A DNA stretch of 64,000 nucleotides from an uncultured Granulosicoccaceae bacterium (GCA_964393885.1 CAYMVV010000014.1:8111-72110); one strand, 5' to 3'; positions 1-64,000 are shown, numbered from the stretch's first letter. The notes: a model not told the origin generated them from the letters alone. Translations and numbers: made by a program.

Positions 1-1191
1 GATGAGCTTGCCTGCACTGAACTTTACATCTTCGTGGAATAGCCCCCAATGGACCAACCACTGAACGTTTTCAAGTGTCAGGGGTGATTCGACAAGATCG
101 GCCCTGCGTATGGATAGCAACGTCTCTTTCGTCACTGATTCAGTAATTATTTGTTGATTAATCAGTGATTGCAGACCAATGTCATCAAACACCTTGCGCT
201 TTAGCACACCAGCGCGGTGCAAATGTAGAAAGCCATTGACAAACATCTCGCTGCAGCCGTACAAACCGGTGCTAAACTCCTCATTGCCACCAGCCATATC
301 GATCAAGTGACGCACAGACTGATGTTCGCTACCCAACAGCTCGTCAATCATTGAACGATAGACTGTATTATTTTGATGACGCAGAAGCGTTGCATAGGTA
401 ATTGCATCACCCAGTGCACCTATACCAATCTGCAGAGTGCCACCATCCTTAATCAAGGTACTGGCGCGAAACCCCAACAGGTAATCCACATCACTGACCG
501 GCATGTTAGGCGCTGGAAACAGCCTGGTGTTGTAGTCATCGTTTTTAATTACATGATCAAAATAGTCTGGCGTTACCTGCGCTCTGTTGACCATAAACGG
601 CAACTCATTATGTATTTGCGCGATAACCAAAACCGGTGAATCACTTCCTGCGCGGCTTTGCATCATCTCATTCAGGTCCAGAGTAATATCTGTATTGCTC
701 GACAGGCTGAGTTGCTGCTCTCCATCAACCTCTCGACTCGCTACCATCTGAACAATCAGATTCACTCCCCTGGCATTGATGTCCCTGGCGGCAAACGTAT
801 AGTTGGTAGAAATGTAATTGGCCTGCACAGGAAATACACCGAGCATCGACCCGGCTTTAATATAGAACTCCGAGACCGTGACATTCTCGGGAAGCCGGCG
901 GGATTTGATATCCTGTAGATATTCCAGCGGCGGGTAGTCACCAAACAAGCGCTCCACAAAGGGGTTGAGAAAGCTTGCTTCGATCTCGCTTCGCGCAACT
1001 GGCCGGGCAAGCGAGAGTGCGGTTAGAATCTCCAGCTTGATATCCGGATTAGCAACTGCGCGGCGATAGAATGCATTAATCAGTTGATTGGGTTTACCCA
1101 AACCAAGCGGCGCCCCCATGACGATATGATTGCCAAGCACTGCCAGCGCCCGATCGACGCTCGCCTCTACATCATCATAATACTCTGGCAT
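1..1191 (-). CDS. Acetyl-CoA hydrolase/transferase-family protein, N-terminal ~397 aa (C-terminus lies beyond the window edge)
   Basis: Absent from the ORF track because no stop codon lies in the window. My reverse-strand translation from ATG (1191-1189) stays open to position 1: MPEYYDDVEASVDRALAVLGNHIVMGAPLGLGKPNQLINAFYRRAV...IKDGGTLQIGIGALGDAITY. These motifs resemble the CoA-transferase/acetyl-CoA hydrolase family (from memory). Confidence 0.5.
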   Translation of the reverse strand, partial: MPEYYDDVEASVDRALAVLGNHIVMGAPLGLGKPNQLINAFYRRAVANPDIKLEILTALSLARPVARSEIEASFLNPFVERLFGDYPPLEYLQDIKSRRLPENVTVSEFYIKAGSMLGVFPVQANYISTNYTFAARDINARGVNLIVQMVASREVDGEQQLSLSSNTDITLDLNEMMQSRAGSDSPVLVIAQIHNELPFMVNRAQVTPDYFDHVIKNDDYNTRLFPAPNMPVSDVDYLLGFRASTLIKDGGTLQIGIGALGDAITYATLLRHQNNTVYRSMIDELLGSEHQSVRHLIDMAGGNEEFSTGLYGCSEMFVNGFLHLHRAGVLKRKVFDDIGLQSLINQQIITESVTKETLLSIRRADLVESPLTLENVQWLVHWGLFHEDVKFSAGKLI

Positions 1192-1444
1192 GTATTTTTG
1201 GCCTCATGACATTACGCGTAAGCGCGAGCATAAAAGCGCTCACACTACCCGATGGAAAAGCCATGAGTTTAACAGCGACTACAAAGCCAATATACAGGTC
1301 AGTTTACTTTGATAAGCCGCACACGGAATCTTTTGGCTCGATCCACCTCGCCTGCGACAGGCAGCGTGCCCCGGAACCAATACCAGGGAGCATGACCAGG
1401 CGCACGACAATGCGCACGACAGGGAGCGGTTACACAAGTGTCAT

Positions 1445-1540
1445 TACTGAAGAGCGACTACTGAAGAGCCGTTGCTGAAGAGCATTAATCAAGAGCCGTT
1501 AATCAAGACCCATAATCAAGAGCCTGCAATGATCAGAGCG
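1445..1540. repeat. Degenerate ~14-bp tandem array, about 7 units
   Basis: Read directly: tactgaagagcgac, tactgaagagccgt, tgctgaagagcatt, aatcaagagccgtt, aatcaagacccat, aatcaagagcctgc, aatgatcagagcg. The last unit overlaps the stop of the 1533..2165 gene. Confidence 0.75.
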
Positions 1541-2165
1541 TTTTAGCGAGTATATCGAAACACAGCTGCTCGACTGTTTGAGACAGCGTCGTCGCCAGTG
1601 CCCCGTAGCCATCGCCCCTTTGCGGCCGACGATACTCAAACAAAAATGTGCCGAGTGTGGCTGAATTGGCCGTAGAGTGCGTGGTCCACACACCATCAAA
1701 TACAGCGCCGCCCTTACCATCTCCCTGAAAGCGGTGAATTTCGATGTCGATTCGTTGTGGCTGTCTTTCGGATGTTGTATCACTTAACACACAACGCTCA
1801 AGATGGCGCTTGATCGCAACCGCGGGCAACTCGGCCCACAGATGATAGTTCGCCCACTCTACCTTACCTTCGGTGTCGGCAGTGATGATACCTGCCTGAG
1901 CCAGATACGCGGGTACCGTTACGCGATTGATTTGTAAATCGGCTTTTTTAACCCCGACACTGCCCTGCGGTAAAACCGCGTCAGACTCAAACGGCTGGAG
2001 CGTGTAGTACTGCTGTGTGGCAGGCGCACGCGAGGTACAACCAGGCAACAGCACAAGCAGCAGGGCAAGCAACAGGACAGTCTGCAGCGCCGATGTACCT
2101 GCTCTCGCAGCTTTTCTGCGAAACGGTACCAATGATAGACACACGTACGACACCCCGGAACTCAT
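1533..2165 (-). CDS. pqiC: PqiC-like ABC-transport auxiliary lipoprotein
   Basis: 210-aa ORF with signal peptide and lipobox (LLVLLPGC). Its start overlaps the stop of the upstream MCE gene by 4 nt. Position and size fit the third gene of a pqiABC operon. Confidence 0.55.
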   Translation of the reverse strand: MSSGVSYVCLSLVPFRRKAARAGTSALQTVLLLALLLVLLPGCTSRAPATQQYYTLQPFESDAVLPQGSVGVKKADLQINRVTVPAYLAQAGIITADTEGKVEWANYHLWAELPAVAIKRHLERCVLSDTTSERQPQRIDIEIHRFQGDGKGGAVFDGVWTTHSTANSATLGTFLFEYRRPQRGDGYGALATTLSQTVEQLCFDILAKTL

Positions 2166-3766
2166 TTATAAAGGTCCGATTCTATTTCCACTCCACGTGG
2201 AATTCGATCGGCACCTTTCGGTTTTGAGAATAGGAGCTCGTTTGGTTTATTTTTTAACACGCCTGCAAGCTGATCGACCGTTTGCAGCGTTGCGCGTAGT
2301 TGTGATAGCGAATCCTGCACTGATCCATACAACGGTGCATCCGCTGAATAACCCGTTAACGCAGATCCTGCCGCCCGCAGTGTTCTCTGTGTTTCACTCA
2401 TTGTTCGCTGCAACTGCAACATCAGTTCATCAAATGGCAGTTCGTTGATGGTATCCAGCGTTGTACCCAGCTTTTCAGTAAGTGCGGTAAGACCGCCGTC
2501 CTGCGATGGCATGATCAAGCGACCGTCCTGCTCCTCGATAGTACTCTCTCCAATTGCGCCAAGTGGCTCAAGGGATACATACTGAGCACCGGTAATCAAA
2601 TTTCCCTGACGCAACGTGGCACGCAAGCCGTTGTTTACAGAGCGGGTAATACCAAGCAAGGTTCGTTCAATATTATCTTCGGTGTCCTCTCCCAACAGTC
2701 GCGCCGGCTCGATGCGCAATTCGATGGGCACAGGCGTTACCGCATTTCGTGATAACTCCTCCAGACGCGCACGGTCGAACAGATCGAGTCCTATTTTTTC
2801 AACATTACCCACCTGAATGCCCCTGAACTCTACCGGCGCACCTTCTACCAGGCCTCGCACAGAACCGCTGTACAGCATTGTCATACTGAATGAATGCAGA
2901 TAGGGAACCTGATCAATACTCTCCCGGCTCGGATATAAATCGAATTCTGTATTGTCCTCTACCGGATCACCCCGAACCGCGCCTCGTGGTATGTCAAACG
3001 ATATACCGCCAATCAGGATAGACTCCAGCGACCCGGTCGAAAGCTCAAAGCCATTGGCACGAGACTGGACTTTCACGCCACTGATATTCCAGAACCTGGA
3101 TCTGGAACTCAGCAACGTGTGATACGGGGCCTCAATAAACACCTGCGCCACCAGCAACTCGGATTCGCGGTCGAAATTTACCCCCTCTACCTGCCCGACT
3201 CGATAACCCTTGTACAACACTGGCTGACCAACATGCAGATCGCCGCCGTCATCGCTGCGTACGCGAACCCTGACTCCCGGTGCCGAAGCCGGGGAGACCG
3301 GTGGCTCTTCAGCGCCGGTAAAGGTTCGGGCTGGCTCGTCACTGACACCCTGACTAAAGTTGATAAACGCACCACTTAACAAGGTTCCTATACCGGAGAT
3401 ACCACCCGCACCAATGCGTGGTCGTACTACCCAGAAGCGTGTGTCCTCTCGCAACAATGGCAGCACCGAACGCTCTACAATCGCACGCACTACCACGGCA
3501 TCGAGTGAGTCGTTAAGCCCTACCTCTGTTACCTGTCCAACATCGATACTCAAATGCCGCACCTTGGTTTTGCCGGCGACAATCCCTTCAGCACTCTCAA
3601 AGTTCAGCACTATTTCCACACCGCGTTGCTGATAGTCGGTATAGATAAAGCACAGCCCGACGAATACCGCAAAGACCGGTATTAACCACACAGCGGAAAT
3701 ACGATTGCGACGCTTGACGCCTGCCTGCGGACGGCTGTTACTCATTGTGTAATCACTCTGTCCCAA
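2162..3766 (-). CDS. pqiB: PqiB-like MCE/MlaD-domain intermembrane transport protein
   Basis: 534-aa ORF with an N-terminal TM helix (ISAVWLIPVFAVFVGLCFIY). Repeated MCE-like segments (VGQVTEV, VGQVEGV, VGNVEKI). Follows two PqiA-family genes. The start could be the internal Met at 3745. Confidence 0.75.
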   Translation of the reverse strand: MGQSDYTMSNSRPQAGVKRRNRISAVWLIPVFAVFVGLCFIYTDYQQRGVEIVLNFESAEGIVAGKTKVRHLSIDVGQVTEVGLNDSLDAVVVRAIVERSVLPLLREDTRFWVVRPRIGAGGISGIGTLLSGAFINFSQGVSDEPARTFTGAEEPPVSPASAPGVRVRVRSDDGGDLHVGQPVLYKGYRVGQVEGVNFDRESELLVAQVFIEAPYHTLLSSRSRFWNISGVKVQSRANGFELSTGSLESILIGGISFDIPRGAVRGDPVEDNTEFDLYPSRESIDQVPYLHSFSMTMLYSGSVRGLVEGAPVEFRGIQVGNVEKIGLDLFDRARLEELSRNAVTPVPIELRIEPARLLGEDTEDNIERTLLGITRSVNNGLRATLRQGNLITGAQYVSLEPLGAIGESTIEEQDGRLIMPSQDGGLTALTEKLGTTLDTINELPFDELMLQLQRTMSETQRTLRAAGSALTGYSADAPLYGSVQDSLSQLRATLQTVDQLAGVLKNKPNELLFSKPKGADRIPRGVEIESDLYK

Positions 3767-4356
3767 ATGACCCTTTCATCAAATGCGTTGGCTGCCAGCA
3801 TCGTTGTGACCACCATTGCAGCGAACGACACGATTGCGAACCCGGGGTAGATTTGCATCACCCCGACTACCTGTACCAACCCCACCAACATCGCCACCAC
3901 AAAAACATCAACCATAGACCAGGGCCCGGCCATATGTGACATTCGGTATAGCCAGCTTTTTTTCTCAGCCTCCTCCAGTGACAGTCCCCTGCGGCTCAGG
4001 ACAAGCCAGAAGAGCACCAGCAGCTTGCCGATAGGAACAACCACACTGGCCATAAAAATAAGCACCGCGATGGGATAGGAACCGTGTTGCCACAAAGCGA
4101 TCACGCCATCAACAATGGTGCTTTCCTGCACATTACCCAGCGTTTGTACTTTCATAATGGGATATACATGTGCCGGCACCATCAGCAGTGTTGCTGTCAC
4201 CGTTAACGCCAGTGTGCGCTGAACACTTTGAGGCTTGCGCGCTCGCAGTGCGGTATTACAACGACCGCAACGGGCCTCGCTCAGTGCTTCAAAGCGATTA
4301 CAGACATGGCAGCCTTGCAAACCCATTTCCCACGCTTTGCGATGAACTTCCTTCAT
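3742..4356 (-). CDS. PqiA-family integral membrane protein (half-size, second copy)
   Basis: Start chosen at MKEVHRKAWEMGLQGCHVCNRF..., whose ATG overlaps the upstream TGA (ATGA). CxxC...CxxC zinc-ribbon-like N-terminus followed by hydrophobic helices, typical of PqiA repeats. Confidence 0.7.
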   Translation of the reverse strand: MKEVHRKAWEMGLQGCHVCNRFEALSEARCGRCNTALRARKPQSVQRTLALTVTATLLMVPAHVYPIMKVQTLGNVQESTIVDGVIALWQHGSYPIAVLIFMASVVVPIGKLLVLFWLVLSRRGLSLEEAEKKSWLYRMSHMAGPWSMVDVFVVAMLVGLVQVVGVMQIYPGFAIVSFAAMVVTTMLAANAFDERVIWDRVITQ

Positions 4357-5021
4357 ACCGTTGTTGCCGATGAGTGATCGTGAACATGGGGCAGGTCCGG
4401 TAGAATCCAGTGCCACAGCGGTGCCCGATCAAAATGCCATAGCGACACCAGTACCAACCCTGCAAACAACATATAAGCCCAGAACCCCACGCCAAACTCA
4501 AGATCTGCCAGACCAATCAATTTGCTGAGGCTGGCCAATACGCTGATGACAAAAACATCTACCATGCTCCAATGCCCGAGATGATGACTCCACTTCAGAG
4601 CCCACACGGCAGATGGTGGCACTGCCATCGAGAAATGATAGGGAATCAGCAGATAAATATTGAGCAACATCAGAATAATTGGCACAGCGACTGTCAACAC
4701 CAGAAAAACCAGCGCAATAAACGGACGCCCGTTTGCGACTAATATCTCCGGTACCTCGATCAGTGATATTTCGTGGGTAATTCCGATTGAGCCCAGACTG
4801 AGGAAAGGATATCGGTAGGACAACATCAGCATGACCAGTGAGGCCACCGCACAGGCCAGCGACACCCCTGAACCACCAAGCGATCGTACAGCTATCGGAG
4901 CGCTGCACATGGGACATTCTGCCTGCTCCCCGGCTTGCAACGCTGGTATGTCGACAATTGAATCACAGCGCTGACAGACAATCGGAGTCAGATCTCTCTC
5001 AGTTGAAGAATCAATATTCAC
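4353..5021 (-). CDS. PqiA-family integral membrane protein (half-size, first copy)
   Basis: 222-aa ORF. CQRCDS...CPMCSA cysteine pairs are followed by multiple TM helices. Paralogous in layout to the next gene. Confidence 0.7.
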   Translation of the reverse strand: MNIDSSTERDLTPIVCQRCDSIVDIPALQAGEQAECPMCSAPIAVRSLGGSGVSLACAVASLVMLMLSYRYPFLSLGSIGITHEISLIEVPEILVANGRPFIALVFLVLTVAVPIILMLLNIYLLIPYHFSMAVPPSAVWALKWSHHLGHWSMVDVFVISVLASLSKLIGLADLEFGVGFWAYMLFAGLVLVSLWHFDRAPLWHWILPDLPHVHDHSSATTV

Positions 5022-5175
5022 ATTGGCCAGTTTTACCTTATCGTCTGGATTATAGTTCCATTAAACTACTTTGCGTCATTCCCATCTACCACCTGTGTCG
5101 AATTATGAGACAAACGCTGGCCTCAAACCAACCGACGACTGATGACTACATGCACTCTCAAGACTAACTGTGCTC

Positions 5176-5997
5176 TCAAATCGTCGACACACGCGCTATT
5201 TCCTTTCCATCCTGGAGCGCCAACGCCACACCTTCGGGCAAGGGACTCCAGCCGCTCTCATCCAGCGGCACCGACGCCACCAGTATCGATTGCTGATCAG
5301 CCAGTGACACGTGGCATCCTTTGACACTCCATTCAGGTTGCTGCTGGCAGGCAACGCAATTACGTATGGAGAGCCCGGGGGCTCTGGGGTCAGAAAATCC
5401 CCCCTCCTCTTCATAAATGCGCCGATGTGCATGTACAAACAGGGCCTCACCGTCTCCATACAAAAAGTTCGCAGAACCATAGGCTGCCATCTCACGTGCA
5501 AAGTCGCTGAATACCGCAAAACGCTCCTCGACAGTCGGTGGTGCCTCACTACCCCAGATCGGTGTCATGCGGTCCATCAATGAACAAAAAGCGAGTTCGG
5601 AATCGGTATCACCGAGGGGCTTATTCGCCATTTTTCGGTGGTCGAGGTCATCGTGCAATCCGTGCAATGTGCCATTGTGGGCAAATATGTGTGTATGTCG
5701 CCCTAACGAACAACGGAATGGGTGTGTGTTGTGTAAAACCGGATCGCCAATTGTTGCCAGTCGAACATGCGCTATGACACAGCGTGACTCGATAGACTGG
5801 CTGGCGATAAAATCTACCCAGGGGCTATCACTGGCAGGCTCTGCCTCCTTGACCAGCATGGCATCCCGATCTTTAAAGTAGGCGATCCCCCAGCCGGAGT
5901 TATTTTGATAGGTAGCCCCGCCATGCAATGCAAACTCGCGTAATGAGTAGGTAACAGATGCCGGCTTTGAACTACAGACTGCAAACAGCTCGCACAT
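5176..5997 (-). CDS. Class II (Ntn) glutamine amidotransferase, YafJ-like
   Basis: 273-aa ORF beginning MCELFAV (catalytic Cys2 after Met removal), with HVRLAT...NTHPF...FAHNG motifs. Confidence 0.7.
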   Translation of the reverse strand: MCELFAVCSSKPASVTYSLREFALHGGATYQNNSGWGIAYFKDRDAMLVKEAEPASDSPWVDFIASQSIESRCVIAHVRLATIGDPVLHNTHPFRCSLGRHTHIFAHNGTLHGLHDDLDHRKMANKPLGDTDSELAFCSLMDRMTPIWGSEAPPTVEERFAVFSDFAREMAAYGSANFLYGDGEALFVHAHRRIYEEEGGFSDPRAPGLSIRNCVACQQQPEWSVKGCHVSLADQQSILVASVPLDESGWSPLPEGVALALQDGKEIARVSTI

Positions 5998-6484
5998 ATA
6001 CAGGCTCCAGAAACAGATTATTGTGGTAACAGATCAACGGATTCTTTTCATCAGTAACCCTCCAGCCTGTCACTGTAACACGCCAATACCTCCCTTTTGA
6101 GACAGCTAACCGGCTCGAAAAGTTTCGAACACCCGGCAATAGAGATGATGATTTCCCTGTTACTTCCGGACAACGCACTGTTATGTTAAAAGCGTTTCGG
6201 ACTAGCGTTTATTTGATATGAAAAACAAACCGGTCAACAGTATCTGGACGAAATAGAGCGTCAGATCGGACGTTCGAACAATGATTTGCAACGGACACGT
6301 GGCGAACCAAACAGGCAGATAGAAGACGAATGGCCATGTCTACGATGACTATGTCTATATCTATGAGGAACCCGGGAAACACTCATTTATCTGCAGTATA
6401 TGGTGTACATCGTTACCGAAGTCTTATGTGAAATTGAGTTGGCGGACCATTGCAGCCAGTCACAACCAATGAGACACTGCTCTA

Positions 6485-6928
6485 ATGGATATTATAAAAG
6501 CTAATTTACAAAATCTTTCAGACGTTGCCCGGTTATTCGATTTATACCGCCAGTTTTACGAATGCCCTCCTGATTACAATCTCGCGACCAGATTCATTAA
6601 AGAAAGAATGGAGAACTCCGAGTCGGATATATTTTTTGCAATCGATAAAAATACAGCCTGTGGATTTGTTCAGCTCTATCCTTCATTCTGTTCTGTTCAG
6701 GCGATTAAGATATATATACTCTATGATCTTTACGTAGAGGCAGACTATCGAAATTCTGGTTTGGGCGAGAAATTAATGAACAGGGCTACTCAGTGGGCCA
6801 CGGAGAACAAAGCAAATCGACTAGACCTGTTAACTGCCCATACGAATAAAATCGCACAACATCTCTACGAAAAACTCGGTTATAAAAGAGTACTGGATGA
6901 TTTCCACGCTTATTCACTGGAATTGTAA
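6485..6928 (+). CDS. GNAT-family N-acetyltransferase
   Basis: 147-aa ORF. The acetyl-CoA-binding-like segment is DYRNSGLGEKLMNRATQWA. Size is typical for GNAT. Confidence 0.7.
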   Translation: MDIIKANLQNLSDVARLFDLYRQFYECPPDYNLATRFIKERMENSESDIFFAIDKNTACGFVQLYPSFCSVQAIKIYILYDLYVEADYRNSGLGEKLMNRATQWATENKANRLDLLTAHTNKIAQHLYEKLGYKRVLDDFHAYSLEL

Positions 6929-7216
6929 CATGTGCGTGACCACTTTGGCTGATCAGTGACAGGCTAATACCTGGCGAAAAGTAATTTGAGTGCGGCGATT
7001 ACTTTATCACTCTCAGCAGCGATGTTTGCTACTTTGGTCCCGACACTGCGTCGTGGAGCGGACGCAATATCCAGTGGAAACAATCTTGTGTGGCAGTCGA
7101 ACTCAAATCCGGAATAATCCGGGCAAGGCAATTAACACAGCTCATAACCGGGCTTTTTTACTAAACCATTGCATGTGTGTATAGTTAATTTATATCGCTA
7201 TCAAGATACGGATATT

Positions 7217-7927
7217 ATGTGCTCACGACAGCTTTTACGGAAGTTTTTGATACCAACCGTCGCTGTTCTCGCGTCATGCACTGGTGGCGACGATGATTTC
7301 GATTGCCCGGTGTCACCAGACACGGTGATCACAGGACTTGGCCAAAGCACATTACTCGCGCAATCCGACGCTCAACTCGAATTTGGTCAGGTCCAATACG
7401 ATATCATTCAGATGACGCAACCGGTGCAGGCTGATCGATTCATGCTTGCGGTCGTTGCCGACGCTCAATTTGTAGCCTCCCGCACTTACGTTCCTGAGTC
7501 CCTGATCGCCCGTATAGACGCCCGTATAGGTAATTTCTTCGTGGCTAAAGCCCATGCGATTACCTGTTCCGGACCGGAGTTTTTCTCGCAACAGACTCTC
7601 GCAGACATCACAATTACCAGTGACGCCGCTGTATCGGCAGCCTATCCGGCAGGGAGCAATCTGGCTTCCGTTTTCAAAGTTCGCTCGCAATACGTATCTG
7701 CACCTTTAGACGGCGCGACCACAGATTCAATCATCGCACCAGGTCCGGGTAACAGAGAAACCATTACCCAGTACATTTCCTCACAGCCACTGGCTCCACT
7801 GTTGCTTGCAATGACTCTGGATATCGACGATCCACTGGCATCACAGCACGTGTTCACGGTTACCTACATTCTCGACGACGGCAGCATATACACAACCCAA
7901 ACTGATGCTGTCAGTATTACGCCTTGA
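7217..7927 (+). CDS. Hypothetical lipoprotein
   Basis: Start moved to MCSRQLLRKFLIPTVAVLASC (lipobox LASC). I recognise no family in the rest. Confidence 0.45.
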   Translation: MCSRQLLRKFLIPTVAVLASCTGGDDDFDCPVSPDTVITGLGQSTLLAQSDAQLEFGQVQYDIIQMTQPVQADRFMLAVVADAQFVASRTYVPESLIARIDARIGNFFVAKAHAITCSGPEFFSQQTLADITITSDAAVSAAYPAGSNLASVFKVRSQYVSAPLDGATTDSIIAPGPGNRETITQYISSQPLAPLLLAMTLDIDDPLASQHVFTVTYILDDGSIYTTQTDAVSITP

Positions 7928-7980
7928 TTGCGCATAGATATTACGCAGACACCCAACACACCAGGTTTTAGCAGACATCC

Positions 7981-8016
7981 ATTGTAGGAATAATTGTAGA
8001 ACTAATTGTAGAACTA
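7981..8016. repeat. 12-bp tandem repeat x3 (attgtaggaata, attgtagaacta, attgtagaacta)
   Basis: Read directly in the intergenic spacer between convergent genes. Confidence 0.8.
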
Positions 8017-8107
8017 TCAGTCGACATGTTGAGCCCGGGTATATTTTTGCAATAGACAAATAGTTCAGGCCGACCAAAATCCAGGAACATTGATTTTAAA
8101 GCAATGC

Positions 8108-8500
8108 CTATCCAGCAGTACGATTTTTGTAATAGGTATCCTTGTGTACAATCAAATCATTTTGATAAGTCAGTATGTCTACACTCAGGAAATCCTGCTC
8201 TTCACCCGACTTTAGCTTTGCCGTTCTTCGATATTCACAATAGGCCTTGTTACCTGCAATGTGGCAATCCAGCGTTTCCCAATGCACTCTTTCGACGCTT
8301 TCAAACAACCCTGCAAACACACTGCGAATGGCGTCTTTCCCTTCAAAACGTTTTCCATGTACATCCGGCCCGGCAGCATGATCAAACGTTGCGTTGTCTG
8401 CAAAGTACTGCATAACTGCGTCAATATCGTTGTTGTTAAACGCATCGCCAACTGCATCGACAAGATCACGCGAAACATCAGTCATAGTATTCACCTGCAA
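8108..8500 (-). CDS. SnoaL-like / NTF2-family protein
   Basis: 130-aa ORF. The pattern MQYFADNATFDHAAG...FEGKDAIRSVFAGLF...DILTYQNDLIVHKDTYYK is typical of SnoaL-like folds. Confidence 0.6.
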   Translation of the reverse strand: MQVNTMTDVSRDLVDAVGDAFNNNDIDAVMQYFADNATFDHAAGPDVHGKRFEGKDAIRSVFAGLFESVERVHWETLDCHIAGNKAYCEYRRTAKLKSGEEQDFLSVDILTYQNDLIVHKDTYYKNRTAG

Positions 8501-8514
8501 ATTCTAAAGCGTAT

Positions 8515-9396
8515 TTATTGGTTGACTAAAGCCAGCGTCTTTTTGAAAAACGGGCTCGAAGGGTTAACCAGTACATTAAGCTCATCAAAATGATCAACAT
8601 CAGGCACATGATATAGCTCCATGGTGCGATCAGCGGTATTGAAGGCTTCGTAGTACATCAGTGCCTGGCGATGGAATTCATCTGTTTCGCTACCACCAAC
8701 CACTACCAGTTGCGGTGCGTTTGTCACCGGCGGATGATTGAGCATCGGGCTTTGTGACTCTGCCTCTGCTTCATCCATCTGAATTCCTGTATTTAATCCT
8801 TCAGTTCGTCGCACAGGCTCAAGCAGACTCAGTGGTGACACCGGAATACCTGCCTTGATCAGATCAACCGGCAGCCCGTTGTTAAACGCAGGCCAGTGCG
8901 TGCCCATCATCATCTCTGTGATATGACCACCGGCAGAGTGACCCATCACAGACAGGCGATCTTTGTTGATGCCAAGCGCATCAGATTGCAAATACACATA
9001 GGCGAGCGCTTCACGCGCCTGATCTGTGATCTTTGTTAAGGTTATTTTCGGACACAGGTCATAACCAATGACAACCACATTGACACCCGCTACAACAAAC
9101 GGTGAAGCGATAAAACTATAGATAGACTTATCACCACGCTGCCAGTAACCGCCGTGGAAATAGAGCAATGTGGCGGCAGTTGAATCTGCGCAGCTGAAAA
9201 CATCAAGTCTTTGCTTTTCACCGTCGCCATAGCGGATATCAATTTTGCAATTGAGATTTTCTCTGGCAGATTCACTGTCTTTAAGCCAGCCGGGAATAAC
9301 CGTCTGTTCATAGTCCGGCCTGCCAAGGCGCAGGTTGTACTGCTGTTCAAATTCCTGTGGGCTGAATTTTTCATGAAATGTTAAATGATCGATCAT
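8515..9396 (-). CDS. Alpha/beta hydrolase (esterase/arylformamidase-like)
   Basis: 293-aa ORF with oxyanion-hole HGGYW and nucleophile elbow GHSAGGH. Confidence 0.7.
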   Translation of the reverse strand: MIDHLTFHEKFSPQEFEQQYNLRLGRPDYEQTVIPGWLKDSESARENLNCKIDIRYGDGEKQRLDVFSCADSTAATLLYFHGGYWQRGDKSIYSFIASPFVVAGVNVVVIGYDLCPKITLTKITDQAREALAYVYLQSDALGINKDRLSVMGHSAGGHITEMMMGTHWPAFNNGLPVDLIKAGIPVSPLSLLEPVRRTEGLNTGIQMDEAEAESQSPMLNHPPVTNAPQLVVVGGSETDEFHRQALMYYEAFNTADRTMELYHVPDVDHFDELNVLVNPSSPFFKKTLALVNQ

Positions 9397-9399
9397 GTC

Positions 9400-10107
9400 T
9401 TACTCTCCTTCCGAGGCACAGGCTTTTTCAAGCGCCTGCCATTCAGTCGGACTGGTTCCAAAAAAGCGCATCACATGTTGTTTATACGCCGGACGATCGC
9501 ACAAGCGCTGATACCATGCTTCTATATTTTGCAGATCAGGTCGTGCTACTTCCACATTGAAGTAACGATAAGCCACGGCACCGAGTGGAATATCGCCCAT
9601 GGTAAATTCATTACCTGCGACATAGGGCTGGCTCGCCAGATGTGAATCCAGTATCGCAAGTACATCGGCCGCTTCATCAGCAAGGGATTTTATCTTTGCC
9701 GGGTCCCGGGCTTCGGGCTGCGTACGGACAGTGGCAAAGAACAACTGAATGACTGGCGGAAATGCACGGGTACCACTCCACTCCATCCATTGATCAGCAA
9801 TAGCGCGTTGCTGCAAATCTTCAGGATACAAAGTGCCCGCTGCGTATTTGCTGCACAAATAACGCACGATCACATGTGATTCCCACAAGGCAAATCCATC
9901 ATCACGGATAGCGGGTATGAGCCGGTTGGGATTCATTTCACCGAACTCTTGCGTATCAATCTGACCGAAACTACCACCGGCCAGTTTCAGTTTGTATTCA
10001 ACGCCACACTCATTGGCAGTCCAAATGACCGGTATGACATTCGATGAATACGGCCTGCCCCAGATTTCAAGCATTGTCGGTGTACTCCTTTGCTCTTGCC
10101 GACTCAT
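9400..10107 (-). CDS. Glutathione S-transferase family protein
   Basis: 235-aa ORF. Thioredoxin-like N-domain with IPAIRDDGFALWESHVIVRYL. The start overlaps the upstream stop by 4 nt; the alternative start at MLEIWG is 10074. Confidence 0.7.
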   Translation of the reverse strand: MSRQEQRSTPTMLEIWGRPYSSNVIPVIWTANECGVEYKLKLAGGSFGQIDTQEFGEMNPNRLIPAIRDDGFALWESHVIVRYLCSKYAAGTLYPEDLQQRAIADQWMEWSGTRAFPPVIQLFFATVRTQPEARDPAKIKSLADEAADVLAILDSHLASQPYVAGNEFTMGDIPLGAVAYRYFNVEVARPDLQNIEAWYQRLCDRPAYKQHVMRFFGTSPTEWQALEKACASEGE

Positions 10108-11309
10108 TTGCTCTTGCCATCATTTTCTCTTAATTGAGCAATAGACAAGGTACCAAATTGCGGTACAACCTGTTCGAACAGGCGATCCCAACTCGCAAGT
10201 ATTTTAGCGTAGGGAACCCCGGTATACTGTTGCATGAGTACCAGGTGATCAAGCCCTGTTGTCGCCTGACGCTCTCTGAAACGCTCGGCAACAAACTCTG
10301 CATCACCGACAACAATAATCCCGCGCTTGTTTAGAAAGTCAAACCAGTCAGAGTCCTCATCCTCTGTGGTCATTTCTTCACCGATATCGAGATATCCGTG
10401 CTTCGTCCATTCTCCGGCAGGGCGCGAGCCACCCAGAAACTCGTAGTAGGCGTTTATAGCGGGCCTGATGGTGTTTGTGGCTTCCTGCATGCTTTCGCCA
10501 ACATAAAACGCCACGCAGACACCGACACCTTCACCGAGCTTTGCATCAAAGCCTTTAAGCTTACTGTATGATTCTCGATAGGGCTCCCAGCAGGCGAGTG
10601 TGCGTTTTGGTGCAGACGCCATGGATATCACCCCTTGCCCCTGTGCACCGGCAATATCATGTGCCGGCGGCGCATTAGACATTAGCCAGACAGGCGGGTG
10701 CGGGTCCTGAAACGGACGAGGATGCACATACATTGCTTTGTATTCGCCATCTTCATCATGATAACGCGGATCCAGCGGATCAAAAAAGCGATTGCCTTCT
10801 TTCCAGCCTGGTACCGGAAACTGATAAAACTCCCCCTGATGAGTAAAAGCCTCGTTCGTCCATGCTTTTAATATAATAGAAAGCGACTCAAGATATAGCC
10901 GCATGACCTTGTCGTTGTCGCGTCGGTCACCGTCTACATTAAACTGAATGGTTGCGCGCTCGTTGATGCCTTTGGCAACACCGAAATCAACCCGCCCGAG
11001 AGACATGTTATCCAGCATAGCTACATCTTCTGCAACACGCAGCGGATGCCAGTCGGGCAGCACCACAGGGCAAGTACCAACTCTGATTTTTTGAAACAGG
11101 GCAGCCATATGTGTGCACATCTGGATCGGGTTCGGAGGTGCATTCATATAACCATTGTGCGCAAAATGATGTTCGGTAAACCATGCGGTTGTAAAACCCG
11201 CCTGCTCGGCAAGACTGGTTTGTTCACGCATCATCTCAAGCGAACGCTGCCAGGGTATGGTTTCACCCGGACTAAAATTGGGTATTAAATCAAATCGCAT
11301 TGGTGCCAC
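10104..11309 (-). CDS. LLM-class (luciferase-like) flavin-dependent oxidoreductase
   Basis: 401-aa ORF with AEQAGFTTAWFTEHHF and RVAEDVAMLDNMSLGRVDFGV, characteristic of luciferase-like monooxygenases. Confidence 0.7.
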   Translation of the reverse strand: MAPMRFDLIPNFSPGETIPWQRSLEMMREQTSLAEQAGFTTAWFTEHHFAHNGYMNAPPNPIQMCTHMAALFQKIRVGTCPVVLPDWHPLRVAEDVAMLDNMSLGRVDFGVAKGINERATIQFNVDGDRRDNDKVMRLYLESLSIILKAWTNEAFTHQGEFYQFPVPGWKEGNRFFDPLDPRYHDEDGEYKAMYVHPRPFQDPHPPVWLMSNAPPAHDIAGAQGQGVISMASAPKRTLACWEPYRESYSKLKGFDAKLGEGVGVCVAFYVGESMQEATNTIRPAINAYYEFLGGSRPAGEWTKHGYLDIGEEMTTEDEDSDWFDFLNKRGIIVVGDAEFVAERFRERQATTGLDHLVLMQQYTGVPYAKILASWDRLFEQVVPQFGTLSIAQLRENDGKSK

Positions 11310-11859
11310 TCAACTTTGACGGCTAAACAGGTAAAGTCAATCTGACCGTTATCAACAAACAACCGACGCTTCCACCCCACCACCGACGCCCTTGCAGAAA
11401 AACATGCAGCATTCGTTGCGATCAATATCGTCAACCTTCATAGAACCACCTGTTCACGCCTCCTGCATTCAACCATGACAGACCACACGTCGGTAACATC
11501 ATCATCCCTGACCTGACTGCCTCGTTACCAACATACGTGCAATGAGCTGATTAAATCAACTCCCACTGGGTATGAGCGTCGCATTTCGACCTGCTGATTG
11601 AGTCTGACCAACTCAAAACTACTACCCCTAATTTATTGTTATATAAGGCAATATGATTTGCTAAGATAGCGTGGAGCCCCTGTCGCTTCGCTCAGTGTGA
11701 GCGGCAGCATTGAGTTCCTGCGTCCTATAGATTATGCAACTCATTTATACAACACCGGGAATTTCAAAAAATCTCCGCCAGCTGAAAAGCTAACATTGAC
11801 CTTCTCCCTTCGCGCAGAGCGTCAGCACCGTCAATTTTACTTCAGCATGAGGCCATCAG

Positions 11860-12855
11860 ATGAACGAATCAAAATTTGGCAAAAATGATCGTCGCGGCAA
11901 TTGGTCGCCCAATGATCGCATCAGCTATGGGCCCTTCTTTAGCTGGCCTCCACAAGTAGCTGCGATCATTAAATGGATGTTTGGGTTTCCCGGTTACTTT
12001 CTGCCGTGGAATGTACTGTACGCGGCAGCGGCCATACTGATATGGCAGTTTTTGACACCGTCACTGGCCTCTTTCTCGGCCAGCATGAGTTACTGGATTG
12101 CGGTCATCCTGTTACGCAATATAGTGCTGGCGCTATTGGTATATGGTGGATGGCATTTGTGGTTATATATCTGGCGCAGACAAGGCACTGCATTTAAGTA
12201 CAATAAAGCCTGGCCTAAAGAGAATTCATCGATCTTTTTGTTCAACAATCAAACAGCCGACAATATGTTCTGGACGCTTGTCAGCGGTGTACCGATCTGG
12301 ACTGCCTATGAAGTACTATTACTCTGGGCCTATGCCAGCGGCCATATTACGCTGATCAATTTCTCTACCCACCCGATTAGTTTTATATTGCTGTTTTTTC
12401 TGGTCCCTTTTGTTCACGAGGTGGGGTTCTACTTTGCGCACCGCAGTCTGCATTGGCCACCGCTGTACAAACTGGCACACAAGCTCCACCACAGAAACAC
12501 TAATCCCGGACCGTGGTCAGGCCTATCGATGCATCCGCTTGAACACATCATCTACTTCTCTTCAATATTGGTGTTTCTGGTTATACCCGCGCACCCGATT
12601 CATATGATCAACCTTGCCTCCCGACTGGGGCTGGCGCCAGCTCAGGGGCACACCGGCTTCGATCGCATGCAGACGGGAGAAAATTCCAGCATGGATATTT
12701 CCTACTACGCCCACTATCTGCACCACAAGTACTTTGAGGTGAATTACGCTGATGGCATGGTGCCACTGGATAAGTGGTTTGGATCTTTCCATGATGGATC
12801 AGCAGAAGCACATGAAGCGATGAAGTCACGTATTGCACGTCGGATGCAGAGTTGA
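11860..12855 (+). CDS. Fatty-acid hydroxylase / sterol desaturase-family membrane protein
   Basis: 331-aa ORF with histidine boxes HRSLH, HKLHHR and HYLHH and several TM helices. The start is uncertain. Confidence 0.7.
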   Translation: MNESKFGKNDRRGNWSPNDRISYGPFFSWPPQVAAIIKWMFGFPGYFLPWNVLYAAAAILIWQFLTPSLASFSASMSYWIAVILLRNIVLALLVYGGWHLWLYIWRRQGTAFKYNKAWPKENSSIFLFNNQTADNMFWTLVSGVPIWTAYEVLLLWAYASGHITLINFSTHPISFILLFFLVPFVHEVGFYFAHRSLHWPPLYKLAHKLHHRNTNPGPWSGLSMHPLEHIIYFSSILVFLVIPAHPIHMINLASRLGLAPAQGHTGFDRMQTGENSSMDISYYAHYLHHKYFEVNYADGMVPLDKWFGSFHDGSAEAHEAMKSRIARRMQS

Positions 12856-12938
12856 TTTTTGTTGTGGGCTCCCTTTACAGTTGCCTGTCACTGGTTGATT
12901 AATACAACTACTCGAATTCAGTAAGGGTGCACTAAACG

Positions 12939-13913
12939 ATGAAAACCCTGATAATTGGCGCAGGAATCACCGGGTTGTCTGCTGCTCGACGCCTGCTCGA
13001 ATTGGGTATTACGCCGGATAACATCCATATTACTGACAAGTCTCGCGCTGTCGGTGGGCGTATGGCATCACGTCGTTTACAAACACCGTTCGGGACTGCC
13101 ACATTCGATCATGGCGCACAGTTTTTTACTACTCGCAGCGAGGCATTTAAAAATCTGCTAACTGCCGCTGAGCAGGCCGGCGCGGTTCGTGTCTGGACCA
13201 GAAGCTTCGCAGCGAACGAAGATGGTTATGCCCGCTGGTGCGGTAATACCGGCATGACTGGTCTGTGTAAATGGATGGCCACTGATGCTGGCCTGGACAT
13301 CGCATTTCAAACACCGGTAATAAATCTCGGTGAGCACCTGAAGCAGCACAAATACGATGCCGTGATTCACACTGCACCTGTACCGCAGGCACTGGCGACA
13401 TTAATCGGCGGTCGACTGCCGCCGCCGGACCTCGCCAGGCGACTTGCCGAAATTCACTACCATGCAACTCTTACAGTAATGCTGGCAACAAGTAACCACT
13501 CGACCGGCCTTGGACCCAGAGGTGCGGCTCAATTTGTCGACCACCCTGATCTCGCATTTATTACAGATAATCACGCCAAAGGCATCTCTTCTATCCCTGC
13601 CGTGACCATTCACCTCACGAATGCGCGCAGCGAAGCACTGTGGTCAGCACCTGATGATCAAGTGGTGAACTATGCAATGCAGGCTGCAGCAGAACACCTC
13701 GCGGATGCCAGTGACCCAAACGACCTGTTGGCAAGCTCTGTACAACGCTGGCGTTACGCCGATCCGGTTACCTGCTGGCCCGATAAGTATGTCATGTGGG
13801 GAGCAACCCCACGTATTGTGTTGGCCGGTGAGGCCTTTGACGGGCCTCGTGTTGAAGGTGGATTTTTATCAGGCCGTGCTGCGGCAGATGCACTGCTTAG
13901 TGACGGCGGTTAA
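12939..13913 (+). CDS. NAD(P)/FAD-dependent oxidoreductase (renalase-like, COG3380 type)
   Basis: 324-aa ORF with an N-terminal dinucleotide-binding motif IIGAGITGLSAARRL...DKSRAVGGRM. Confidence 0.65.
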   Translation: MKTLIIGAGITGLSAARRLLELGITPDNIHITDKSRAVGGRMASRRLQTPFGTATFDHGAQFFTTRSEAFKNLLTAAEQAGAVRVWTRSFAANEDGYARWCGNTGMTGLCKWMATDAGLDIAFQTPVINLGEHLKQHKYDAVIHTAPVPQALATLIGGRLPPPDLARRLAEIHYHATLTVMLATSNHSTGLGPRGAAQFVDHPDLAFITDNHAKGISSIPAVTIHLTNARSEALWSAPDDQVVNYAMQAAAEHLADASDPNDLLASSVQRWRYADPVTCWPDKYVMWGATPRIVLAGEAFDGPRVEGGFLSGRAAADALLSDGG

Positions 13914-14034
13914 CGACTAGCCGCCCGGCCTCGAACTATCGCGGCGGCTTACTCGATTGTGTGGAACCAGCAATAGCGTTGAGAATACCTTAGTTAAGCG
14001 TCCCTTGCGTCATACCCCAGGCTAACGCATCGAA

Positions 14035-14673
14035 TCAGTACAAACCACGCCGTATAGCGAGATTCTCCAAGGCTTTGTCGTTCCACGCCCGCGCCTCAAT
14101 TATCTCGGTCTCAATGTACGCCGAGTCCAATAACTCAACGCACAGCTCTTGATAAACTGACCAAAACTCAACAAAACCCGATTTTCCATTTAAATGCAGA
14201 GCTTTGCCTACCGGGGTACGTTCAACCCATGCAAATAATTTTTGCGTCCAGTCAGCCCCCCTCTCCCGGAGAACAATTTCATAGTGATCCACGGGGTTTT
14301 TGACGAAGAGGTAGGTAATCGAGGTATCAGGAGCGAGATCCTGCCAGCGCTGAAAGTAATTATCTATTTTTCTTCGGTGCACTCGCTGCTCAAAGAGAAA
14401 GCGAACGGTACTCTGAAATGCATACCCGTCGAATATAGAAACTGCCTGGGATTGGGAAGTTAAAAACGATTGCCAGGCATCTAGCCAGATGTTCGAAAAA
14501 TCTTTATTCTTCGATAAAGCTCTTCGCTCAGCGGGCATTACTGGATGATCTGCTGATTCCTCCAGCCACCAGGCAGCATCTACACCTTTGCTCTTAAGAA
14601 TATCGCAGAGACGCTCCGAAGCAGTGCTCTTTCCGGAACCCGCTATCCCTTCGAAATGAATTGTCTTAGTCAT
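14035..14673 (-). CDS. P-loop NTPase, kinase-like, unknown function
   Basis: Start moved to MTKTIHFEGIAGSGKST (Walker A). Remaining 212 aa have no other recognisable motif. Confidence 0.5.
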   Translation of the reverse strand: MTKTIHFEGIAGSGKSTASERLCDILKSKGVDAAWWLEESADHPVMPAERRALSKNKDFSNIWLDAWQSFLTSQSQAVSIFDGYAFQSTVRFLFEQRVHRRKIDNYFQRWQDLAPDTSITYLFVKNPVDHYEIVLRERGADWTQKLFAWVERTPVGKALHLNGKSGFVEFWSVYQELCVELLDSAYIETEIIEARAWNDKALENLAIRRGLY

Positions 14674-14943
14674 GCAATCAGCCTGAACCACAGTATGGCG
14701 AATGACTCTCGTTGGACATTTACAGAACCACATGTACCAACCTACCAGCCTGGAATCATAAAGTCGCGCCGCTTCACGAATATATGTGGATCAAGCCAGT
14801 CAAGCCGCGCAACCTTGCACATATGCTGCGCACAGATGAACCCCTTAGAAAGTTGTTTCTATGGTATTGTAACCGAGCACACAGGGTGCGCACCTGGACG
14901 TTTATTTGACCGCCCGGGGTGATTTTTTATAAGGGAGCATATT

Positions 14944-15621
14944 ATGCTAAAGAGGACAAAAATTGTATTGATTGGATCTTCAATTGCAATGTCCACTGTT
15001 ATGGTACAAGCGCAACAAAACGAAGAAGAGCAACCACCAATGACCTTTTTTGTCACAAGCGTTGGTACTGGCAATGGGGCAAACCTCGGGGGCTTAGACG
15101 GGGCGGATCAGCACTGCCAGAAACTGGCGGAGGCCGCGGGTTCAACCGATCAAACCTGGCGCGCGTACCTTAGCACGCAGGAGAGCGATGGTGAACCTGC
15201 CGTAAATGCCAGAGATCGCATTGGCAATGGTCCATGGCACAACGCAAAAGGTGTGCAGATCGGTGCAAACCTCGATTCGTTGCACTACGACAACTCGAAT
15301 ATTAACTATGCCGGCGCATTAAACGAGAACGGGAATACTATAAATTCTGGTGGTATGGGCAACACACCCAACCGGCACGACATTCTCACTGGCTCTCAAC
15401 TCGATGGCACAGCATTTCCGCCGACCGAGGACATGACGTGCAGCAACTGGACCAGTGGTGATGAAGCCGGTGCGGCATTTGTCGGTCATCACGACAGGTT
15501 TCGACGCACCACTCCAGGCAGCTCCTGGAATTCTGTGCATAAAAGCCGTGGCTGCAGTCAGGACAAACTAAAAATGTCCGGTGGAGATGGCTTGTTCTAC
15601 TGCTTTGCGTCTGACAGTTAA
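14944..15621 (+). CDS. Secreted cysteine-containing protein with endostatin/DUF1554-like domain
   Basis: 225-aa ORF with signal peptide (IGSSIAMSTVMVQA). FFVTSVGTGNGANLGGLDGADQHCQKLAEAAG...WRAYLST and CSNWTS match, by eye and from memory, the collagen XVIII endostatin pattern. Confidence 0.5.
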   Translation: MLKRTKIVLIGSSIAMSTVMVQAQQNEEEQPPMTFFVTSVGTGNGANLGGLDGADQHCQKLAEAAGSTDQTWRAYLSTQESDGEPAVNARDRIGNGPWHNAKGVQIGANLDSLHYDNSNINYAGALNENGNTINSGGMGNTPNRHDILTGSQLDGTAFPPTEDMTCSNWTSGDEAGAAFVGHHDRFRRTTPGSSWNSVHKSRGCSQDKLKMSGGDGLFYCFASDS

Positions 15622-15633
15622 CAAACCGACCAG

Positions 15634-15670
15634 ATTCACTGACCGGAAATCGGTCGGTGAATTTGTTTTT
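15634..15670 (+). terminator. Rho-independent terminator
   Basis: Stem attcactgaccg / cggtcggtgaat (12 bp, one U-G pair), loop gaaat, then ttgttttt, 13 bp after the stop at 15621. Confidence 0.7.
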
Positions 15671-16231
15671 GATCTAGCCATAGTTCTAACTGCCTGCCCC
15701 AACAATTGAACACGGCACCCATGTCTAGACCTGGGCTCACAATCAACGCCCTGTAAGTTTCTGCCTATTGCTCATCGCTTACTGACTCCTTTGACTAACT
15801 TTTACTCAATAAGTCTTTCCCATATAGAACACCAACAACACCTCGAAACGCCAACCTCTAACTCTCAAAACGGCGATGATTTATTACTTCGGAAAGGCTA
15901 TGGAAAAGTCTCGTTTCCCATGACGAAAAAACTGGATTAGCAATAACGCACTCTGGGCTCCAGGATTCAATTGACGCCTCCTGCCTATCGACCTGTAATC
16001 ATTGCTTGCTCGCTAATTATTACAGTGTTGTCCTTGTTTATTTTCGTCATCGCAACCGCACTGTTCCAATCCACACCTCGCTCTTCTCATCGTGTAATAA
16101 CTGCAGTGCTACACTGGTTTATAATGGGCGAGCGCTATATGGGTGGTATTCAGTGCCACCCTCCCGGCTTAGGAAATCCACAAGTCGCATTACATACAAT
16201 CCGGACTGGTCCGGAACATTAGAATCAGTCA

Positions 16232-18655
16232 ATGGCCATAAAAAAAACAGAACTCTACTCCTCCCTCTGGCAGAGCTGCGACGCCCTTCGCGGTGGCATG
16301 GATGCCTCCCAGTACAAAGACTACGTGCTCACCCTGCTATTCATGAAGTTCGTGACAGACAAGGCCCGCAACGATCCTGACTTCCTGCTCGATGTCCCCA
16401 AGGGCGCAAGCTTCGATGACATGTTGACGCTCAAGGGCAAGAAAAACATTGGCGAGGGCATCAACACCATCATTGCTGCCCTGGCCGAAGAAAACGAGCT
16501 GAAGGGCGTGATCGACGTTGCCGACTTCAACGACGAAGACAAGCTCGGCAAGGGCAAGGACATGATTGACCGGCTGTCGAATCTGGTCTCGATCTTTGAC
16601 GGCATTGATCTCGGCGCCAACCGTGCCTCGGGTGATGATCTGCTCGGTGATGCCTACGAATATCTGATGCGCCACTTCGCCACCGAGTCCGGCAAGTCCA
16701 AGGGGCAGTTCTACACCCCGGCCGAGGTCTCGCGCATTCTCGCGTCGATTGTTGGTGTCTCTGCCGATACCTCGCAAGACATGAGCGTCTACGATCCCAC
16801 CTGCGGCTCCGGCTCGCTGCTACTCAAAGTAGCAGATCGCGCTCCGCGTGGCCTGTCGATCTTCGGGCAAGAGATGGATAACGCCACCTCCGCATTGGCG
16901 CGAATGAACATGATTCTGCACGACAACGAAACCGCCCGAATCTGGCAGGACAACACCTTATCGTCCCCGCAGTGGACCAAGCCGGACGGCAGCCTGCAAA
17001 CCTTCGATTTCGCTGTCGCCAATCCGCCGTTCTCGTTCAAATCGTGGTCCACCGGCCTCAGCACCACCGATGATCCGTTCAACCGCTTCGAATACGGTGT
17101 GCCGCCAGACAAAAACGGTGACTACGCCTTTTTGTTGCACATACTCAAATCTTTAAAAAGCACCGGCAAGGCCGCAGTGATCCTGCCTCACGGCGTGCTG
17201 TTTCGCGGCAATGCCGAAAGTGTCATCCGCACCAACCTGCTCAAGCAGGGTTACATCAAAGGGCTAATGGGTCTGCCGGCAAACCTCTTTTACGGTACCG
17301 GCATACCTGCCTGCATCATCGTGATCGACAAATCCGCCGCCGGTGACCGCAACCCGGTGTTCATGGTCGATGCCAGTAACGCCTTCATGAAAGACGGCCC
17401 GAAAAACCGCTTGCGTGAGCAAGACATTCACAAAATCGTCGATGCCTTCAACAGCCAGCTTGAGTTACCGCGTTATTCGCGCCTGGTACCGTTTGATGAA
17501 ATCGAAGGCAACGAATTCAACCTCAACATCCCGCGCTATATCGACGGCTCCGACCCTGAGGACCTGCATGACCTCGGCGCACACATGCGTGGCGGCATAC
17601 CCGTAGCCGATATCGATGCACTGGAAAACTACTGGCAGGTACTACCAAAGCTGCGTGCCTCACTGTTCAAGCGCCGCAAGGGTGAGGCCTATGCCGACGC
17701 ACTGATCGAACCGACACAAGTTAAAGACACCATCCTCAACCACCCAGAGTTCACCGCCTTTGCCGACAGCGCCATGCAGCGTTTTGAAGACTGGTGGCAA
17801 GCACATGAACCGGCACTTGCAGGTATTGCCATCGGTGACGAACCACACGCGCTGATCGAAACGCTGTCAGAAGATTTATTGCAACGATTCGCCGATGCAC
17901 CGCTGCTGGATAAATACGATATCTATCAGTTACTGATGGACTACTGGCAGGAGACATTGCAGGACGATGTATACCTGCTGGCGCAAGACGGCTGGCAAGT
18001 AGCCAAAGTGTTGCGAGAACTCAAAGTTGAAAAAGGCCAGAAGCTACGTGAAGCGCCAAGCCTTGTTTACAAGAAGCAAAAATTCATCGCAGACCTGATT
18101 CCGCCACAACTGATTGTTGAACGGTTCTTTACCGAACAAAAGGGCAACATCGAAGAATCCGAACGCGCAGCGGAAATTGTCGAGAGTGAACTGGAAGCAT
18201 TGTTGGAAGAACATGGCGGTGATGAAGGCTGTCTGCTGGATGCCTTGAGTGATACCGGCAAATTGGTAAAAGGCAAGCTAGGCAAACTGATAAAAGAAGC
18301 CTCAGACAAAGAAGAAAAAGCTGCACTTGAAAAAGCAAAAAAATTGCTGGATACACAGACAGATAGCAGGAAGGCCGTAAAAGCAGCCGAGGAAGCACTA
18401 ACAGAAATAACGCTACAGAAGTATTCGCAGTTGAGCAATGAAGAAGTGAAATCTTTGCTGTTGGACGATAAATGGCACGCCACATTGTTTGCATCGGTGC
18501 GCGGATCGGTTGATCGGGTCACGCAGCGTTTGGCCGAGCGCGTAAAAACTATAGAAGAACGCTACGCTGATCCGCTGCCATTGATAGAACAATCTGTGGA
18601 AGCGTTGTCTGGCACTGTCGGCAAACATCTTAAACAGATGGGCATACGGTGGTGA
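16232..18655 (+). CDS. hsdM: Type I restriction-modification system methyltransferase subunit (long form, 807 aa)
   Basis: N-terminal HsdM_N-like ELYSSLWQSCDALRGGMDASQYKDYVLTLLFMKF. AdoMet motif VYDPTCGSGSLL. Catalytic NPPF (VANPPFSFKSW). About 300 aa of Lys/Glu-rich C-terminal extension. Confidence 0.9.
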   Translation: MAIKKTELYSSLWQSCDALRGGMDASQYKDYVLTLLFMKFVTDKARNDPDFLLDVPKGASFDDMLTLKGKKNIGEGINTIIAALAEENELKGVIDVADFNDEDKLGKGKDMIDRLSNLVSIFDGIDLGANRASGDDLLGDAYEYLMRHFATESGKSKGQFYTPAEVSRILASIVGVSADTSQDMSVYDPTCGSGSLLLKVADRAPRGLSIFGQEMDNATSALARMNMILHDNETARIWQDNTLSSPQWTKPDGSLQTFDFAVANPPFSFKSWSTGLSTTDDPFNRFEYGVPPDKNGDYAFLLHILKSLKSTGKAAVILPHGVLFRGNAESVIRTNLLKQGYIKGLMGLPANLFYGTGIPACIIVIDKSAAGDRNPVFMVDASNAFMKDGPKNRLREQDIHKIVDAFNSQLELPRYSRLVPFDEIEGNEFNLNIPRYIDGSDPEDLHDLGAHMRGGIPVADIDALENYWQVLPKLRASLFKRRKGEAYADALIEPTQVKDTILNHPEFTAFADSAMQRFEDWWQAHEPALAGIAIGDEPHALIETLSEDLLQRFADAPLLDKYDIYQLLMDYWQETLQDDVYLLAQDGWQVAKVLRELKVEKGQKLREAPSLVYKKQKFIADLIPPQLIVERFFTEQKGNIEESERAAEIVESELEALLEEHGGDEGCLLDALSDTGKLVKGKLGKLIKEASDKEEKAALEKAKKLLDTQTDSRKAVKAAEEALTEITLQKYSQLSNEEVKSLLLDDKWHATLFASVRGSVDRVTQRLAERVKTIEERYADPLPLIEQSVEALSGTVGKHLKQMGIRW

Positions 18656-18683
18656 CTGATAGACTGCCAGTGAAGGCTGATCT

Positions 18684-20141
18684 GTGAATCAACAAGAGCT
18701 CATCTCGTTGCTTGCAGAACTGCGTGCCCTGCCGCAAGAAACAGAATGGGTGGAGTTCAAGCACAACAGAGCTGAGCCGAATGATATCGGGGAGTATTTG
18801 TCTGCATTGGCTAACTCTGCGGCTTTGCATGGTAAAGGTGCTGCATACATTGTGTGGGGAGTGGAAGATGTTACTCACAATATTGTTGGAACCACGTTTA
18901 AGCCACGCCTCACCAGGCAAGGTAATGAGGAGCTTGAAAACTGGCTGTTGCGTTTATTGTCACCACGTATAGATTTTCAGATTTATGAGGGCAGTGTTGA
19001 ATCTTTCAATGTGGTGATCTTCAAAATACAGCCGGCTTCGCATACACCGGTCAGCTTTAGTGGAGTGGAATACATCCGGGTTGGCAGCTTGAAAAAGAAG
19101 CTCAAGGAATACCCGGAAAAAGAACGAACATTATGGGCTGGTTTTGCGGCAACGCCATTCGAGAAAGGTGTGGCACTTACAACAGTATCATCGGACGATG
19201 TACTGAACCTGATCGACTATCCGGTATGTTTTGAATTACTTGGTCATGCTCTGCCGGATAATCGACAAGGTATTCTACAGCGATTGAAACAGGAAAAAGT
19301 AATCAGGCATAGAGCGGAGGGTCAATATGACATCACTAACCTTGGCGCCATATTGTTCGCTAAAGATCTGAACCAGTTCGAACGCTTATCTCAAAAAGCT
19401 TTACGCGTTATTCAATACAAAGGTAACAATCGCATAGAAACGCTTCGGGAGCAGATTGGAAAGCGTGGCTATGCATCCGGGTTTGAAGGCCTTGTGTCAT
19501 TCATTGATAATCTATTGCCGCAGAATGAGCAGATAGAAAAAGCGCTTCGCCAGAAAGAATCTCTCTATCCACAACTGGCTATTCGTGAGCTGGTTGCCAA
19601 TCTGCTCGTTCATCAGGACTTTACCCTCAGCGGCACAGAACCCATGGTAGAAATTTTTGCTGACCGAATTGAATTTACTAACCCCGGTAAGCCACTCATT
19701 GAAGTGTTGCGGTTTATCGATGAGCCACCGCAATCCAGAAATGAAGACCTGGCAGATTTGATGCGCCGAATGGGAATCTGTGAACGGCGGGGGAGTGGAA
19801 TCGATAAAGTGATTTCGCAGGTTGAATTGTTTCAGCTTCCGGCGCCCAAGTTTTCTGAAACCTCGCGGCACACCAAAGCTACATTGTTTGCCCCAAAATC
19901 TTTGAACGATATGGATCGAGACGATCGCATCCGCGCCTGCTATCAGCACGCCTGTTTGCGTTATGAGTCAAATGAGCAAATGACTAATGCTTCATTTCGG
20001 GATAGGCTCGGAGTAGATAAGAAGAATTACGCGATTGTCTCTCGTATAATCCGGGACGCCATCGATGCCAATCTGGTACAGGCGGTCGATCCCGACACCG
20101 GCCCTCGTTATATGCGGTATGTACCGTTCTGGGCTGCGTAG
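18684..20141 (+). CDS. AlbA_2 (Schlafen-like) / HATPase_c_4 / probable wHTH protein (COG2865 type)
   Basis: 485-aa ORF with GTG start and AAGG upstream. N-terminal ETEWVEFKHN...YIVWGVED. Central IRELVANLLVHQDF...ERRGSGIDKV. Lies 28 nt after hsdM on the same strand. Confidence 0.7.
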   Translation: MNQQELISLLAELRALPQETEWVEFKHNRAEPNDIGEYLSALANSAALHGKGAAYIVWGVEDVTHNIVGTTFKPRLTRQGNEELENWLLRLLSPRIDFQIYEGSVESFNVVIFKIQPASHTPVSFSGVEYIRVGSLKKKLKEYPEKERTLWAGFAATPFEKGVALTTVSSDDVLNLIDYPVCFELLGHALPDNRQGILQRLKQEKVIRHRAEGQYDITNLGAILFAKDLNQFERLSQKALRVIQYKGNNRIETLREQIGKRGYASGFEGLVSFIDNLLPQNEQIEKALRQKESLYPQLAIRELVANLLVHQDFTLSGTEPMVEIFADRIEFTNPGKPLIEVLRFIDEPPQSRNEDLADLMRRMGICERRGSGIDKVISQVELFQLPAPKFSETSRHTKATLFAPKSLNDMDRDDRIRACYQHACLRYESNEQMTNASFRDRLGVDKKNYAIVSRIIRDAIDANLVQAVDPDTGPRYMRYVPFWAA

Positions 20142-20154
20142 TGTGGTGCGCCGA

Positions 20155-20272
20155 TTCTATGTGATGGCTATGTGATAGCAATGGGGGCTGGGAAGCGGGA
20201 AAACTGAACGGATTCAATAAAAACAATAACTTAAAATTGAATTAGTGCGGGTTTCTATGTGATGGCTATGTG
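20155..20272. repeat. Perfect 20-bp direct repeat ttctatgtgatggctatgtg (20155-20174 and 20253-20272)
   Basis: Read directly in the 264-bp spacer between the AlbA_2-type gene and hsdS. Each copy contains an internal tatgtg...tatgtg sub-repeat. Confidence 0.85.
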
Positions 20273-20405
20273 CAAACCTCTTTCAAATCAGCCGGATTTT
20301 ATCGTATATGGGTGACAAATTATCCGAAGCTCCATTGAAGGTGCCTGCACTTTATCGTCTGGTCTGTCGATCACGCCCTTTAATCAAATTGGTGGGAGTT
20401 GATCT

Positions 20406-21575
20406 ATGACAAATGGGTCAATAACTGAATGGATTTCATGCTGCTTCGGTGACATTACTACTCTAGTATCCTCTGGACGTTCAAAAAAATTTAATCAAGG
20501 TGAACATGTTCTATACGGGTCTACGGGACAAATTGGTTGGACGAATGATTTAGCAGTAACAACTAAAGCCATATTGGTGGCGAGGGTTGGCGCTAATGCT
20601 GGTACTGTCCAGTATGTCAAGGGACAGTTTGGCGTAACCGATAACACGATCATTGTTCAAATTAAAAATGAGCAGTCTTATGGGTACTGGTTTTTGTATT
20701 TAACGCACGAGAATCTGAATGACATAATTTATGGTTCTGGTCAGCCATTGATAACTGGAAGTATTATCAAAAGATTGGAGGTATCGATGCCGCCAATAAA
20801 GGAACAAAAAGCAATAGCCAAAGCCCTGTCCGACACAGATGCGCTGATTGCCGCGCTGGAAAAGTTGATTACGAAGAAGCGAGCCATCAAAACCGCCACC
20901 ATGCAGCAACTGCTGACCGGCAAAACCCGCTTGCCGGGCTTTGGCGAGGGCAAGGGCTACAAGGATTCGGAGTTGGGGCGGATACCGGAGGATTGGGAGG
21001 TTGTGCCTATATCTACTTTTGCCAGCGTAGTATCTGGGGGTACTCCAAGTAGAGATAACGGAGGTTACTGGGGTGGAGATATTCCTTGGGTTACGACAAC
21101 TCTTATTAGCTGGAAAGCGATAGTTCAGGTTGACGAGTACATATCTGAATCCGGTCTTTTTAACTCTGCTGCAAAATGGATTTCGAAAGGCGCTGTTCTG
21201 ATGGCCATGTATGGGCAGGGAAAAACGAGAGGGAAAGTTGGGCTACTAGGAATTGATGCAACAATAAACCAAGCATGTGCAGCGATAGAGCCAAGAAATA
21301 CAGTGGACGGACAATACCTTTTTTATCACCTTCAGAATAGATATTTTGAACTTCGCGAGCTAAGTAATTCTGGCGGCCAAGAGAATTTAAGCGGTGGAAT
21401 AATCAAGGAACTAATGGCGATTTTGCCGGAGAAAGATGAACAAAAAACAATTGCTGAAGTTCTTTCGGATGTGGATAAGGAGATAGCAACGCTTGAGAAA
21501 CAGATTGAAAAAACTAGCGAACTCAAGGTGGCTATGATGCAACAACTCCTAACCGGCCGCACCCGTCTAGTATGA
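20406..21575 (+). CDS. hsdS: Type I restriction-modification system specificity subunit
   Basis: 389 aa. Two variable target-recognition regions are separated by conserved repeats PPIKEQKAIAKALSDTDALIAALEKLI...MQQLLTGKTRL and LPEKDEQKTIAEVLSDVDKEIATLEKQI...MMQQLLTGRTRL. Confidence 0.9.
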   Translation: MTNGSITEWISCCFGDITTLVSSGRSKKFNQGEHVLYGSTGQIGWTNDLAVTTKAILVARVGANAGTVQYVKGQFGVTDNTIIVQIKNEQSYGYWFLYLTHENLNDIIYGSGQPLITGSIIKRLEVSMPPIKEQKAIAKALSDTDALIAALEKLITKKRAIKTATMQQLLTGKTRLPGFGEGKGYKDSELGRIPEDWEVVPISTFASVVSGGTPSRDNGGYWGGDIPWVTTTLISWKAIVQVDEYISESGLFNSAAKWISKGAVLMAMYGQGKTRGKVGLLGIDATINQACAAIEPRNTVDGQYLFYHLQNRYFELRELSNSGGQENLSGGIIKELMAILPEKDEQKTIAEVLSDVDKEIATLEKQIEKTSELKVAMMQQLLTGRTRLV

Positions 21576-24500
21576 AAGATTCAGTCGGCCAGATAGAGAG
21601 GCTAACTCAAAACCGCGTAATACGGTTCTTTCAAGACACACTCGCCTACCGCTACCTGGGTGACTGGCACGACCGTGAAAACAACCGCAACATAGAAACT
21701 GAGATTCTAACCGACTGGCTGAAAACTCAGTCCGTAGATGATGCGCTAATCCCTCGCGCTCTACGCGAACTGGATCGCGCATCTGCACTGGGTGAAGGCA
21801 AACACCTATATGACGCCAACCGCGCCACTTACGAGTTACTTAAATACGGTGTCAAAGTAAGCGCCGGAGCTGGTGAACACAAAACCACAGTCAACCTGAT
21901 CGACTGGAGCAATCCACTCAACAACGACTTCGCCATTGCAGAAGAAGTCTCCGTAAAAGGTGAAAACAAGAAACGCCCGGACATCGTGCTGTATATTAAC
22001 GGTATTGCACTGGGTGTATTGGAACTCAAACGCTCATCAGTCAGTGTGTCTGAAGGCATTCAGCAAAACCGGAGTAATCAGGAAAAACACTTCATCCGCA
22101 ACTTCTTCACCACCATGCAACTGGTGTTAGCAGGCAATGATTCCGAAGGCTTGCGTTACGGCACGATCCTCACACCAGAGAAACACTTCTACCAGTGGAA
22201 GCAGGATGAGCGGTTTGCTGATGGTGTGAATGCAGACAATCGGCTGGACAGTGATCTTGCCGTTCTATGTGATAAGGCACGATTGCTTGAGATTGTGCAC
22301 GATTATGTGGTGTTTGATGCAGGTGTTAAAAAGATACCTCGACACAATCAGTATTATGGAGTGCGCGCGGCACAAGCTTTTGTGAATCGCAAGGAAGGCG
22401 GCATCATCTGGCATACGCAAGGCTCGGGTAAATCACTGACCATGGTATGGCTTGCCAAGTGGCTGCGCAGTAATCTGGAAGATGCAAGGGTACTTGTAAT
22501 TACTGATCGTCGTGAACTGGATGAACAAATTGAGCAGGTGTTTACCGGTGTTGATGAACAGATTGTGCGTACTAAAAGTGGTTCTGACCTGATTGACAAG
22601 CTCAACCAGACTACTCCGTGGCTGCTGTGCTCATTAGTCCACAAGTTTGGCGGTAAGGGTGAGATCAGTGATGCTGAGCTGACCGAGAAAGATGCCAAAC
22701 AGTACATAGAAGACTTACGCAACAGCCTGCCGACTGATTTCAAAGCCAAAGGCAATGTGGTCGTGTTCGTAGATGAATGCCATCGCACCCAGTCGGGCAG
22801 CCTGCATGAGGCGATGACTTCACTGTTGCCCAATGCGCTCTTTATCGGTTTTACCGGCACACCATTATTAAAGGCAGACAAGGCTCGCAGCATTGAAGTG
22901 TTTGGTCGCTACATTCATACCTATAAATTTGATGAGGCGGTAAAGGATGGCGTAATACTGGATCTTCGTTATGAAGCACGTGATATTGATCAGTACGTAG
23001 GGAATCAAAAAAAGATTGATCAATGGTTTGAATCTAAAACCAATGGCCTCACAGATTACGCCGTAACCCAAATTAAAAAGCGCTGGGGCACGATGCGTAG
23101 CTTGTTTTCCAGTGAGGCACGTCTTGGACGCATTGTTCAGGACATTTTGTTCGATATGGAAACCAAAGAAAGGCTCTCTTCAGGCCGTGGTAACGCCATG
23201 CTGGTCTGCGACAGCGTATTCCAGGCTTGCAAGGTCTACGAGATGTTTCAGAGTACGCCACTGGCTGGTAAGTGCGCCATTGTCACCAGCTATAAGCCGT
23301 CGCCCGGAGATATTTCCAAGGAGGAGACCGGTGAAGGCTTAACCGAAAAACTCCGCAAGTACGACATCTACCGTGGAATGCTATCCAAACACTTCGAGGT
23401 GGCGGAAGATCAGGCCATGTACAAGATTGAAGACTTTGAAACGCAGGTAAAAAAGCGTTTTAAGGACGAACCGGCGCAAATGAGGCTGTTAATCGTGGTG
23501 GACAAACTGCTAACAGGTTTCGACGCACCTTCTGCGACCTATCTGTACATAGACAAAAAAATGCAGGACCACGGCTTGTTTCAGGCCATCTGCCGCGTGA
23601 ACCGGCTTGATGGTGACGATAAAAGCTACGGTTACATTGTTGACTATAAAGATCTGTTCAAAAGCCTGGAAGGTGCTGTGGCTGATTACACCCATGACGC
23701 GCTGGATGGATACGATGAGAAAGATATAGAAGGCTTGCTGACGGATCGCGTCGAGAAGGGGCGTGAAAAGCTGGATGATGCATTGGAAGCTGTTCGAGCG
23801 CTATGTGAGCCTGTCATGCAACCCAGAGACGATGCTGCCTATATTCGCTACTTCTGCGGCGATACACAAAGCAAGGATGACCTGCGCAACAATGAAACCA
23901 AACGTATCAAGCTCTATAAGCTGGCCGGGGCGCTGGGCCGTGCCTATCTGGATATGGCTGATGAAATGGAAAAGGCAGGTTACAGTGATGATGAAACAGA
24001 GGCAATAAAGCAACACGTTAGTGTATACACCCGAGCATCTGATGTAGTGAAACTGGCCGCCAACGAAAAAATTGATTTAAAGCAATATGAGCCTGCGATG
24101 CGTCATTTGCTGGATTCCTACATAGAGGCTCGTGATAGCCAGCCACTTGTACAGTTTCATGAACTGGGTGTTCTTGAATTACTGATGAAGCATGGTGCCA
24201 GCGGTGCTGCAGAAGTAGAAAAAGCCATGGGTGGAAATCGCAATGCAGCTGCAGAAACCATAGAGAATAACGTTCGCAAGAAGATAATCGAAGAGCAGGC
24301 GGTTAACCCAAAATACTATGAAAAAATGTCTGAACTACTGGATGCTTTGATCGCACAACGCCGCGCCGAAGTACTTGAGTACCAGGACTATCTGGAACAA
24401 ATAGCCGCACTGGCAGAACAGGTGAGCAAGCCGGGTGGGGGTAACACCGCGAACTACCCTGCCAGCCTGAATACCGCTGCGATGCAAGCGATCTATGACA

Positions 24501-24694
24501 ATCTTGGCAAAGATGAATTGCTGGCAGTACGCATCGATACAGCAGTGCGCTACACCAAAGAAGCCCACTGGGTGGGTGATCGCATGAAGGAGCGCAAGGT
24601 CAAACGTGCACTGCGCAAGGAACTACCCGATGCTACAGACGACCAGATTGACGACTTGCTTGCATTAGTAAAACACCAGTCTGATTACCAGTGA
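21572..24694 (+). CDS. hsdR: Type I restriction endonuclease subunit R
   Basis: 1040 aa. Nuclease-like PDIVLYINGIALGVLELK. Helicase motif I HTQGSGKSLTM and motif II VFVDECHRTQ. ATGA overlap with hsdS. Confidence 0.9.
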   Translation: MKDSVGQIERLTQNRVIRFFQDTLAYRYLGDWHDRENNRNIETEILTDWLKTQSVDDALIPRALRELDRASALGEGKHLYDANRATYELLKYGVKVSAGAGEHKTTVNLIDWSNPLNNDFAIAEEVSVKGENKKRPDIVLYINGIALGVLELKRSSVSVSEGIQQNRSNQEKHFIRNFFTTMQLVLAGNDSEGLRYGTILTPEKHFYQWKQDERFADGVNADNRLDSDLAVLCDKARLLEIVHDYVVFDAGVKKIPRHNQYYGVRAAQAFVNRKEGGIIWHTQGSGKSLTMVWLAKWLRSNLEDARVLVITDRRELDEQIEQVFTGVDEQIVRTKSGSDLIDKLNQTTPWLLCSLVHKFGGKGEISDAELTEKDAKQYIEDLRNSLPTDFKAKGNVVVFVDECHRTQSGSLHEAMTSLLPNALFIGFTGTPLLKADKARSIEVFGRYIHTYKFDEAVKDGVILDLRYEARDIDQYVGNQKKIDQWFESKTNGLTDYAVTQIKKRWGTMRSLFSSEARLGRIVQDILFDMETKERLSSGRGNAMLVCDSVFQACKVYEMFQSTPLAGKCAIVTSYKPSPGDISKEETGEGLTEKLRKYDIYRGMLSKHFEVAEDQAMYKIEDFETQVKKRFKDEPAQMRLLIVVDKLLTGFDAPSATYLYIDKKMQDHGLFQAICRVNRLDGDDKSYGYIVDYKDLFKSLEGAVADYTHDALDGYDEKDIEGLLTDRVEKGREKLDDALEAVRALCEPVMQPRDDAAYIRYFCGDTQSKDDLRNNETKRIKLYKLAGALGRAYLDMADEMEKAGYSDDETEAIKQHVSVYTRASDVVKLAANEKIDLKQYEPAMRHLLDSYIEARDSQPLVQFHELGVLELLMKHGASGAAEVEKAMGGNRNAAAETIENNVRKKIIEEQAVNPKYYEKMSELLDALIAQRRAEVLEYQDYLEQIAALAEQVSKPGGGNTANYPASLNTAAMQAIYDNLGKDELLAVRIDTAVRYTKEAHWVGDRMKERKVKRALRKELPDATDDQIDDLLALVKHQSDYQ

Positions 24695-25422
24695 ATACGC
24701 CAGAGACAGTTAGCAGTATCCGAGTGGCCGGGCTCACTGTGCAGGTCCAGCGTAAAGCAATCAAGAACCTGCATCTCTCTGTCCTGCCACCGGACGGCAA
24801 GGTTCGTATCGCGGTACCGCAGCACGTCACTGAAGATGCCATTCGCCTTGCAGTCGTAGATAAGCTCGGATGGATAAAACGCCAGCGCCTGGAGTTTCAG
24901 GCACAAACCAGACAGACCGAGCGACGCTACGTCAGCGGAGAGTCGCACTACTACCTTGGCAAAGCATATCGTCTTCGAGTAGAACATGGCACACGCCAGA
25001 ACGTGACCCTATGTGGCGGCAACAGACTATTATTGACAACCCGCCCCGATAGCGACACAGCAACACGCGAACGTACGTTGGCACGCTGGTATCGCAAGCA
25101 GTTGGCAGAACAAATTCCGCCACTACTCCAAAAATGGCATCCGAAAGTAGGCAAGGAATGCAGCCGCTGGGGTATCAAACAGATGAAAACTAAATGGGGC
25201 AGCTGCAACACAGGGACCGGGAGCATCTGGTTAAACCTGGAACTCGCCAAAAAGCCCCCTGCTTGCCTTGAATTTATTTTGGTTCATGAACTCGTGCATT
25301 TACACGAACGAACCCACAACGATAAATTCCGTGGCTGGATGGACAAGTTGATGATTGACTGGCCGGAACGAAGGGCGCTTCTAAACAGCTCTCCGCTGGC
25401 TCATGATGAATGGAATTATTGA
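24691..25422 (+). CDS. DUF45 / YgjP-like (M48-type) zinc metallopeptidase
   Basis: 243 aa. GTG start overlaps the hsdR TGA (GTGA). WGSCNTGTGSIWLNLELAK followed by HExxH in ILVHELVHLHERTHN. Confidence 0.8.
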   Translation: MNTPETVSSIRVAGLTVQVQRKAIKNLHLSVLPPDGKVRIAVPQHVTEDAIRLAVVDKLGWIKRQRLEFQAQTRQTERRYVSGESHYYLGKAYRLRVEHGTRQNVTLCGGNRLLLTTRPDSDTATRERTLARWYRKQLAEQIPPLLQKWHPKVGKECSRWGIKQMKTKWGSCNTGTGSIWLNLELAKKPPACLEFILVHELVHLHERTHNDKFRGWMDKLMIDWPERRALLNSSPLAHDEWNY

Positions 25423-25447
25423 ATGGGATATTTTAAGGCTTAGTTCA

Positions 25448-26176
25448 ATGAACATGGACAAAGAAATCGAGGCATCCTTACGTGAATTTCTCGTCGACAT
25501 TGGGTGTAGTCATGCTAACGATACTCGCACAGGTGGAAAGACCGATAATTGGAAGATTGCTATTTATGAGCGCGATGGCCTTCAGGTCGCATTCTACGAC
25601 AAAAAACAAACTATCCATTTAATACTAGAGCACTATGACGATATCATCCCAAACGTACGACGAAATCCGAGAGCGGAAGGCAGTCAAAGAATAAAGCCTT
25701 CGTTAAACATCCACGTCGAAGTGCATACTTTGAAAGAAGCGCTAACGATACTAAAACACTATTACAACGCAAAGACACACGTAACAACTTTTGAAAACCA
25801 CAATGCCAAACACGAAAATGCAGTAATCAATTCCCGCAAGGACAGTTCAATAAATCGTCAAGCCCGACTAGCGCATGCACCGAAAAAACCGAAAAAGAGA
25901 ACAGTTACAATAACGGTCTTTGACCGGAACCCGGATGTTATCGCAGAAGTTCTGGAAAGAGCAAATGGTACCTGCGAAGGTTGCAATGAGCCTGCGCCGT
26001 TTATCAGGGCGAGAGATGGAACACCATACCTGGAAGTTCATCACAAAGATCCATTAGCGCAAGATGGCGAAGATACAGTCGAGAAAGCAATAGCGCTGTG
26101 TCCAAATTGCCACCGTGAGGCGCACTTTGGCTCAAATCCAGCAAACAGCATCCATCGATTAACCACAGGAAATTAA
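25448..26176 (+). CDS. HNH endonuclease (McrA-like C-terminal domain) with unassigned N-terminal domain
   Basis: The ORF is open from 25403. I prefer the ATG at 25448 (AAGG 12 nt upstream). C-terminus CEGCNEPAPFIRARDGTPYLEVHHKDPLAQDGEDTVEKAIALCPNCHREAHFG is a classic HNH/McrA-type motif. The first ~160 aa are unrecognised. Confidence 0.75.
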   Translation: MNMDKEIEASLREFLVDIGCSHANDTRTGGKTDNWKIAIYERDGLQVAFYDKKQTIHLILEHYDDIIPNVRRNPRAEGSQRIKPSLNIHVEVHTLKEALTILKHYYNAKTHVTTFENHNAKHENAVINSRKDSSINRQARLAHAPKKPKKRTVTITVFDRNPDVIAEVLERANGTCEGCNEPAPFIRARDGTPYLEVHHKDPLAQDGEDTVEKAIALCPNCHREAHFGSNPANSIHRLTTGN

Positions 26177-26179
26177 AAG

Positions 26180-27451
26180 TTGATCGAAGACGCCTTGAAA
26201 TCTACTCGAAATCTGCATCGTTTGATCATCGGCGTCAGCATTGCAGTACTAGTATTTTCTTTGTCAATGTATCTGGCAGAAGATAAAGTACGTCAGAAGG
26301 CCGCGATCGATGCACTTATCGAAATCGACTTCCTGGGCTATGAAGGCTGGCTTAAGGAACAGCTTGATAAAGAGATCGCCACCAGAGTGATACCGGCCGT
26401 GAAACCGGTTCGCGATCTGCTAGCGAGCGATGAATATCTCATATTCGAGCTGGATTCGATTACAGATGCACTTGAAGGCACACCCCATATCGGTCAGTTT
26501 CTTGTTGGCGAATCCAATCTCGCTAATGTCTCCGCCGCCACATTGACGTCGCTTGATGCGTTAAATGGTCTGTCGCTAGAACAGGATGTACAACTAACCG
26601 TGCCAAATATTAATTTCCTGATGCAGGAACTACAGGAGTTTCTGACGGACAACAATAAAGCCGGTAAACGGGTAACCGATGCGAGCACATCATTGACCAA
26701 TGATCCTCCAATACTTACCACGTTCCTGCCTGACTCCACACCCATAGCATCTCTTGATTTTCAACTGGCGGATGTCACAGTCACAGGCGCGATACCTGTA
26801 TTTCAGCATTTGTATGATGTCGATGTTGTCAACATCCCAAACTCGTCGTTCCTCATATGGTTGTCTCAGCAAGGATTTGACCCCATCATACGGATCGACG
26901 GTGGCGAGATACTGTTTTTACCCGACGTCCGCCCGCTGCCAAAGGGTTTTGCCGAAGAATCACTTGGCATTCTATCATTGCGCCTGGCAGATGAGATTCG
27001 TGCCGCAGGCCCAGAGCAGCGCACGCTAACCATACTGGGCACCACAGTACCTGGACGGTTGCTGGTGCTGGCCGCACCATTGGTATTGCTAGCCCTGCTC
27101 TACTATTTCAAAAGTCACCTGTCTCACCTCACTCGGATGTCAGATCAGCATGCCGACGAGATGGTCGGGTTTTCCTGGCTGCCGATTAACTTGAGTCGCT
27201 GGCAGTTGCCGGGCACCGGATTCCAATGGTCAGGGCATGTTGCGGAGTTGATTACCACTCTCGCAGTACTGCCGGTGGGAGCCTTGCTGGTGATGTACTT
27301 TAGACTAAGCCCGTTCGGCGGTGTCGGCATAGGAACATCGCTCCTGATCGGGTGCACCTGTTCTGTTGCATTGGTGATTTGCTGGATGTCACTAGTTGAA
27401 GTCAAAACCATTCGGCAACGAGTTATGCTTGTTATGCAAACTCAATCCTAG
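26180..27451 (+). CDS. Hypothetical membrane protein (1 N-terminal + 3 C-terminal predicted TM helices)
   Basis: 423-aa ORF with TTG start, AGGAA 9 nt upstream, 3 nt after the HNH stop. Hydrophobic helices: LIIGVSIAVLVFSLSMYL, RLLVLAAPLVLLALLYYF, VAELITTLAVLPVGALLVMYF, IGTSLLIGCTCSVALVICWMSLV. No recognisable family. Confidence 0.6.
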   Translation: MIEDALKSTRNLHRLIIGVSIAVLVFSLSMYLAEDKVRQKAAIDALIEIDFLGYEGWLKEQLDKEIATRVIPAVKPVRDLLASDEYLIFELDSITDALEGTPHIGQFLVGESNLANVSAATLTSLDALNGLSLEQDVQLTVPNINFLMQELQEFLTDNNKAGKRVTDASTSLTNDPPILTTFLPDSTPIASLDFQLADVTVTGAIPVFQHLYDVDVVNIPNSSFLIWLSQQGFDPIIRIDGGEILFLPDVRPLPKGFAEESLGILSLRLADEIRAAGPEQRTLTILGTTVPGRLLVLAAPLVLLALLYYFKSHLSHLTRMSDQHADEMVGFSWLPINLSRWQLPGTGFQWSGHVAELITTLAVLPVGALLVMYFRLSPFGGVGIGTSLLIGCTCSVALVICWMSLVEVKTIRQRVMLVMQTQS

Positions 27452-27697
27452 CAAGGCGCTTCAGGATGACGTCATAGCCACGTGGTGAGTTAAGGTAGTG
27501 GCCATTGATAAGACTAGTGCTCAGGGGTTGCTCGCTGTCTGCCATATTTAAATGGCGAATTCAAATAGTAAAAGGTGCCTTTGATCAAAAAATGCAGATA
27601 CAGCTTGTGTCTAGTCTGCCCTGAGAGATTACGATTTTCTTTCTTATCGAAACGGTAGAAAAAGTAGCCAAATCCCGCGGAAAAGGCGCAATTCCAA

Positions 27698-28285
27698 ATG
27701 AAAAAGTTAATTACTCAGTGCTTATTTTTCTGTATCTGCTTACTTCTGTTGAGTTCATCCTATAGCCAGGTAAAGGAAAGAGAAAGAATCAGTGTAGCCA
27801 ATTTCACTGACAGTGGATCATTAATCCGACCTGCAAATATAGATGAATGGATTTTTTTGGGCGCCTCGGTAGGACATGGATATCCACAAGAACATGGGGC
27901 GGGCAGTTTTAGCATATCTAATCCCGGGAAAATACAGATAGTTCAAATGGAACCATCTGCTTACAAATATTTCAAAAGCCGGGGGCACTATGCTGACGGT
28001 ACCATGTTGTCTCTGTCTTTTTATAATATCTCTGAAGCGCCTGAGCCAGCAGTAGATGGCATGGTTCAGGGTAGTCTGGAGACATTTGAAATCCATCTTT
28101 TAGATAAGGAAAGATTCAATGACAAGAGAGCATTCTATTTATATTCTGGCAATGAGACTGCAGCCTCTATGATTCCAGAGGGAAATGACTGCGTCGTTTG
28201 CCACAATAATGAAGCACACTTTGACGGTACATTTACTGATTTCTATCCAGTGATTCGCGATGAAATATTTGGAAAGCGCAGATAG
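27698..28285 (+). CDS. Cytochrome P460-family protein
   Basis: 195 aa with signal peptide. Single C-terminal haem motif CVVCH followed by DGTFTDFYP. The RPANIDEWIFLG and ADGTML segments fit the P460 family as I remember it. Confidence 0.6.
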   Translation: MKKLITQCLFFCICLLLLSSSYSQVKERERISVANFTDSGSLIRPANIDEWIFLGASVGHGYPQEHGAGSFSISNPGKIQIVQMEPSAYKYFKSRGHYADGTMLSLSFYNISEAPEPAVDGMVQGSLETFEIHLLDKERFNDKRAFYLYSGNETAASMIPEGNDCVVCHNNEAHFDGTFTDFYPVIRDEIFGKRR

Positions 28286-28298
28286 GTCCATGCAGGCA

Positions 28299-31200
28299 TC
28301 AGTGCTTCACAGTAACCAGCAGACAAACCGGCACCAGAATCAAAATAACTGCACCGGCAAACAGGGACCCGAATGCGATGCTAAGCGCCATGGGGATCAG
28401 GAATTGCGCCTGAGTGCTGGTTTCCGAAATCATTGGTGCAAGACCTATGAACGTTGTCAGCGTCGTCAGCAGGATCGGTCGAAATCGTCTTTGCACGGCA
28501 TTGGCAATGTTGCCGGCGGTGTCGCGGGTTTTTTCCTGTAGCTTGTTGAAGTAGTCAATCAGCACAATGCTGTCATTGATAATCACGCCGGACAGGGCAA
28601 CAACACCAAACAGGGAAAAGAAACTCAGATCGTAACCAAGGACCATATGACCCAGCACCGCACCGACTAATCCGAACGGGATAACCGACAGTATGATGAT
28701 CGGCTGAATATAAGAACGCAGGATACTGGCAAGCAGGCAATAGATAGCCATTATGGCAATCATCAGGTTTGACATAAGCGTAGATAAATCGTCCCTCTGA
28801 TTACGCGCCTGACCTTCCTGCGAAAAGGCAAGCCCCGGATAGTCACGTACCAGCGCTGGCAGTAAATCAGAGGTAATGACACCGTTGGCATCGGTCGGTG
28901 TGGTGACCGATTCATCCACATCCGCTGTGATGGAGATAATACGACGACCATCAACCCGATCAATGCTGGCTTCAGAACGGCTTTCAGTAATGGTGGCGAT
29001 TGTCGGCAGAGTGGTCTCTTCGCCATTTGGCAATTTAATTTGCAATTGAATTAAATCAGCAAGACTACGGCGCTCATCTTCTGGGTAACGGACATAAACC
29101 ACCACTTCATCAGTGCCGCGTTGCAGACGATCTACCTCCTCACCAAAATAGCTGCGGCGGATCGCTTGTGCCAGATCACTTTCTGTTAAACCGGCAGCGA
29201 TACCAATATCGTTCAAACGATATTCAAACTGCCGCTTGCCAGCTTCCGCAGATAGCTCGACTTCATTGACGCCTTCAATTGTATTGATTTCTGTTTTCAA
29301 ACGCTCCACGGCAGTTAACAGTGTCTCTGCATTAGTATGAGTCAGGTCGTAGCTGACGTCAGCGCCGCCGCTTAAACCCGCGGAGGTAAATGTCAGACTC
29401 TTGATTCCGGCAATTACACCTGCGTTCTCACGCCATCGGCGTTCGATTTCAGCGGCAGCAATATCGCGTTCACCGGCCGGGGCCAGTTCGAGAGTTGCGG
29501 TTGCCTGTTCGGATTTAAGCGTGGTGCCCGATGCACCGAAGCCGGATGTCAGTGCACCGCCTATGGTCACCGACATAGACCGATAAACATCGGACCCCTC
29601 GCCACCAGCTGCCTGATAGCCCGCCGCCACAATGCGGTTCATGGCGAGTTCTGTCTGCTCAAACGAGGTGCCCGCCGGCATCTCAAGATTGACGACTACT
29701 TCTTCGCCTTCAACCACTGGAAAAAAAATAAACCGCACGTGTCCACCGGAAAACAATCCGGTAAAAGCAATAAACATCGCAACAAAAGCAAACACTGTCA
29801 CCCATGGTGCGCGCATCGCAAGCCTCACCACTGGCATGAGCACCCAGTCGCGCAGGCCGAAGAGTATATTTTCAATGTACTGCCGCAGGACCAGCATCGG
29901 ACCGACGCTCCACGGCTTACCGTGCGCCAGATGTGCGGGAAGAATAAGAAACACTTCAACAAGTGAAACCAGAAGAACTCCGATAACCACCAGTGGTACG
30001 GGGCGCAGAATCTGCCCCAGCGTGCCGGATGACCACAGTAGTGGTGCGAACACCATTATCGTTGTGGCGATACCGACAAGCACAGGGACCAGCACACTCT
30101 GCGCACCGACAATTGCATCCGCTTCATTGTCGGTTCCGCGACTTTGCTTTTCGTAGATGCTCTCGCCAACAACAATTGCATCATCGACTACTATGCCGAG
30201 CACCATAATCAATCCGAACAGGGTGATCATGTTTATGGTGGTGAAGCTGGTAAAGAAAATGAAGCCACCGAGAAACGCAGTAGGTATACCCACCGTAGCC
30301 CAAAAGGCTAATCGTAAGTCCAGCACCAGCGATAAGAAAACAAACACCAGTGCAAAGCCAAGCAGACCATTTCGTGAAAGTAGATTGATCCGATCCAGGA
30401 TCGACTCGGTTTCATCCGAGGTGACGATGACATCGACCCCCGATGCCGGCTGATAGGTATCCAGAAGATCGCGAACCGCTGACGCAACAGCGAATGCGTC
30501 TTCATCGCCTGCGCGATCGATCTGCAGGAAAATAGCAGGCTCGTCGTTATAGGTGTTGATCAACCCATCATCTGCGAAGCCGTCTCTTATGGTGGCAATG
30601 TCTTTTAGCAGAACTCGCCGACCGTCAAATTCCGACAGAACGACAATGCTGCCGTAGTCGTTGGCGCTTCTGGCCTCGGTATTGGCGCGCAATAAAACAT
30701 CGCCACCGGGAGATCGAATCGTCCCGCCGGATACATTGACAGAGGCTGCCTCTATCGCATTCGCTACATCACCGATATCGAGATTGAATTGCTCTAAAAC
30801 GGACTGCGGGATCTCAATTGATATTTCAAAGTCCCGCACGCCCTGCATGGTGACGACACTGACGCCATCTTTGCCAATCAGGGCCTGCTCCAGATCTTCT
30901 GCCGCCTGACGCAGAGCGCGTTCAGAAACGTCTCCCACCACAACAAGGCGCATCACCGAAGAGACTGTCGTGGTGACGGATATCTCGGGGCTATCTGCAT
31001 CATCCGGTGGAAACGCTTCGAGCTTGTCGATGGCGGATTGAATATCGTCCTTTACGGTTTGCGCATCAGCGAAATCTTTAAGCTCAACAGTAACAACGCC
31101 GGAGCCTTCTGTGGCAGTAGACGAAACCCGGTCAACGCCTTCCAGTCCCATAACAGCAACATCAACACGCTGGGTAACGCTATTAACTATTTCATCCGGA

Positions 31201-31394
31201 GTGGCTCCGGGATAACCCACAGACACAGTCACTGTGCGCGGATCGATTTGCGGAAAGACCTCAGAGTTTGTGCTGCCAAGGGTCAATAAGCCACCAACGA
31301 ACAACGCTGCCATAAGCACATTGGCTGCGACTGAGTTCTGTGCAAACCATGCGACAACGCCTCGGTAGTTTGTGTTGCTACTCACTTTTTGCAT
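28299..31394 (-). CDS. RND efflux transporter permease (AcrB/HAE family)
   Basis: Start chosen at MQKVSSNTNYRGVVAWFAQNSVAANVLMAALFVGG (31394), overlapping the adaptor gene end. About 1030 aa with 12-TM and two-large-loop RND organisation. Confidence 0.85.
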   Translation of the reverse strand: MQKVSSNTNYRGVVAWFAQNSVAANVLMAALFVGGLLTLGSTNSEVFPQIDPRTVTVSVGYPGATPDEIVNSVTQRVDVAVMGLEGVDRVSSTATEGSGVVTVELKDFADAQTVKDDIQSAIDKLEAFPPDDADSPEISVTTTVSSVMRLVVVGDVSERALRQAAEDLEQALIGKDGVSVVTMQGVRDFEISIEIPQSVLEQFNLDIGDVANAIEAASVNVSGGTIRSPGGDVLLRANTEARSANDYGSIVVLSEFDGRRVLLKDIATIRDGFADDGLINTYNDEPAIFLQIDRAGDEDAFAVASAVRDLLDTYQPASGVDVIVTSDETESILDRINLLSRNGLLGFALVFVFLSLVLDLRLAFWATVGIPTAFLGGFIFFTSFTTINMITLFGLIMVLGIVVDDAIVVGESIYEKQSRGTDNEADAIVGAQSVLVPVLVGIATTIMVFAPLLWSSGTLGQILRPVPLVVIGVLLVSLVEVFLILPAHLAHGKPWSVGPMLVLRQYIENILFGLRDWVLMPVVRLAMRAPWVTVFAFVAMFIAFTGLFSGGHVRFIFFPVVEGEEVVVNLEMPAGTSFEQTELAMNRIVAAGYQAAGGEGSDVYRSMSVTIGGALTSGFGASGTTLKSEQATATLELAPAGERDIAAAEIERRWRENAGVIAGIKSLTFTSAGLSGGADVSYDLTHTNAETLLTAVERLKTEINTIEGVNEVELSAEAGKRQFEYRLNDIGIAAGLTESDLAQAIRRSYFGEEVDRLQRGTDEVVVYVRYPEDERRSLADLIQLQIKLPNGEETTLPTIATITESRSEASIDRVDGRRIISITADVDESVTTPTDANGVITSDLLPALVRDYPGLAFSQEGQARNQRDDLSTLMSNLMIAIMAIYCLLASILRSYIQPIIILSVIPFGLVGAVLGHMVLGYDLSFFSLFGVVALSGVIINDSIVLIDYFNKLQEKTRDTAGNIANAVQRRFRPILLTTLTTFIGLAPMISETSTQAQFLIPMALSIAFGSLFAGAVILILVPVCLLVTVKH

Positions 31395-32625
31395 CAGCCC
31401 CGGCTGGCTCCAGTATCTCCACTGCAGCACCGGAGAGCGGCTCCAACAGTGGAGAAACCACAATGCCGTCTGCAAAATCAAACGCTTCAGTAATAACAAA
31501 ACCGTCTTCGGGAAAGAAAAACCGGGGTTCGCGTTGCGCTAAAACACCATCGACCACAACCCATATGATGCGATCCTCGGAAATTGCTCGCTCAGGTACA
31601 AGGTGTGCGTTGGAGATAATCGGCCCTTCTATACCAACTTCGACAAAGGTTCCCGGTAGCAGAGATGTGTCTTCAGTAAATGCCAGTGTGACTGTCGCCT
31701 GCCGAGTCTCGGAATCAAGCTCTGCATCAACACGCACAACTTTTGCCGCAAAACTTCGCGTGCGCTGCGACAGACCGTCGCGTTCCAGAATTCGCGCTTG
31801 TCGTCCTTCAGCCGGCTGCAGATAACTGAGCGCCCGGGCACTTACCGGTACTGAAATCTCAAGGCTCGTGTCGTCATAAGCACTTCCATAGGACTGACCC
31901 GAGGTCAGGTTTTGACCGACTTCAATTGTGGTTGAGACAATGCGACCATCAAAGGGCAGTGAAAAATTCACCCGAGACAGATCGAGCCGCGCCTCTTCCA
32001 ACGCCGCCCTGGCAGACTGTACCGCTGCTTCAGCCTGACTGATTTGAGGTTCACGCGCGACCAGAGGTGGTACGGATTCACCGGGGTAGACCAGTGCCCA
32101 CTCGTCACTGGCCACCGCCGCTTCAGCGCGCTCTACTCGTAAATCCGCTTCGGCAGAAGATAAATCTGCACGCGATTGATCAAGCACCGCGTTTAGCGAT
32201 GAATCGTCGAGACGAAAGAGCACATCACCGGCCTTGAAAGATCCGCCGGATGCAAGATTGGGTGACACTGATACAACGCGTCCACTGACCTCCGGGCTAA
32301 GATCAATCGCATTGCGAGACTGGATCACCCCCGAGCCTGACACTCTGAACGGTTTATCTTCTATGCGCGGGCGGATAACCTCGACCGGAGTAGTCGATGA
32401 ACCCGCCACTTTTTGTCGGGGAGCGGTACTCGTACTGGATAAAATGGCATTGACAGCAAGACCGGCAAGCAACACTGCCGCTACCAAAACAATTTGCAGC
32501 CATCCCGCAATTTGCGTTTTAGTATCAGTTTTCGGTTTTGCTTTCGGCTTCGGTTTTGGTTTTGGGTTCAATGGCACGTCTTCTCCGACCAGCTTCTCAG
32601 CAGGGTCAGTATCATCAAGAGACAT
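31378..32625 (-). CDS. RND efflux periplasmic adaptor (membrane fusion protein)
   Basis: 415 aa. KP-repeat N-terminus, one TM helix, then lipoyl/beta-barrel-type segments (VSGRVVSVSPNLASGGSFKAGDVLFRLD). Lies between the OMF and RND genes. Confidence 0.8.
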   Translation of the reverse strand: MSLDDTDPAEKLVGEDVPLNPKPKPKPKAKPKTDTKTQIAGWLQIVLVAAVLLAGLAVNAILSSTSTAPRQKVAGSSTTPVEVIRPRIEDKPFRVSGSGVIQSRNAIDLSPEVSGRVVSVSPNLASGGSFKAGDVLFRLDDSSLNAVLDQSRADLSSAEADLRVERAEAAVASDEWALVYPGESVPPLVAREPQISQAEAAVQSARAALEEARLDLSRVNFSLPFDGRIVSTTIEVGQNLTSGQSYGSAYDDTSLEISVPVSARALSYLQPAEGRQARILERDGLSQRTRSFAAKVVRVDAELDSETRQATVTLAFTEDTSLLPGTFVEVGIEGPIISNAHLVPERAISEDRIIWVVVDGVLAQREPRFFFPEDGFVITEAFDFADGIVVSPLLEPLSGAAVEILEPAGADAKSE

Positions 32626-32627
32626 CC

Positions 32628-34115
32628 CTATGCTCCTTTCGCGTTGTTAAGTGTGTTATGGGGGTCCGTTGCCGGATCAAACCAGGTGCCACCCAGACTT
32701 AAAAATAAATCGATATACGCATTGAGATAGGCTTGCTCTGTCAATATAAGATTTTGACGCGCAGCATTCAGGGTGCGCTGAGATTCAAGAATAGACAACA
32801 GCGTTCCAAGACCACGACGGTACCTGTTTTGAGTAATTTTGTCGGACAGCTCAGCAGACTCCACGTTGTCATCGAGCCGTTTTAATTGTTCATTGATACC
32901 GACAAGCTGAGCCACTGCCTGCTCAACATCTATTAAAGCCGCAAGCGTAGTTCGAGCAAAGACAGTAGCGAGCTCTTCTGCTTCCGCACTTTGCAAACGT
33001 ACTTCGGAACGCAGGCGCCCGCCGTTAAAGACGGGCTGCGTCACAGAGGCAATCAGATTGGCGATGAATGTCTCAGCGCTAAAGACATCACCCAAACTAT
33101 CAGCTTCGAATGTCAGAGCAGCTGATAATGACAGCGCGGGATAAAGGTCTGCCCGCGCCGCGCCTACATCTTCCAGTGCCGCACGATAGGAAAGCTCGGC
33201 GGCGGCAACATCGGGACGGTTTGCCAACAGATCTGCAGGCACTCCAATGGGTAACTTCAAATCCCGATCAGGGACAACTGCACCAATAAAAGATGCAACC
33301 GTTTCCCCGGGAAGCCTAGCCAGTTGCTCGTCTATCTCAAACAATTGAACGTTCAGCTGGGTCTGCAAGTCGGGAATATCGACAAGAGCCGAATCATAAT
33401 TCTGACGTGCGATTTGAACATCGCTCGCTGACACTTCACTGGATCCGGCGCGATAGCGCGTGCCAGTCAGGTCAAATGTTGTGCGGAAGCTTTCCGCGGT
33501 TTCTTCGGCAAGTGCCAGTTGCCGCTTAAGTGTTGAGGCGGCCACCCAATTGCGCACCAGCGTGGCAACTTCCTGCTGCTCAGCAGAAAGAAACAATAAT
33601 TCGGACGCCCTGACCTGAAAAAGTGCCGAGCGTTCTGTTGATCTCAGACCACCAAAGATATCAGCGCTAAAGTCTGCAGAAAGACCCAGGCCATAGGCAT
33701 CACTTAAATCAAAAGAACTATTTGGCGATCGCGACCCGCTACCCGATATTTCCGCAGAACCATTAACCGATGGCAGTCGAAAAGAACGCGCCTGTAGTGC
33801 AAGCTCTCGCGCCTGTGCAATCCGCGAACGAGTTTCCTTCAGCGCGAGGCTTTCGACGCGAAGCTCATCAACGAGCGTATTAATCTCGGCATCACCAATC
33901 ACGCGCCACCATTGATCTGCCACAACGTCGTCGGCTGACAAATCAGCTGTTGTGTATTGCGAAAGGCTTTCAATGGATGACACTGTTTGCGGGCGCCTGG
34001 CCTCGGGCGTCAGAGTGGCCTGCGGTTTTACCGTGCATCCCGCCAGTAGGGATACGCAGAGCAGGATGACAATCGTCAGCGAGTTCGATGCGCACTTAAG
34101 ACCAGCCAAATTCAT
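32628..34115 (-). CDS. Efflux outer-membrane factor lipoprotein (NodT/TolC family)
   Basis: 495 aa with lipobox LLAGC and two repeated coiled-coil/beta-barrel halves. First structural gene of the efflux operon. Confidence 0.8.
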   Translation of the reverse strand: MNLAGLKCASNSLTIVILLCVSLLAGCTVKPQATLTPEARRPQTVSSIESLSQYTTADLSADDVVADQWWRVIGDAEINTLVDELRVESLALKETRSRIAQARELALQARSFRLPSVNGSAEISGSGSRSPNSSFDLSDAYGLGLSADFSADIFGGLRSTERSALFQVRASELLFLSAEQQEVATLVRNWVAASTLKRQLALAEETAESFRTTFDLTGTRYRAGSSEVSASDVQIARQNYDSALVDIPDLQTQLNVQLFEIDEQLARLPGETVASFIGAVVPDRDLKLPIGVPADLLANRPDVAAAELSYRAALEDVGAARADLYPALSLSAALTFEADSLGDVFSAETFIANLIASVTQPVFNGGRLRSEVRLQSAEAEELATVFARTTLAALIDVEQAVAQLVGINEQLKRLDDNVESAELSDKITQNRYRRGLGTLLSILESQRTLNAARQNLILTEQAYLNAYIDLFLSLGGTWFDPATDPHNTLNNAKGA

Positions 34116-34122
34116 TTGCGGC

Positions 34123-34366
34123 CTAGCCTGGATTATTCATAAGGCGACAAGTAAATATTAGCGAAATGCTATGTATACAATTCCAAACCACTTTTTTGGC
34201 ACCTTTTTCAAATAGCAGTGTGTCTATCCGACGCCAGAGGAAATCTGGCGTCACATCTCGGCCCATCCTCCTCGGCACGTGGCCGGCCACGTTTCTCAGA
34301 CGATTGGCCGACCTGTTTAGCCAGATTTCCTCTGGACGCCGAATCCTCATGAATAATCCAGGCTAG
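34123..34366. repeat. 244-bp element bounded by 22-bp terminal inverted repeats (MITE-like), with nested internal palindromes
   Basis: Left end ctagcctggattattcataagg (34123-34144). Right end cctcatgaataatccaggctag (34345-34366); 21/22 complementary. Internal ccagaggaaatctgg / ccagatttcctctgg and the perfect palindrome acgtggccggccacgt. Confidence 0.7.
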
Positions 34367-34827
34367 CTACCATGTCTTTTTTTCACAGCTTGGCCGGGTA
34401 TTACGCCTCCCAGCCGATCCCGCAGCCTGCCTGACAGGTCAGCCAAAGATTCGGTCGCTTCCGGTCCGATGGCATTGACAATAATCTCATCAATGTCAGC
34501 CCATGCAGCACGAACATCCTTCGACTTACTTTCCCCTGCCGGTGTCAGGCGAACGAGAAAAGCGCGCTTTTCGTTTGGATCGACTTGCCGCTCGATCAGG
34601 CCGGCAGCGGCGAGCCTGTCACACATTGAGCTCATACTGGCCGGTGTGATATCAAACTCTTTGGCCAGAGTTTTTTGATGAGTCTCCCCAATGCGATTGA
34701 GTGCAGCCAGCACACGCGCCTGGCGTGGACCCAGGCCCACTTCGTTAAGGCGCTCGCGCAGCCGGGCCTCCACGAGATGTCCTGCATGGAGTAAAGGATG
34801 AAGCAGATTTCCTGATCGCTTAACCAA
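34363..34827 (-). CDS. MarR-family transcriptional regulator
   Basis: 154 aa. wHTH segment QKTLAKEFDITPASMSSMCDRLAAAGLIERQVDPNEKRAFLVRLTPAG. Lies upstream of the efflux genes on the same strand. Confidence 0.85.
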   Translation of the reverse strand: MVKRSGNLLHPLLHAGHLVEARLRERLNEVGLGPRQARVLAALNRIGETHQKTLAKEFDITPASMSSMCDRLAAAGLIERQVDPNEKRAFLVRLTPAGESKSKDVRAAWADIDEIIVNAIGPEATESLADLSGRLRDRLGGVIPGQAVKKRHGS

Positions 34828-34920
34828 AGCCAGCTCCCTTTAGTCGCGTGCACGGCTACCGTCTGCAGCATGCGGACGTTACCCTGCCATCGCCGTGTGG
34901 CAGCAATTGGTGAACGCCGT

Positions 34921-34976
34921 GGTGAGAAGATAGTGGTGAGAAGATAGTGGTGAAAAAAAGTCGTGAAAAGAAAGCT
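34921..34976. repeat. 14-bp tandem array (ggtgagaagatagt x2, then degenerate ggtgaaaaaaagtc, gtgaaaagaaagct)
   Basis: Read directly, about 95-150 bp upstream of the marR start. Confidence 0.7.
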
Positions 34977-34999
34977 ATCCAATAGTCGATGACAATATG

Positions 35000-35019
35000 A
35001 TTGTTAGGATGCTAACAAT
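35000..35019. promoter_or_regulatory. Perfect 8-4-8 palindrome ATTGTTAG-gatg-CTAACAAT, candidate MarR-type operator
   Basis: Read directly, about 175 bp upstream of the marR ATG. MarR-family sites are typically short palindromes. No binding data. Confidence 0.3.
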
Positions 35020-35099
35020 AGTGATCAGGCAATGCAAGTTCTCAATTCAGGCTAAGCGGTCAACAAGGAGAATGCAGACACTAACCGGTCCGCCAGGCT

Positions 35100-36290
35100 T
35101 CAGGACAGGAATACGCGTTCAAAAAACCACCAGCAGGCCACCAGTGCGATGAGCAGCGATGCAGGCACAACAACCAGTCGTCGGTACCAGGAACGATTTC
35201 GGCTCCAGACAACGACAGTGATAAATGCGGCGGCAATTACCGCCAGCTGTCCGAATTCAACACCGACATTGAACCCCAGTAGCGCGGGTATAAACTGAGT
35301 GGCAGGCAGCCCGAATTCCCCAAGTACACTGGCAAAGCCAAGTCCGTGCAACAAACCAAAAAAGAAAATCAACAACAGCCGCCAACGATGCAGTGTAGCG
35401 ACGAATATATTTTCAACGGCAACAAATATAATAGAAGCTGCAATTAATGGCTCGACGACTGAGGCTGGAATGTTGACCCATCCCATTGCACCCAAAAACA
35501 AGGTAACCGTGTGGGCGAGTGTAAAGATACTTATTTGCCATACCAGTGGTTTAAGCCCTGCTGCCAAAAAAAGCAAACCCAGCACAAATAGAATGTGGTC
35601 AAGCCCTTTGGGAATGATGTGTGAAAACCCTACCGGTATGTAGTAGACGAAGCTCTGCCAGGCGGTTCTTTCCGCGCCTCCGGAACTATAGATAGGATCT
35701 GTGACTCCACCGTTCTCAATATAGCCGGTATAGGGTGATTCAACGCCCTGTTGACGCACAATCAATGTGCCGAAGTCGGCTGGCCAGCCGACAGTGACAC
35801 CTGATAAACCGGCAGGGACGGATGCGCGTATGCTGATAACCGACTTGCGCGGAAGATCAATATTGCCGGGCTCGGGTACTGTAATATCTGTCAGTTCAAG
35901 CGCCAGGGAATCAGGTGCCTTGATCTCCAGTCGCTCAGACATCTCTGGCCAGTACGATCGAAAGGCATCTCGCAGTTGATCTGGCTCCATGGCTCTGTAC
36001 AGATCATAGTCATTGGCTTGTTCTGTATTGTCGGTATTGTCCAGCGACTGCAAATCGATACGTGCAACAAACGACTCCAGGTTCAGCTGTATCTCCAGCG
36101 TGACTGTGTTGCCTTTGATCTCTATGTCGCTGACGGACGGGGAAATTTCGTGCGAATACACCTGACCGCAAGTAGACAGAAATATCCACGCTGTTATCAT
36201 TGCAATGGAAAAGCGTGCGCAGCAAAAGCGCGCCAGGGACAAACGTGGGCCACGACAAAGCTGTGAGAATTTAAATAATGAGAATTTCAT
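35100..36290 (-). CDS. HupE/UreJ-like (HupE_UreJ_2 type) membrane protein
   Basis: The C-terminal half has multiple TM helices with His-rich motifs (GFSHIIPKGLDHILFVLGLL, TLAHTVTLFLG, GLLHGLGFA). The ORF is open to 36359; candidate starts are 36290 (MKFS...) or 36200 (MITAW...). Confidence 0.6.
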   Translation of the reverse strand: MKFSLFKFSQLCRGPRLSLARFCCARFSIAMITAWIFLSTCGQVYSHEISPSVSDIEIKGNTVTLEIQLNLESFVARIDLQSLDNTDNTEQANDYDLYRAMEPDQLRDAFRSYWPEMSERLEIKAPDSLALELTDITVPEPGNIDLPRKSVISIRASVPAGLSGVTVGWPADFGTLIVRQQGVESPYTGYIENGGVTDPIYSSGGAERTAWQSFVYYIPVGFSHIIPKGLDHILFVLGLLFLAAGLKPLVWQISIFTLAHTVTLFLGAMGWVNIPASVVEPLIAASIIFVAVENIFVATLHRWRLLLIFFFGLLHGLGFASVLGEFGLPATQFIPALLGFNVGVEFGQLAVIAAAFITVVVWSRNRSWYRRLVVVPASLLIALVACWWFFERVFLS

Positions 36291-37122
36291 GAATAGCTCA
36301 ATTGTATGGCTCAAAACCAAACGTTTATTGCAGTTTTTTTTATTGACGACTGTGATCACCCCGGTCGCGAGTGCGCACGAGTTCTGGATAGAGCCGACAC
36401 AGTACCAAGTCGAACCGAAATCTATGATCGAGGCATTTCTGCGTAACGGAGAGAATTTTGTCGGGTCATCGGTTTCGTATCACAAGGGTAGCACCGATCG
36501 ATTCGAGATTTTCCATGCTACAAACACTGAGCAGATTACACCTCGACTCGGTGATGACCCTGCACTGGCACTTAATGTACAACAAAATGGTCTGCACGTC
36601 GTTATCCACGAAAGCCCGGTTTCGACAATCGCCTACACAAAGTGGGACAAGTTTCAGCGCTTCGCAGATCATAAGGATTTTAAAAATATGCTGGCCCGCC
36701 ATCAGGAGCGCGGCCTGTCGGAGGTATACTTTAAAGAGGCCTATACCCGATTTTCCAAATCATTGATCTCTGTAGGAGACGGTGTCGGTAATGATCAGCA
36801 CTTTGGATTGGAGATTGAACTGGTTGCGCTGCAAAATCCTTATACACTGAAGCCTGACGACAGTATTAATGTAGCAGGATACTATCAGGGACAACTGCGC
36901 CCTGATGCGCAGATAGAATTATTTGAGAAAGCGCCGAATGGCGAGGTCGTGGTTGAGCTATATCGTACTGATGATAACGGGATGGTTGAACTGCCGGTTA
37001 AATCTAACCACAGTTACCTGGTTGATATGGTTGTCTTACGCAAGCCTTCCAAAGCACTGGCCCAGGGAAGAGGCGTTGTATGGGAGACACTATGGGCCTC
37101 GTTAACTTTTGAAGTGGAGTAG
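36289..37122 (+). CDS. DUF4198-domain periplasmic protein (Ni/Co-uptake associated family)
   Basis: Start chosen at MNSSIVWLKTKRLLQFFLLTTVITPVASA|HEFWIEP, a signal peptide followed by the HEFW motif typical of DUF4198. The ORF is open from 36205. Confidence 0.6.
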   Translation: MNSSIVWLKTKRLLQFFLLTTVITPVASAHEFWIEPTQYQVEPKSMIEAFLRNGENFVGSSVSYHKGSTDRFEIFHATNTEQITPRLGDDPALALNVQQNGLHVVIHESPVSTIAYTKWDKFQRFADHKDFKNMLARHQERGLSEVYFKEAYTRFSKSLISVGDGVGNDQHFGLEIELVALQNPYTLKPDDSINVAGYYQGQLRPDAQIELFEKAPNGEVVVELYRTDDNGMVELPVKSNHSYLVDMVVLRKPSKALAQGRGVVWETLWASLTFEVE

Positions 37123-37205
37123 CATTAATGTGAAGTAGCATTGAATTGAAGTAGCAAATCCGAGGATTCGCTACTCAGCGGAAATTGCGCAATTCTCAGC
37201 CGGAC

Positions 37206-38354
37206 TCAGTTAACCGGAGCACAGCTCTGTCTGGTAACAGGATTCCAGCCCCAGCCATCATAGAGATCAGCATCCGAATAGTCACACTGATCGTCGACTG
37301 TATCGGCTACGAGACAGGATTCAGTCCCGTTCCACCCCCAGCCATCGCCGTCAGAATCAATACACTCTGCCGCGGTGTCGTCAGTAGCCACGGGAGTTGT
37401 TGGTACAGGAGTTACTGGCACGGGAGTTATTGGTACAAGAGGCGCGCAACTCATATTACTTATGGGGTTCCAACCCCAGCCTCCCTGCTGTTCCGCGTTG
37501 CTGTAATCGCACCCCGGCTCGGCGTCAGCTAGCGGTAATGTCTGCTGTGTCGCGCCAACATAGTCTGCGGATACATATCTGTAATTGGCTTCGAACCCGT
37601 CATCGCTCTCATCATCGCTATAGACACAGGATCCAAATCCGTCCCAACCCCAACCATCGCCGAGCGGCACAGAATCTTCACAGCCCACGAAGTAGAGATC
37701 AGTGATATTACTGGTGGGAGGAAAGCTGTCTGGCCTGGCCTGATTTTCTTCGCCGGTATATCTACAAGACCAATATTCCCTTTGACTTTGCCAGAATCTG
37801 AAAGTGTTTCCTGAATACTCTACATAAGCCGACGCACTTAGCGCTGAAGAGCCGCCCCGGTAGTACCCGTTTTCCAGATACCATTGATCATCAAAGTTTA
37901 CCTCCGGATCAACCCCGGGCCTTTCGATCACTTCCAGTGCCGACCCCAGGAAGATTGATGATGAATCGCCATCCAGAAAGTGATTGTAAAAAACCTCCCA
38001 GTCGTAGGGTAAATATTGACCAGTGCCGGATCGAAGATCATAGAGCTGGCAGACAATCGATTTGTTATGTAAGTCTTCTACGGTCCAGAATACTCTCTCC
38101 AGCACAGCTGGTGCGCCAGTATCAGGACTAATGATTGCTGGTGGAGCAACTGACTCTACTGTGACCAGACATGAGTCATCGGCCCCGCCATAACCATTAC
38201 CGTCAGCGTCATCAGCCTGCGCGTCGCAGGGCGGTAAGTGCTGCCCCTGATTCTGGTTCTGAGCCTTGGAATTGCCAGCGGCACACGCACAAATGACAGC
38301 CAAAACAAGCATCGTGTATCGATTCAATTTGCAGTTGTGTGAATGCTGAAACAA
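37206..38354 (-). CDS. Secreted protein with five Cys-bracketed (D)GWGW modules (CBM10-like motif)
   Basis: 382-aa ORF. Modules: CDAQADDADGNGYGGADDSC, CEDSVPLGDGWGWDGFGSC, CDYSNAEQQGGWGWNPISNMSC, CIDSDGDGWGWNGTESC, CDYSDADLYDGWGWNPVTRQSC. Has a PT-rich linker. The start may be the internal Met at 38312. Confidence 0.55.
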   Translation of the reverse strand: MFQHSHNCKLNRYTMLVLAVICACAAGNSKAQNQNQGQHLPPCDAQADDADGNGYGGADDSCLVTVESVAPPAIISPDTGAPAVLERVFWTVEDLHNKSIVCQLYDLRSGTGQYLPYDWEVFYNHFLDGDSSSIFLGSALEVIERPGVDPEVNFDDQWYLENGYYRGGSSALSASAYVEYSGNTFRFWQSQREYWSCRYTGEENQARPDSFPPTSNITDLYFVGCEDSVPLGDGWGWDGFGSCVYSDDESDDGFEANYRYVSADYVGATQQTLPLADAEPGCDYSNAEQQGGWGWNPISNMSCAPLVPITPVPVTPVPTTPVATDDTAAECIDSDGDGWGWNGTESCLVADTVDDQCDYSDADLYDGWGWNPVTRQSCAPVN

Positions 38355-38558
38355 ATTAACAACCTTATTTATTCGTCATGACATGTTTGTTTATAAGACA
38401 ACATGCTTATAAAGTCAACTCCACCCTTCTATTGTCGGGCGTGATTGCCGTTACTTATCGTAAAAAGATCAGCGAACAATAATCAAGCCAATGAGGCAGA
38501 ACATCGCTAGAACAATCACTATTGAATCCAATCAATGCAATTTCCCAGAATGCATATG

Positions 38559-39104
38559 CTATCGAGGCCGTGATTGTTTGCGCGGGCTGATATAGGTACG
38601 GAACTCTCGTTTTAGCATGTCGAGCTTTGGCTCAATATAAGTGGTACAAAATGGTCTGTCCGGATTCGAAGCATAATATTCTCTATAGCGATCTGCGGAC
38701 AGCCTAAACCCGGCAATTTTTAGCACCTGCGTAAGCAGTGGTTTTTCAAATTGGTTCTGCAGTGTTTTTATTGTGGCACGACATCGGTTCTCCATAACCT
38801 CGTCATGCACATAGATTGCGCTTCGATATTTATCTCGCATAGAGTGCGCTGAGGAACTGGCATGGGTTCGTAGATGCACTTCACTTAACACCTCAATTGC
38901 AATCTCATCTTCGCAGAAATCCACCAACACAGCCTCTGAGTACTGGTCGTTTGGAGGATGCGAGCAGATAAACCCCTGTTGCACTCGATGAACCCCGGAC
39001 AGCGAAGCAAAGACCGCTTCGGTACACCAGTGACAACCACCCCCAAAGCCGAGCTGGATTCTACCTGCCGACAGTTCGCTATTCGTGTTTATTGAATCTG
39101 CCAT
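38559..39104 (-). CDS. MsrA-family (peptide methionine sulfoxide reductase-like) protein, variant active-site motif
   Basis: 181 aa. GGGCHWCTEAVF replaces the canonical GCFWG. SEAVLVDF and YRSAIY segments align with MsrA from memory. Confidence 0.55.
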   Translation of the reverse strand: MADSINTNSELSAGRIQLGFGGGCHWCTEAVFASLSGVHRVQQGFICSHPPNDQYSEAVLVDFCEDEIAIEVLSEVHLRTHASSSAHSMRDKYRSAIYVHDEVMENRCRATIKTLQNQFEKPLLTQVLKIAGFRLSADRYREYYASNPDRPFCTTYIEPKLDMLKREFRTYISPRKQSRPR

Positions 39105-39215
39105 GCTATGGAAGTAGCTCTATATTTTATGGCCTTAAAATATGCCCATGCCTGGGCCGGCGCAACCCTGTCAGTAACACGCCTGTTGTCTTGTGACACG
39201 TAAAAGCAAAAAACA

Positions 39216-40118
39216 CTAACCGCTGATAATCCTTTCACGGTAGCCAATGTACAAGCCGCAGCCGATAATTATCGAGGTGCCAAGCCAGGTCCACGCATCG
39301 GGTAGCTCGCCAAACACAAAAAATCCAAGCACCGTTGCCCCGATAATTTGTCCGTACGCCACTGGCGCCAGCATAGATGCCTGAGCAAACTGAAATGCTT
39401 TTACAACAAAATAATGACCGAGTCCGCCAACCATACCAGCCGCGGTTAACAGTACAACCTGTTTGATTGTTTCGGGGGTTTGCCAATAAAACGGTACTAT
39501 TATTGTGCTGACCAATGCGCCAACAAGCGCCGTCCAGGTAATAGTAGTGGTGGCGTTATCAGCAGCCGAAATCTTACGCGTTAATATTTGGTAGAGCCCG
39601 TAGCATACCGCTGTAATTACCACCAGACTCGCTAGCGGATGCAACGTATCAGTGCCCGGGCGAATCACAATAACAGCACCGACAAACCCCATCAGCACAG
39701 CAACCCATCGACGCCAGCCAACTTGTTCTCCGAGCAATGGTATCGACAGGGCAGTGACAATGAATGGTGAGGTAAAGCCAATGATCGCAGCGGTCGCCAA
39801 TGGAATGTAGCCTAGCGCGGTGAAGTAACTGACAGTGGCACCAAACAACAAAACTGATCGACCGGTTTGCATCATCGGTTGCGAGCTGCTTAGCAACGCG
39901 AGGCCGTGCTTTGGGAGAAACAGCACCAGCATGAGTACAAAGTGCGATACGTATCTTGCCCAAATTATCATCGGCGGATCGAAATCCACACGCAGCACCT
40001 TGACCATTGCATTCATGAACGGGAAAAGCAGTACAGCAAGTGCCATGTAAAGAAACGCTTTCTTCGCGTTATCTCCCGGGCGTGCGGCGGAGGGTGATTC
40101 GGTTTTAATTATTCTCAC
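39216..40118 (-). CDS. DMT-superfamily (EamA-like) transporter
   Basis: 300 aa, about 10 TM helices arranged in two EamA-like halves. Confidence 0.75.
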   Translation of the reverse strand: MRIIKTESPSAARPGDNAKKAFLYMALAVLLFPFMNAMVKVLRVDFDPPMIIWARYVSHFVLMLVLFLPKHGLALLSSSQPMMQTGRSVLLFGATVSYFTALGYIPLATAAIIGFTSPFIVTALSIPLLGEQVGWRRWVAVLMGFVGAVIVIRPGTDTLHPLASLVVITAVCYGLYQILTRKISAADNATTTITWTALVGALVSTIIVPFYWQTPETIKQVVLLTAAGMVGGLGHYFVVKAFQFAQASMLAPVAYGQIIGATVLGFFVFGELPDAWTWLGTSIIIGCGLYIGYRERIISG

Positions 40119-40250
40119 TCTGCACTAGTGGGTTGTGCGGAAAGTTCGGTAACAGACTTTTCACAGCCACAGTTGTCAGAGCAAGGCGAAAAAATGCTGG
40201 CATAGCAGGGCCTACGTCGAACCCGTGCTTTGGACAACAGGTTAACGTAG

Positions 40251-41147
40251 CTATGGCGACTGTGGCGCCGAGGCTAGCCCGGTAGCAGAGGGCATCCATT
40301 GCAGCACCTTTTCGTTTACCGAATCTGTGCTGGGCGCTTTACCACCTGCCTCGTCTCCCCCTGCTCGCAAGCCGGCAAAATCAAACAGATTGGCATCAGC
40401 CAACTGCGAGGGCTTTACATTTTTGATAGCGGTGAAGATCGATTCAACGCGACCGGGATATTTCTCATCCCATTCCTGCAGCATCTGCTTGGTTAACTGG
40501 CGTTGTAAATTGGGCTGCTGCCCACACAGATCGCAGGGGATGATCGGATAGGCCTGCTGCTCAGCATACGCTACGATGTCTTTTTCCTTGCAGTAAGCCA
40601 GCGGCCTGATAACAACGTTATTGCCGTCGTTGCTGCGTAGCTTGGGGGGCATGGCTTCAAGGCTGCCGCCATGAAACATATTAAGAAAAAGCGTTTCTAT
40701 GATGTCGTCGCGATGATGGCCCAGCGCTATTTTATTAAAGCCGTTTTCCTGTGCATAACCATACAGCGTGCCACGCCTCAGCCTCGAACACAGACCGCAG
40801 GTTGTTTTACCCTCGGGGATAACACGCTTTACAACAGAGTAGGTATCGCGCTCAATAACATGGTAATCAACACCGAGAGATTGCAGGTACTCGGGCAAAA
40901 TATGTTCTGGAAAATTTGGCTGCTTCTGATCCAGATTTACCGCAGTAAGCGAAAAATCAATTGGCGCGCTTCGTGACAGCCCGATCAGCATGTCAAGCAT
41001 GGTGTATGAATCTTTGCCGCCAGAGAGACACACCATCACACGGTCACCATCTTCTATCATTTGATAGTCAACGATGGCTTCAGCGGTGTTTTTACGCAAG
41101 CGCTTGCCAAGCTTGTTGGCTTCGTATCGGGTTTTCGGTTTCAGCAT
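40251..41147 (-). CDS. ttcA: tRNA 2-thiocytidine(32) synthetase
   Basis: 298 aa. PP-loop CLSGGKDS plus [10 protein letters not shown] and CDLCG cysteine motifs. Confidence 0.85.
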
Positions 41148-41298
41148 GCTGATTTTTAGCTTGCAGGGAATAAACCGTAATTCTAGCCCGGATCATTCGT
41201 CCGGTGGCGAGATTATCCGAAATACTTCGTTATTACACCCGGTCATCAGTTTGTAATGACCGGGGTGAACGAGCTTGCCGGTACCTCAATTTACTGTC

Positions 41299-41565
41299 TC
41301 AGGCCGGCGGGACAACCGCTTTATTGTCATTTAGCCGCGCAGCATGGGACCCGCAGTTTAAAAACTCCAGCAGCGGACCGGCTGAATAAGAGCGGAAACA
41401 GGCATACAAATACCTGGCACATTCCTCATTAGCGCATCGGACAATGCCGTCGTTGTAACTATTTGCGACTTCCTGGTCGATTGGCGCTGCTACCGTCATG
41501 GAAACAGGCACCAAGGGAGCAGACAATCCACAAATAAACAATACCGCTGCAATATGTTTTTTCAT
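41299..41565 (-). CDS. Small secreted cysteine-containing hypothetical protein
   Basis: Start moved to MKKHIAAVLFICGLSAPLVPVSMTVAAP (signal peptide). 88 aa with 4 Cys in the mature part. Confidence 0.4.
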   Translation of the reverse strand: MKKHIAAVLFICGLSAPLVPVSMTVAAPIDQEVANSYNDGIVRCANEECARYLYACFRSYSAGPLLEFLNCGSHAARLNDNKAVVPPA

Positions 41566-41911
41566 GTGAGTTCTCTCTGCTTTATGTTTGTCTTTGCGAG
41601 CTGCGGCGAGGTAGAACGGCGAAATAGCACGACAAGATAAACAACCCGCCCCGACTCTCACTGTTGAGCTCCTGCTCAACCGGCTAATTATCCACAGTTT
41701 TTTTGCCAGAAGCTATAACGCAATTGATGTATCCGGCGCCTGTGTTTTGAACTGTTTTGCAGTTTCAATACCACCTATCGGTAGTCCAGTAGACATAATA
41801 GCGGCACTGAGCAGTAGGAGAAGCGGGGTTTACAATGCTTTGCAACGTTATGACTAGCGCGGGTTAATTAGCGAGGGTGCCGGTACCTTTAACACTACCG
41901 CGTGAACAATA

Positions 41912-41966
41912 CCGCGGGCACCAGTAGCGCGGGAGCCAGTAGCGCGGGAGCCAGTAGCACGGGCAA
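41912..41966. repeat. 15-bp tandem repeat, about 3.5 units (cagtagcgcgggagc)
   Basis: Read directly: ccgcgggcac cagtagcgcgggagc cagtagcgcgggagc cagtagcacgggcaa. Lies in the intergenic region downstream of the recR stop (42019), with the 41299..41565 gene start (41565) further downstream. Confidence 0.8.
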
Positions 41967-42018
41967 CAACCAACTGTCCTGCGTCTGTTACCTGTTGATA
42001 TTCCCGTAACAATCTGAC

Positions 42019-42615
42019 TCAGGAAACCTGAGTTCTGCCCGCGAACGCGTGAGACAGCGTCCCGCCATCAACGTATTCGAGCTCACCACCTAACGGCACG
42101 CCGTGAGCTATGCGCATCACGGAGAGGTTTCTGACTCGGGCGAGTTCGCCGATGTAGTGTGCGGTCGCCTCACCTTCCACGGTTGAATTGGTTGCCAGTA
42201 TGACTTCCGAAATATCGCCGGAATCAAAGCGATCACACAGGACATCCAGACCCAATTGCTCCGGGCCAACCCCGTCCAATGGAGAAAGTTTGCCGTGCAA
42301 CACAAAATACAGCCCCCGATAATCAGTTGCTTTTTCCAGTGCAGCCATGTCGGAGGGCGATTCAACAATGCACAATTTGCCATGCTCGCGACTGGTATCG
42401 CTGCAGATACGGCAGATATCAGCTTCGGTGAAGTTGCGACAAACATGGCACTCGCCAATCTGTTCCATCGCGAGCTTTAACATTTCCGCCAGTCGCAACC
42501 CGCCATCACGGTTGCGTTGCAGCAGCTGGTAGGCCATGCGCTGTGCGGATTTTGGCCCGACACCCGGCAATACCCGTAACGAATTTACCAATTCATCTAA
42601 CAGATGTTCAGCCAT
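42019..42615 (-). CDS. recR: Recombination protein RecR
   Basis: 198 aa. HhH N-terminus ([11 protein letters not shown]), C4 zinc finger [18 protein letters not shown] and a Toprim domain. Confidence 0.9.
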
Positions 42616-42701
42616 AGGAATTTGACGTCGGTTCAGTTAATGCCGCTGTTGCAAACAGCAGTTCAAACAGAGCAGTTCAAACGAAGCAGTTTAAAAATAG
42701 A

Positions 42702-42868
42702 CTAGGAGCTTGTCCGAGAATCAGGATCGTAGCGAGGGCGTGAGATTTTGAGTCAGATATTTCGATCAATTGAGGCGAATAGTCATTCATATTTAACGAA
42801 ATTGATCGAAATAGCTGACCAAAAGACCGCGTCCGCAGTAGATCATTGGTTCTCGGACAGGCTCCTAG
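42702..42868. repeat. Palindromic MITE-like element, copy 1 (19-bp terminal inverted repeats)
   Basis: ctaggagcttgtccgagaa (42702-42720) versus ttctcggacaggctcctag (42850-42868), 18/19 complementary. Internal 14-bp perfect stem tatttcgatcaatt / aattgatcgaaata. The 83-bp core recurs inverted at 46841-46923. Confidence 0.75.
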
Positions 42869-43191
42869 AAGGGTAGTTTCATGCCCGGCGGCAGTTGCAA
42901 ACCGTCGGTCGCACCTGCCATCTTGTCGCGTGTTTGTACTTCCAGTCTCTGGCAGGCATCGTTTACTGCAGCCGCCACCAGATCTTCAAGCATCTCTTTG
43001 TCATCCATCAAGCTGTCGTCGATGTTTACTGATCGCAGTTCGTGGCGCCCCGTCATCATAACTGTCACGAGTCCACCACCGGAGCGTCCCTCGACTTCCA
43101 GATTCGCTACTTCTTCCTGCGCCTTCTGCATTTTTTCCTGCATCTGTTGCGCTTGCTTCATCATCGCGCCTAAACCACTTTTCATAACCAT
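42865..43191 (-). CDS. ybaB: Nucleoid-associated protein YbaB/EbfC
   Basis: 108 aa. [18 protein letters not shown]...[14 protein letters not shown], typical of YbaB. Confidence 0.9.
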
Positions 43192-43346
43192 ACCTTTTCG
43201 TTTTCAATGAGTAGTTATCCGGTTAGCGGAATTGCATCCTGCGAATCAGACTTGCAGCGAACAGCGAACATGCCACGCTGCATTGCCCGGGGCACACCCT
43301 CGCTATCACTTTATAGTGTCAGGCGACAAAGTATCAAGCGTGAGCT

Positions 43347-45242
43347 CTACCTTGCCTCACCCTCACCGTCCGGCAGAATTGGCTTAATGCTACCGGTACT
43401 GACAGTGCCATCGAATTGCTTACAGATTTCCTGTACTACAGGGTCATCTGCTATTGCTGATCTGGCTTGCGCAAGCTTTGCCTCCTCGGCAAGCTTAGCA
43501 GCAAGCGCCGGCGTGCTGCCTTCCAGCGCTCTGGGCACTTCGACCTTCAATTGCACTTCGCCATTGGCGTATACAGACATTTTCTCGCGCAGACGCTCTT
43601 TCCAGCGAGGCGCGGCGAGCGTTGCGTATTCAGGGTCCAGCTGTAAATGCACAGCATCATCGGATGCTGCCACGAGCATACAGTTTCGAGCGAGTTGCAA
43701 AGGCATACCCGACACGGGCAGTTCATCAACGATGGATAACCACTGATCGGGCTTCCAGTCCAGTTCAGCTGGCGGCAGTGATTGAACCGGCGCGGCCTCG
43801 GTAGCGGTTGCTTCGGCAGAGGCGTTGACACTGCTAACCGCCACTGCAGCGGACGGGGTGTTAGCCGCCGCACTCCCTGTGGATTTGCCAGAAGCCCTTG
43901 TGGATTTGGCAGCAGCCCCTGTGGATTGGGCAGGAGCACTGCGGTTTGGTTGCGCCGCAGCAGGTGGGGTAACCACTGGAGCCGCGTCATCAGAATCGGT
44001 TTTAGCAGGCGCGGTGGCCGCTGTATCGGTTGCTGCAGGTATCGGCGTGGCAGTAGTTGTGGTGGCTGGCGCAGATGATACGGCTGCGTGTTGCGAACCG
44101 GCCGCGGGCGCACCAGCTGCAGAACCGGCCTGTTGCCGTGGCGCCTGGTCTACCCCTGCATCAGGTTTAAATGCCAGCATCCGAATCAGTGTCATCTCGA
44201 ATGATTGCTGCGGGTTGGGCGCGTAGGGCATGTCGCGCCTGCCAATCAGGCCAATTTGGTACCACAGCTGGATGTCTTCCGCAGGAATAGTCGACGCAAA
44301 GTGTCTGAGCCGCTTTTCGTCATGCGCCTCACCCGGCCTTATCTTGTCGACGTTTTGCAACAGAGCAACCTGATGCAACAGTGCGAGTAATTCGCCCAGT
44401 ACGAAGTTGTAGTCGGGCACGTACTCGGCCAGCACCTCGACCTGAGTGAAAATTTCCGCCCCCTGTGAATTGGCCACTGCATCCAGCAGATCATACAGTC
44501 GAGAAGGTGAAAAGCGCCCAAGCATGGCTTCAACATCACCCGCTTTAACATGGCCCTGGCCATAGGCGATTGCCTGATCGAGCAGGCTTAATGAGTCGCG
44601 TACACTGCCATCAGCAGCCTGTGCGATGTGCGCCACACCCTCTGTTTCATAGTCGACTTTTTCGCTCTTCAAGAGCTTTTCAAGATACGGCAGCAGCGAC
44701 TGCGCAGGCAACTGCTTGAGGTTAAACTGCAGGCACCGGGACAACACGGTGACTGGCAGTTTTTGTGGATCGGTTGTCGCCAGTAAAAACTTAACGTGAG
44801 GTGGTGGCTCTTCAAGTGTTTTCAGCAGTGCGTTAAAACTGCTTTTTGAAAACATATGTACCTCGTCTATCAGGTACACCTTGTAGCGACCGCTGCCGGG
44901 CGCATAGGCGACATTGTCAAGCAATTCACGCGTGTCATCGACACCGGTGCGAGACGCAGCATCTACCTCAATCAGATCCAGAAAACGACCTTCGTCAACT
45001 TGCGTGCAGGCGGAGCATTCACCACACGGCGTCGAGCTGACGCCCTTCTCGCAATTCAGGCTTTTAGCGAAAATCCTGGCGATTGTGGTTTTGCCAACGC
45101 CCCGGGTACCGGTAAAGAGGTAGGCATGGTGAAGACGGTCCTGATCGAGTGCGTTAGACAGCGCCCGAAGCACATGCTCCTGACCAAGCAGTTCGCTAAA
45201 TTGACGTGGGCGCCAGCGACGCGCCAGTGCTTCATAAGCCAA
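43347..45242 (-). CDS. dnaX: DNA polymerase III subunit gamma/tau
   Basis: 631 aa. Walker A GTRGVGKTT, zinc module CGECSACTQ, and an Ala/Pro/Thr-rich linker before the tau C-terminal domains. Confidence 0.9.
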   Translation of the reverse strand: MAYEALARRWRPRQFSELLGQEHVLRALSNALDQDRLHHAYLFTGTRGVGKTTIARIFAKSLNCEKGVSSTPCGECSACTQVDEGRFLDLIEVDAASRTGVDDTRELLDNVAYAPGSGRYKVYLIDEVHMFSKSSFNALLKTLEEPPPHVKFLLATTDPQKLPVTVLSRCLQFNLKQLPAQSLLPYLEKLLKSEKVDYETEGVAHIAQAADGSVRDSLSLLDQAIAYGQGHVKAGDVEAMLGRFSPSRLYDLLDAVANSQGAEIFTQVEVLAEYVPDYNFVLGELLALLHQVALLQNVDKIRPGEAHDEKRLRHFASTIPAEDIQLWYQIGLIGRRDMPYAPNPQQSFEMTLIRMLAFKPDAGVDQAPRQQAGSAAGAPAAGSQHAAVSSAPATTTTATPIPAATDTAATAPAKTDSDDAAPVVTPPAAAQPNRSAPAQSTGAAAKSTRASGKSTGSAAANTPSAAVAVSSVNASAEATATEAAPVQSLPPAELDWKPDQWLSIVDELPVSGMPLQLARNCMLVAASDDAVHLQLDPEYATLAAPRWKERLREKMSVYANGEVQLKVEVPRALEGSTPALAAKLAEEAKLAQARSAIADDPVVQEICKQFDGTVSTGSIKPILPDGEGEAR

Positions 45243-45489
45243 GGGCCGCTACCATGTTTTATCAAATGAACGATCTACCGCGGCCACAATTTTTTGGCCA
45301 GCTGTTGCGATCACTGTTGGTAAAGATGAATCACTGGTCGCCTTGATTGATCGCAGTGTCCGGCTCAAAATCTCCCACCCTTGCAACGCACTCTGATTCG
45401 GTACCTTGCCTTGGCACCTCGCTTCAGCCCTGATTCCCGACATCCCGGCTGAGTGACTGCCTGTCTGTTAATGACAGTCGAAAAACTTG

Positions 45490-45612
45490 CAGGCGACGAA
45501 TACAATTGGTGGCGTCCCACACCAGCCACATCCCGGCACCCGAGTCCACCGCTGCCGCTGCTCCCTTCCGGGCCTGACGGGGTTCACGGCTTATCGTCGC
45601 GAGAGGGCCGAT
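45490..45612 (-). ncRNA. ffs: Signal recognition particle RNA (4.5S RNA); ends approximate
   Basis: The reverse strand reads ...CCCCGTCAGGCCCGGAAGGGAGCAGCGGCAG...GGGTGCCGGGATGTGGCTGGTG..., matching the conserved domain IV of E. coli 4.5S RNA (GGUCAGGUCCGGAAGGAAGCAGCC...GUGCCGGGAUGUAGCUGG). Lies just upstream of dnaX as in many Gammaproteobacteria. Confidence 0.8.
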
Positions 45613-45873
45613 GCAAGACACCATAACCTGGTTAATTCATTGTGTGGCGGGCATCTACCAAAAGACTGAGTCAAACTGCCCGAATCCCCATTGTCATGCT
45701 TTGTTGATCCGCTTTCAAGGAAAAGCTCAAATAAGTTTTGGCACCTTTGATCACCTTGCAAGACCACCATGCACAACTGCTCCAACTCGTAGAAGCTCCA
45801 GGCGCAGAAGCGCCACGACGTAGAAGCGCCACGGTACAGATCTCCAGGACTCATCGTGTCGAATTTTGCAATG

Positions 45874-45891
45874 TTGTCGTGAAACGGTAAC
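45874..45891 (+). promoter_or_regulatory. Candidate Pho box upstream of phoB
   Basis: TTGTCGT-gaaa-CGGTAAC (7-4-7 spacing; consensus CTGTCAT-4-CTGTCAT), followed about 10 bp later by TATACACT as a -10-like element. Confidence 0.4.
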
Positions 45892-45940
45892 AAAACCGGG
45901 TATACACTACACAGGCTATCTTGACAGGATCAAAGGAGTA

Positions 45941-46639
45941 ATGGCCGAACACATCCTTGTGGTCGAAGACGAAGAAGGCATTCGCCAACTCATCTGCGAC
46001 GCGTTATCACAGCAGGGTTTTACGCTCTCCGAGGCGCGCAATGCTGCGGCGGCACACGCGTTGATTTCGTCAGCGCGACCGGATCTGGCAATTATCGACT
46101 GGATGATGCCGCAGACGTCCGGCATTGAACTCATCAGGCAACTGCGAGCGGACGAAGCGACTCGATCGCTGCCTGTTATTATGCTGACAGCACGCAGCAC
46201 AGAAAACGACACCATTGAAGGTCTGGATGCCGGAGCGGACGATTACATTCACAAACCGTTTTCGACACGCGAGTTAAGCTCGCGCGTCAACGCACTGCTG
46301 CGTCGTTCTGTGAGCCATGCAGACTCAGCTGTTATGCAGATCGGCCGCCTCAGCCTGGACCCTCGGGCACACCGGGTTGAGATCGACGATGCCCCTGTTG
46401 AGTTAGCGCAAACGGAGTTCCGGCTGCTGGAATTTTTTGTCAGTCATCCGGATCGCGTGTTTAGCCGGACTCAGTTGCTCGACCATGTCTGGGGCGTCAA
46501 TCACTATATAGACGAGCGAACGGTGGATGTTCATATACTGCGTTTGCGCAAAGCACTCAGAGCCAACGGCGTAGACGATCTCATCGACACCGTTCGAGGT
46601 GTGGGCTACCGATTAACGGCCAGGCAGAAAAACAGCTGA
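45941..46639 (+). CDS. phoB: Phosphate regulon response regulator PhoB
   Basis: Start moved to MAEHILVVEDEEG, with AAAGGAG 6 nt upstream. Receiver domain plus OmpR-type winged helix (RTVDVHILRLRKAL...VRGVGYRL). Followed by phoR and the pst operon. Confidence 0.9.
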   Translation: MAEHILVVEDEEGIRQLICDALSQQGFTLSEARNAAAAHALISSARPDLAIIDWMMPQTSGIELIRQLRADEATRSLPVIMLTARSTENDTIEGLDAGADDYIHKPFSTRELSSRVNALLRRSVSHADSAVMQIGRLSLDPRAHRVEIDDAPVELAQTEFRLLEFFVSHPDRVFSRTQLLDHVWGVNHYIDERTVDVHILRLRKALRANGVDDLIDTVRGVGYRLTARQKNS

Positions 46640-46796
46640 TGTTTCTTCAACACAGTTGCCGACGCGCACCAATCCATCCATAATCCGCAGCAAGTGGCAG
46701 ATAATGGACTCACACCGAACGTTGATTAATCGTGGTTACTACCCGCTACTACCCATGGTTACTAATTGTAGTTACAGCAAAACGTGAGCAAACGTG

Positions 46797-46948
46797 GCTG
46801 TCCGGGAATAAATGATCTACAGCGGATGCGATCTTTAAACCAGCTATTTCGATCCATTTCGTTAGATATGAATGACTATTCGCCTCAATTGAACGAAATA
46901 TCCGACTCAAACTCTCGCGCCCTTATCAGGGCTCGAGCGCAGCTCGAG
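46797..46948. repeat. Palindromic MITE-like element, copy 2 (inverted relative to copy 1, ends degraded)
   Basis: By hand alignment, core 46841-46923 matches the reverse complement of 42735-42817 at about 77 of 83 positions. Lies in the 399-bp phoB-phoR spacer. Confidence 0.7.
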
Positions 46949-47038
46949 GTCAGCAACTGCCACGCAACTTCACCCCTGGCGTAGCAGTGACTTCCTTGAA
47001 CTTGTCTTACGACCTGTAACAACGGTCACGAGCAGCAG

Positions 47039-48466
47039 ATGGCAGGTATTCCCTTTAGCTACGGTGAAAAGACACGACTGATCATCGCGACGATCCTGGG
47101 CGGCGTCGTTGGTCTGTCCTTTGGCAATATCTGGATAGGTCTGTCGATAGCCTACTTCCTGTACTGCCTGTGGTTGTTGCAGCAGGCACACTTGGTTGAC
47201 GGATGGCTGCAATCCGGTGCCAGGCGCAGCCGAGTACCGGATACCGACGGCGTAGTCGGTCACATCGAGCAGCTGATTTTCAGACGTAAAGCCAGCGATC
47301 GCAATCGCAAAAAGCGATTGAAGAAAATACTCACCCTGTACAATCAGTCAGCGTCCGCCCTGCCCGATGCCACGGTTATCACTAACCACAGATTCGAAAT
47401 CGTCTGGGCAAATGATGCGGCCAATCGCCATCTGGGTATTCGCGGTTCTCGTGATAGCGGGCAACGCATAGACAACCTGGTGCGGGCGCCGGAATTTCAT
47501 CATTACGTTTCCAATTTTAACCCTGATAGCGAAATTGAATTTCCGTCACCCGTTAACCGACAAATGGTGCTGGCTGTACGCTGTGTTAACTACGCCGAGA
47601 ACCTTTATTTATTTATCGCCCGCGATGTGAGCCAGCGGGTTTTGTTGCGAGAGACCAGAGCAGCATTCGTTGCCAATGCGTCGCATGAGTTAAAAACCCC
47701 GTTGACCGTGGTGAACGGCTACCTCGAAATGCTGGCTGCCGATGAAACCCTGCCAGCGGACGCGCGCAGAAAACTTGAAATCGCGGAACGACATGCACTG
47801 CGCATGAGTGAAATTGTCTCTGACCTGCTGACACTCTCGCGACTCGAGAACCAAGAGCCGGATACAAAGAAGATGAGACAACTGCCAATGGCCACTCTGC
47901 TGGAAGCTGCAGTCGCTGATCTGGGCAATACGGTGGATACATTCAGTCACCGGTTTACACTGGATGTAAACGACTCATTGTTTCTTCATGGCAGCGAAGT
48001 CGAAATAAAAAGCCTTTGTTCCAACCTTTGCCAAAATGCCGTTCTACACACACCCGATCTAACAGAAGTGCAGGTCCAGTGGCAACCTTTTGAAGGCGGT
48101 GCCCGACTGCTGGTGAAAGATAACGGCCCCGGTATTGATGCAAGCCATATCAACCACATCACTGAACGATTTTATCGAGTCGACAATGAAAATTCGCGGG
48201 AATCCTCTGGCACCGGACTGGGCCTTTCAATTGTAAAACATATTGTCCAGCGCCATCGCGGTGTACTGGACATACGCAGTAACCCCGGTGAAGGCACAAG
48301 CTTTGATATCAGGTTTCCTGATGAGGTCGTCACACAGGATGTTGCGGGTGATACAGCTCCGTCCGAATTAGCTCCATCTGAAATTACTCCAACGGATATA
48401 GCAACATCCGGTATTGCTCCAAGCCATACAACCCAGGCGGTCAGGAGACTGCCCGGGCTTGGATAA
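47039..48466 (+). CDS. phoR: Phosphate regulon sensor histidine kinase PhoR
   Basis: 475 aa. Two N-terminal TM helices, a PAS-like region, H-box FVANASHELKTPLT, and N/G boxes (DNGPGI, GTGLGLSIV). Confidence 0.9.
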   Translation: MAGIPFSYGEKTRLIIATILGGVVGLSFGNIWIGLSIAYFLYCLWLLQQAHLVDGWLQSGARRSRVPDTDGVVGHIEQLIFRRKASDRNRKKRLKKILTLYNQSASALPDATVITNHRFEIVWANDAANRHLGIRGSRDSGQRIDNLVRAPEFHHYVSNFNPDSEIEFPSPVNRQMVLAVRCVNYAENLYLFIARDVSQRVLLRETRAAFVANASHELKTPLTVVNGYLEMLAADETLPADARRKLEIAERHALRMSEIVSDLLTLSRLENQEPDTKKMRQLPMATLLEAAVADLGNTVDTFSHRFTLDVNDSLFLHGSEVEIKSLCSNLCQNAVLHTPDLTEVQVQWQPFEGGARLLVKDNGPGIDASHINHITERFYRVDNENSRESSGTGLGLSIVKHIVQRHRGVLDIRSNPGEGTSFDIRFPDEVVTQDVAGDTAPSELAPSEITPTDIATSGIAPSHTTQAVRRLPGLG

Positions 48467-48619
48467 GCCGCCGCAGCTCTGTTCTATCGACTACTATTAC
48501 AAGATCAGCTTAGCTAAAGAAGAAAGCAGCTGCCCCGACCGCTGGCAAACATGTTTTAACGGTTTAACAGTTGTTAACCGGACAAACGCAAAGAAGTAAA
48601 AAACCCGATATTTTCACTC

Positions 48620-48637
48620 TTGTCATCATACGTTCAT
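48620..48637 (+). promoter_or_regulatory. Candidate Pho box upstream of pstS
   Basis: TTGTCAT-cata-CGTTCAT with 11-bp phasing, followed by TAATACACT. The same ATACACT -10-like element is seen at phoB. Confidence 0.45.
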
Positions 48638-48798
48638 ATCGGCTTAATACACTATCCCCAGTTGTAGCATAACTACTCTTCTAACAATGGCTGCACAGAT
48701 ACGTCACTCGGACCATATCGTGCTTGGGTGCGCAGTGACCAATCAATCCATTACGGAAATTTCTACTTATAGGCTCATGGAGCTTCGGAGAGAAAACA

Positions 48799-49854
48799 AT
48801 GATGCTAATTCGCTCGCTGGTGCTATTCGCTTTGGCGACAACACTCCTGTATTTCACACCGGCGCAGGCGCAAACTGCCCGCGATCAAATCAGTATCGTC
48901 GGCTCATCAACCGTCTACCCTTTCGCCACCGTTGTGGCAGAACGGTTTGGTCAAACAACCAGCTTTAAAACACCCAAGATAGAATCCACCGGTTCCGGCG
49001 GTGGCATGAAACTCTTCTGCACCGGTATTGGCGTTGGTCACCCTGATATCACAAACTCATCTCGTCGAATGAAAACCAGTGAGTACAAAGACTGTCAGGC
49101 AAACGGTGTCACCGATATCATTGAAGTGTTGATCGGCTACGACGGTATTGCCATTGCAAATTCAGTTGAGCAGGACCAACTCAGCCTGACCCTGGTCGAC
49201 ATCTACCTGGCACTTGCCAAGCGTGTACCAAATCCTGACGGGTCAGAGAGCCTTGTAGAGAACCCTTACCAGACCTGGTCAGAGGTAAATCCTGACCTGC
49301 CGGCAAAAACCATTGAGGTTCTCGGACCACCACCGACATCGGGTACTCGTGATGCGTTTGCGGAACTGGCACTTGAGGGCGGCTGCAAGCAATTCGACTG
49401 GATAGCCGCATTGAAAAAGTCCGACAAAGATGAGTACAAAGATGCCTGCCACTCAGTTAGAGAGGACGGCCGATACATCGAAGCTGGTGAAAACGACAAT
49501 CTGATCGTACAAAAACTGCAGGCCAATCCGAATGCGCTGGGGATCTTCGGCTTCAGTTTCCTCGATCAAAACAGCGACTCTGTACAAGCATCGATCATAG
49601 AAGACAACGAGCCCGATTTCGATACCATTGCAGATGGCTCATACCCGGTGTCTCGTCCATTGTACTTCTATGTAAAGAAAGCCCACGTTGGTGTGATTCC
49701 GGGTATTGCAGAATATCTGGAGGAATTTACCAGTGAGACGTCCTGGGGAGAGGAAGGCTATCTGGCAGACAAAGGCATGATTCCACTGGACGAAGATGTG
49801 CGTACAAATTCTGCGGAGTCGATTGCCAATCTGGAAGTAATGCCCGAGATCTGA
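48799..49854 (+). CDS. pstS: Phosphate ABC transporter substrate-binding protein (PstS family)
   Basis: 351 aa with signal peptide. IVGSSTVYPF and GSGGG motifs. First gene of pstSCAB-phoU. Confidence 0.85.
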   Translation: MMLIRSLVLFALATTLLYFTPAQAQTARDQISIVGSSTVYPFATVVAERFGQTTSFKTPKIESTGSGGGMKLFCTGIGVGHPDITNSSRRMKTSEYKDCQANGVTDIIEVLIGYDGIAIANSVEQDQLSLTLVDIYLALAKRVPNPDGSESLVENPYQTWSEVNPDLPAKTIEVLGPPPTSGTRDAFAELALEGGCKQFDWIAALKKSDKDEYKDACHSVREDGRYIEAGENDNLIVQKLQANPNALGIFGFSFLDQNSDSVQASIIEDNEPDFDTIADGSYPVSRPLYFYVKKAHVGVIPGIAEYLEEFTSETSWGEEGYLADKGMIPLDEDVRTNSAESIANLEVMPEI

Positions 49855-49890
49855 CATTCTCAATTGCAGTAGTCGGGTCTTCCGAAAACT

Positions 49891-49932
49891 ACGCCAGAGG
49901 TGCGGCCAGAGTCGCCTCTGGCGTTGTTTTTT
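49891..49932 (+). terminator. Rho-independent terminator/attenuator after pstS
   Basis: Stem acgccagagg / cctctggcgt (10 bp) followed by tgttttttcg, 37 bp after the pstS stop. Confidence 0.7.
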
Positions 49933-50096
49933 CGTATCGATTGCTGAGCCAAACTTACCTTGCCATGTGCTCTGCACCGCTGCCATGTGCCTGATGGCGG
50001 GTGGTGTGATAAATTAGCGACCTGCGCCAGGAGTCTGTCCTTCTTCCTGTTTTACGAGCGTGCACTTTAAGGGCCCGCACTTTAAGAGTCTGCACA

Positions 50097-51485
50097 GTGA
50101 GCAATAATCTACTTTTACTGTTGATGTGCGCAATGTTTGCGGCGGCGTACTGGATCGGAAGATCGAAAGCGTCGGTCATGCGTAATCAGGCCACAGCAGC
50201 AAAGCCACTGCACTCACTGCCTCGCTATTACGGCTACCAAACGTCCATATGGTGCGCCGTACCGGCCATTGCTTTTTTTGCACTATGGGCCGGGCTTGAG
50301 TCAACGGTAATAAGCAAGCTGGTCAGTCATGCTTTGCCAGACGAGCTCAGGAACGCACCTGGTGGTGAGCTCAATCTAATCCTCAACGATATAAAAAATC
50401 TCGCCGTCGGCAATATCTCGCAATCTCAATCAGATCCGGTGCGCTCAGCTGCTGCAACGCAGTACAAAGGACATCTGGAATTCTCGAGATGGCTGCGGGC
50501 CGTCGTGGTAATTACCACAGGACTGCTTGGCGCCTACTTTGGATACAAGCGAATAACTCAATCCGCAAGAGCCAGAGTATTCGTTGAAAAGGCTATGATG
50601 GTTTTCCTGATCGCCTGTAGCTGTCTGGCCATTCTCACCACCATTGGCATCGTGTTATCCGTGTTGTTTGAGTCGCTGCGATTTTTTGGCAAGGTGCCGT
50701 TCACCGATTTTATATTCGGTTTGCACTGGAGTCCGCAGACTTCCATTCGAACTGATCAGGTTGGTAGTTCGGGCAGTTTCGGCGCGGTACCTATTTTCGC
50801 AGGCACGTTGCTGATCTCCGCCATTGCCATGCTGGTTGCGGTGCCTTTTGGATTGATGTCTGCAATCTATCTGGCCGAGTATGCAAGCCCTGCAGTTCGC
50901 TCATGGGTGAAGCCGCTACTGGAAATACTGGCCGGTATACCCACTGTCGTATACGGCTTTTTTGCTGCATTGACTGTGGCACCGATGATCCGTGGCTTTG
51001 GCGAATCCATCGGCCTGAGTGTGGCGTCGGAAAGCGCACTGGCAGCGGGTCTGGTCATGGGCATTATGATCATCCCGTTTGTCTCTTCACTGTCTGACGA
51101 CGTTATAACCGCAGTGCCTCAATCGATGCGCGACGGATCTCTTGGCCTGGGCGCAACCAAATCTGAAACCATTCGAAAAGTGGTTATTCCAGCCGCCCTG
51201 CCCGGTGTCGTAGGCAGTATATTGCTGGCGGTGTCGCGAGCCATTGGCGAAACAATGATTGTGGTGATGGCCGCCGGACTGGCCGCAAACCTGACAATAA
51301 ACCCGCTGGAGGCGGTAACCACTGTTACGGTTCAGATCGTGACCCTGCTCACCGGAGATCAGGCCTTTGACAGCCCGAAAACTCTGGCAGCTTTTGCACT
51401 GGGCCTGATGCTGTTTGTTACTACGCTGATACTCAATGTGATCGCATTGAGAACGGTCCGAAAATATCGTGAGCAATACGAATGA
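50097..51485 (+). CDS. pstC: Phosphate ABC transporter permease PstC (long form)
   Basis: 462 aa with GTG start. EAA-loop-type segment SRAIGETMIVVMAAG. Multiple TM helices. Confidence 0.85.
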   Translation: MSNNLLLLLMCAMFAAAYWIGRSKASVMRNQATAAKPLHSLPRYYGYQTSIWCAVPAIAFFALWAGLESTVISKLVSHALPDELRNAPGGELNLILNDIKNLAVGNISQSQSDPVRSAAATQYKGHLEFSRWLRAVVVITTGLLGAYFGYKRITQSARARVFVEKAMMVFLIACSCLAILTTIGIVLSVLFESLRFFGKVPFTDFIFGLHWSPQTSIRTDQVGSSGSFGAVPIFAGTLLISAIAMLVAVPFGLMSAIYLAEYASPAVRSWVKPLLEILAGIPTVVYGFFAALTVAPMIRGFGESIGLSVASESALAAGLVMGIMIIPFVSSLSDDVITAVPQSMRDGSLGLGATKSETIRKVVIPAALPGVVGSILLAVSRAIGETMIVVMAAGLAANLTINPLEAVTTVTVQIVTLLTGDQAFDSPKTLAAFALGLMLFVTTLILNVIALRTVRKYREQYE

Positions 51486-52879
51486 ACCGTAACGATCCGC
51501 CGTCAACCGACCCTTCTGTTGCCGACAACAGTACAGAGAGCGCTGCTGACACAGGCATGGCAAACGCGACTGACCCGAACCCTGACGCACTCAGTGCCAT
51601 CAGATCAGATACCACGGCAAGAGTTAAAGCCGGTATCAAAAAGCGCTACGCTCGCGAGCGCCGCTTTCGACTGTACGGTTTAGTTGCCATACTGGCCAGC
51701 CTTTCTTTTTTGGCCATGTTAATAGTAACCATCACTAAAAATGGCCTGCCTGCTTTCCAGCAAACCTTTATCCAGCTCGATGTCACTCTCGATAGTAAGA
51801 CACTCGGACTGGGAGACAACCCCGACATTTCACAACTGCGTAAAGCCAACTACAACGGTGTGATCAAAAACGCCTTGCTTGCACAGTTCCCCGAGGTAGA
51901 AAAACGCAAGGACAAAAAAGCACTCTACAAGCTGATCAGCAAAGGCGGCCAGTACCAGTTGCAAAGCGATGTAATGAAATCACCTGATCTGATCGGACAA
52001 TCGAGAACGGTCTGGCTACCCGCAGGAGATGATGCAAGTGGCTATATGAAAGGAATTGTGGACGCGAGTATTCCCGAGAAGAAAAGGCGTTTAAAAGACA
52101 ACCAGATTGGCTGGATAGAAACACTGAAACAGGACAATCGCATCGATCAGCGATTCAATCGAACGTTTTTCGAACGTGGTGATTCCCGCGAGCCCGAAAT
52201 GGCGGGTATACGCGGTGCACTGATGGGCAGTATTCTGACTTTGATGGTAACACTGCTGTTGTCATTCCCTGTCGCGGTCGCCTCCGCTATTTATCTTGAG
52301 GAGTTCGCACCGAGAAACCGGTGGACCGATATCATTGAAGTCAATATCAATAATCTGGCGGCAGTACCTTCTATCGTTTTTGGATTGTTGGGTCTGGCGG
52401 TTTTTATCAACTTTTTTGAGCTACCGAGATCAGCGCCGGTGGTGGGTGGCCTGGTGCTGTCATTGATGACCTTGCCTACCATTATTATTTCCAGCCGTGC
52501 GGCACTGAAATCCGTACCACCTTCAATCAGGGATGCAGCACTTGGTCTGGGTGCATCGAAACTGCAGGTTGTTTTTCATCATGTGTTACCCCTTGCCCTG
52601 CCCGGTATTCTCACCGGCACCATTATTGGAATGGCGCAGGCACTCGGTGAAACTGCCCCGCTTCTGATGATTGGCATGGTCGCATTTATCGTTGATGTAC
52701 CAGGCGCAATCACTGACCCCGCCACGGTATTACCGGTACAAATATTTCAGTGGGCAGACCTGCCTGAAAAAGGATTTGTCGAGAAGACTTCAGCGGCAAT
52801 TATGGTTTTGCTGGCTTTTCTTGTCGCCATGAATACGTTTGCGGTGATATTGCGCAGAAAATTTGAACGCAAGTGGTAG
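51482..52879 (+). CDS. pstA: Phosphate ABC transporter permease PstA (long form)
   Basis: 465 aa. 4-nt overlap with pstC. AQALGETAPLLMIG permease motif. Confidence 0.85.
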   Translation: MNRNDPPSTDPSVADNSTESAADTGMANATDPNPDALSAIRSDTTARVKAGIKKRYARERRFRLYGLVAILASLSFLAMLIVTITKNGLPAFQQTFIQLDVTLDSKTLGLGDNPDISQLRKANYNGVIKNALLAQFPEVEKRKDKKALYKLISKGGQYQLQSDVMKSPDLIGQSRTVWLPAGDDASGYMKGIVDASIPEKKRRLKDNQIGWIETLKQDNRIDQRFNRTFFERGDSREPEMAGIRGALMGSILTLMVTLLLSFPVAVASAIYLEEFAPRNRWTDIIEVNINNLAAVPSIVFGLLGLAVFINFFELPRSAPVVGGLVLSLMTLPTIIISSRAALKSVPPSIRDAALGLGASKLQVVFHHVLPLALPGILTGTIIGMAQALGETAPLLMIGMVAFIVDVPGAITDPATVLPVQIFQWADLPEKGFVEKTSAAIMVLLAFLVAMNTFAVILRRKFERKW

Positions 52880-52969
52880 GCTGGCCCGTGTTAAAACATA
52901 GGTTAAGACATAGATTAAGTCCCGTGCGCACCAGAATAACCAATACATTAATTGATGAAGTGATCAGCC

Positions 52970-53902
52970 ATGACATCTAACAACAGCGGCACTGCATCGG
53001 CAGGCAGTACTTCGAACCCTGCTGCTTCAAACACTGCTGCGAACATCGCCCCCATCGACCTTGAAAAAGGCAATGCGGCGCAAGAGCAAACCATTGAAGA
53101 AATCGTAGCGTCACTCGGCGAAACGGTTGGTCAGGCGCGTGTCGACAATCCAAAAATGTCAGCCACCGGTGTCAATGTTTTTTACGCCGACAAACAGGCT
53201 ATATTCGATGTGGATCTTGATATCGCCAACAATGAAGTCATCTCAATGATAGGACCGTCAGGTTGTGGCAAGTCCACTTTGCTGCGATGCCTGAACCGCA
53301 TGAACGATACGATACCCATTTGCAAAGTGACTGGCGAGCTGACACTCGACGGGGATGATATCTACGGCAAAGACACGGATCCGGTACTACTCAGAGCGCG
53401 GGTCGGTATGGTGTTCCAAAAACCCAATCCGTTTCCAAAATCGATTTACGAAAATGTGGCCTATGGACCCAAACTGCACGGCCTGAGCCGCAACAAATCA
53501 GAACTGGACGAAATCGTTATTACCAGTTTGCGCAAGGCCGGTATTTACGACGAAGTAAAAGATCGTCTTGATGCACCGGGCACAGGCCTGTCAGGAGGCC
53601 AGCAACAGCGACTGTGCATAGCGCGCACCATTGCATGCAGCCCGGAGGTGATTCTGATGGATGAACCCTGTTCGGCACTGGACCCGATTGCAACTGCTAA
53701 AATAGAAGAGCTGATTAACGAGCTGAGTCAAAACTACGCTATCGCTATTGTCACCCACTCAATGCAGCAAGCGGCCCGGGTGTCACAGCGCACAGCGTAT
53801 TTCCATTTGGGCAAACTGGTTGAAGTGGGTAATACAGCAGACATTTTTACCAATCCCAAGCACGAGCTAACAGAGAAGTACATTACTGGTCGCTTCGGCT
53901 AA
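52970..53902 (+). CDS. pstB: Phosphate ABC transporter ATP-binding protein PstB
   Basis: 310 aa. Walker [10 protein letters not shown], signature LSGGQQQRL, Walker B ILMDEP. The first ~60 aa are a low-complexity extension; the alternative start is Met at 53156. Confidence 0.85.
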
Positions 53903-53971
53903 TCCGAGTTACCGCAAGAGTTTACTAAAGCGAGCCGAGCTTGCCTCACCATCAGATAACTGGGTAACGCG

Positions 53972-54700
53972 ATGAAACAATTCAATCCGGAAGGACACAC
54001 AAACCACCAGTTTGACGTCGAACTCAACGATGTGAAGCACAAGGTAATGATGATGGGTGGACTGGTCGAGTCGATGGTTGACGACGGGCTCGAAGCACTG
54101 CTGTCAATCGACTCTGATCTGGGACACAAAGTTTGCGAAGCGGATAAAACCGTCAACAAGCTGGAGCTTGAGATCGATGAGGAGTGCACTCGCATACTGG
54201 CACGCCGACAACCAGCTGCCAGTGACCTGCGCATGGTGCTGGCCATTATCAAGACAATTTCTGACCTTGAGCGTATCGGCGATGAGGCAGAGAAGCTTGG
54301 CCGAATCAGTCTGCAATTGGCGAATGAAAAAGACACACCGCACTACTATAAGGATTTACGTCACCTCGGCGACCACGTCAAAACCATGTTGCGCGAAGCA
54401 CTCGACGCCTTTACCCGCATGGATGTCGAGGCTGCATTCAGTACTGCCGCCAAAGACGAGGCAATCGACACAGAGTACGCCAATTTTTCCAGACTGCTTA
54501 TATCACACATGATGGAGCATCCGGCACTTATCAGTCACGCACTGAATATGAGCTGGTGCGCGCGTTCACTGGAGCGGATTGCCGATCACGCGTGTAATAT
54601 CTGCGAATATGTTATTTATCTGGTCGAAGGACGGGATATTCGACATGCCGATCTGGATGAGATGCGCAAACAAATATTGCCCAGCACGCCACGCACTTAA
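53972..54700 (+). CDS. phoU: Phosphate signalling complex protein PhoU
   Basis: 242 aa with two PhoU repeats (ERIGDEAEKL and ERIADHACNI). Confidence 0.9.
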   Translation: MKQFNPEGHTNHQFDVELNDVKHKVMMMGGLVESMVDDGLEALLSIDSDLGHKVCEADKTVNKLELEIDEECTRILARRQPAASDLRMVLAIIKTISDLERIGDEAEKLGRISLQLANEKDTPHYYKDLRHLGDHVKTMLREALDAFTRMDVEAAFSTAAKDEAIDTEYANFSRLLISHMMEHPALISHALNMSWCARSLERIADHACNICEYVIYLVEGRDIRHADLDEMRKQILPSTPRT

Positions 54701-54858
54701 CCCGCATTATTCTTAAAAGGTCAGTGCTTGTGCGGGCGGACGCTCCGGGCTAACTCATTCTGACCACATCATAAAAAGGAAGGGACGCAAAAAGCGCCCC
54801 TCAACCCCAAGTGCGAACAAGCCGCACAGTGCACACACACGAAACTGTTAGAACAAGG

Positions 54859-54889
54859 CTAGTATCTAGTATCTAGTATCTAGTATCTA
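54859..54889. repeat. Heptamer microsatellite (ctagtat) x4.4
   Basis: Read directly. The final partial unit cta is the reverse complement of the TAG stop of the EAL gene. Confidence 0.85.
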
Positions 54890-56866
54890 ATGCAGCATGC
54901 CGTTCTGCGGAGCAATTGTAGAATCGACTCTGGCAACAGACCATCCAAGCTCTGACTCAACACGATGACAAACATCACGCTCCCATTGCGGATCAATGCG
55001 ACTGACCGCTTTACTGAGACTGTGACCCTGTATCAGTATGACCCCGATATCATTAACTATCTCACTCAGAGATAAATTACTATGAATGTCAACACCCTCG
55101 AGTATCACTGAAGTACCACGTTCATGCTGGCTTTTTAGCAAATAACGAATAAGCGCGTTTGCCATATCAGCGTCGAAGGATAGAATGTCGCGGTCGATCT
55201 TCACGTAGTTTGGCTTCAGGCTATCGAGCCTCGACAACGACGCATTGCCAACACCGAAATCATCAATGGCAAACCGAACACCGGTTAACTCAGCCAACTG
55301 CGTAACCACCGAATGATATTCCTGCAGTTGCTTGCGTGCCTCACTTTGCAGCTCAGGGGTGACTACAGTTTTTTCCGACACTTCCATGATCAGATGACTA
55401 CCCTGCAGCACCGCACTTCTATTCAGCAGCTTGTACAGTAATTCCCGATACCTTGAAGACCTGAGAGTTGCCGGATAAACGTTCAGTGACAACGGCGTTA
55501 TGGTTGTGGAATCTGTTATACCCGAGCGATGCAATTGATCGCTGTAAGCCGTCAGCGTAGTCTCGAGAAGGGTACAGTCGAGCTGCGACTGAAAGCCCAT
55601 TCCCCACAAACTGGCGGTGTTAAAGATTTCGATAGGAGCAGAGTTGGAATCGGCATGCTCTCGTGCCAGTGCTTCGTAAGCGTATATATCAACACGTTGA
55701 GACGCCCTGTCAAACCGAAACATGGGTTCAAAGTGAACACCCAGGTTTTTGAGCTGATTATTAAATATCCGCAGGCGATCCTCATACATATCTTCACTAA
55801 CAAAATGATAGGTACGCTTCAGGGAATCATACACACGGGCTTTAAGCTTCTCGAAGGTTTCGAACCTGGCCCACGCAAGGGCATCATGCAAGGTATTTAT
55901 AACGTTGCTAAGAATTTCAGTCAGTGGATATCGATTAGATCCACGCTCAACCGCTATAAAAACCCCACAGTTTGGCAATCGATCATTTACGATAACCATG
56001 CATTCGATTTCTTTACCGTTGGCTGTTACCAATTGCGGAAGAAAGTTCTGCAAATGTAATGAGCGCCTGCCCAACTGATCAGAGTAACCCGCCAGCGCTT
56101 CTTCCAACACGCTGTGTACCGTGCGCGGCGAGCAGTTATGAACAGGCTGGCAAGAGTCCGCTTCGAATAAATGAAGATCACCGTTTTTGCTACGCAGGTA
56201 GCAGTAGACCATTTCTGCACCCAACACTTGCATCAATGCTTCGGAAAATAGATTTAGATTGCGCCTGCGATCATTCATTCGCATCATCTGCAGTCTGGCA
56301 ATCAACTGCTCGATAAACGTGTCATAAGCGCTCATGTGGCATGGTAACGGATCGACAGCCTCTGCAATTTGCGACGCGGCGGCTACCGGGAGTACCTGTG
56401 GCAGGGGATTAACAGTTACCTGATTTTTGTTGGCGAAATCTATCACCTGCAATTCCAGTGCATTGGTCGCCGCGGTGGTGGCTGCGTTACTCGTCAAATC
56501 CAGCGGCTTTAGGAATGCCAGTGCAGATTCTTCAAACTTGAGGTTTGCATGAGCGAGCACCGGTATCACCAGCGCATCACCACCAACGCTACGTCTCAGC
56601 GCCATAAAGGCCAGCCGTCTTGACCCGGCTGATTCGAGTTCCTGCTGATCAATTACAAATATAAAAATGTTTGCCAGTGCGATAAACGCGTCGTCCAGGT
56701 CTGCCTCATTGGTGTTGTGGAATCGATACGTTCCGATCGCTCCACAATCGGCGAGACGACCCAGCGAGCGCTCGACAGACTGCTCACAATCCGTTTGCTC
56801 ACCGGACCCAAAAACGACAACATTGTTACACCGTGTTAAAACCGGCAGCTCTACTGACTCAAACAT
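54887..56866 (-). CDS. EAL-domain (c-di-GMP phosphodiesterase-type) protein with ~360-aa unassigned N-terminal region
   Basis: 659 aa. C-terminal EAL-domain motifs YEALAR, LNVYP, MEVSE, DDFGVGNASL, KIDRD, LEGV, QG. The N-terminal part has no motif I can assign. Confidence 0.75.
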   Translation of the reverse strand: MFESVELPVLTRCNNVVVFGSGEQTDCEQSVERSLGRLADCGAIGTYRFHNTNEADLDDAFIALANIFIFVIDQQELESAGSRRLAFMALRRSVGGDALVIPVLAHANLKFEESALAFLKPLDLTSNAATTAATNALELQVIDFANKNQVTVNPLPQVLPVAAASQIAEAVDPLPCHMSAYDTFIEQLIARLQMMRMNDRRRNLNLFSEALMQVLGAEMVYCYLRSKNGDLHLFEADSCQPVHNCSPRTVHSVLEEALAGYSDQLGRRSLHLQNFLPQLVTANGKEIECMVIVNDRLPNCGVFIAVERGSNRYPLTEILSNVINTLHDALAWARFETFEKLKARVYDSLKRTYHFVSEDMYEDRLRIFNNQLKNLGVHFEPMFRFDRASQRVDIYAYEALAREHADSNSAPIEIFNTASLWGMGFQSQLDCTLLETTLTAYSDQLHRSGITDSTTITPLSLNVYPATLRSSRYRELLYKLLNRSAVLQGSHLIMEVSEKTVVTPELQSEARKQLQEYHSVVTQLAELTGVRFAIDDFGVGNASLSRLDSLKPNYVKIDRDILSFDADMANALIRYLLKSQHERGTSVILEGVDIHSNLSLSEIVNDIGVILIQGHSLSKAVSRIDPQWERDVCHRVESELGWSVARVDSTIAPQNGMLH

Positions 56867-57212
56867 TCATCACACCCAATTCCTGAAATATTGTTTAGCA
56901 ACGGTTTATTCCATACCGTTTTTGCTCGTCATTCGCGACGTTGACAACGTTGTACCACGATGGCTTCTTTGCTTGCCACCCACCAAATTTTCACAACTTA
57001 AAGTAAGTTCTCACCATTGGGTATGTAAGTAAAAGAAAACTAGTTGTTTCTTTTTATTTACACTTTACATTACGTAGCGGATATATTGCTTGCGCATTTG
57101 CTAATAGATGACTCAACCCAGCGAAGAGACTATCCCTGTAATCTGGCAGGAATAGCAGTCTGGTGCACCCGTCAGAGGCAACCCGTCATTTGCCCGGAGT
57201 TGCAGGAGTGCC

Positions 57213-57250
57213 CATACTGGCAGCGCCTGGACATACTGGCGGCGCCTGGA
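57213..57250. repeat. 19-bp tandem duplication (catactggcagcgcctgga / catactggcggcgcctgga)
   Basis: Read directly; one mismatch. Ends 14 bp before the ATG at 57265. Confidence 0.85.
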
Positions 57251-57264
57251 TTAGAAGAGGTCCT

Positions 57265-58356
57265 ATGACAACATTCAAGATTGCTGTATTCGACGGGGAT
57301 GGCATCGGTCCCGAAATCATGCAACCAACAGTGGATTTGCTCAAACGTGCGACAGCAAATCAAACAGAATTTGACTTGTCATTTTTATCCCTGCCAGCCG
57401 GCGCGGGGCACTATGAGCAAAGTGGTGAATCCCTTCCTGCGGAGTCAGTGCGTGCCGCACGCCAGTGCGATGCCATTTTACTGTCGGCGATGGGATTGCC
57501 ACATATCCGCAAACCCGACGGCACCGAAATGGTGCCGCAAATAGATTTGCGCCTCGAGCTTGGCCTGTATGCCGGCGTGCGGCCGGTTTTCACCTTTCCT
57601 CAAGGCCCCCGGGTGCTGACAGATGAGCGCGCTGCCAACCTCGACTTTGTGCTGGTCAGAGAATCGATCGAGGGTTTGTTTGCGCACAGGGATGAAGGCG
57701 TCGTCGTCGACGATGAGTACGCAACCGAAACCCTGCGCATTACTCGTGAGGTATCAAAAAAGCTCTTTGACTTCAGTTTCCGGCTCGCACAACAACGCGC
57801 CAGTCGACTCAACCGCCCGGGCAAACTGATGTGTATTGATAAGGCCAACGTATTTCGATCTTTCTGGTTTTTTCGCGAAATTTTCTATGAGTGTGCCGCG
57901 GATTATCCCGACATTGAACCAAGCGCGATGTACGTCGATGCTGCAGCAATGAAGATGGTTCAGTCTCCGTGGGACTTTGACGTGATGGTGACCGAAAACA
58001 TGTTTGGTGACATTTTGTCTGATCTTGGCGCGGGCTTGATGGGAAGTCTCGGGCTTGCACCATCGGCTGATATCGGACTTGATCACGCAGTTTTTCAGCC
58101 CTGTCATGGCAGCGCTCCGGATATCGCTGGCAAGGGGTTGGCCAACCCGTCCGCCATGGTGCTTTCCGCCGCGATGATGCTTGAATATCTGGGTGACAAC
58201 AAGCAATGCGAGGCCGCTGCAAGCTGTGGTGAACGTCTGCGTAATGCTGTTATGCAGGCCACCGGCAAGGAAAAAGGTAGAGGCCGCGACATTGGCGGCA
58301 ATGCCAGCACCGACGACATAGCAAGCACAATACAGGACTGCCTCGCCACGAGCTAA
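57265..58356 (+). CDS. Isocitrate/isopropylmalate dehydrogenase-family enzyme (tartrate/3-isopropylmalate dehydrogenase-like)
   Basis: Start moved to MTTFKIAVFDGDGIGPEIM. NMFGDILSD and GSAPDIAGKGLANP motifs. Confidence 0.8.
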   Translation: MTTFKIAVFDGDGIGPEIMQPTVDLLKRATANQTEFDLSFLSLPAGAGHYEQSGESLPAESVRAARQCDAILLSAMGLPHIRKPDGTEMVPQIDLRLELGLYAGVRPVFTFPQGPRVLTDERAANLDFVLVRESIEGLFAHRDEGVVVDDEYATETLRITREVSKKLFDFSFRLAQQRASRLNRPGKLMCIDKANVFRSFWFFREIFYECAADYPDIEPSAMYVDAAAMKMVQSPWDFDVMVTENMFGDILSDLGAGLMGSLGLAPSADIGLDHAVFQPCHGSAPDIAGKGLANPSAMVLSAAMMLEYLGDNKQCEAAASCGERLRNAVMQATGKEKGRGRDIGGNASTDDIASTIQDCLATS

Positions 58357-58490
58357 GCTGGACCTTTCATGAAATCAATGGCATTTCACTTGATCCTGGG
58401 TTCCACAGTCTCGTGTTGTGTAAAGCGTTTTCTTTTGCAACCAGCAGTGAGTATTCTGCGCGCCACCGCATGAATAAACCGGGCTAAACA

Positions 58491-59543
58491 ATGAAGAAAA
58501 AGCTACGGGTAGTAGCGGTGGGTGCCGGCTACTTTGCCCAATTTCATTTGCGTGCCTGGCAACGCCTGGACAATGCAGAGTTGATCGGCATCGTTGAAAA
58601 CGATGTATCAGCCCATGCGTCTTTGCAACAGAATTATACTGACGTAAAAATATTTGAAACCCTGCAAGACGCACTGACATCCGACAGCGGATCAGTGGAC
58701 ATTATTGACATCATCACCCCTCCGGCATCACATCTGACACTCATTGAACAGGTATGCGCCTGTTGTGTACAAGCACAGACAAGCTGCACAATCATTTGCC
58801 AGAAACCTTTTTGCGAAAGCCTGTCTCAGGCACAACTGGCTGTCGCACGGGCCGAACAACACAATCAAACGCTGATCGTGCATGAGAACTTTCGCTTTCA
58901 GCCCTGGTACAAACAAATCAAGGCAATCATAGACGAAGGCAGACTCGGTACAATCTATAACGCACAATTCAAATTGAGACCCGGAGACGGACAAGGCCCT
59001 GACGCCTACCTGGACAGGCAGCCCTATTTCCGGGATATGCCAAAGTTCATGATCCATGAAACAGGCATTCACTGGGTTGACGTATTTCGTTTTTTATTTG
59101 GAGAGCCTTGCGCGGTGTACGCTGATCTGCAGAAACTGAACCCGGTGATCAGCGGTGAGGACACTGGTTATTTTGTATTTCACTACCCTTCAGGTCTAAG
59201 AGCGCATTTCGACGGCAACAGATTGCTGGATCACGCAGCAGGAAATACCCGGCTAACACTGGGTACGCTGTCGATAGAGGGATCGGAAGCCAGTCTGTCA
59301 CTGGATGGCTATGGACAAATTCATTTGCGGCGACGCGGCGAACCAGCCAGTCAACAGCACCGCTATCACTTCGATGACACCGACTTCGGTGGCGACTGTG
59401 TCTACCTGTTACAGCAGCATGTGGTTGAGCATTTAATCAACGATGCTCCTGTGCAAAATACCGCGGCAGCGTATCTGGTCAACATTGAACTGGAAACAGC
59501 AATCTATGAATCAGCAGCATCACAATCACTGCGTATGATTTAA
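58491..59543 (+). CDS. Gfo/Idh/MocA-family oxidoreductase
   Basis: 350 aa. N-terminal Rossmann motif KLRVVAVGAGYFAQFHLRAW and EKP-like QKPF segment. Confidence 0.75.
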   Translation: MKKKLRVVAVGAGYFAQFHLRAWQRLDNAELIGIVENDVSAHASLQQNYTDVKIFETLQDALTSDSGSVDIIDIITPPASHLTLIEQVCACCVQAQTSCTIICQKPFCESLSQAQLAVARAEQHNQTLIVHENFRFQPWYKQIKAIIDEGRLGTIYNAQFKLRPGDGQGPDAYLDRQPYFRDMPKFMIHETGIHWVDVFRFLFGEPCAVYADLQKLNPVISGEDTGYFVFHYPSGLRAHFDGNRLLDHAAGNTRLTLGTLSIEGSEASLSLDGYGQIHLRRRGEPASQQHRYHFDDTDFGGDCVYLLQQHVVEHLINDAPVQNTAAAYLVNIELETAIYESAASQSLRMI

Positions 59544-59622
59544 TAAGCAAAAAACTACAGATATAGAACCACACATCAACCGGTTATATACGTCAATCCA
59601 AACGATACGGAGTAACATCACG

Positions 59623-60426
59623 ATGGCTGATCTATGGGAAATATACGCCTTAAAGTACGCCGAGCGCGGTGGTCGAACTCGCAATGAATCTTTTCTTTTC
59701 GACGACAATCACAGCGCACCACATGATATGGACTATTTCATCTGGTTGCTGAAGAACGGCTCGCGAACCATCCTCATCGATACCGGTTACGACAGCAAGG
59801 AGGGAGTGGCGCGCAAACGTCCGGTAACTGAAGAGCCGGCAGAGTTACTGAAAAGATTTGGCGTGCAACCGGACACGATTGACACAGTGATCATAACGCA
59901 CCTGCACTACGATCATGCTGGCAACCTGACGGCTTTCCCCAACGCCCGATTTCATCTTCAGGAACAGGAGATGAGCTATGCGACCGGCCCGTGTATGTGC
60001 CACGATGTACTGCGATACCCGTTCACTGGCGAGCACGTTTGCGATATGGTCCGCCACTTGTTCTCCGGCAGAGTGGTTTTTCATCAAGGTGCCGGTCAGG
60101 TTGCACCGGGTGTTGAAGTACATTTGCTCGGGGGACATAGCCGGGGACTGCAATGCGTCAGAGTCAACACCAGTCGCGGACAGGTGGTACTGGCATCAGA
60201 TGCGAGCCACTACTACGAGAATTTCCTAACCGGCAAAGCGTTTCCTATAGTGGTCGACATGGAAAACATGTTGAGCGGATTTGGCCGATTGAAAACACTG
60301 GCAAGTTCGATCGACCATATCATTCCGGGACACGACCCTCTGGTGCGTCAGTACTACCCGTCAGTTTTTGGCAATGACGACACTATTGTGCGTCTGGACG
60401 TCGCACCAACCTCAACTGTCGTCTGA
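59623..60426 (+). CDS. MBL-fold metallo-hydrolase (N-acyl-homoserine-lactonase-like)
   Basis: 267 aa. HxHxDH motif in ITHLHYDHAGN and downstream His/Asp ligands (GGHSRG, SDASH, PGHD). Confidence 0.75.
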   Translation: MADLWEIYALKYAERGGRTRNESFLFDDNHSAPHDMDYFIWLLKNGSRTILIDTGYDSKEGVARKRPVTEEPAELLKRFGVQPDTIDTVIITHLHYDHAGNLTAFPNARFHLQEQEMSYATGPCMCHDVLRYPFTGEHVCDMVRHLFSGRVVFHQGAGQVAPGVEVHLLGGHSRGLQCVRVNTSRGQVVLASDASHYYENFLTGKAFPIVVDMENMLSGFGRLKTLASSIDHIIPGHDPLVRQYYPSVFGNDDTIVRLDVAPTSTVV

Positions 60427-60612
60427 GTCTACAATCTGCCGGCGCCGGGAGTCTGCACAGCGGCTATACTGATTGGGGTAAATCCACCCTGATCATTGCT
60501 ACCATACAGGTGATTCAAACCTCAGATTCAGCTCCCAAATAACATCGGTTGTGTTATTATCGCCCGCCGAGTCTGCTGACGAATTTACTCAAGCCGCATC
60601 AGAGCCTGAAAC

Positions 60613-60945
60613 ATGCCGAAAGAACACGTTTATCGCGTACGATTTGTTAGTCAGGACAAGATCTACGAACTGTATGCCAAAGATGCATTTCAGGGCGAAC
60701 TCTACGGCTTTGTGGTACTGGAAGATCTGTTGTTTGATGAGCATACGACGGTGGTTGTCGACCCGTCTGAAGAAAAACTGAAAAGCGAATTTGAAGGCGT
60801 TGCTCGTACTATAATACCAATGCACGCCGTCATCAGGATTGACGAAGTTGAAAAACGCGGCACGCCAAAGATTGCCGAAATGGCGGACAATGTCGCCTCT
60901 TTCCCTTCACCCATTTATACGCCACGCGGTAGCGAAGGCAAGTAG
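60613..60945 (+). CDS. DUF1820-family protein
   Basis: 110 aa. [18 protein letters not shown]...[16 protein letters not shown]...[14 protein letters not shown] matches my recollection of DUF1820 proteins. Confidence 0.6.
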
Positions 60946-61038
60946 CTGTAAAGGGCAGAATACGCAGGTAAAAGTGCGTATATAATAATGCCTCTATAAA
61001 TACGTGCTGGCGCACTGACTGCCAGACAACCAGGTTCC

Positions 61039-61128
61039 GGAGAGGTGTCCGAGTGGCTGAAGGAGCACGCCTGGAAAGTGTGTATACGTTTACGCGTATC
61101 GAGGGTTCGAATCCCTCTCTCTCCGCCA
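61039..61128 (+). tRNA. tRNA-Ser (anticodon GGA)
   Basis: GGAGAGGTGTCCGAGTGGCTGAAGGAGCACGCCTGGAAAGTGTG...GAGGGTTCGAATCCCTCTCTCTCCGCCA. It folds as a class II tRNA with a long variable arm and encoded CCA. Nearly identical to E. coli serW/serX as I remember them. Confidence 0.9.
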
Positions 61129-61134
61129 AAAATT

Positions 61135-61167
61135 GCCCGACTGACTTTTCAGCCGGGCTTTTTTTTG
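61135..61167 (+). terminator. Rho-independent terminator after tRNA-Ser
   Basis: Stem gcccgactga / tcagccgggc (9 of 10 paired), loop cttt, then a T9 run. Confidence 0.75.
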
Positions 61168-61254
61168 CCTGACAGTGTTAACTATGGGCTTAACCATCTA
61201 TGCACCCCGCTATACAAACCCGCGCTACAAGATAGCCGCGTGCGTAATCAGTAA

Positions 61255-62295
61255 TTACCTGCGCCCAACCCGACGACGAGCACCCGCTCCGCGATGCATA
61301 TCACGCGACGCAGCACCACGGGCAGGACCGTGCTTGCGCGCTCTGTTTCGCGAAGGTGTCTCTGGCACAAGCTTCAACTGTGATCCGCCGTCTGCGGCAT
61401 CGAGGCCATGCGCATTCCCTGAACGATTTCCGGTCACTTTATCGCCCTTTTGCATTTCCGGTTTAAAGCCTTGTTTTGGGCTTTGCTTTTGGCTTTGTCG
61501 GGCGCCGGTATCCACACGGCCACCACCCTTGTAACCGGAACTCGGTTTGATCGAGCGCAGACCGGTCATTTTCTGTAACTCGGTAACCAGATGTTCGCTG
61601 ACATCGACGAACTTGCCCGCCCTGACATAACCGGGTAGCTCTACCGGCCCATAGCGCACCCGAATAAGCCGACTCACCTGATAGCCAAGCGATGTCCACA
61701 TTCTTCGAACTTCACGATTTCTGCCTTCGCTGAGAACAACTCGGAACCACTGATTGTTCTCGGTGCCTCCATCGAACCAGCAGCGTTGAAACCGGGCTAA
61801 GCCGTCTTCCAGTTCAATACCTTCCTGCAGAGCTTTCAAGTGCTCTTCGCTCACCGGACCTCTGATCCGACAGGAATATTCGCGCTCTATTTCCGAGGAT
61901 GGATGCATTAACTTATGCGCGAGATCACCACTGGTGGTAAACAACAACAAACCACTGGTGTTGATGTCCAGCCGACCTACAGCGATCCAGCGCGAATCTT
62001 TCAGTCGTGGCAAATGCTCGAAAACGGTGGGGCGGTTTTGCTCATCAGAACGAGTCGTGACGCGGCCCTCTGGCTTATGGTAGGCAATTAACCTGAAATC
62101 CGGATTGGCGGATAAAACCACTCGGTAACGCCGCTGGCCGTAGCGGATTCTGTCACCCACTGCGGCACGATCCCCGAGTTTTGCCAACTGCGCGTTCAGA
62201 TAGACCTCACCTCCTGTTATATCCGCCTCCAGCGAGCGTCGCGAACCCAAACCGGCACGCGCCATTAGTTTTTGCAGACGCTCGGACATAGTCAA
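61255..62295 (-). CDS. rluB: 23S rRNA pseudouridine synthase RluB with Arg/Gly-rich C-terminal tail
   Basis: 346 aa. S4 domain (ERLQKLMARAGLGSRR), catalytic GRLDINTSGLLLFT, basic tail. Confidence 0.8.
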   Translation of the reverse strand: MTMSERLQKLMARAGLGSRRSLEADITGGEVYLNAQLAKLGDRAAVGDRIRYGQRRYRVVLSANPDFRLIAYHKPEGRVTTRSDEQNRPTVFEHLPRLKDSRWIAVGRLDINTSGLLLFTTSGDLAHKLMHPSSEIEREYSCRIRGPVSEEHLKALQEGIELEDGLARFQRCWFDGGTENNQWFRVVLSEGRNREVRRMWTSLGYQVSRLIRVRYGPVELPGYVRAGKFVDVSEHLVTELQKMTGLRSIKPSSGYKGGGRVDTGARQSQKQSPKQGFKPEMQKGDKVTGNRSGNAHGLDAADGGSQLKLVPETPSRNRARKHGPARGAASRDMHRGAGARRRVGRR

Positions 62296-62415
62296 TGATG
62301 ATCTCGTTGTGATGACAATTTTGCGCTCTAACGCAGATCCACAATAATACAGTAGACTAACAGTCGTCAGGTATTATAAACCCAATCAACCTAAAATTAC
62401 GTTCGGACCCAGCTC

Positions 62416-62934
62416 ATGAGTGATTCCGCTCAATTTAAATCTTTAAACATCGCCGTTCTGACTGTCTCTGATTCCCGTACAGAAACAGATGACAAATCCG
62501 GCAACTGGCTAAAGCAGGCAGTCGAAGAAACCGGCCATCAGTGTGTCGACAAAGCCATTGTCAAAGACGATATCTATCAGATAAGAGCGGCCGTCAGCCA
62601 CTGGATAGCCAATCCAGAAATAGACGTGGTGTTAAGTACCGGAGGTACTGGTGTGACCGGTCGCGATGGCACACCGGAGGCTATTGCACCCCTGCTGGAC
62701 AAGGAGATCGAGGGCTTTGGAGAGATGTTCAGAGTATTGTCGTATGAGGATATAAAAACCTCCACACTGCAATCCAGAGCACTGGCAGGCGTTGCTAATG
62801 CGACTTACCTCTTTGTACTGCCAGGTTCCCCGAGTGCCTGTAAAACAGCATGGTCAAAGCTCATATCCGAACAACTGGACAATCGCACCCGCCCGTGCAA
62901 CCTCGTTATGCTAATGCCCAGGCTTAAAGAGTAA
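62416..62934 (+). CDS. moaB: Molybdenum cofactor biosynthesis protein B
   Basis: 172 aa. MoCF_biosynth motifs VLSTGGTGVTGRDGTPEA and LPGSPSA. Confidence 0.8.
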   Translation: MSDSAQFKSLNIAVLTVSDSRTETDDKSGNWLKQAVEETGHQCVDKAIVKDDIYQIRAAVSHWIANPEIDVVLSTGGTGVTGRDGTPEAIAPLLDKEIEGFGEMFRVLSYEDIKTSTLQSRALAGVANATYLFVLPGSPSACKTAWSKLISEQLDNRTRPCNLVMLMPRLKE

Positions 62935-63000
62935 GTGCGGCTGATGCACAGGTAAGCAAGCGTCTTTTTTTCAACGATTAAATTCAATAGCATTGTCGCA

Positions 63001-63828
63001 CTACCACCCGCGACGATCCTTAACCAACTCGTATGCCGCTTTTATGGATTGAGTTTTCTCCGTGGCAATTTTAATCATCTCTGGCGGCAAACCTTTCGCC
63101 ACCAGTTTGTCCGGGTGGTGCTGACTCATTAGTTTTCGATACGCACGCTTTGTTGCATTTTTATCTGCGTTTTTATCTATACCCAGTAACTGATAAGCCT
63201 CAGACAGAGAAAGCCCCATAGACTGATCCGGCTTTTTAGTTTGACTAGACCCCGCACCCGGACCCGCTTTTATTCCGGCACGCACCAGAATCTCCATTTG
63301 CCGCAGCATAAACTTCGGAAATTTCAGCGTCTCGCAAATCTCCCCGAGCAACTTCTCTTCAGCCGGATGGAGTGTGCCGTCGGCATAGACCGCATGCAGC
63401 TGAATTTCTACAAACATACGCATCAGGTTGGTACGCCTGCGGCACTCGATGCGAAATTGTTCGACGACAGCTTTTACATCGTAGGAGGGATCTTTGCCTT
63501 GCTCAAACAGATCTATCGCCACGCGTTTTTGCTCTGGCGTTAATTGCATCTGGCTCATGACGCTTTCCGCCATCCTGATTTCATCACTGGTGACCCTGCC
63601 ATCCGCCTTTGCCAGGTGCCCCATGGTGGCAAACGTCGCTGTGAAAAAAGTAGCCTGAACACGCTCCTGTGTACCGGGGGACATATCCTCGGCATCTTCA
63701 TGAGCAAGACGCTTGAGTCCGGCATCAAAGTTATGTCCGAGCACAGCACCAATCAATCCGCCAATAGGTCCTCCGATTAAAAAACCAAAGCCACCTCCCA
63801 GCAACTTACCCCACCAATTCATACTCAA
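63001..63828 (-). CDS. djlA: Co-chaperone DjlA (TM + TerB-like + J domain)
   Basis: 275 aa. Gly-rich N-terminal TM helix (LLGGGFGFLIGGPIGGLIGAVLG) and C-terminal J domain with HHPDK. Confidence 0.85.
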   Translation of the reverse strand: MSMNWWGKLLGGGFGFLIGGPIGGLIGAVLGHNFDAGLKRLAHEDAEDMSPGTQERVQATFFTATFATMGHLAKADGRVTSDEIRMAESVMSQMQLTPEQKRVAIDLFEQGKDPSYDVKAVVEQFRIECRRRTNLMRMFVEIQLHAVYADGTLHPAEEKLLGEICETLKFPKFMLRQMEILVRAGIKAGPGAGSSQTKKPDQSMGLSLSEAYQLLGIDKNADKNATKRAYRKLMSQHHPDKLVAKGLPPEMIKIATEKTQSIKAAYELVKDRRGW

Positions 63829-63948
63829 TCTCTTTGCTTATCAATCTACGCTATCGTTTACGCTTGCCAGTCGCACTTGCATTGTATGCCTGCAGGCTGC
63901 GCTGGTGTTCCAGACAGGGTATCGACGGTTTAAACCGTTTAAGTGCGC

Positions 63949-64000
63949 TCACGATTCAATCACATCGACCAGCTCGCGAAGCATAGCGGTCGCGTATACG
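63949..64000 (-). CDS. 3' end (17 codons) of an unidentified gene entering from beyond the window
   Basis: The reverse-strand frame reads ...VYATAMLRELVDVIES then TGA at 63951-63949. It is followed by the palindrome acggtttaaaccgt. Too short to identify. Confidence 0.25.
   Translation of the reverse strand, partial: VYATAMLRELVDVIES

Follow-up and report, generated by a model that had tools for sequence, protein, structure and literature searches.

A type I restriction-modification locus with apparently separable accessory defence genes in an uncultured Granulosicoccaceae bacterium, and putative DNA-binding sites that accompany its Schlafen-type gene

Additional genes within type I restriction-modification (R-M) loci have been described in several bacteria. 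The RRDM island of EPEC, with the gene order RptR-HsdM-HsdS-DarT-DarG-HsdR-M48 peptidase, is experimentally active against phages (Zhang et al., NAR 2025, PMC12255303). Payne et al. (2024, 10.1101/2024.01.29.577857) discussed genes located inside type I R-M, BREX and Hma systems as cases of 'guilt by embedding', and other embedded cases include TgvAB in VPI-2 of V. cholerae (PMC11411939) and PrrC in EcoprrI (PMC12707154). Schlafen proteins with GHKL and HTH domains constitute a catalogued prokaryotic class (PMC13056530; 10.64898/2026.05.29.728809); the HisKinase-HTH class is not among the architectures tested in PMC13056530, and a stand-alone 'Schlatpase' gene within a type I R-M operon has been noted (10.64898/2026.05.29.728809). 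Tetramerisation of SLFN-pAgo depends on ATP and is driven by its GHKL domain, and its Schlafen domain cuts tRNA (PMC13056530; 10.64898/2026.05.29.728809).

Here we describe a locus from an uncultured Granulosicoccaceae bacterium (GCA_964393885.1), contained in a stretch of 64,000 nucleotides that was analysed as a whole (hereinafter, the window). The locus encompasses seven intact ORFs on the + strand, in the order hsdM, a Schlafen(AlbA_2)-GHKL-winged-helix gene, hsdS, hsdR, a YgjP/DUF45 peptidase, an HNH nuclease and a membrane protein (Table 1), with gene names supported by Pfam, PADLOC and NCBIfam assignments. It is likely, in our assessment, that separable defence modules are stacked here on a four-gene type I R-M chassis, in a locus acquired horizontally and assembled piecemeal.

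Table 1. Coordinates of the genes, spacers and sites in and around the locus
Feature	Position in the window	Strand	Description
Intrinsic terminator of the upstream endostatin-like gene	15631..15665	+	16-bp stem, then T run
Left spacer	15719..16231	not assigned	specific to this genome
hsdM, long type I methyltransferase	16232-18655	+	807 aa; N6_Mtase, HsdM_N, PADLOC, TIGR00497
Embedded prokaryotic Schlafen gene	18684-20141	+	485 aa; AlbA_2, HATPase_c_4, C-terminal winged helix
Proximal iteron site	20155..20185	+	tandem 11-bp half-sites (CTATGTGATGG CTATGTGAT); 14 nt beyond the stop of the Schlafen gene
Distal iteron site	20253..20272	+	exact 20-mer copy; distances of 98 bp to the first site and 134 nt to hsdS, which lies downstream
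hsdS, specificity subunit	20406-21575	+	two target-recognition domains; Methylase_S, PADLOC
hsdR, restriction/translocase subunit	21572-24694	+	Pfam, TIGR00348, PADLOC REase_I
YgjP/DUF45 ('M48-family') zinc metallopeptidase	24691-25422	+	YgjP-like match, HELVH
McrA-type HNH nuclease	25403 (or 25448)-26176	+	EcoKMcrA 6GHC match, PADLOC mREase_IV
Orphan 4-TM membrane protein	26180-27451	+	~255-aa domain between TM1 and TM2
Right spacer and cytochrome P460 gene (27698-28285)	27452..28298	+

The restriction-modification chassis

Judging by the features of HsdM, HsdS and HsdR, the core of the locus is a type I R-M operon. HsdM matches N6_Mtase (PF02384, E 2.5e-99) and HsdM_N, is covered over its full length by the PADLOC model MTase_I (PDLC03027) and scores 273 bits with TIGR00497 (cut-off 242.75); motifs I (DPTCGSGS) and IV (NPPF), as read from the sequence, are intact, and a length of ~810 aa is usual for this family. 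HsdS is matched by Methylase_S (PF01420) in two stretches and by PADLOC Specificity_I (E 3e-87). The closest copy of the R-M genes is found in a Bugula-associated Chromatiales genome (L043), which aligns with positions 16231-25406 of the window at 80-84% nucleotide identity; within hsdS, conservation is confined to the middle of the gene (20802-21007, 96%) and its 3' end, indicating that the target-recognition domains have been swapped. HsdR contains HSDR_N, SWI2_SNF2 and T1R_D3-like domains (Pfam), scores 539 bits with TIGR00348 and 1477 bits with PADLOC REase_I, and reads intact at the motifs PD...ELK, GSGKS and DECH. Given the intact motifs and family membership, HsdM2S would methylate a bipartite target on the host chromosome, and HsdR2M2S would translocate and cut unmethylated incoming DNA.

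The peptidase (YgjP-like, PF01863, E 4.8e-59, besides a weak SprT-like match) has an intact HELVH motif, read from the sequence, and its start codon overlaps the hsdR stop. The DUF45 gene directly follows hsdR in 76 of the 77 informative relatives, from many phyla of both bacteria and archaea; on this comparative record, it belongs to the core of this R-M family as a fourth gene that is nearly obligatory. The resulting chassis, a long hsdM, hsdS, hsdR and the YgjP/DUF45 peptidase, is widespread and its design has already been described. The peptidase would be translationally coupled to hsdR as a chassis component; its putative role in proteolytic control or clearance of HsdR complexes is a guess. 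At least 500 nt separate the hsdS match from hsdR in 53 of 71 loci of this hsdR family, and ORFs in these intervals match GmrSD (16), YhcG (9), AlbA_2+HATPase_c_4 (9) and DUF7834 (8) as well as Fic, DarT/Macro and AbiEii-like families, with DarT and Macro cargo in two of the sampled loci.

The original prediction of seven same-strand genes with overlapping or very short junctions from hsdS onward was borne out, and the PADLOC assignments agree with the gene names proposed at that stage. The gaps on the two sides of the Schlafen gene are 28 nt (from hsdM) and 264 nt (to hsdS); hsdS and hsdR share an ATGA overlap of 4 nt, hsdR and DUF45 a GTGA overlap, DUF45 and the HNH gene overlap by 20 nt or, with the ATG at 25448 chosen by the gene caller, are 25 nt apart, and 3 nt separate the HNH and membrane genes. 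Such tight spacing all the way from hsdS to the membrane gene implies that these genes are co-transcribed and may interact functionally, which counts against pure modularity.

Genomic setting and composition

No orthologous hsdR is present in 30 genus or class relatives, in which no hsdR exceeds 34% identity; therefore, the block belongs to the accessory genome, and the alternative under which relatives would carry it as part of their core genome found no support. The non-coding flanks, previously put at ~560 and ~245 bp, measure 610 bp on the left, counted from the stop codon of the upstream gene, whose terminator occupies the initial ~45 nt, and 246 bp on the right. This terminator is part of the final segment still shared with the nearest relative (G005), homology with which extends to about 15718-15800. 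The left spacer yielded no Rfam match and no fold signal; a ~190-bp segment of it (15824-16013) has a 78% copy on another contig (C306), and homology with L043 begins exactly at 16231. On the right, the spacer and the P460 gene, which has the lowest GC content of the region (40.6%), are non-defence sequences, yet they lie inside the non-syntenic segment. The proposed comparison of synteny located a break at ~15.8 kb and resumption at 28305, the latter in three Granulosicoccaceae relatives, and revealed no empty site because in each relative either rearrangement has left the flanks non-contiguous or the contig stops at the junction.

The composition of the block is only mildly atypical overall: its GC content falls in the 10th percentile of 12-kb windows, and 17% of windows are farther from the genome mean by tetranucleotide distance. 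Both this mild deviation and the empty site not being seen in relatives are counted against the reading as a horizontally acquired, modular locus. Gene by gene, GC3 varies from 0.41 to 0.64. As originally predicted, for this copy there is no integrase, transposase or tRNA at the borders: the nearest tyrosine recombinase lies outside the window, ~39 kb to the right, and no tRNA is nearer than position 61039; flanking direct repeats were not found either. The closest copy elsewhere, that in L043, unlike the window copy, abuts an IS66 element, located upstream of the R-M genes.

The lack of a mobility gene at the borders and a composition near the genome mean would be expected if the locus were mainly a host epigenetic or housekeeping methylation system surrounded by unrelated passengers without immune function; indeed, type I systems can act as regulators, for example, in phasevarions (PMC7383803). 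This possibility appears highly improbable given that the nuclease and helicase motifs of hsdR are intact, that the locus is absent from all 30 relatives, and that the neighbouring genes represent McrA and bacterial Schlafens (PMC13056530), families for which antiviral roles have been shown or predicted.

The embedded Schlafen gene and its putative binding sites

The Schlafen protein matches AlbA_2 (PF04326, E 8.8e-20) and the GHKL ATPase domain HATPase_c_4 (PF13749, E 5.4e-23), and contains an ExxxxEFK motif (ETEWVEFK, residues 19-26) that would be the acidic active site of the Schlafen domain. The AF2 model (pLDDT 87.7) ends in a C-terminal region, residues 412-481, with helices H412-428, H435-442 and H446-461 and a beta wing. 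Foldseek matches this model to 3LMM (E 3e-20), to the N-domains of SLFN11/13/14 (E ~3e-4 to 9e-4), to histidine-kinase GHKL structures (probability 1.00, weak E of 7e-3 to 1e-2) and to the winged helix 2dk5 (probability 0.99, weak E of 0.16). If it resembles the bacterial Schlafens that have been characterised, this protein may act as a tRNA nuclease that is switched by ATP and provides a back-up to restriction. Among 80 loci from this R-M family, 9 carry a Schlafen-type gene (AlbA_2+HATPase_c_4); conversely, type I hsd genes lie within 7 kb in 32 of 80 loci of Schlafen orthologues, and the gene immediately downstream of the orthologues is hsdR in 15 of 54. By these sequence comparisons, the Schlafen gene is a common embedded cargo, residing here in the hsdM-hsdS cargo slot, and would be an independently mobile cassette.

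The one fresh lead offered by this locus is that the Schlafen-type gene seems to bring its own conserved, predicted DNA-binding sites. Two pairs of 11-bp direct half-sites occur just past the Schlafen stop codon in 47 of 81 loci containing the gene, and the same architecture is found in none of 81 shuffles and none of 80 coding controls; the spacings between the pairs are about 88, 99 or 110 bp (clusters of 87-90, 97-102 and 107-111 bp). The proximal site is identical in L043 despite the divergence of the surrounding spacer: the window and L043 agree at 40 of 40 positions of the iteron sites and mismatch at 39 of the remaining 145. The sequence of the half-site co-varies with residue 449, which lies in the predicted recognition helix (H446-461). 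Tyrosine in this position pairs with ATGT in 14 of the 15 rows with Y, and the 15th (L150), for which automatic anchoring gave TGTT, seems to have been anchored wrongly; within the Y clade, Y has been lost three separate times, each time together with an ATTT site, and the half-sites differ likewise between K-versus-S sister pairs. A sigma-70-like promoter is not enriched between the iteron sites, which counts against the proposed reading. Together, the conserved half-sites and the co-variation with residue 449 suggest that the Schlafen protein binds these putative sites just upstream of hsdS-hsdR; its winged helix probably binds the two phased half-site pairs, which travel with the gene. Term searches confined to PMC13056530 and 10.64898/2026.05.29.728809 returned no mention of an operator or wHTH in these two sources. 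The earlier suggestion that accessory genes regulate the R-M core receives some new support for the Schlafen gene only, from the conserved, co-varying putative sites.

The position of these sites is among the observations that would fit a single integrated, undescribed seven-gene system, as originally inferred, in which the Hsd complex has the accessory proteins as its obligate regulators or as effectors that back it up; so would the co-directional arrangement with overlapping or 3-nt junctions from hsdS on, the near-universal coupling of DUF45 to hsdR, and the precedent of EcoprrI, a type I locus that harbours PrrC as a guard (PMC12707154). We consider such integration unlikely: every accessory gene except DUF45 occurs elsewhere without the others, the closest R-M copy (L043) has another tail, and the iteron element is also present with Schlafen orthologues that have no detectable hsd gene nearby.

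The tail genes and the modular reading

EcoKMcrA (PDB 6GHC) is a type IV, methylcytosine-dependent HNH restriction enzyme. The HNH domain of the locus protein matches it over 115 residues (138-252, E 3.2e-22), sharing the homologous C-terminal HNH, in which the two CxxC pairs and the HH motif are present, and also matches PADLOC mREase_IV (PDLC03656, E 1.8e-22); the motif CxxC...HH...CxxC-H is intact as read from the sequence. In contrast, the modified-cytosine reader domain of EcoKMcrA has no counterpart by similarity in the N-terminal ~135 residues; residues 1-134 have no match in PDB, Pfam or PADLOC, with alignments covering residues 135-252 only. The N-terminal domain is rare, and the protein has only about 9 full-length relatives. 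We regard it as a candidate modification-dependent (type IV) restriction enzyme that probably would cover modified DNA escaping type I restriction.

The membrane protein has no match in Pfam, NCBIfam, PADLOC or PHROG, and its AF2 model (pLDDT 84) has no PDB fold match at E<0.1; the family comprises 324 cluster representatives among 1.84 billion proteins. The separation of the two genes by 3 nt, the lack of such a pair in PADLOC and the variable or mobile contexts of each would be compatible with a two-gene defence module, a membrane sensor/effector with a nuclease, appended to the operon. The distribution of the homologues renders such a module very unlikely: an HNH homologue is absent from all 11 loci with membrane-protein homologues, and the membrane gene from all 5 loci with full-length HNH homologues. 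Close HNH homologues follow DUF45 without the membrane gene in two loci (L128 and L129), in the first of which homology to the window stops at 26195, just past the HNH stop. The metagenome sample ERZ6863860 contains an HNH homologue (86% protein identity, L128) and a membrane homologue (74%, L127) on separate contigs. The membrane protein would then be a separate orphan in the module stack. In its two closest contexts, those in the window and in L127, it is encoded at the tail of hsdR, an observation counted against the modular reading.

For modularity, we counted the different tail of L043, in which HipA_C (HipA-like) and HIRAN genes follow DUF45 and the HNH/membrane tail is missing, the occurrence of the HNH and membrane genes apart elsewhere, and the gene-by-gene GC3. 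By comparative sequence evidence, the three add-on genes (Schlafen, HNH and membrane) are each independently mobile, and the locus is a mosaic, not a single new system. Of the original prediction, the composite and accessory nature of the immune locus stands; the four accessory genes do not form one unnamed system, DUF45 being a chassis gene, Schlafen a catalogued class, and the HNH and membrane genes occurring separately. Linkage to type I R-M holds for DUF45 (76/77) and Schlafen (32/80); in the related loci examined, the HNH and membrane genes are never found together.

Comparison with described islands

The EPEC RRDM island and the window locus each consist of seven ORFs and share a long hsdM, hsdS, embedded cargo, hsdR and an M48/YgjP-type peptidase. 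They differ in the cargo, which is DarTG between hsdS and hsdR in EPEC and Schlafen-GHKL-HTH between hsdM and hsdS in the window, and in the two extra tail genes of the latter. RptR and TAGCTA repeats upstream of hsdM are features of the RRDM island only: in the window, no RptR gene was found upstream of hsdM, where the sole ORF (15971-16222) is a hydrophobic 83-aa frame, and there are no TAGCTA sites between 11023 and 34364. IS66 lies beside the EPEC island, as it does in L043; the window copy lacks an IS. The Schlafen protein shares AlbA_2, HATPase_c_4 and a C-terminal HTH with the HisKinase-HTH class (PMC13056530) or 'Schlatpase' (10.64898/2026.05.29.728809). The systems of Payne et al., TgvAB and PrrC resemble the locus in carrying independent defence genes between hsd genes and in combining a type IV nuclease with type I R-M, for complementary coverage of modified and unmodified DNA; the type IV nucleases of the embedded systems are GmrSD-like and lie inside, whereas the type IV candidate in the window is an McrA-type HNH protein encoded after the operon.

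Gene content, borders and composition of the island

The predicted run of seven co-directional genes was borne out by the open reading frames and by Pfam, PADLOC and NCBIfam searches, and the catalytic motifs of the encoded proteins are all intact. The junctions are likewise as predicted: hsdS and hsdR overlap in ATGA and hsdR and the YgjP/DUF45 gene in GTGA, the DUF45 and HNH genes overlap by 20 nt or are 25 nt apart depending on the start codon, and only 3 nt separate the HNH gene from the membrane-protein gene. The left spacer, of 610 bp, opens with the terminator (16-bp stem) of the upstream endostatin-like gene, and the right spacer is 246 bp long; neither yields an Rfam hit to an RNA element. 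A segment of about 190 bp in the left spacer has a 78% identical intergenic copy in the same genome (C306:1916-2105, on another contig) and folds no better than shuffled sequences (z = 0.27).

Features of the island and its surroundings (window coordinates)
Feature	Position	Description	Basis
Island	16232-27451 (+)	seven co-directional ORFs	
hsdM		long HsdM, 807 aa	Pfam, PADLOC, NCBIfam
Schlafen gene		second gene, AlbA_2 + HATPase_c_4 protein	Pfam, PADLOC, NCBIfam
hsdS		HsdS with two TRDs	Pfam, PADLOC, NCBIfam
hsdS central conserved region	20802-21007		
hsdR		fourth gene, HsdR	Pfam, PADLOC, NCBIfam
DUF45 gene		fifth gene, YgjP/DUF45 metallopeptidase	Pfam, PADLOC, NCBIfam
HNH gene		sixth gene, HNH protein	Pfam, PADLOC, NCBIfam
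Membrane-protein gene		seventh gene, 423 aa	no family match in Pfam, PADLOC, NCBIfam
Proximal iteron site	20155-20185	20-bp repeat copy at 20155	
Distal iteron site	20253-20272	20-bp repeat copy at 20253	
Repeated spacer segment	15824-16013	upstream of hsdM	
Exact 17-nt direct repeat	15494-15510; 23513-23529	in the endostatin-like gene; in hsdR	
Non-syntenic segment	~15.8 to 28.3 kb	includes the cytochrome P460 gene	
Cytochrome P460 gene	27698-28285		
Second non-syntenic stretch	11595-14797	left of the endostatin-like gene	

Comparison with three Granulosicoccaceae relatives (G005, the nearest relative genome, and two other MAGs) delimits a non-syntenic segment: on the left, homology with G005 takes in the endostatin-like gene and stops near 15718-15800, and on the right, homology in all three runs from 28305 onward (RND pump). 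At the 28305 junction, the contigs of two relatives end and the third runs on into unrelated genes. Because the relatives are not colinear with the window, neither an empty site nor an indel could be demonstrated against these three genomes, so that the synteny check proposed in the original prediction gave a non-syntenic block only. No hsdR more than 34% identical was found in 30 genus or class relatives of the host, a gammaproteobacterium of the Granulosicoccaceae. As originally noted, no integrase, transposase or tRNA lies at the borders, and no att-like direct repeats or other recombinase genes were found there.

The GC content of the island, 48.7% against 50.7% for the genome, falls in the 10th percentile of 12-kb windows, and its tetranucleotide distance is unremarkable. 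This signal is too weak to mark foreign origin, and composition was rejected as such a marker; the proposed GC profile thus came out only mildly atypical. The GC3 values swing from 0.41 to 0.64 between adjacent genes, as expected of a mosaic.

Several other observations concern the surroundings. The cytochrome P460 gene, which lies outside the syntenic block, has the lowest GC content of the region (40.6%, GC3 0.38), and its best matches in the relatives (77-81% nucleotide identity) are on other contigs. The second non-syntenic stretch carries fatty-acid hydroxylase, FAD amine oxidase and P-loop kinase-like genes and is replaced in G005 by 1.2 kb of other sequence, which makes the whole neighbourhood a variability hotspot. 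The exact 17-nt direct repeat (ACAGGTTTCGACGCACC) is probably due to chance, with an estimated expectation of about 0.005-0.01 for a region of this size. An element of about 250 bp at L034:7620-7930 (G005 contig C74) has matches of 80-94% identity on more than 30 contigs of the genome to which the window belongs. It resembles an abundant repeat of the MITE type and probably accounts for many contig breaks in the assemblies concerned.

The type I restriction-modification chassis and its cargo

The survey of HsdR relatives took in 80 loci (58-92% identity), spread over archaea and many bacterial phyla. Downstream sequence was sufficient in 77 of them, and in 76 of these the next gene after hsdR is the DUF45 gene; HsdM is about 810 aa long throughout. 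Thus, DUF45 is a core gene of this R-M family and not, as originally proposed, an accessory one. A literature search on the role of DUF45/YgjP with type I R-M returned essentially nothing, and this near-universal, unexplained coupling across bacteria and archaea is among the most useful outputs of the analysis. The hsdS match and hsdR are 500 nt or more apart in 53 of 71 loci. The ORF families occupying this internal slot are GmrSD (16), YhcG (9), AlbA_2+HATPase_c_4 (9) and DUF7834 (8), along with NucS_C, Fic, DarT/Macro, AbiEii-like and PIN. Regulation of the RptR type was considered for the island and rejected, there being no candidate ORF and no TAGCTA sites.

The closest copy of the R-M operon (L043) is found in a Bugula neritina-associated bacterium of the Chromatiales. 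Its nucleotide identity to window 16231-25406 is 80-84%, over a stretch that comprises hsdM, the Schlafen gene, hsdR and DUF45. The two hsdS genes agree at 96% identity in the central conserved region and are unrelated in both TRDs, a clear case of specificity swapped through TRD exchange. The flanks of L043 are unrelated to those of the window, an IS66 element lies upstream of its operon (1033-3413), and its tail after DUF45 (13829-15576) consists of overlapping genes for a HipA_C-like kinase and a HIRAN-domain protein, a candidate for another two-gene cargo.

The two tail genes of the window do not form a pair, a possibility rejected on the genomic context of each. The HNH protein combines a rare N-terminal domain with a nuclease domain of the McrA type (6GHC, E 3.2e-22), and close homologues follow hsdR-DUF45 in one locus (L129) and a DUF45 remnant in another (L128, where homology to the window ends at 26195); the membrane-protein gene is absent from both. 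Conversely, the membrane-protein homologue is a stand-alone gene in eleven loci, with mutually unrelated upstream neighbours and the HNH gene in none of them, in the vicinity of Tn3, toxin-antitoxin genes, H-NS, plasmid replication genes or type II R-M. These separate contexts imply that the tail consists of two independent additions. Only the closest membrane-protein homologue (L127:1-1998, 74% identity) is placed next to hsdR, 24 nt after its 3' end, and this hsdR, the C-terminus of which reads as T1RH/DUF3387 type, comes from another type I family. A distant full-length HNH homologue (43% identity; L130:926-5062) is found between two unknown genes (231 and 217 aa) and an AIPR abortive-infection gene in another small defence cluster, which adjoins an IS110 fragment.

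The membrane protein, with four TM segments, represents a small orphan family, for which a word-indexed search gave 25 hits and an exhaustive profile search 324 representatives. Its model is confident (pLDDT 84) and has no PDB fold match better than E 0.17, LptE-like hits being not significant. A family with a confident, unmatched fold that recurs in mobile and defence contexts is another useful output.

The Schlafen gene and its iteron sites

The AF2 model of the Schlafen-gene product (pLDDT 87.7) consists of a Schlafen-like N-terminal domain, a GHKL ATPase and a C-terminal winged helix (H412-428, H435-442, H446-461 and a beta wing). Foldseek matches include 3LMM (a full-length, uncharacterised homologue), SLFN11/13/14, histidine-kinase GHKL domains and a winged-helix domain. 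The gene is of the 'HisKinase-HTH' class, which makes up 19.2% of prokaryotic Schlafens (PMC13056530); among the bacterial Schlafen classes with an HTH, Schlafen-GHKL-winged helix is the most frequent. Among 80 orthologue loci (55-71% identity), hsd genes lie within 7 kb in 32, and the 54 immediate downstream genes comprise 15 hsdR, 3 hsdS, 2 hsdM and 4 of Eco57I/MmeI type, which makes the link to restriction genes clearly non-random but not exclusive.

Between the Schlafen gene and hsdS lies a 20-bp direct repeat, each copy of which is a tandem 11-bp half-site. Both copies are identical in L043 (40 of 40 positions), against 39 mismatches in the 145 positions of the remaining spacer (P about 4e-6). 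The same architecture, in which a tandem pair of half-sites begins within 0-39 nt of the stop codon and a second site follows downstream, adjoins the 3' end of the AlbA_2 gene in 47 of 81 Schlafen orthologue loci (the window and L141-L220), compared with 0 of 81 shuffles and 0 of 80 coding controls. The inter-site distances cluster at 87-90, 97-102 and 107-111 bp, that is, 8, 9 and 10 steps of 11 bp. The sites lie 134 nt upstream of hsdS-hsdR in the window, and many loci have the start of hsdR immediately after the distal site.

Two other explanations of the repeats were rejected. A promoter between the sites finds no sigma-70-like enrichment in the 47 loci, where the best scores are no higher than in shuffles or on the opposite strand, and the window has a poor -35 element there. 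A repeat RNA like that of type III toxin-antitoxin systems is at odds with the two 98-nt units, which have only the 20-mer in common.

The half-sites vary by locus (TATGTGA, TATTTGA, TGCTTGA, TAGTTGA and others) and co-vary with residue 449, in the first turn of the predicted recognition helix. Tyrosine is matched with ATGT in 14 of 15 rows, the fifteenth (L150), script-anchored on TGTT, looking mis-anchored; lysine with AATT, AGTT or GATT in 6 of 7 rows; serine or alanine with xTTT; and glutamine with GCTT. In a tree of residues 1-420 only, three separate losses of tyrosine within the Y clade (L216; L165/L178; L167) each coincide with a switch to TATTTGA, and the half-sites of the K/S sister pairs L173/L184 and L204/L207 differ likewise.

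From these sequence patterns, we infer that the winged helix of the Schlafen protein binds the iteron sites, plausibly as a predicted DNA-looping tetramer; the tetramerisation of SLFN-pAgo is driven by the GHKL part of the 'Schlatpase' supradomain (10.64898/2026.05.29.728809). The joint reading, which we offer tentatively as possible rather than probable, is that a Schlafen gene of this HTH-bearing class and, downstream of it, two helically phased half-site pairs form a self-contained cassette. The four winged helices of one tetramer would bind all four half-sites and loop the DNA. In type I R-M operons, where the cassette is typically followed closely by hsdR (in the window, by hsdS-hsdR), it would control expression of the restriction subunit or stand as a roadblock to it. 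Alternatively, it could be a DNA anchor holding the Schlafen nuclease silent until infection. The regulation of the R-M core suggested in the original prediction for the accessory genes at large thus finds partial support for the Schlafen gene only, in its iteron sites upstream of hsdS-hsdR. If true, the cassette reading would provide a mechanistic link between a Schlafen effector and restriction. The co-variation of iterons and recognition helix, likewise among the most useful outputs, provides a concrete, cheaply testable hypothesis on the tethering or regulation of an abundant Schlafen class and on whether this class controls restriction-gene expression.

Comparison with known systems

The 'HisKinase-HTH' class, including the Schlafen gene of the window, contains the 'Schlatpase' supradomain, the presence of which in a type I R-M operon has already been noted (10.64898/2026.05.29.728809). 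The design of the chassis is that of the EPEC RRDM island, RptR-HsdM-HsdS-DarTG-HsdR-M48 peptidase, which gives phage protection and in which the M48 peptidase is named only as a component (PMC12255303). The chassis with its cargo also fits the picture of 'embedded defence genes' (10.1101/2024.01.29.577857; TgvAB, PMC11411939; PrrC, PMC12707154). Thus, what had been proposed as a composite locus with an accessory set holds as an R-M chassis bearing defence cargo and not as a new multi-gene system: the island adds an instance to an already described type of organisation, in which a type I R-M system has some defence genes embedded in it and others appended to it.
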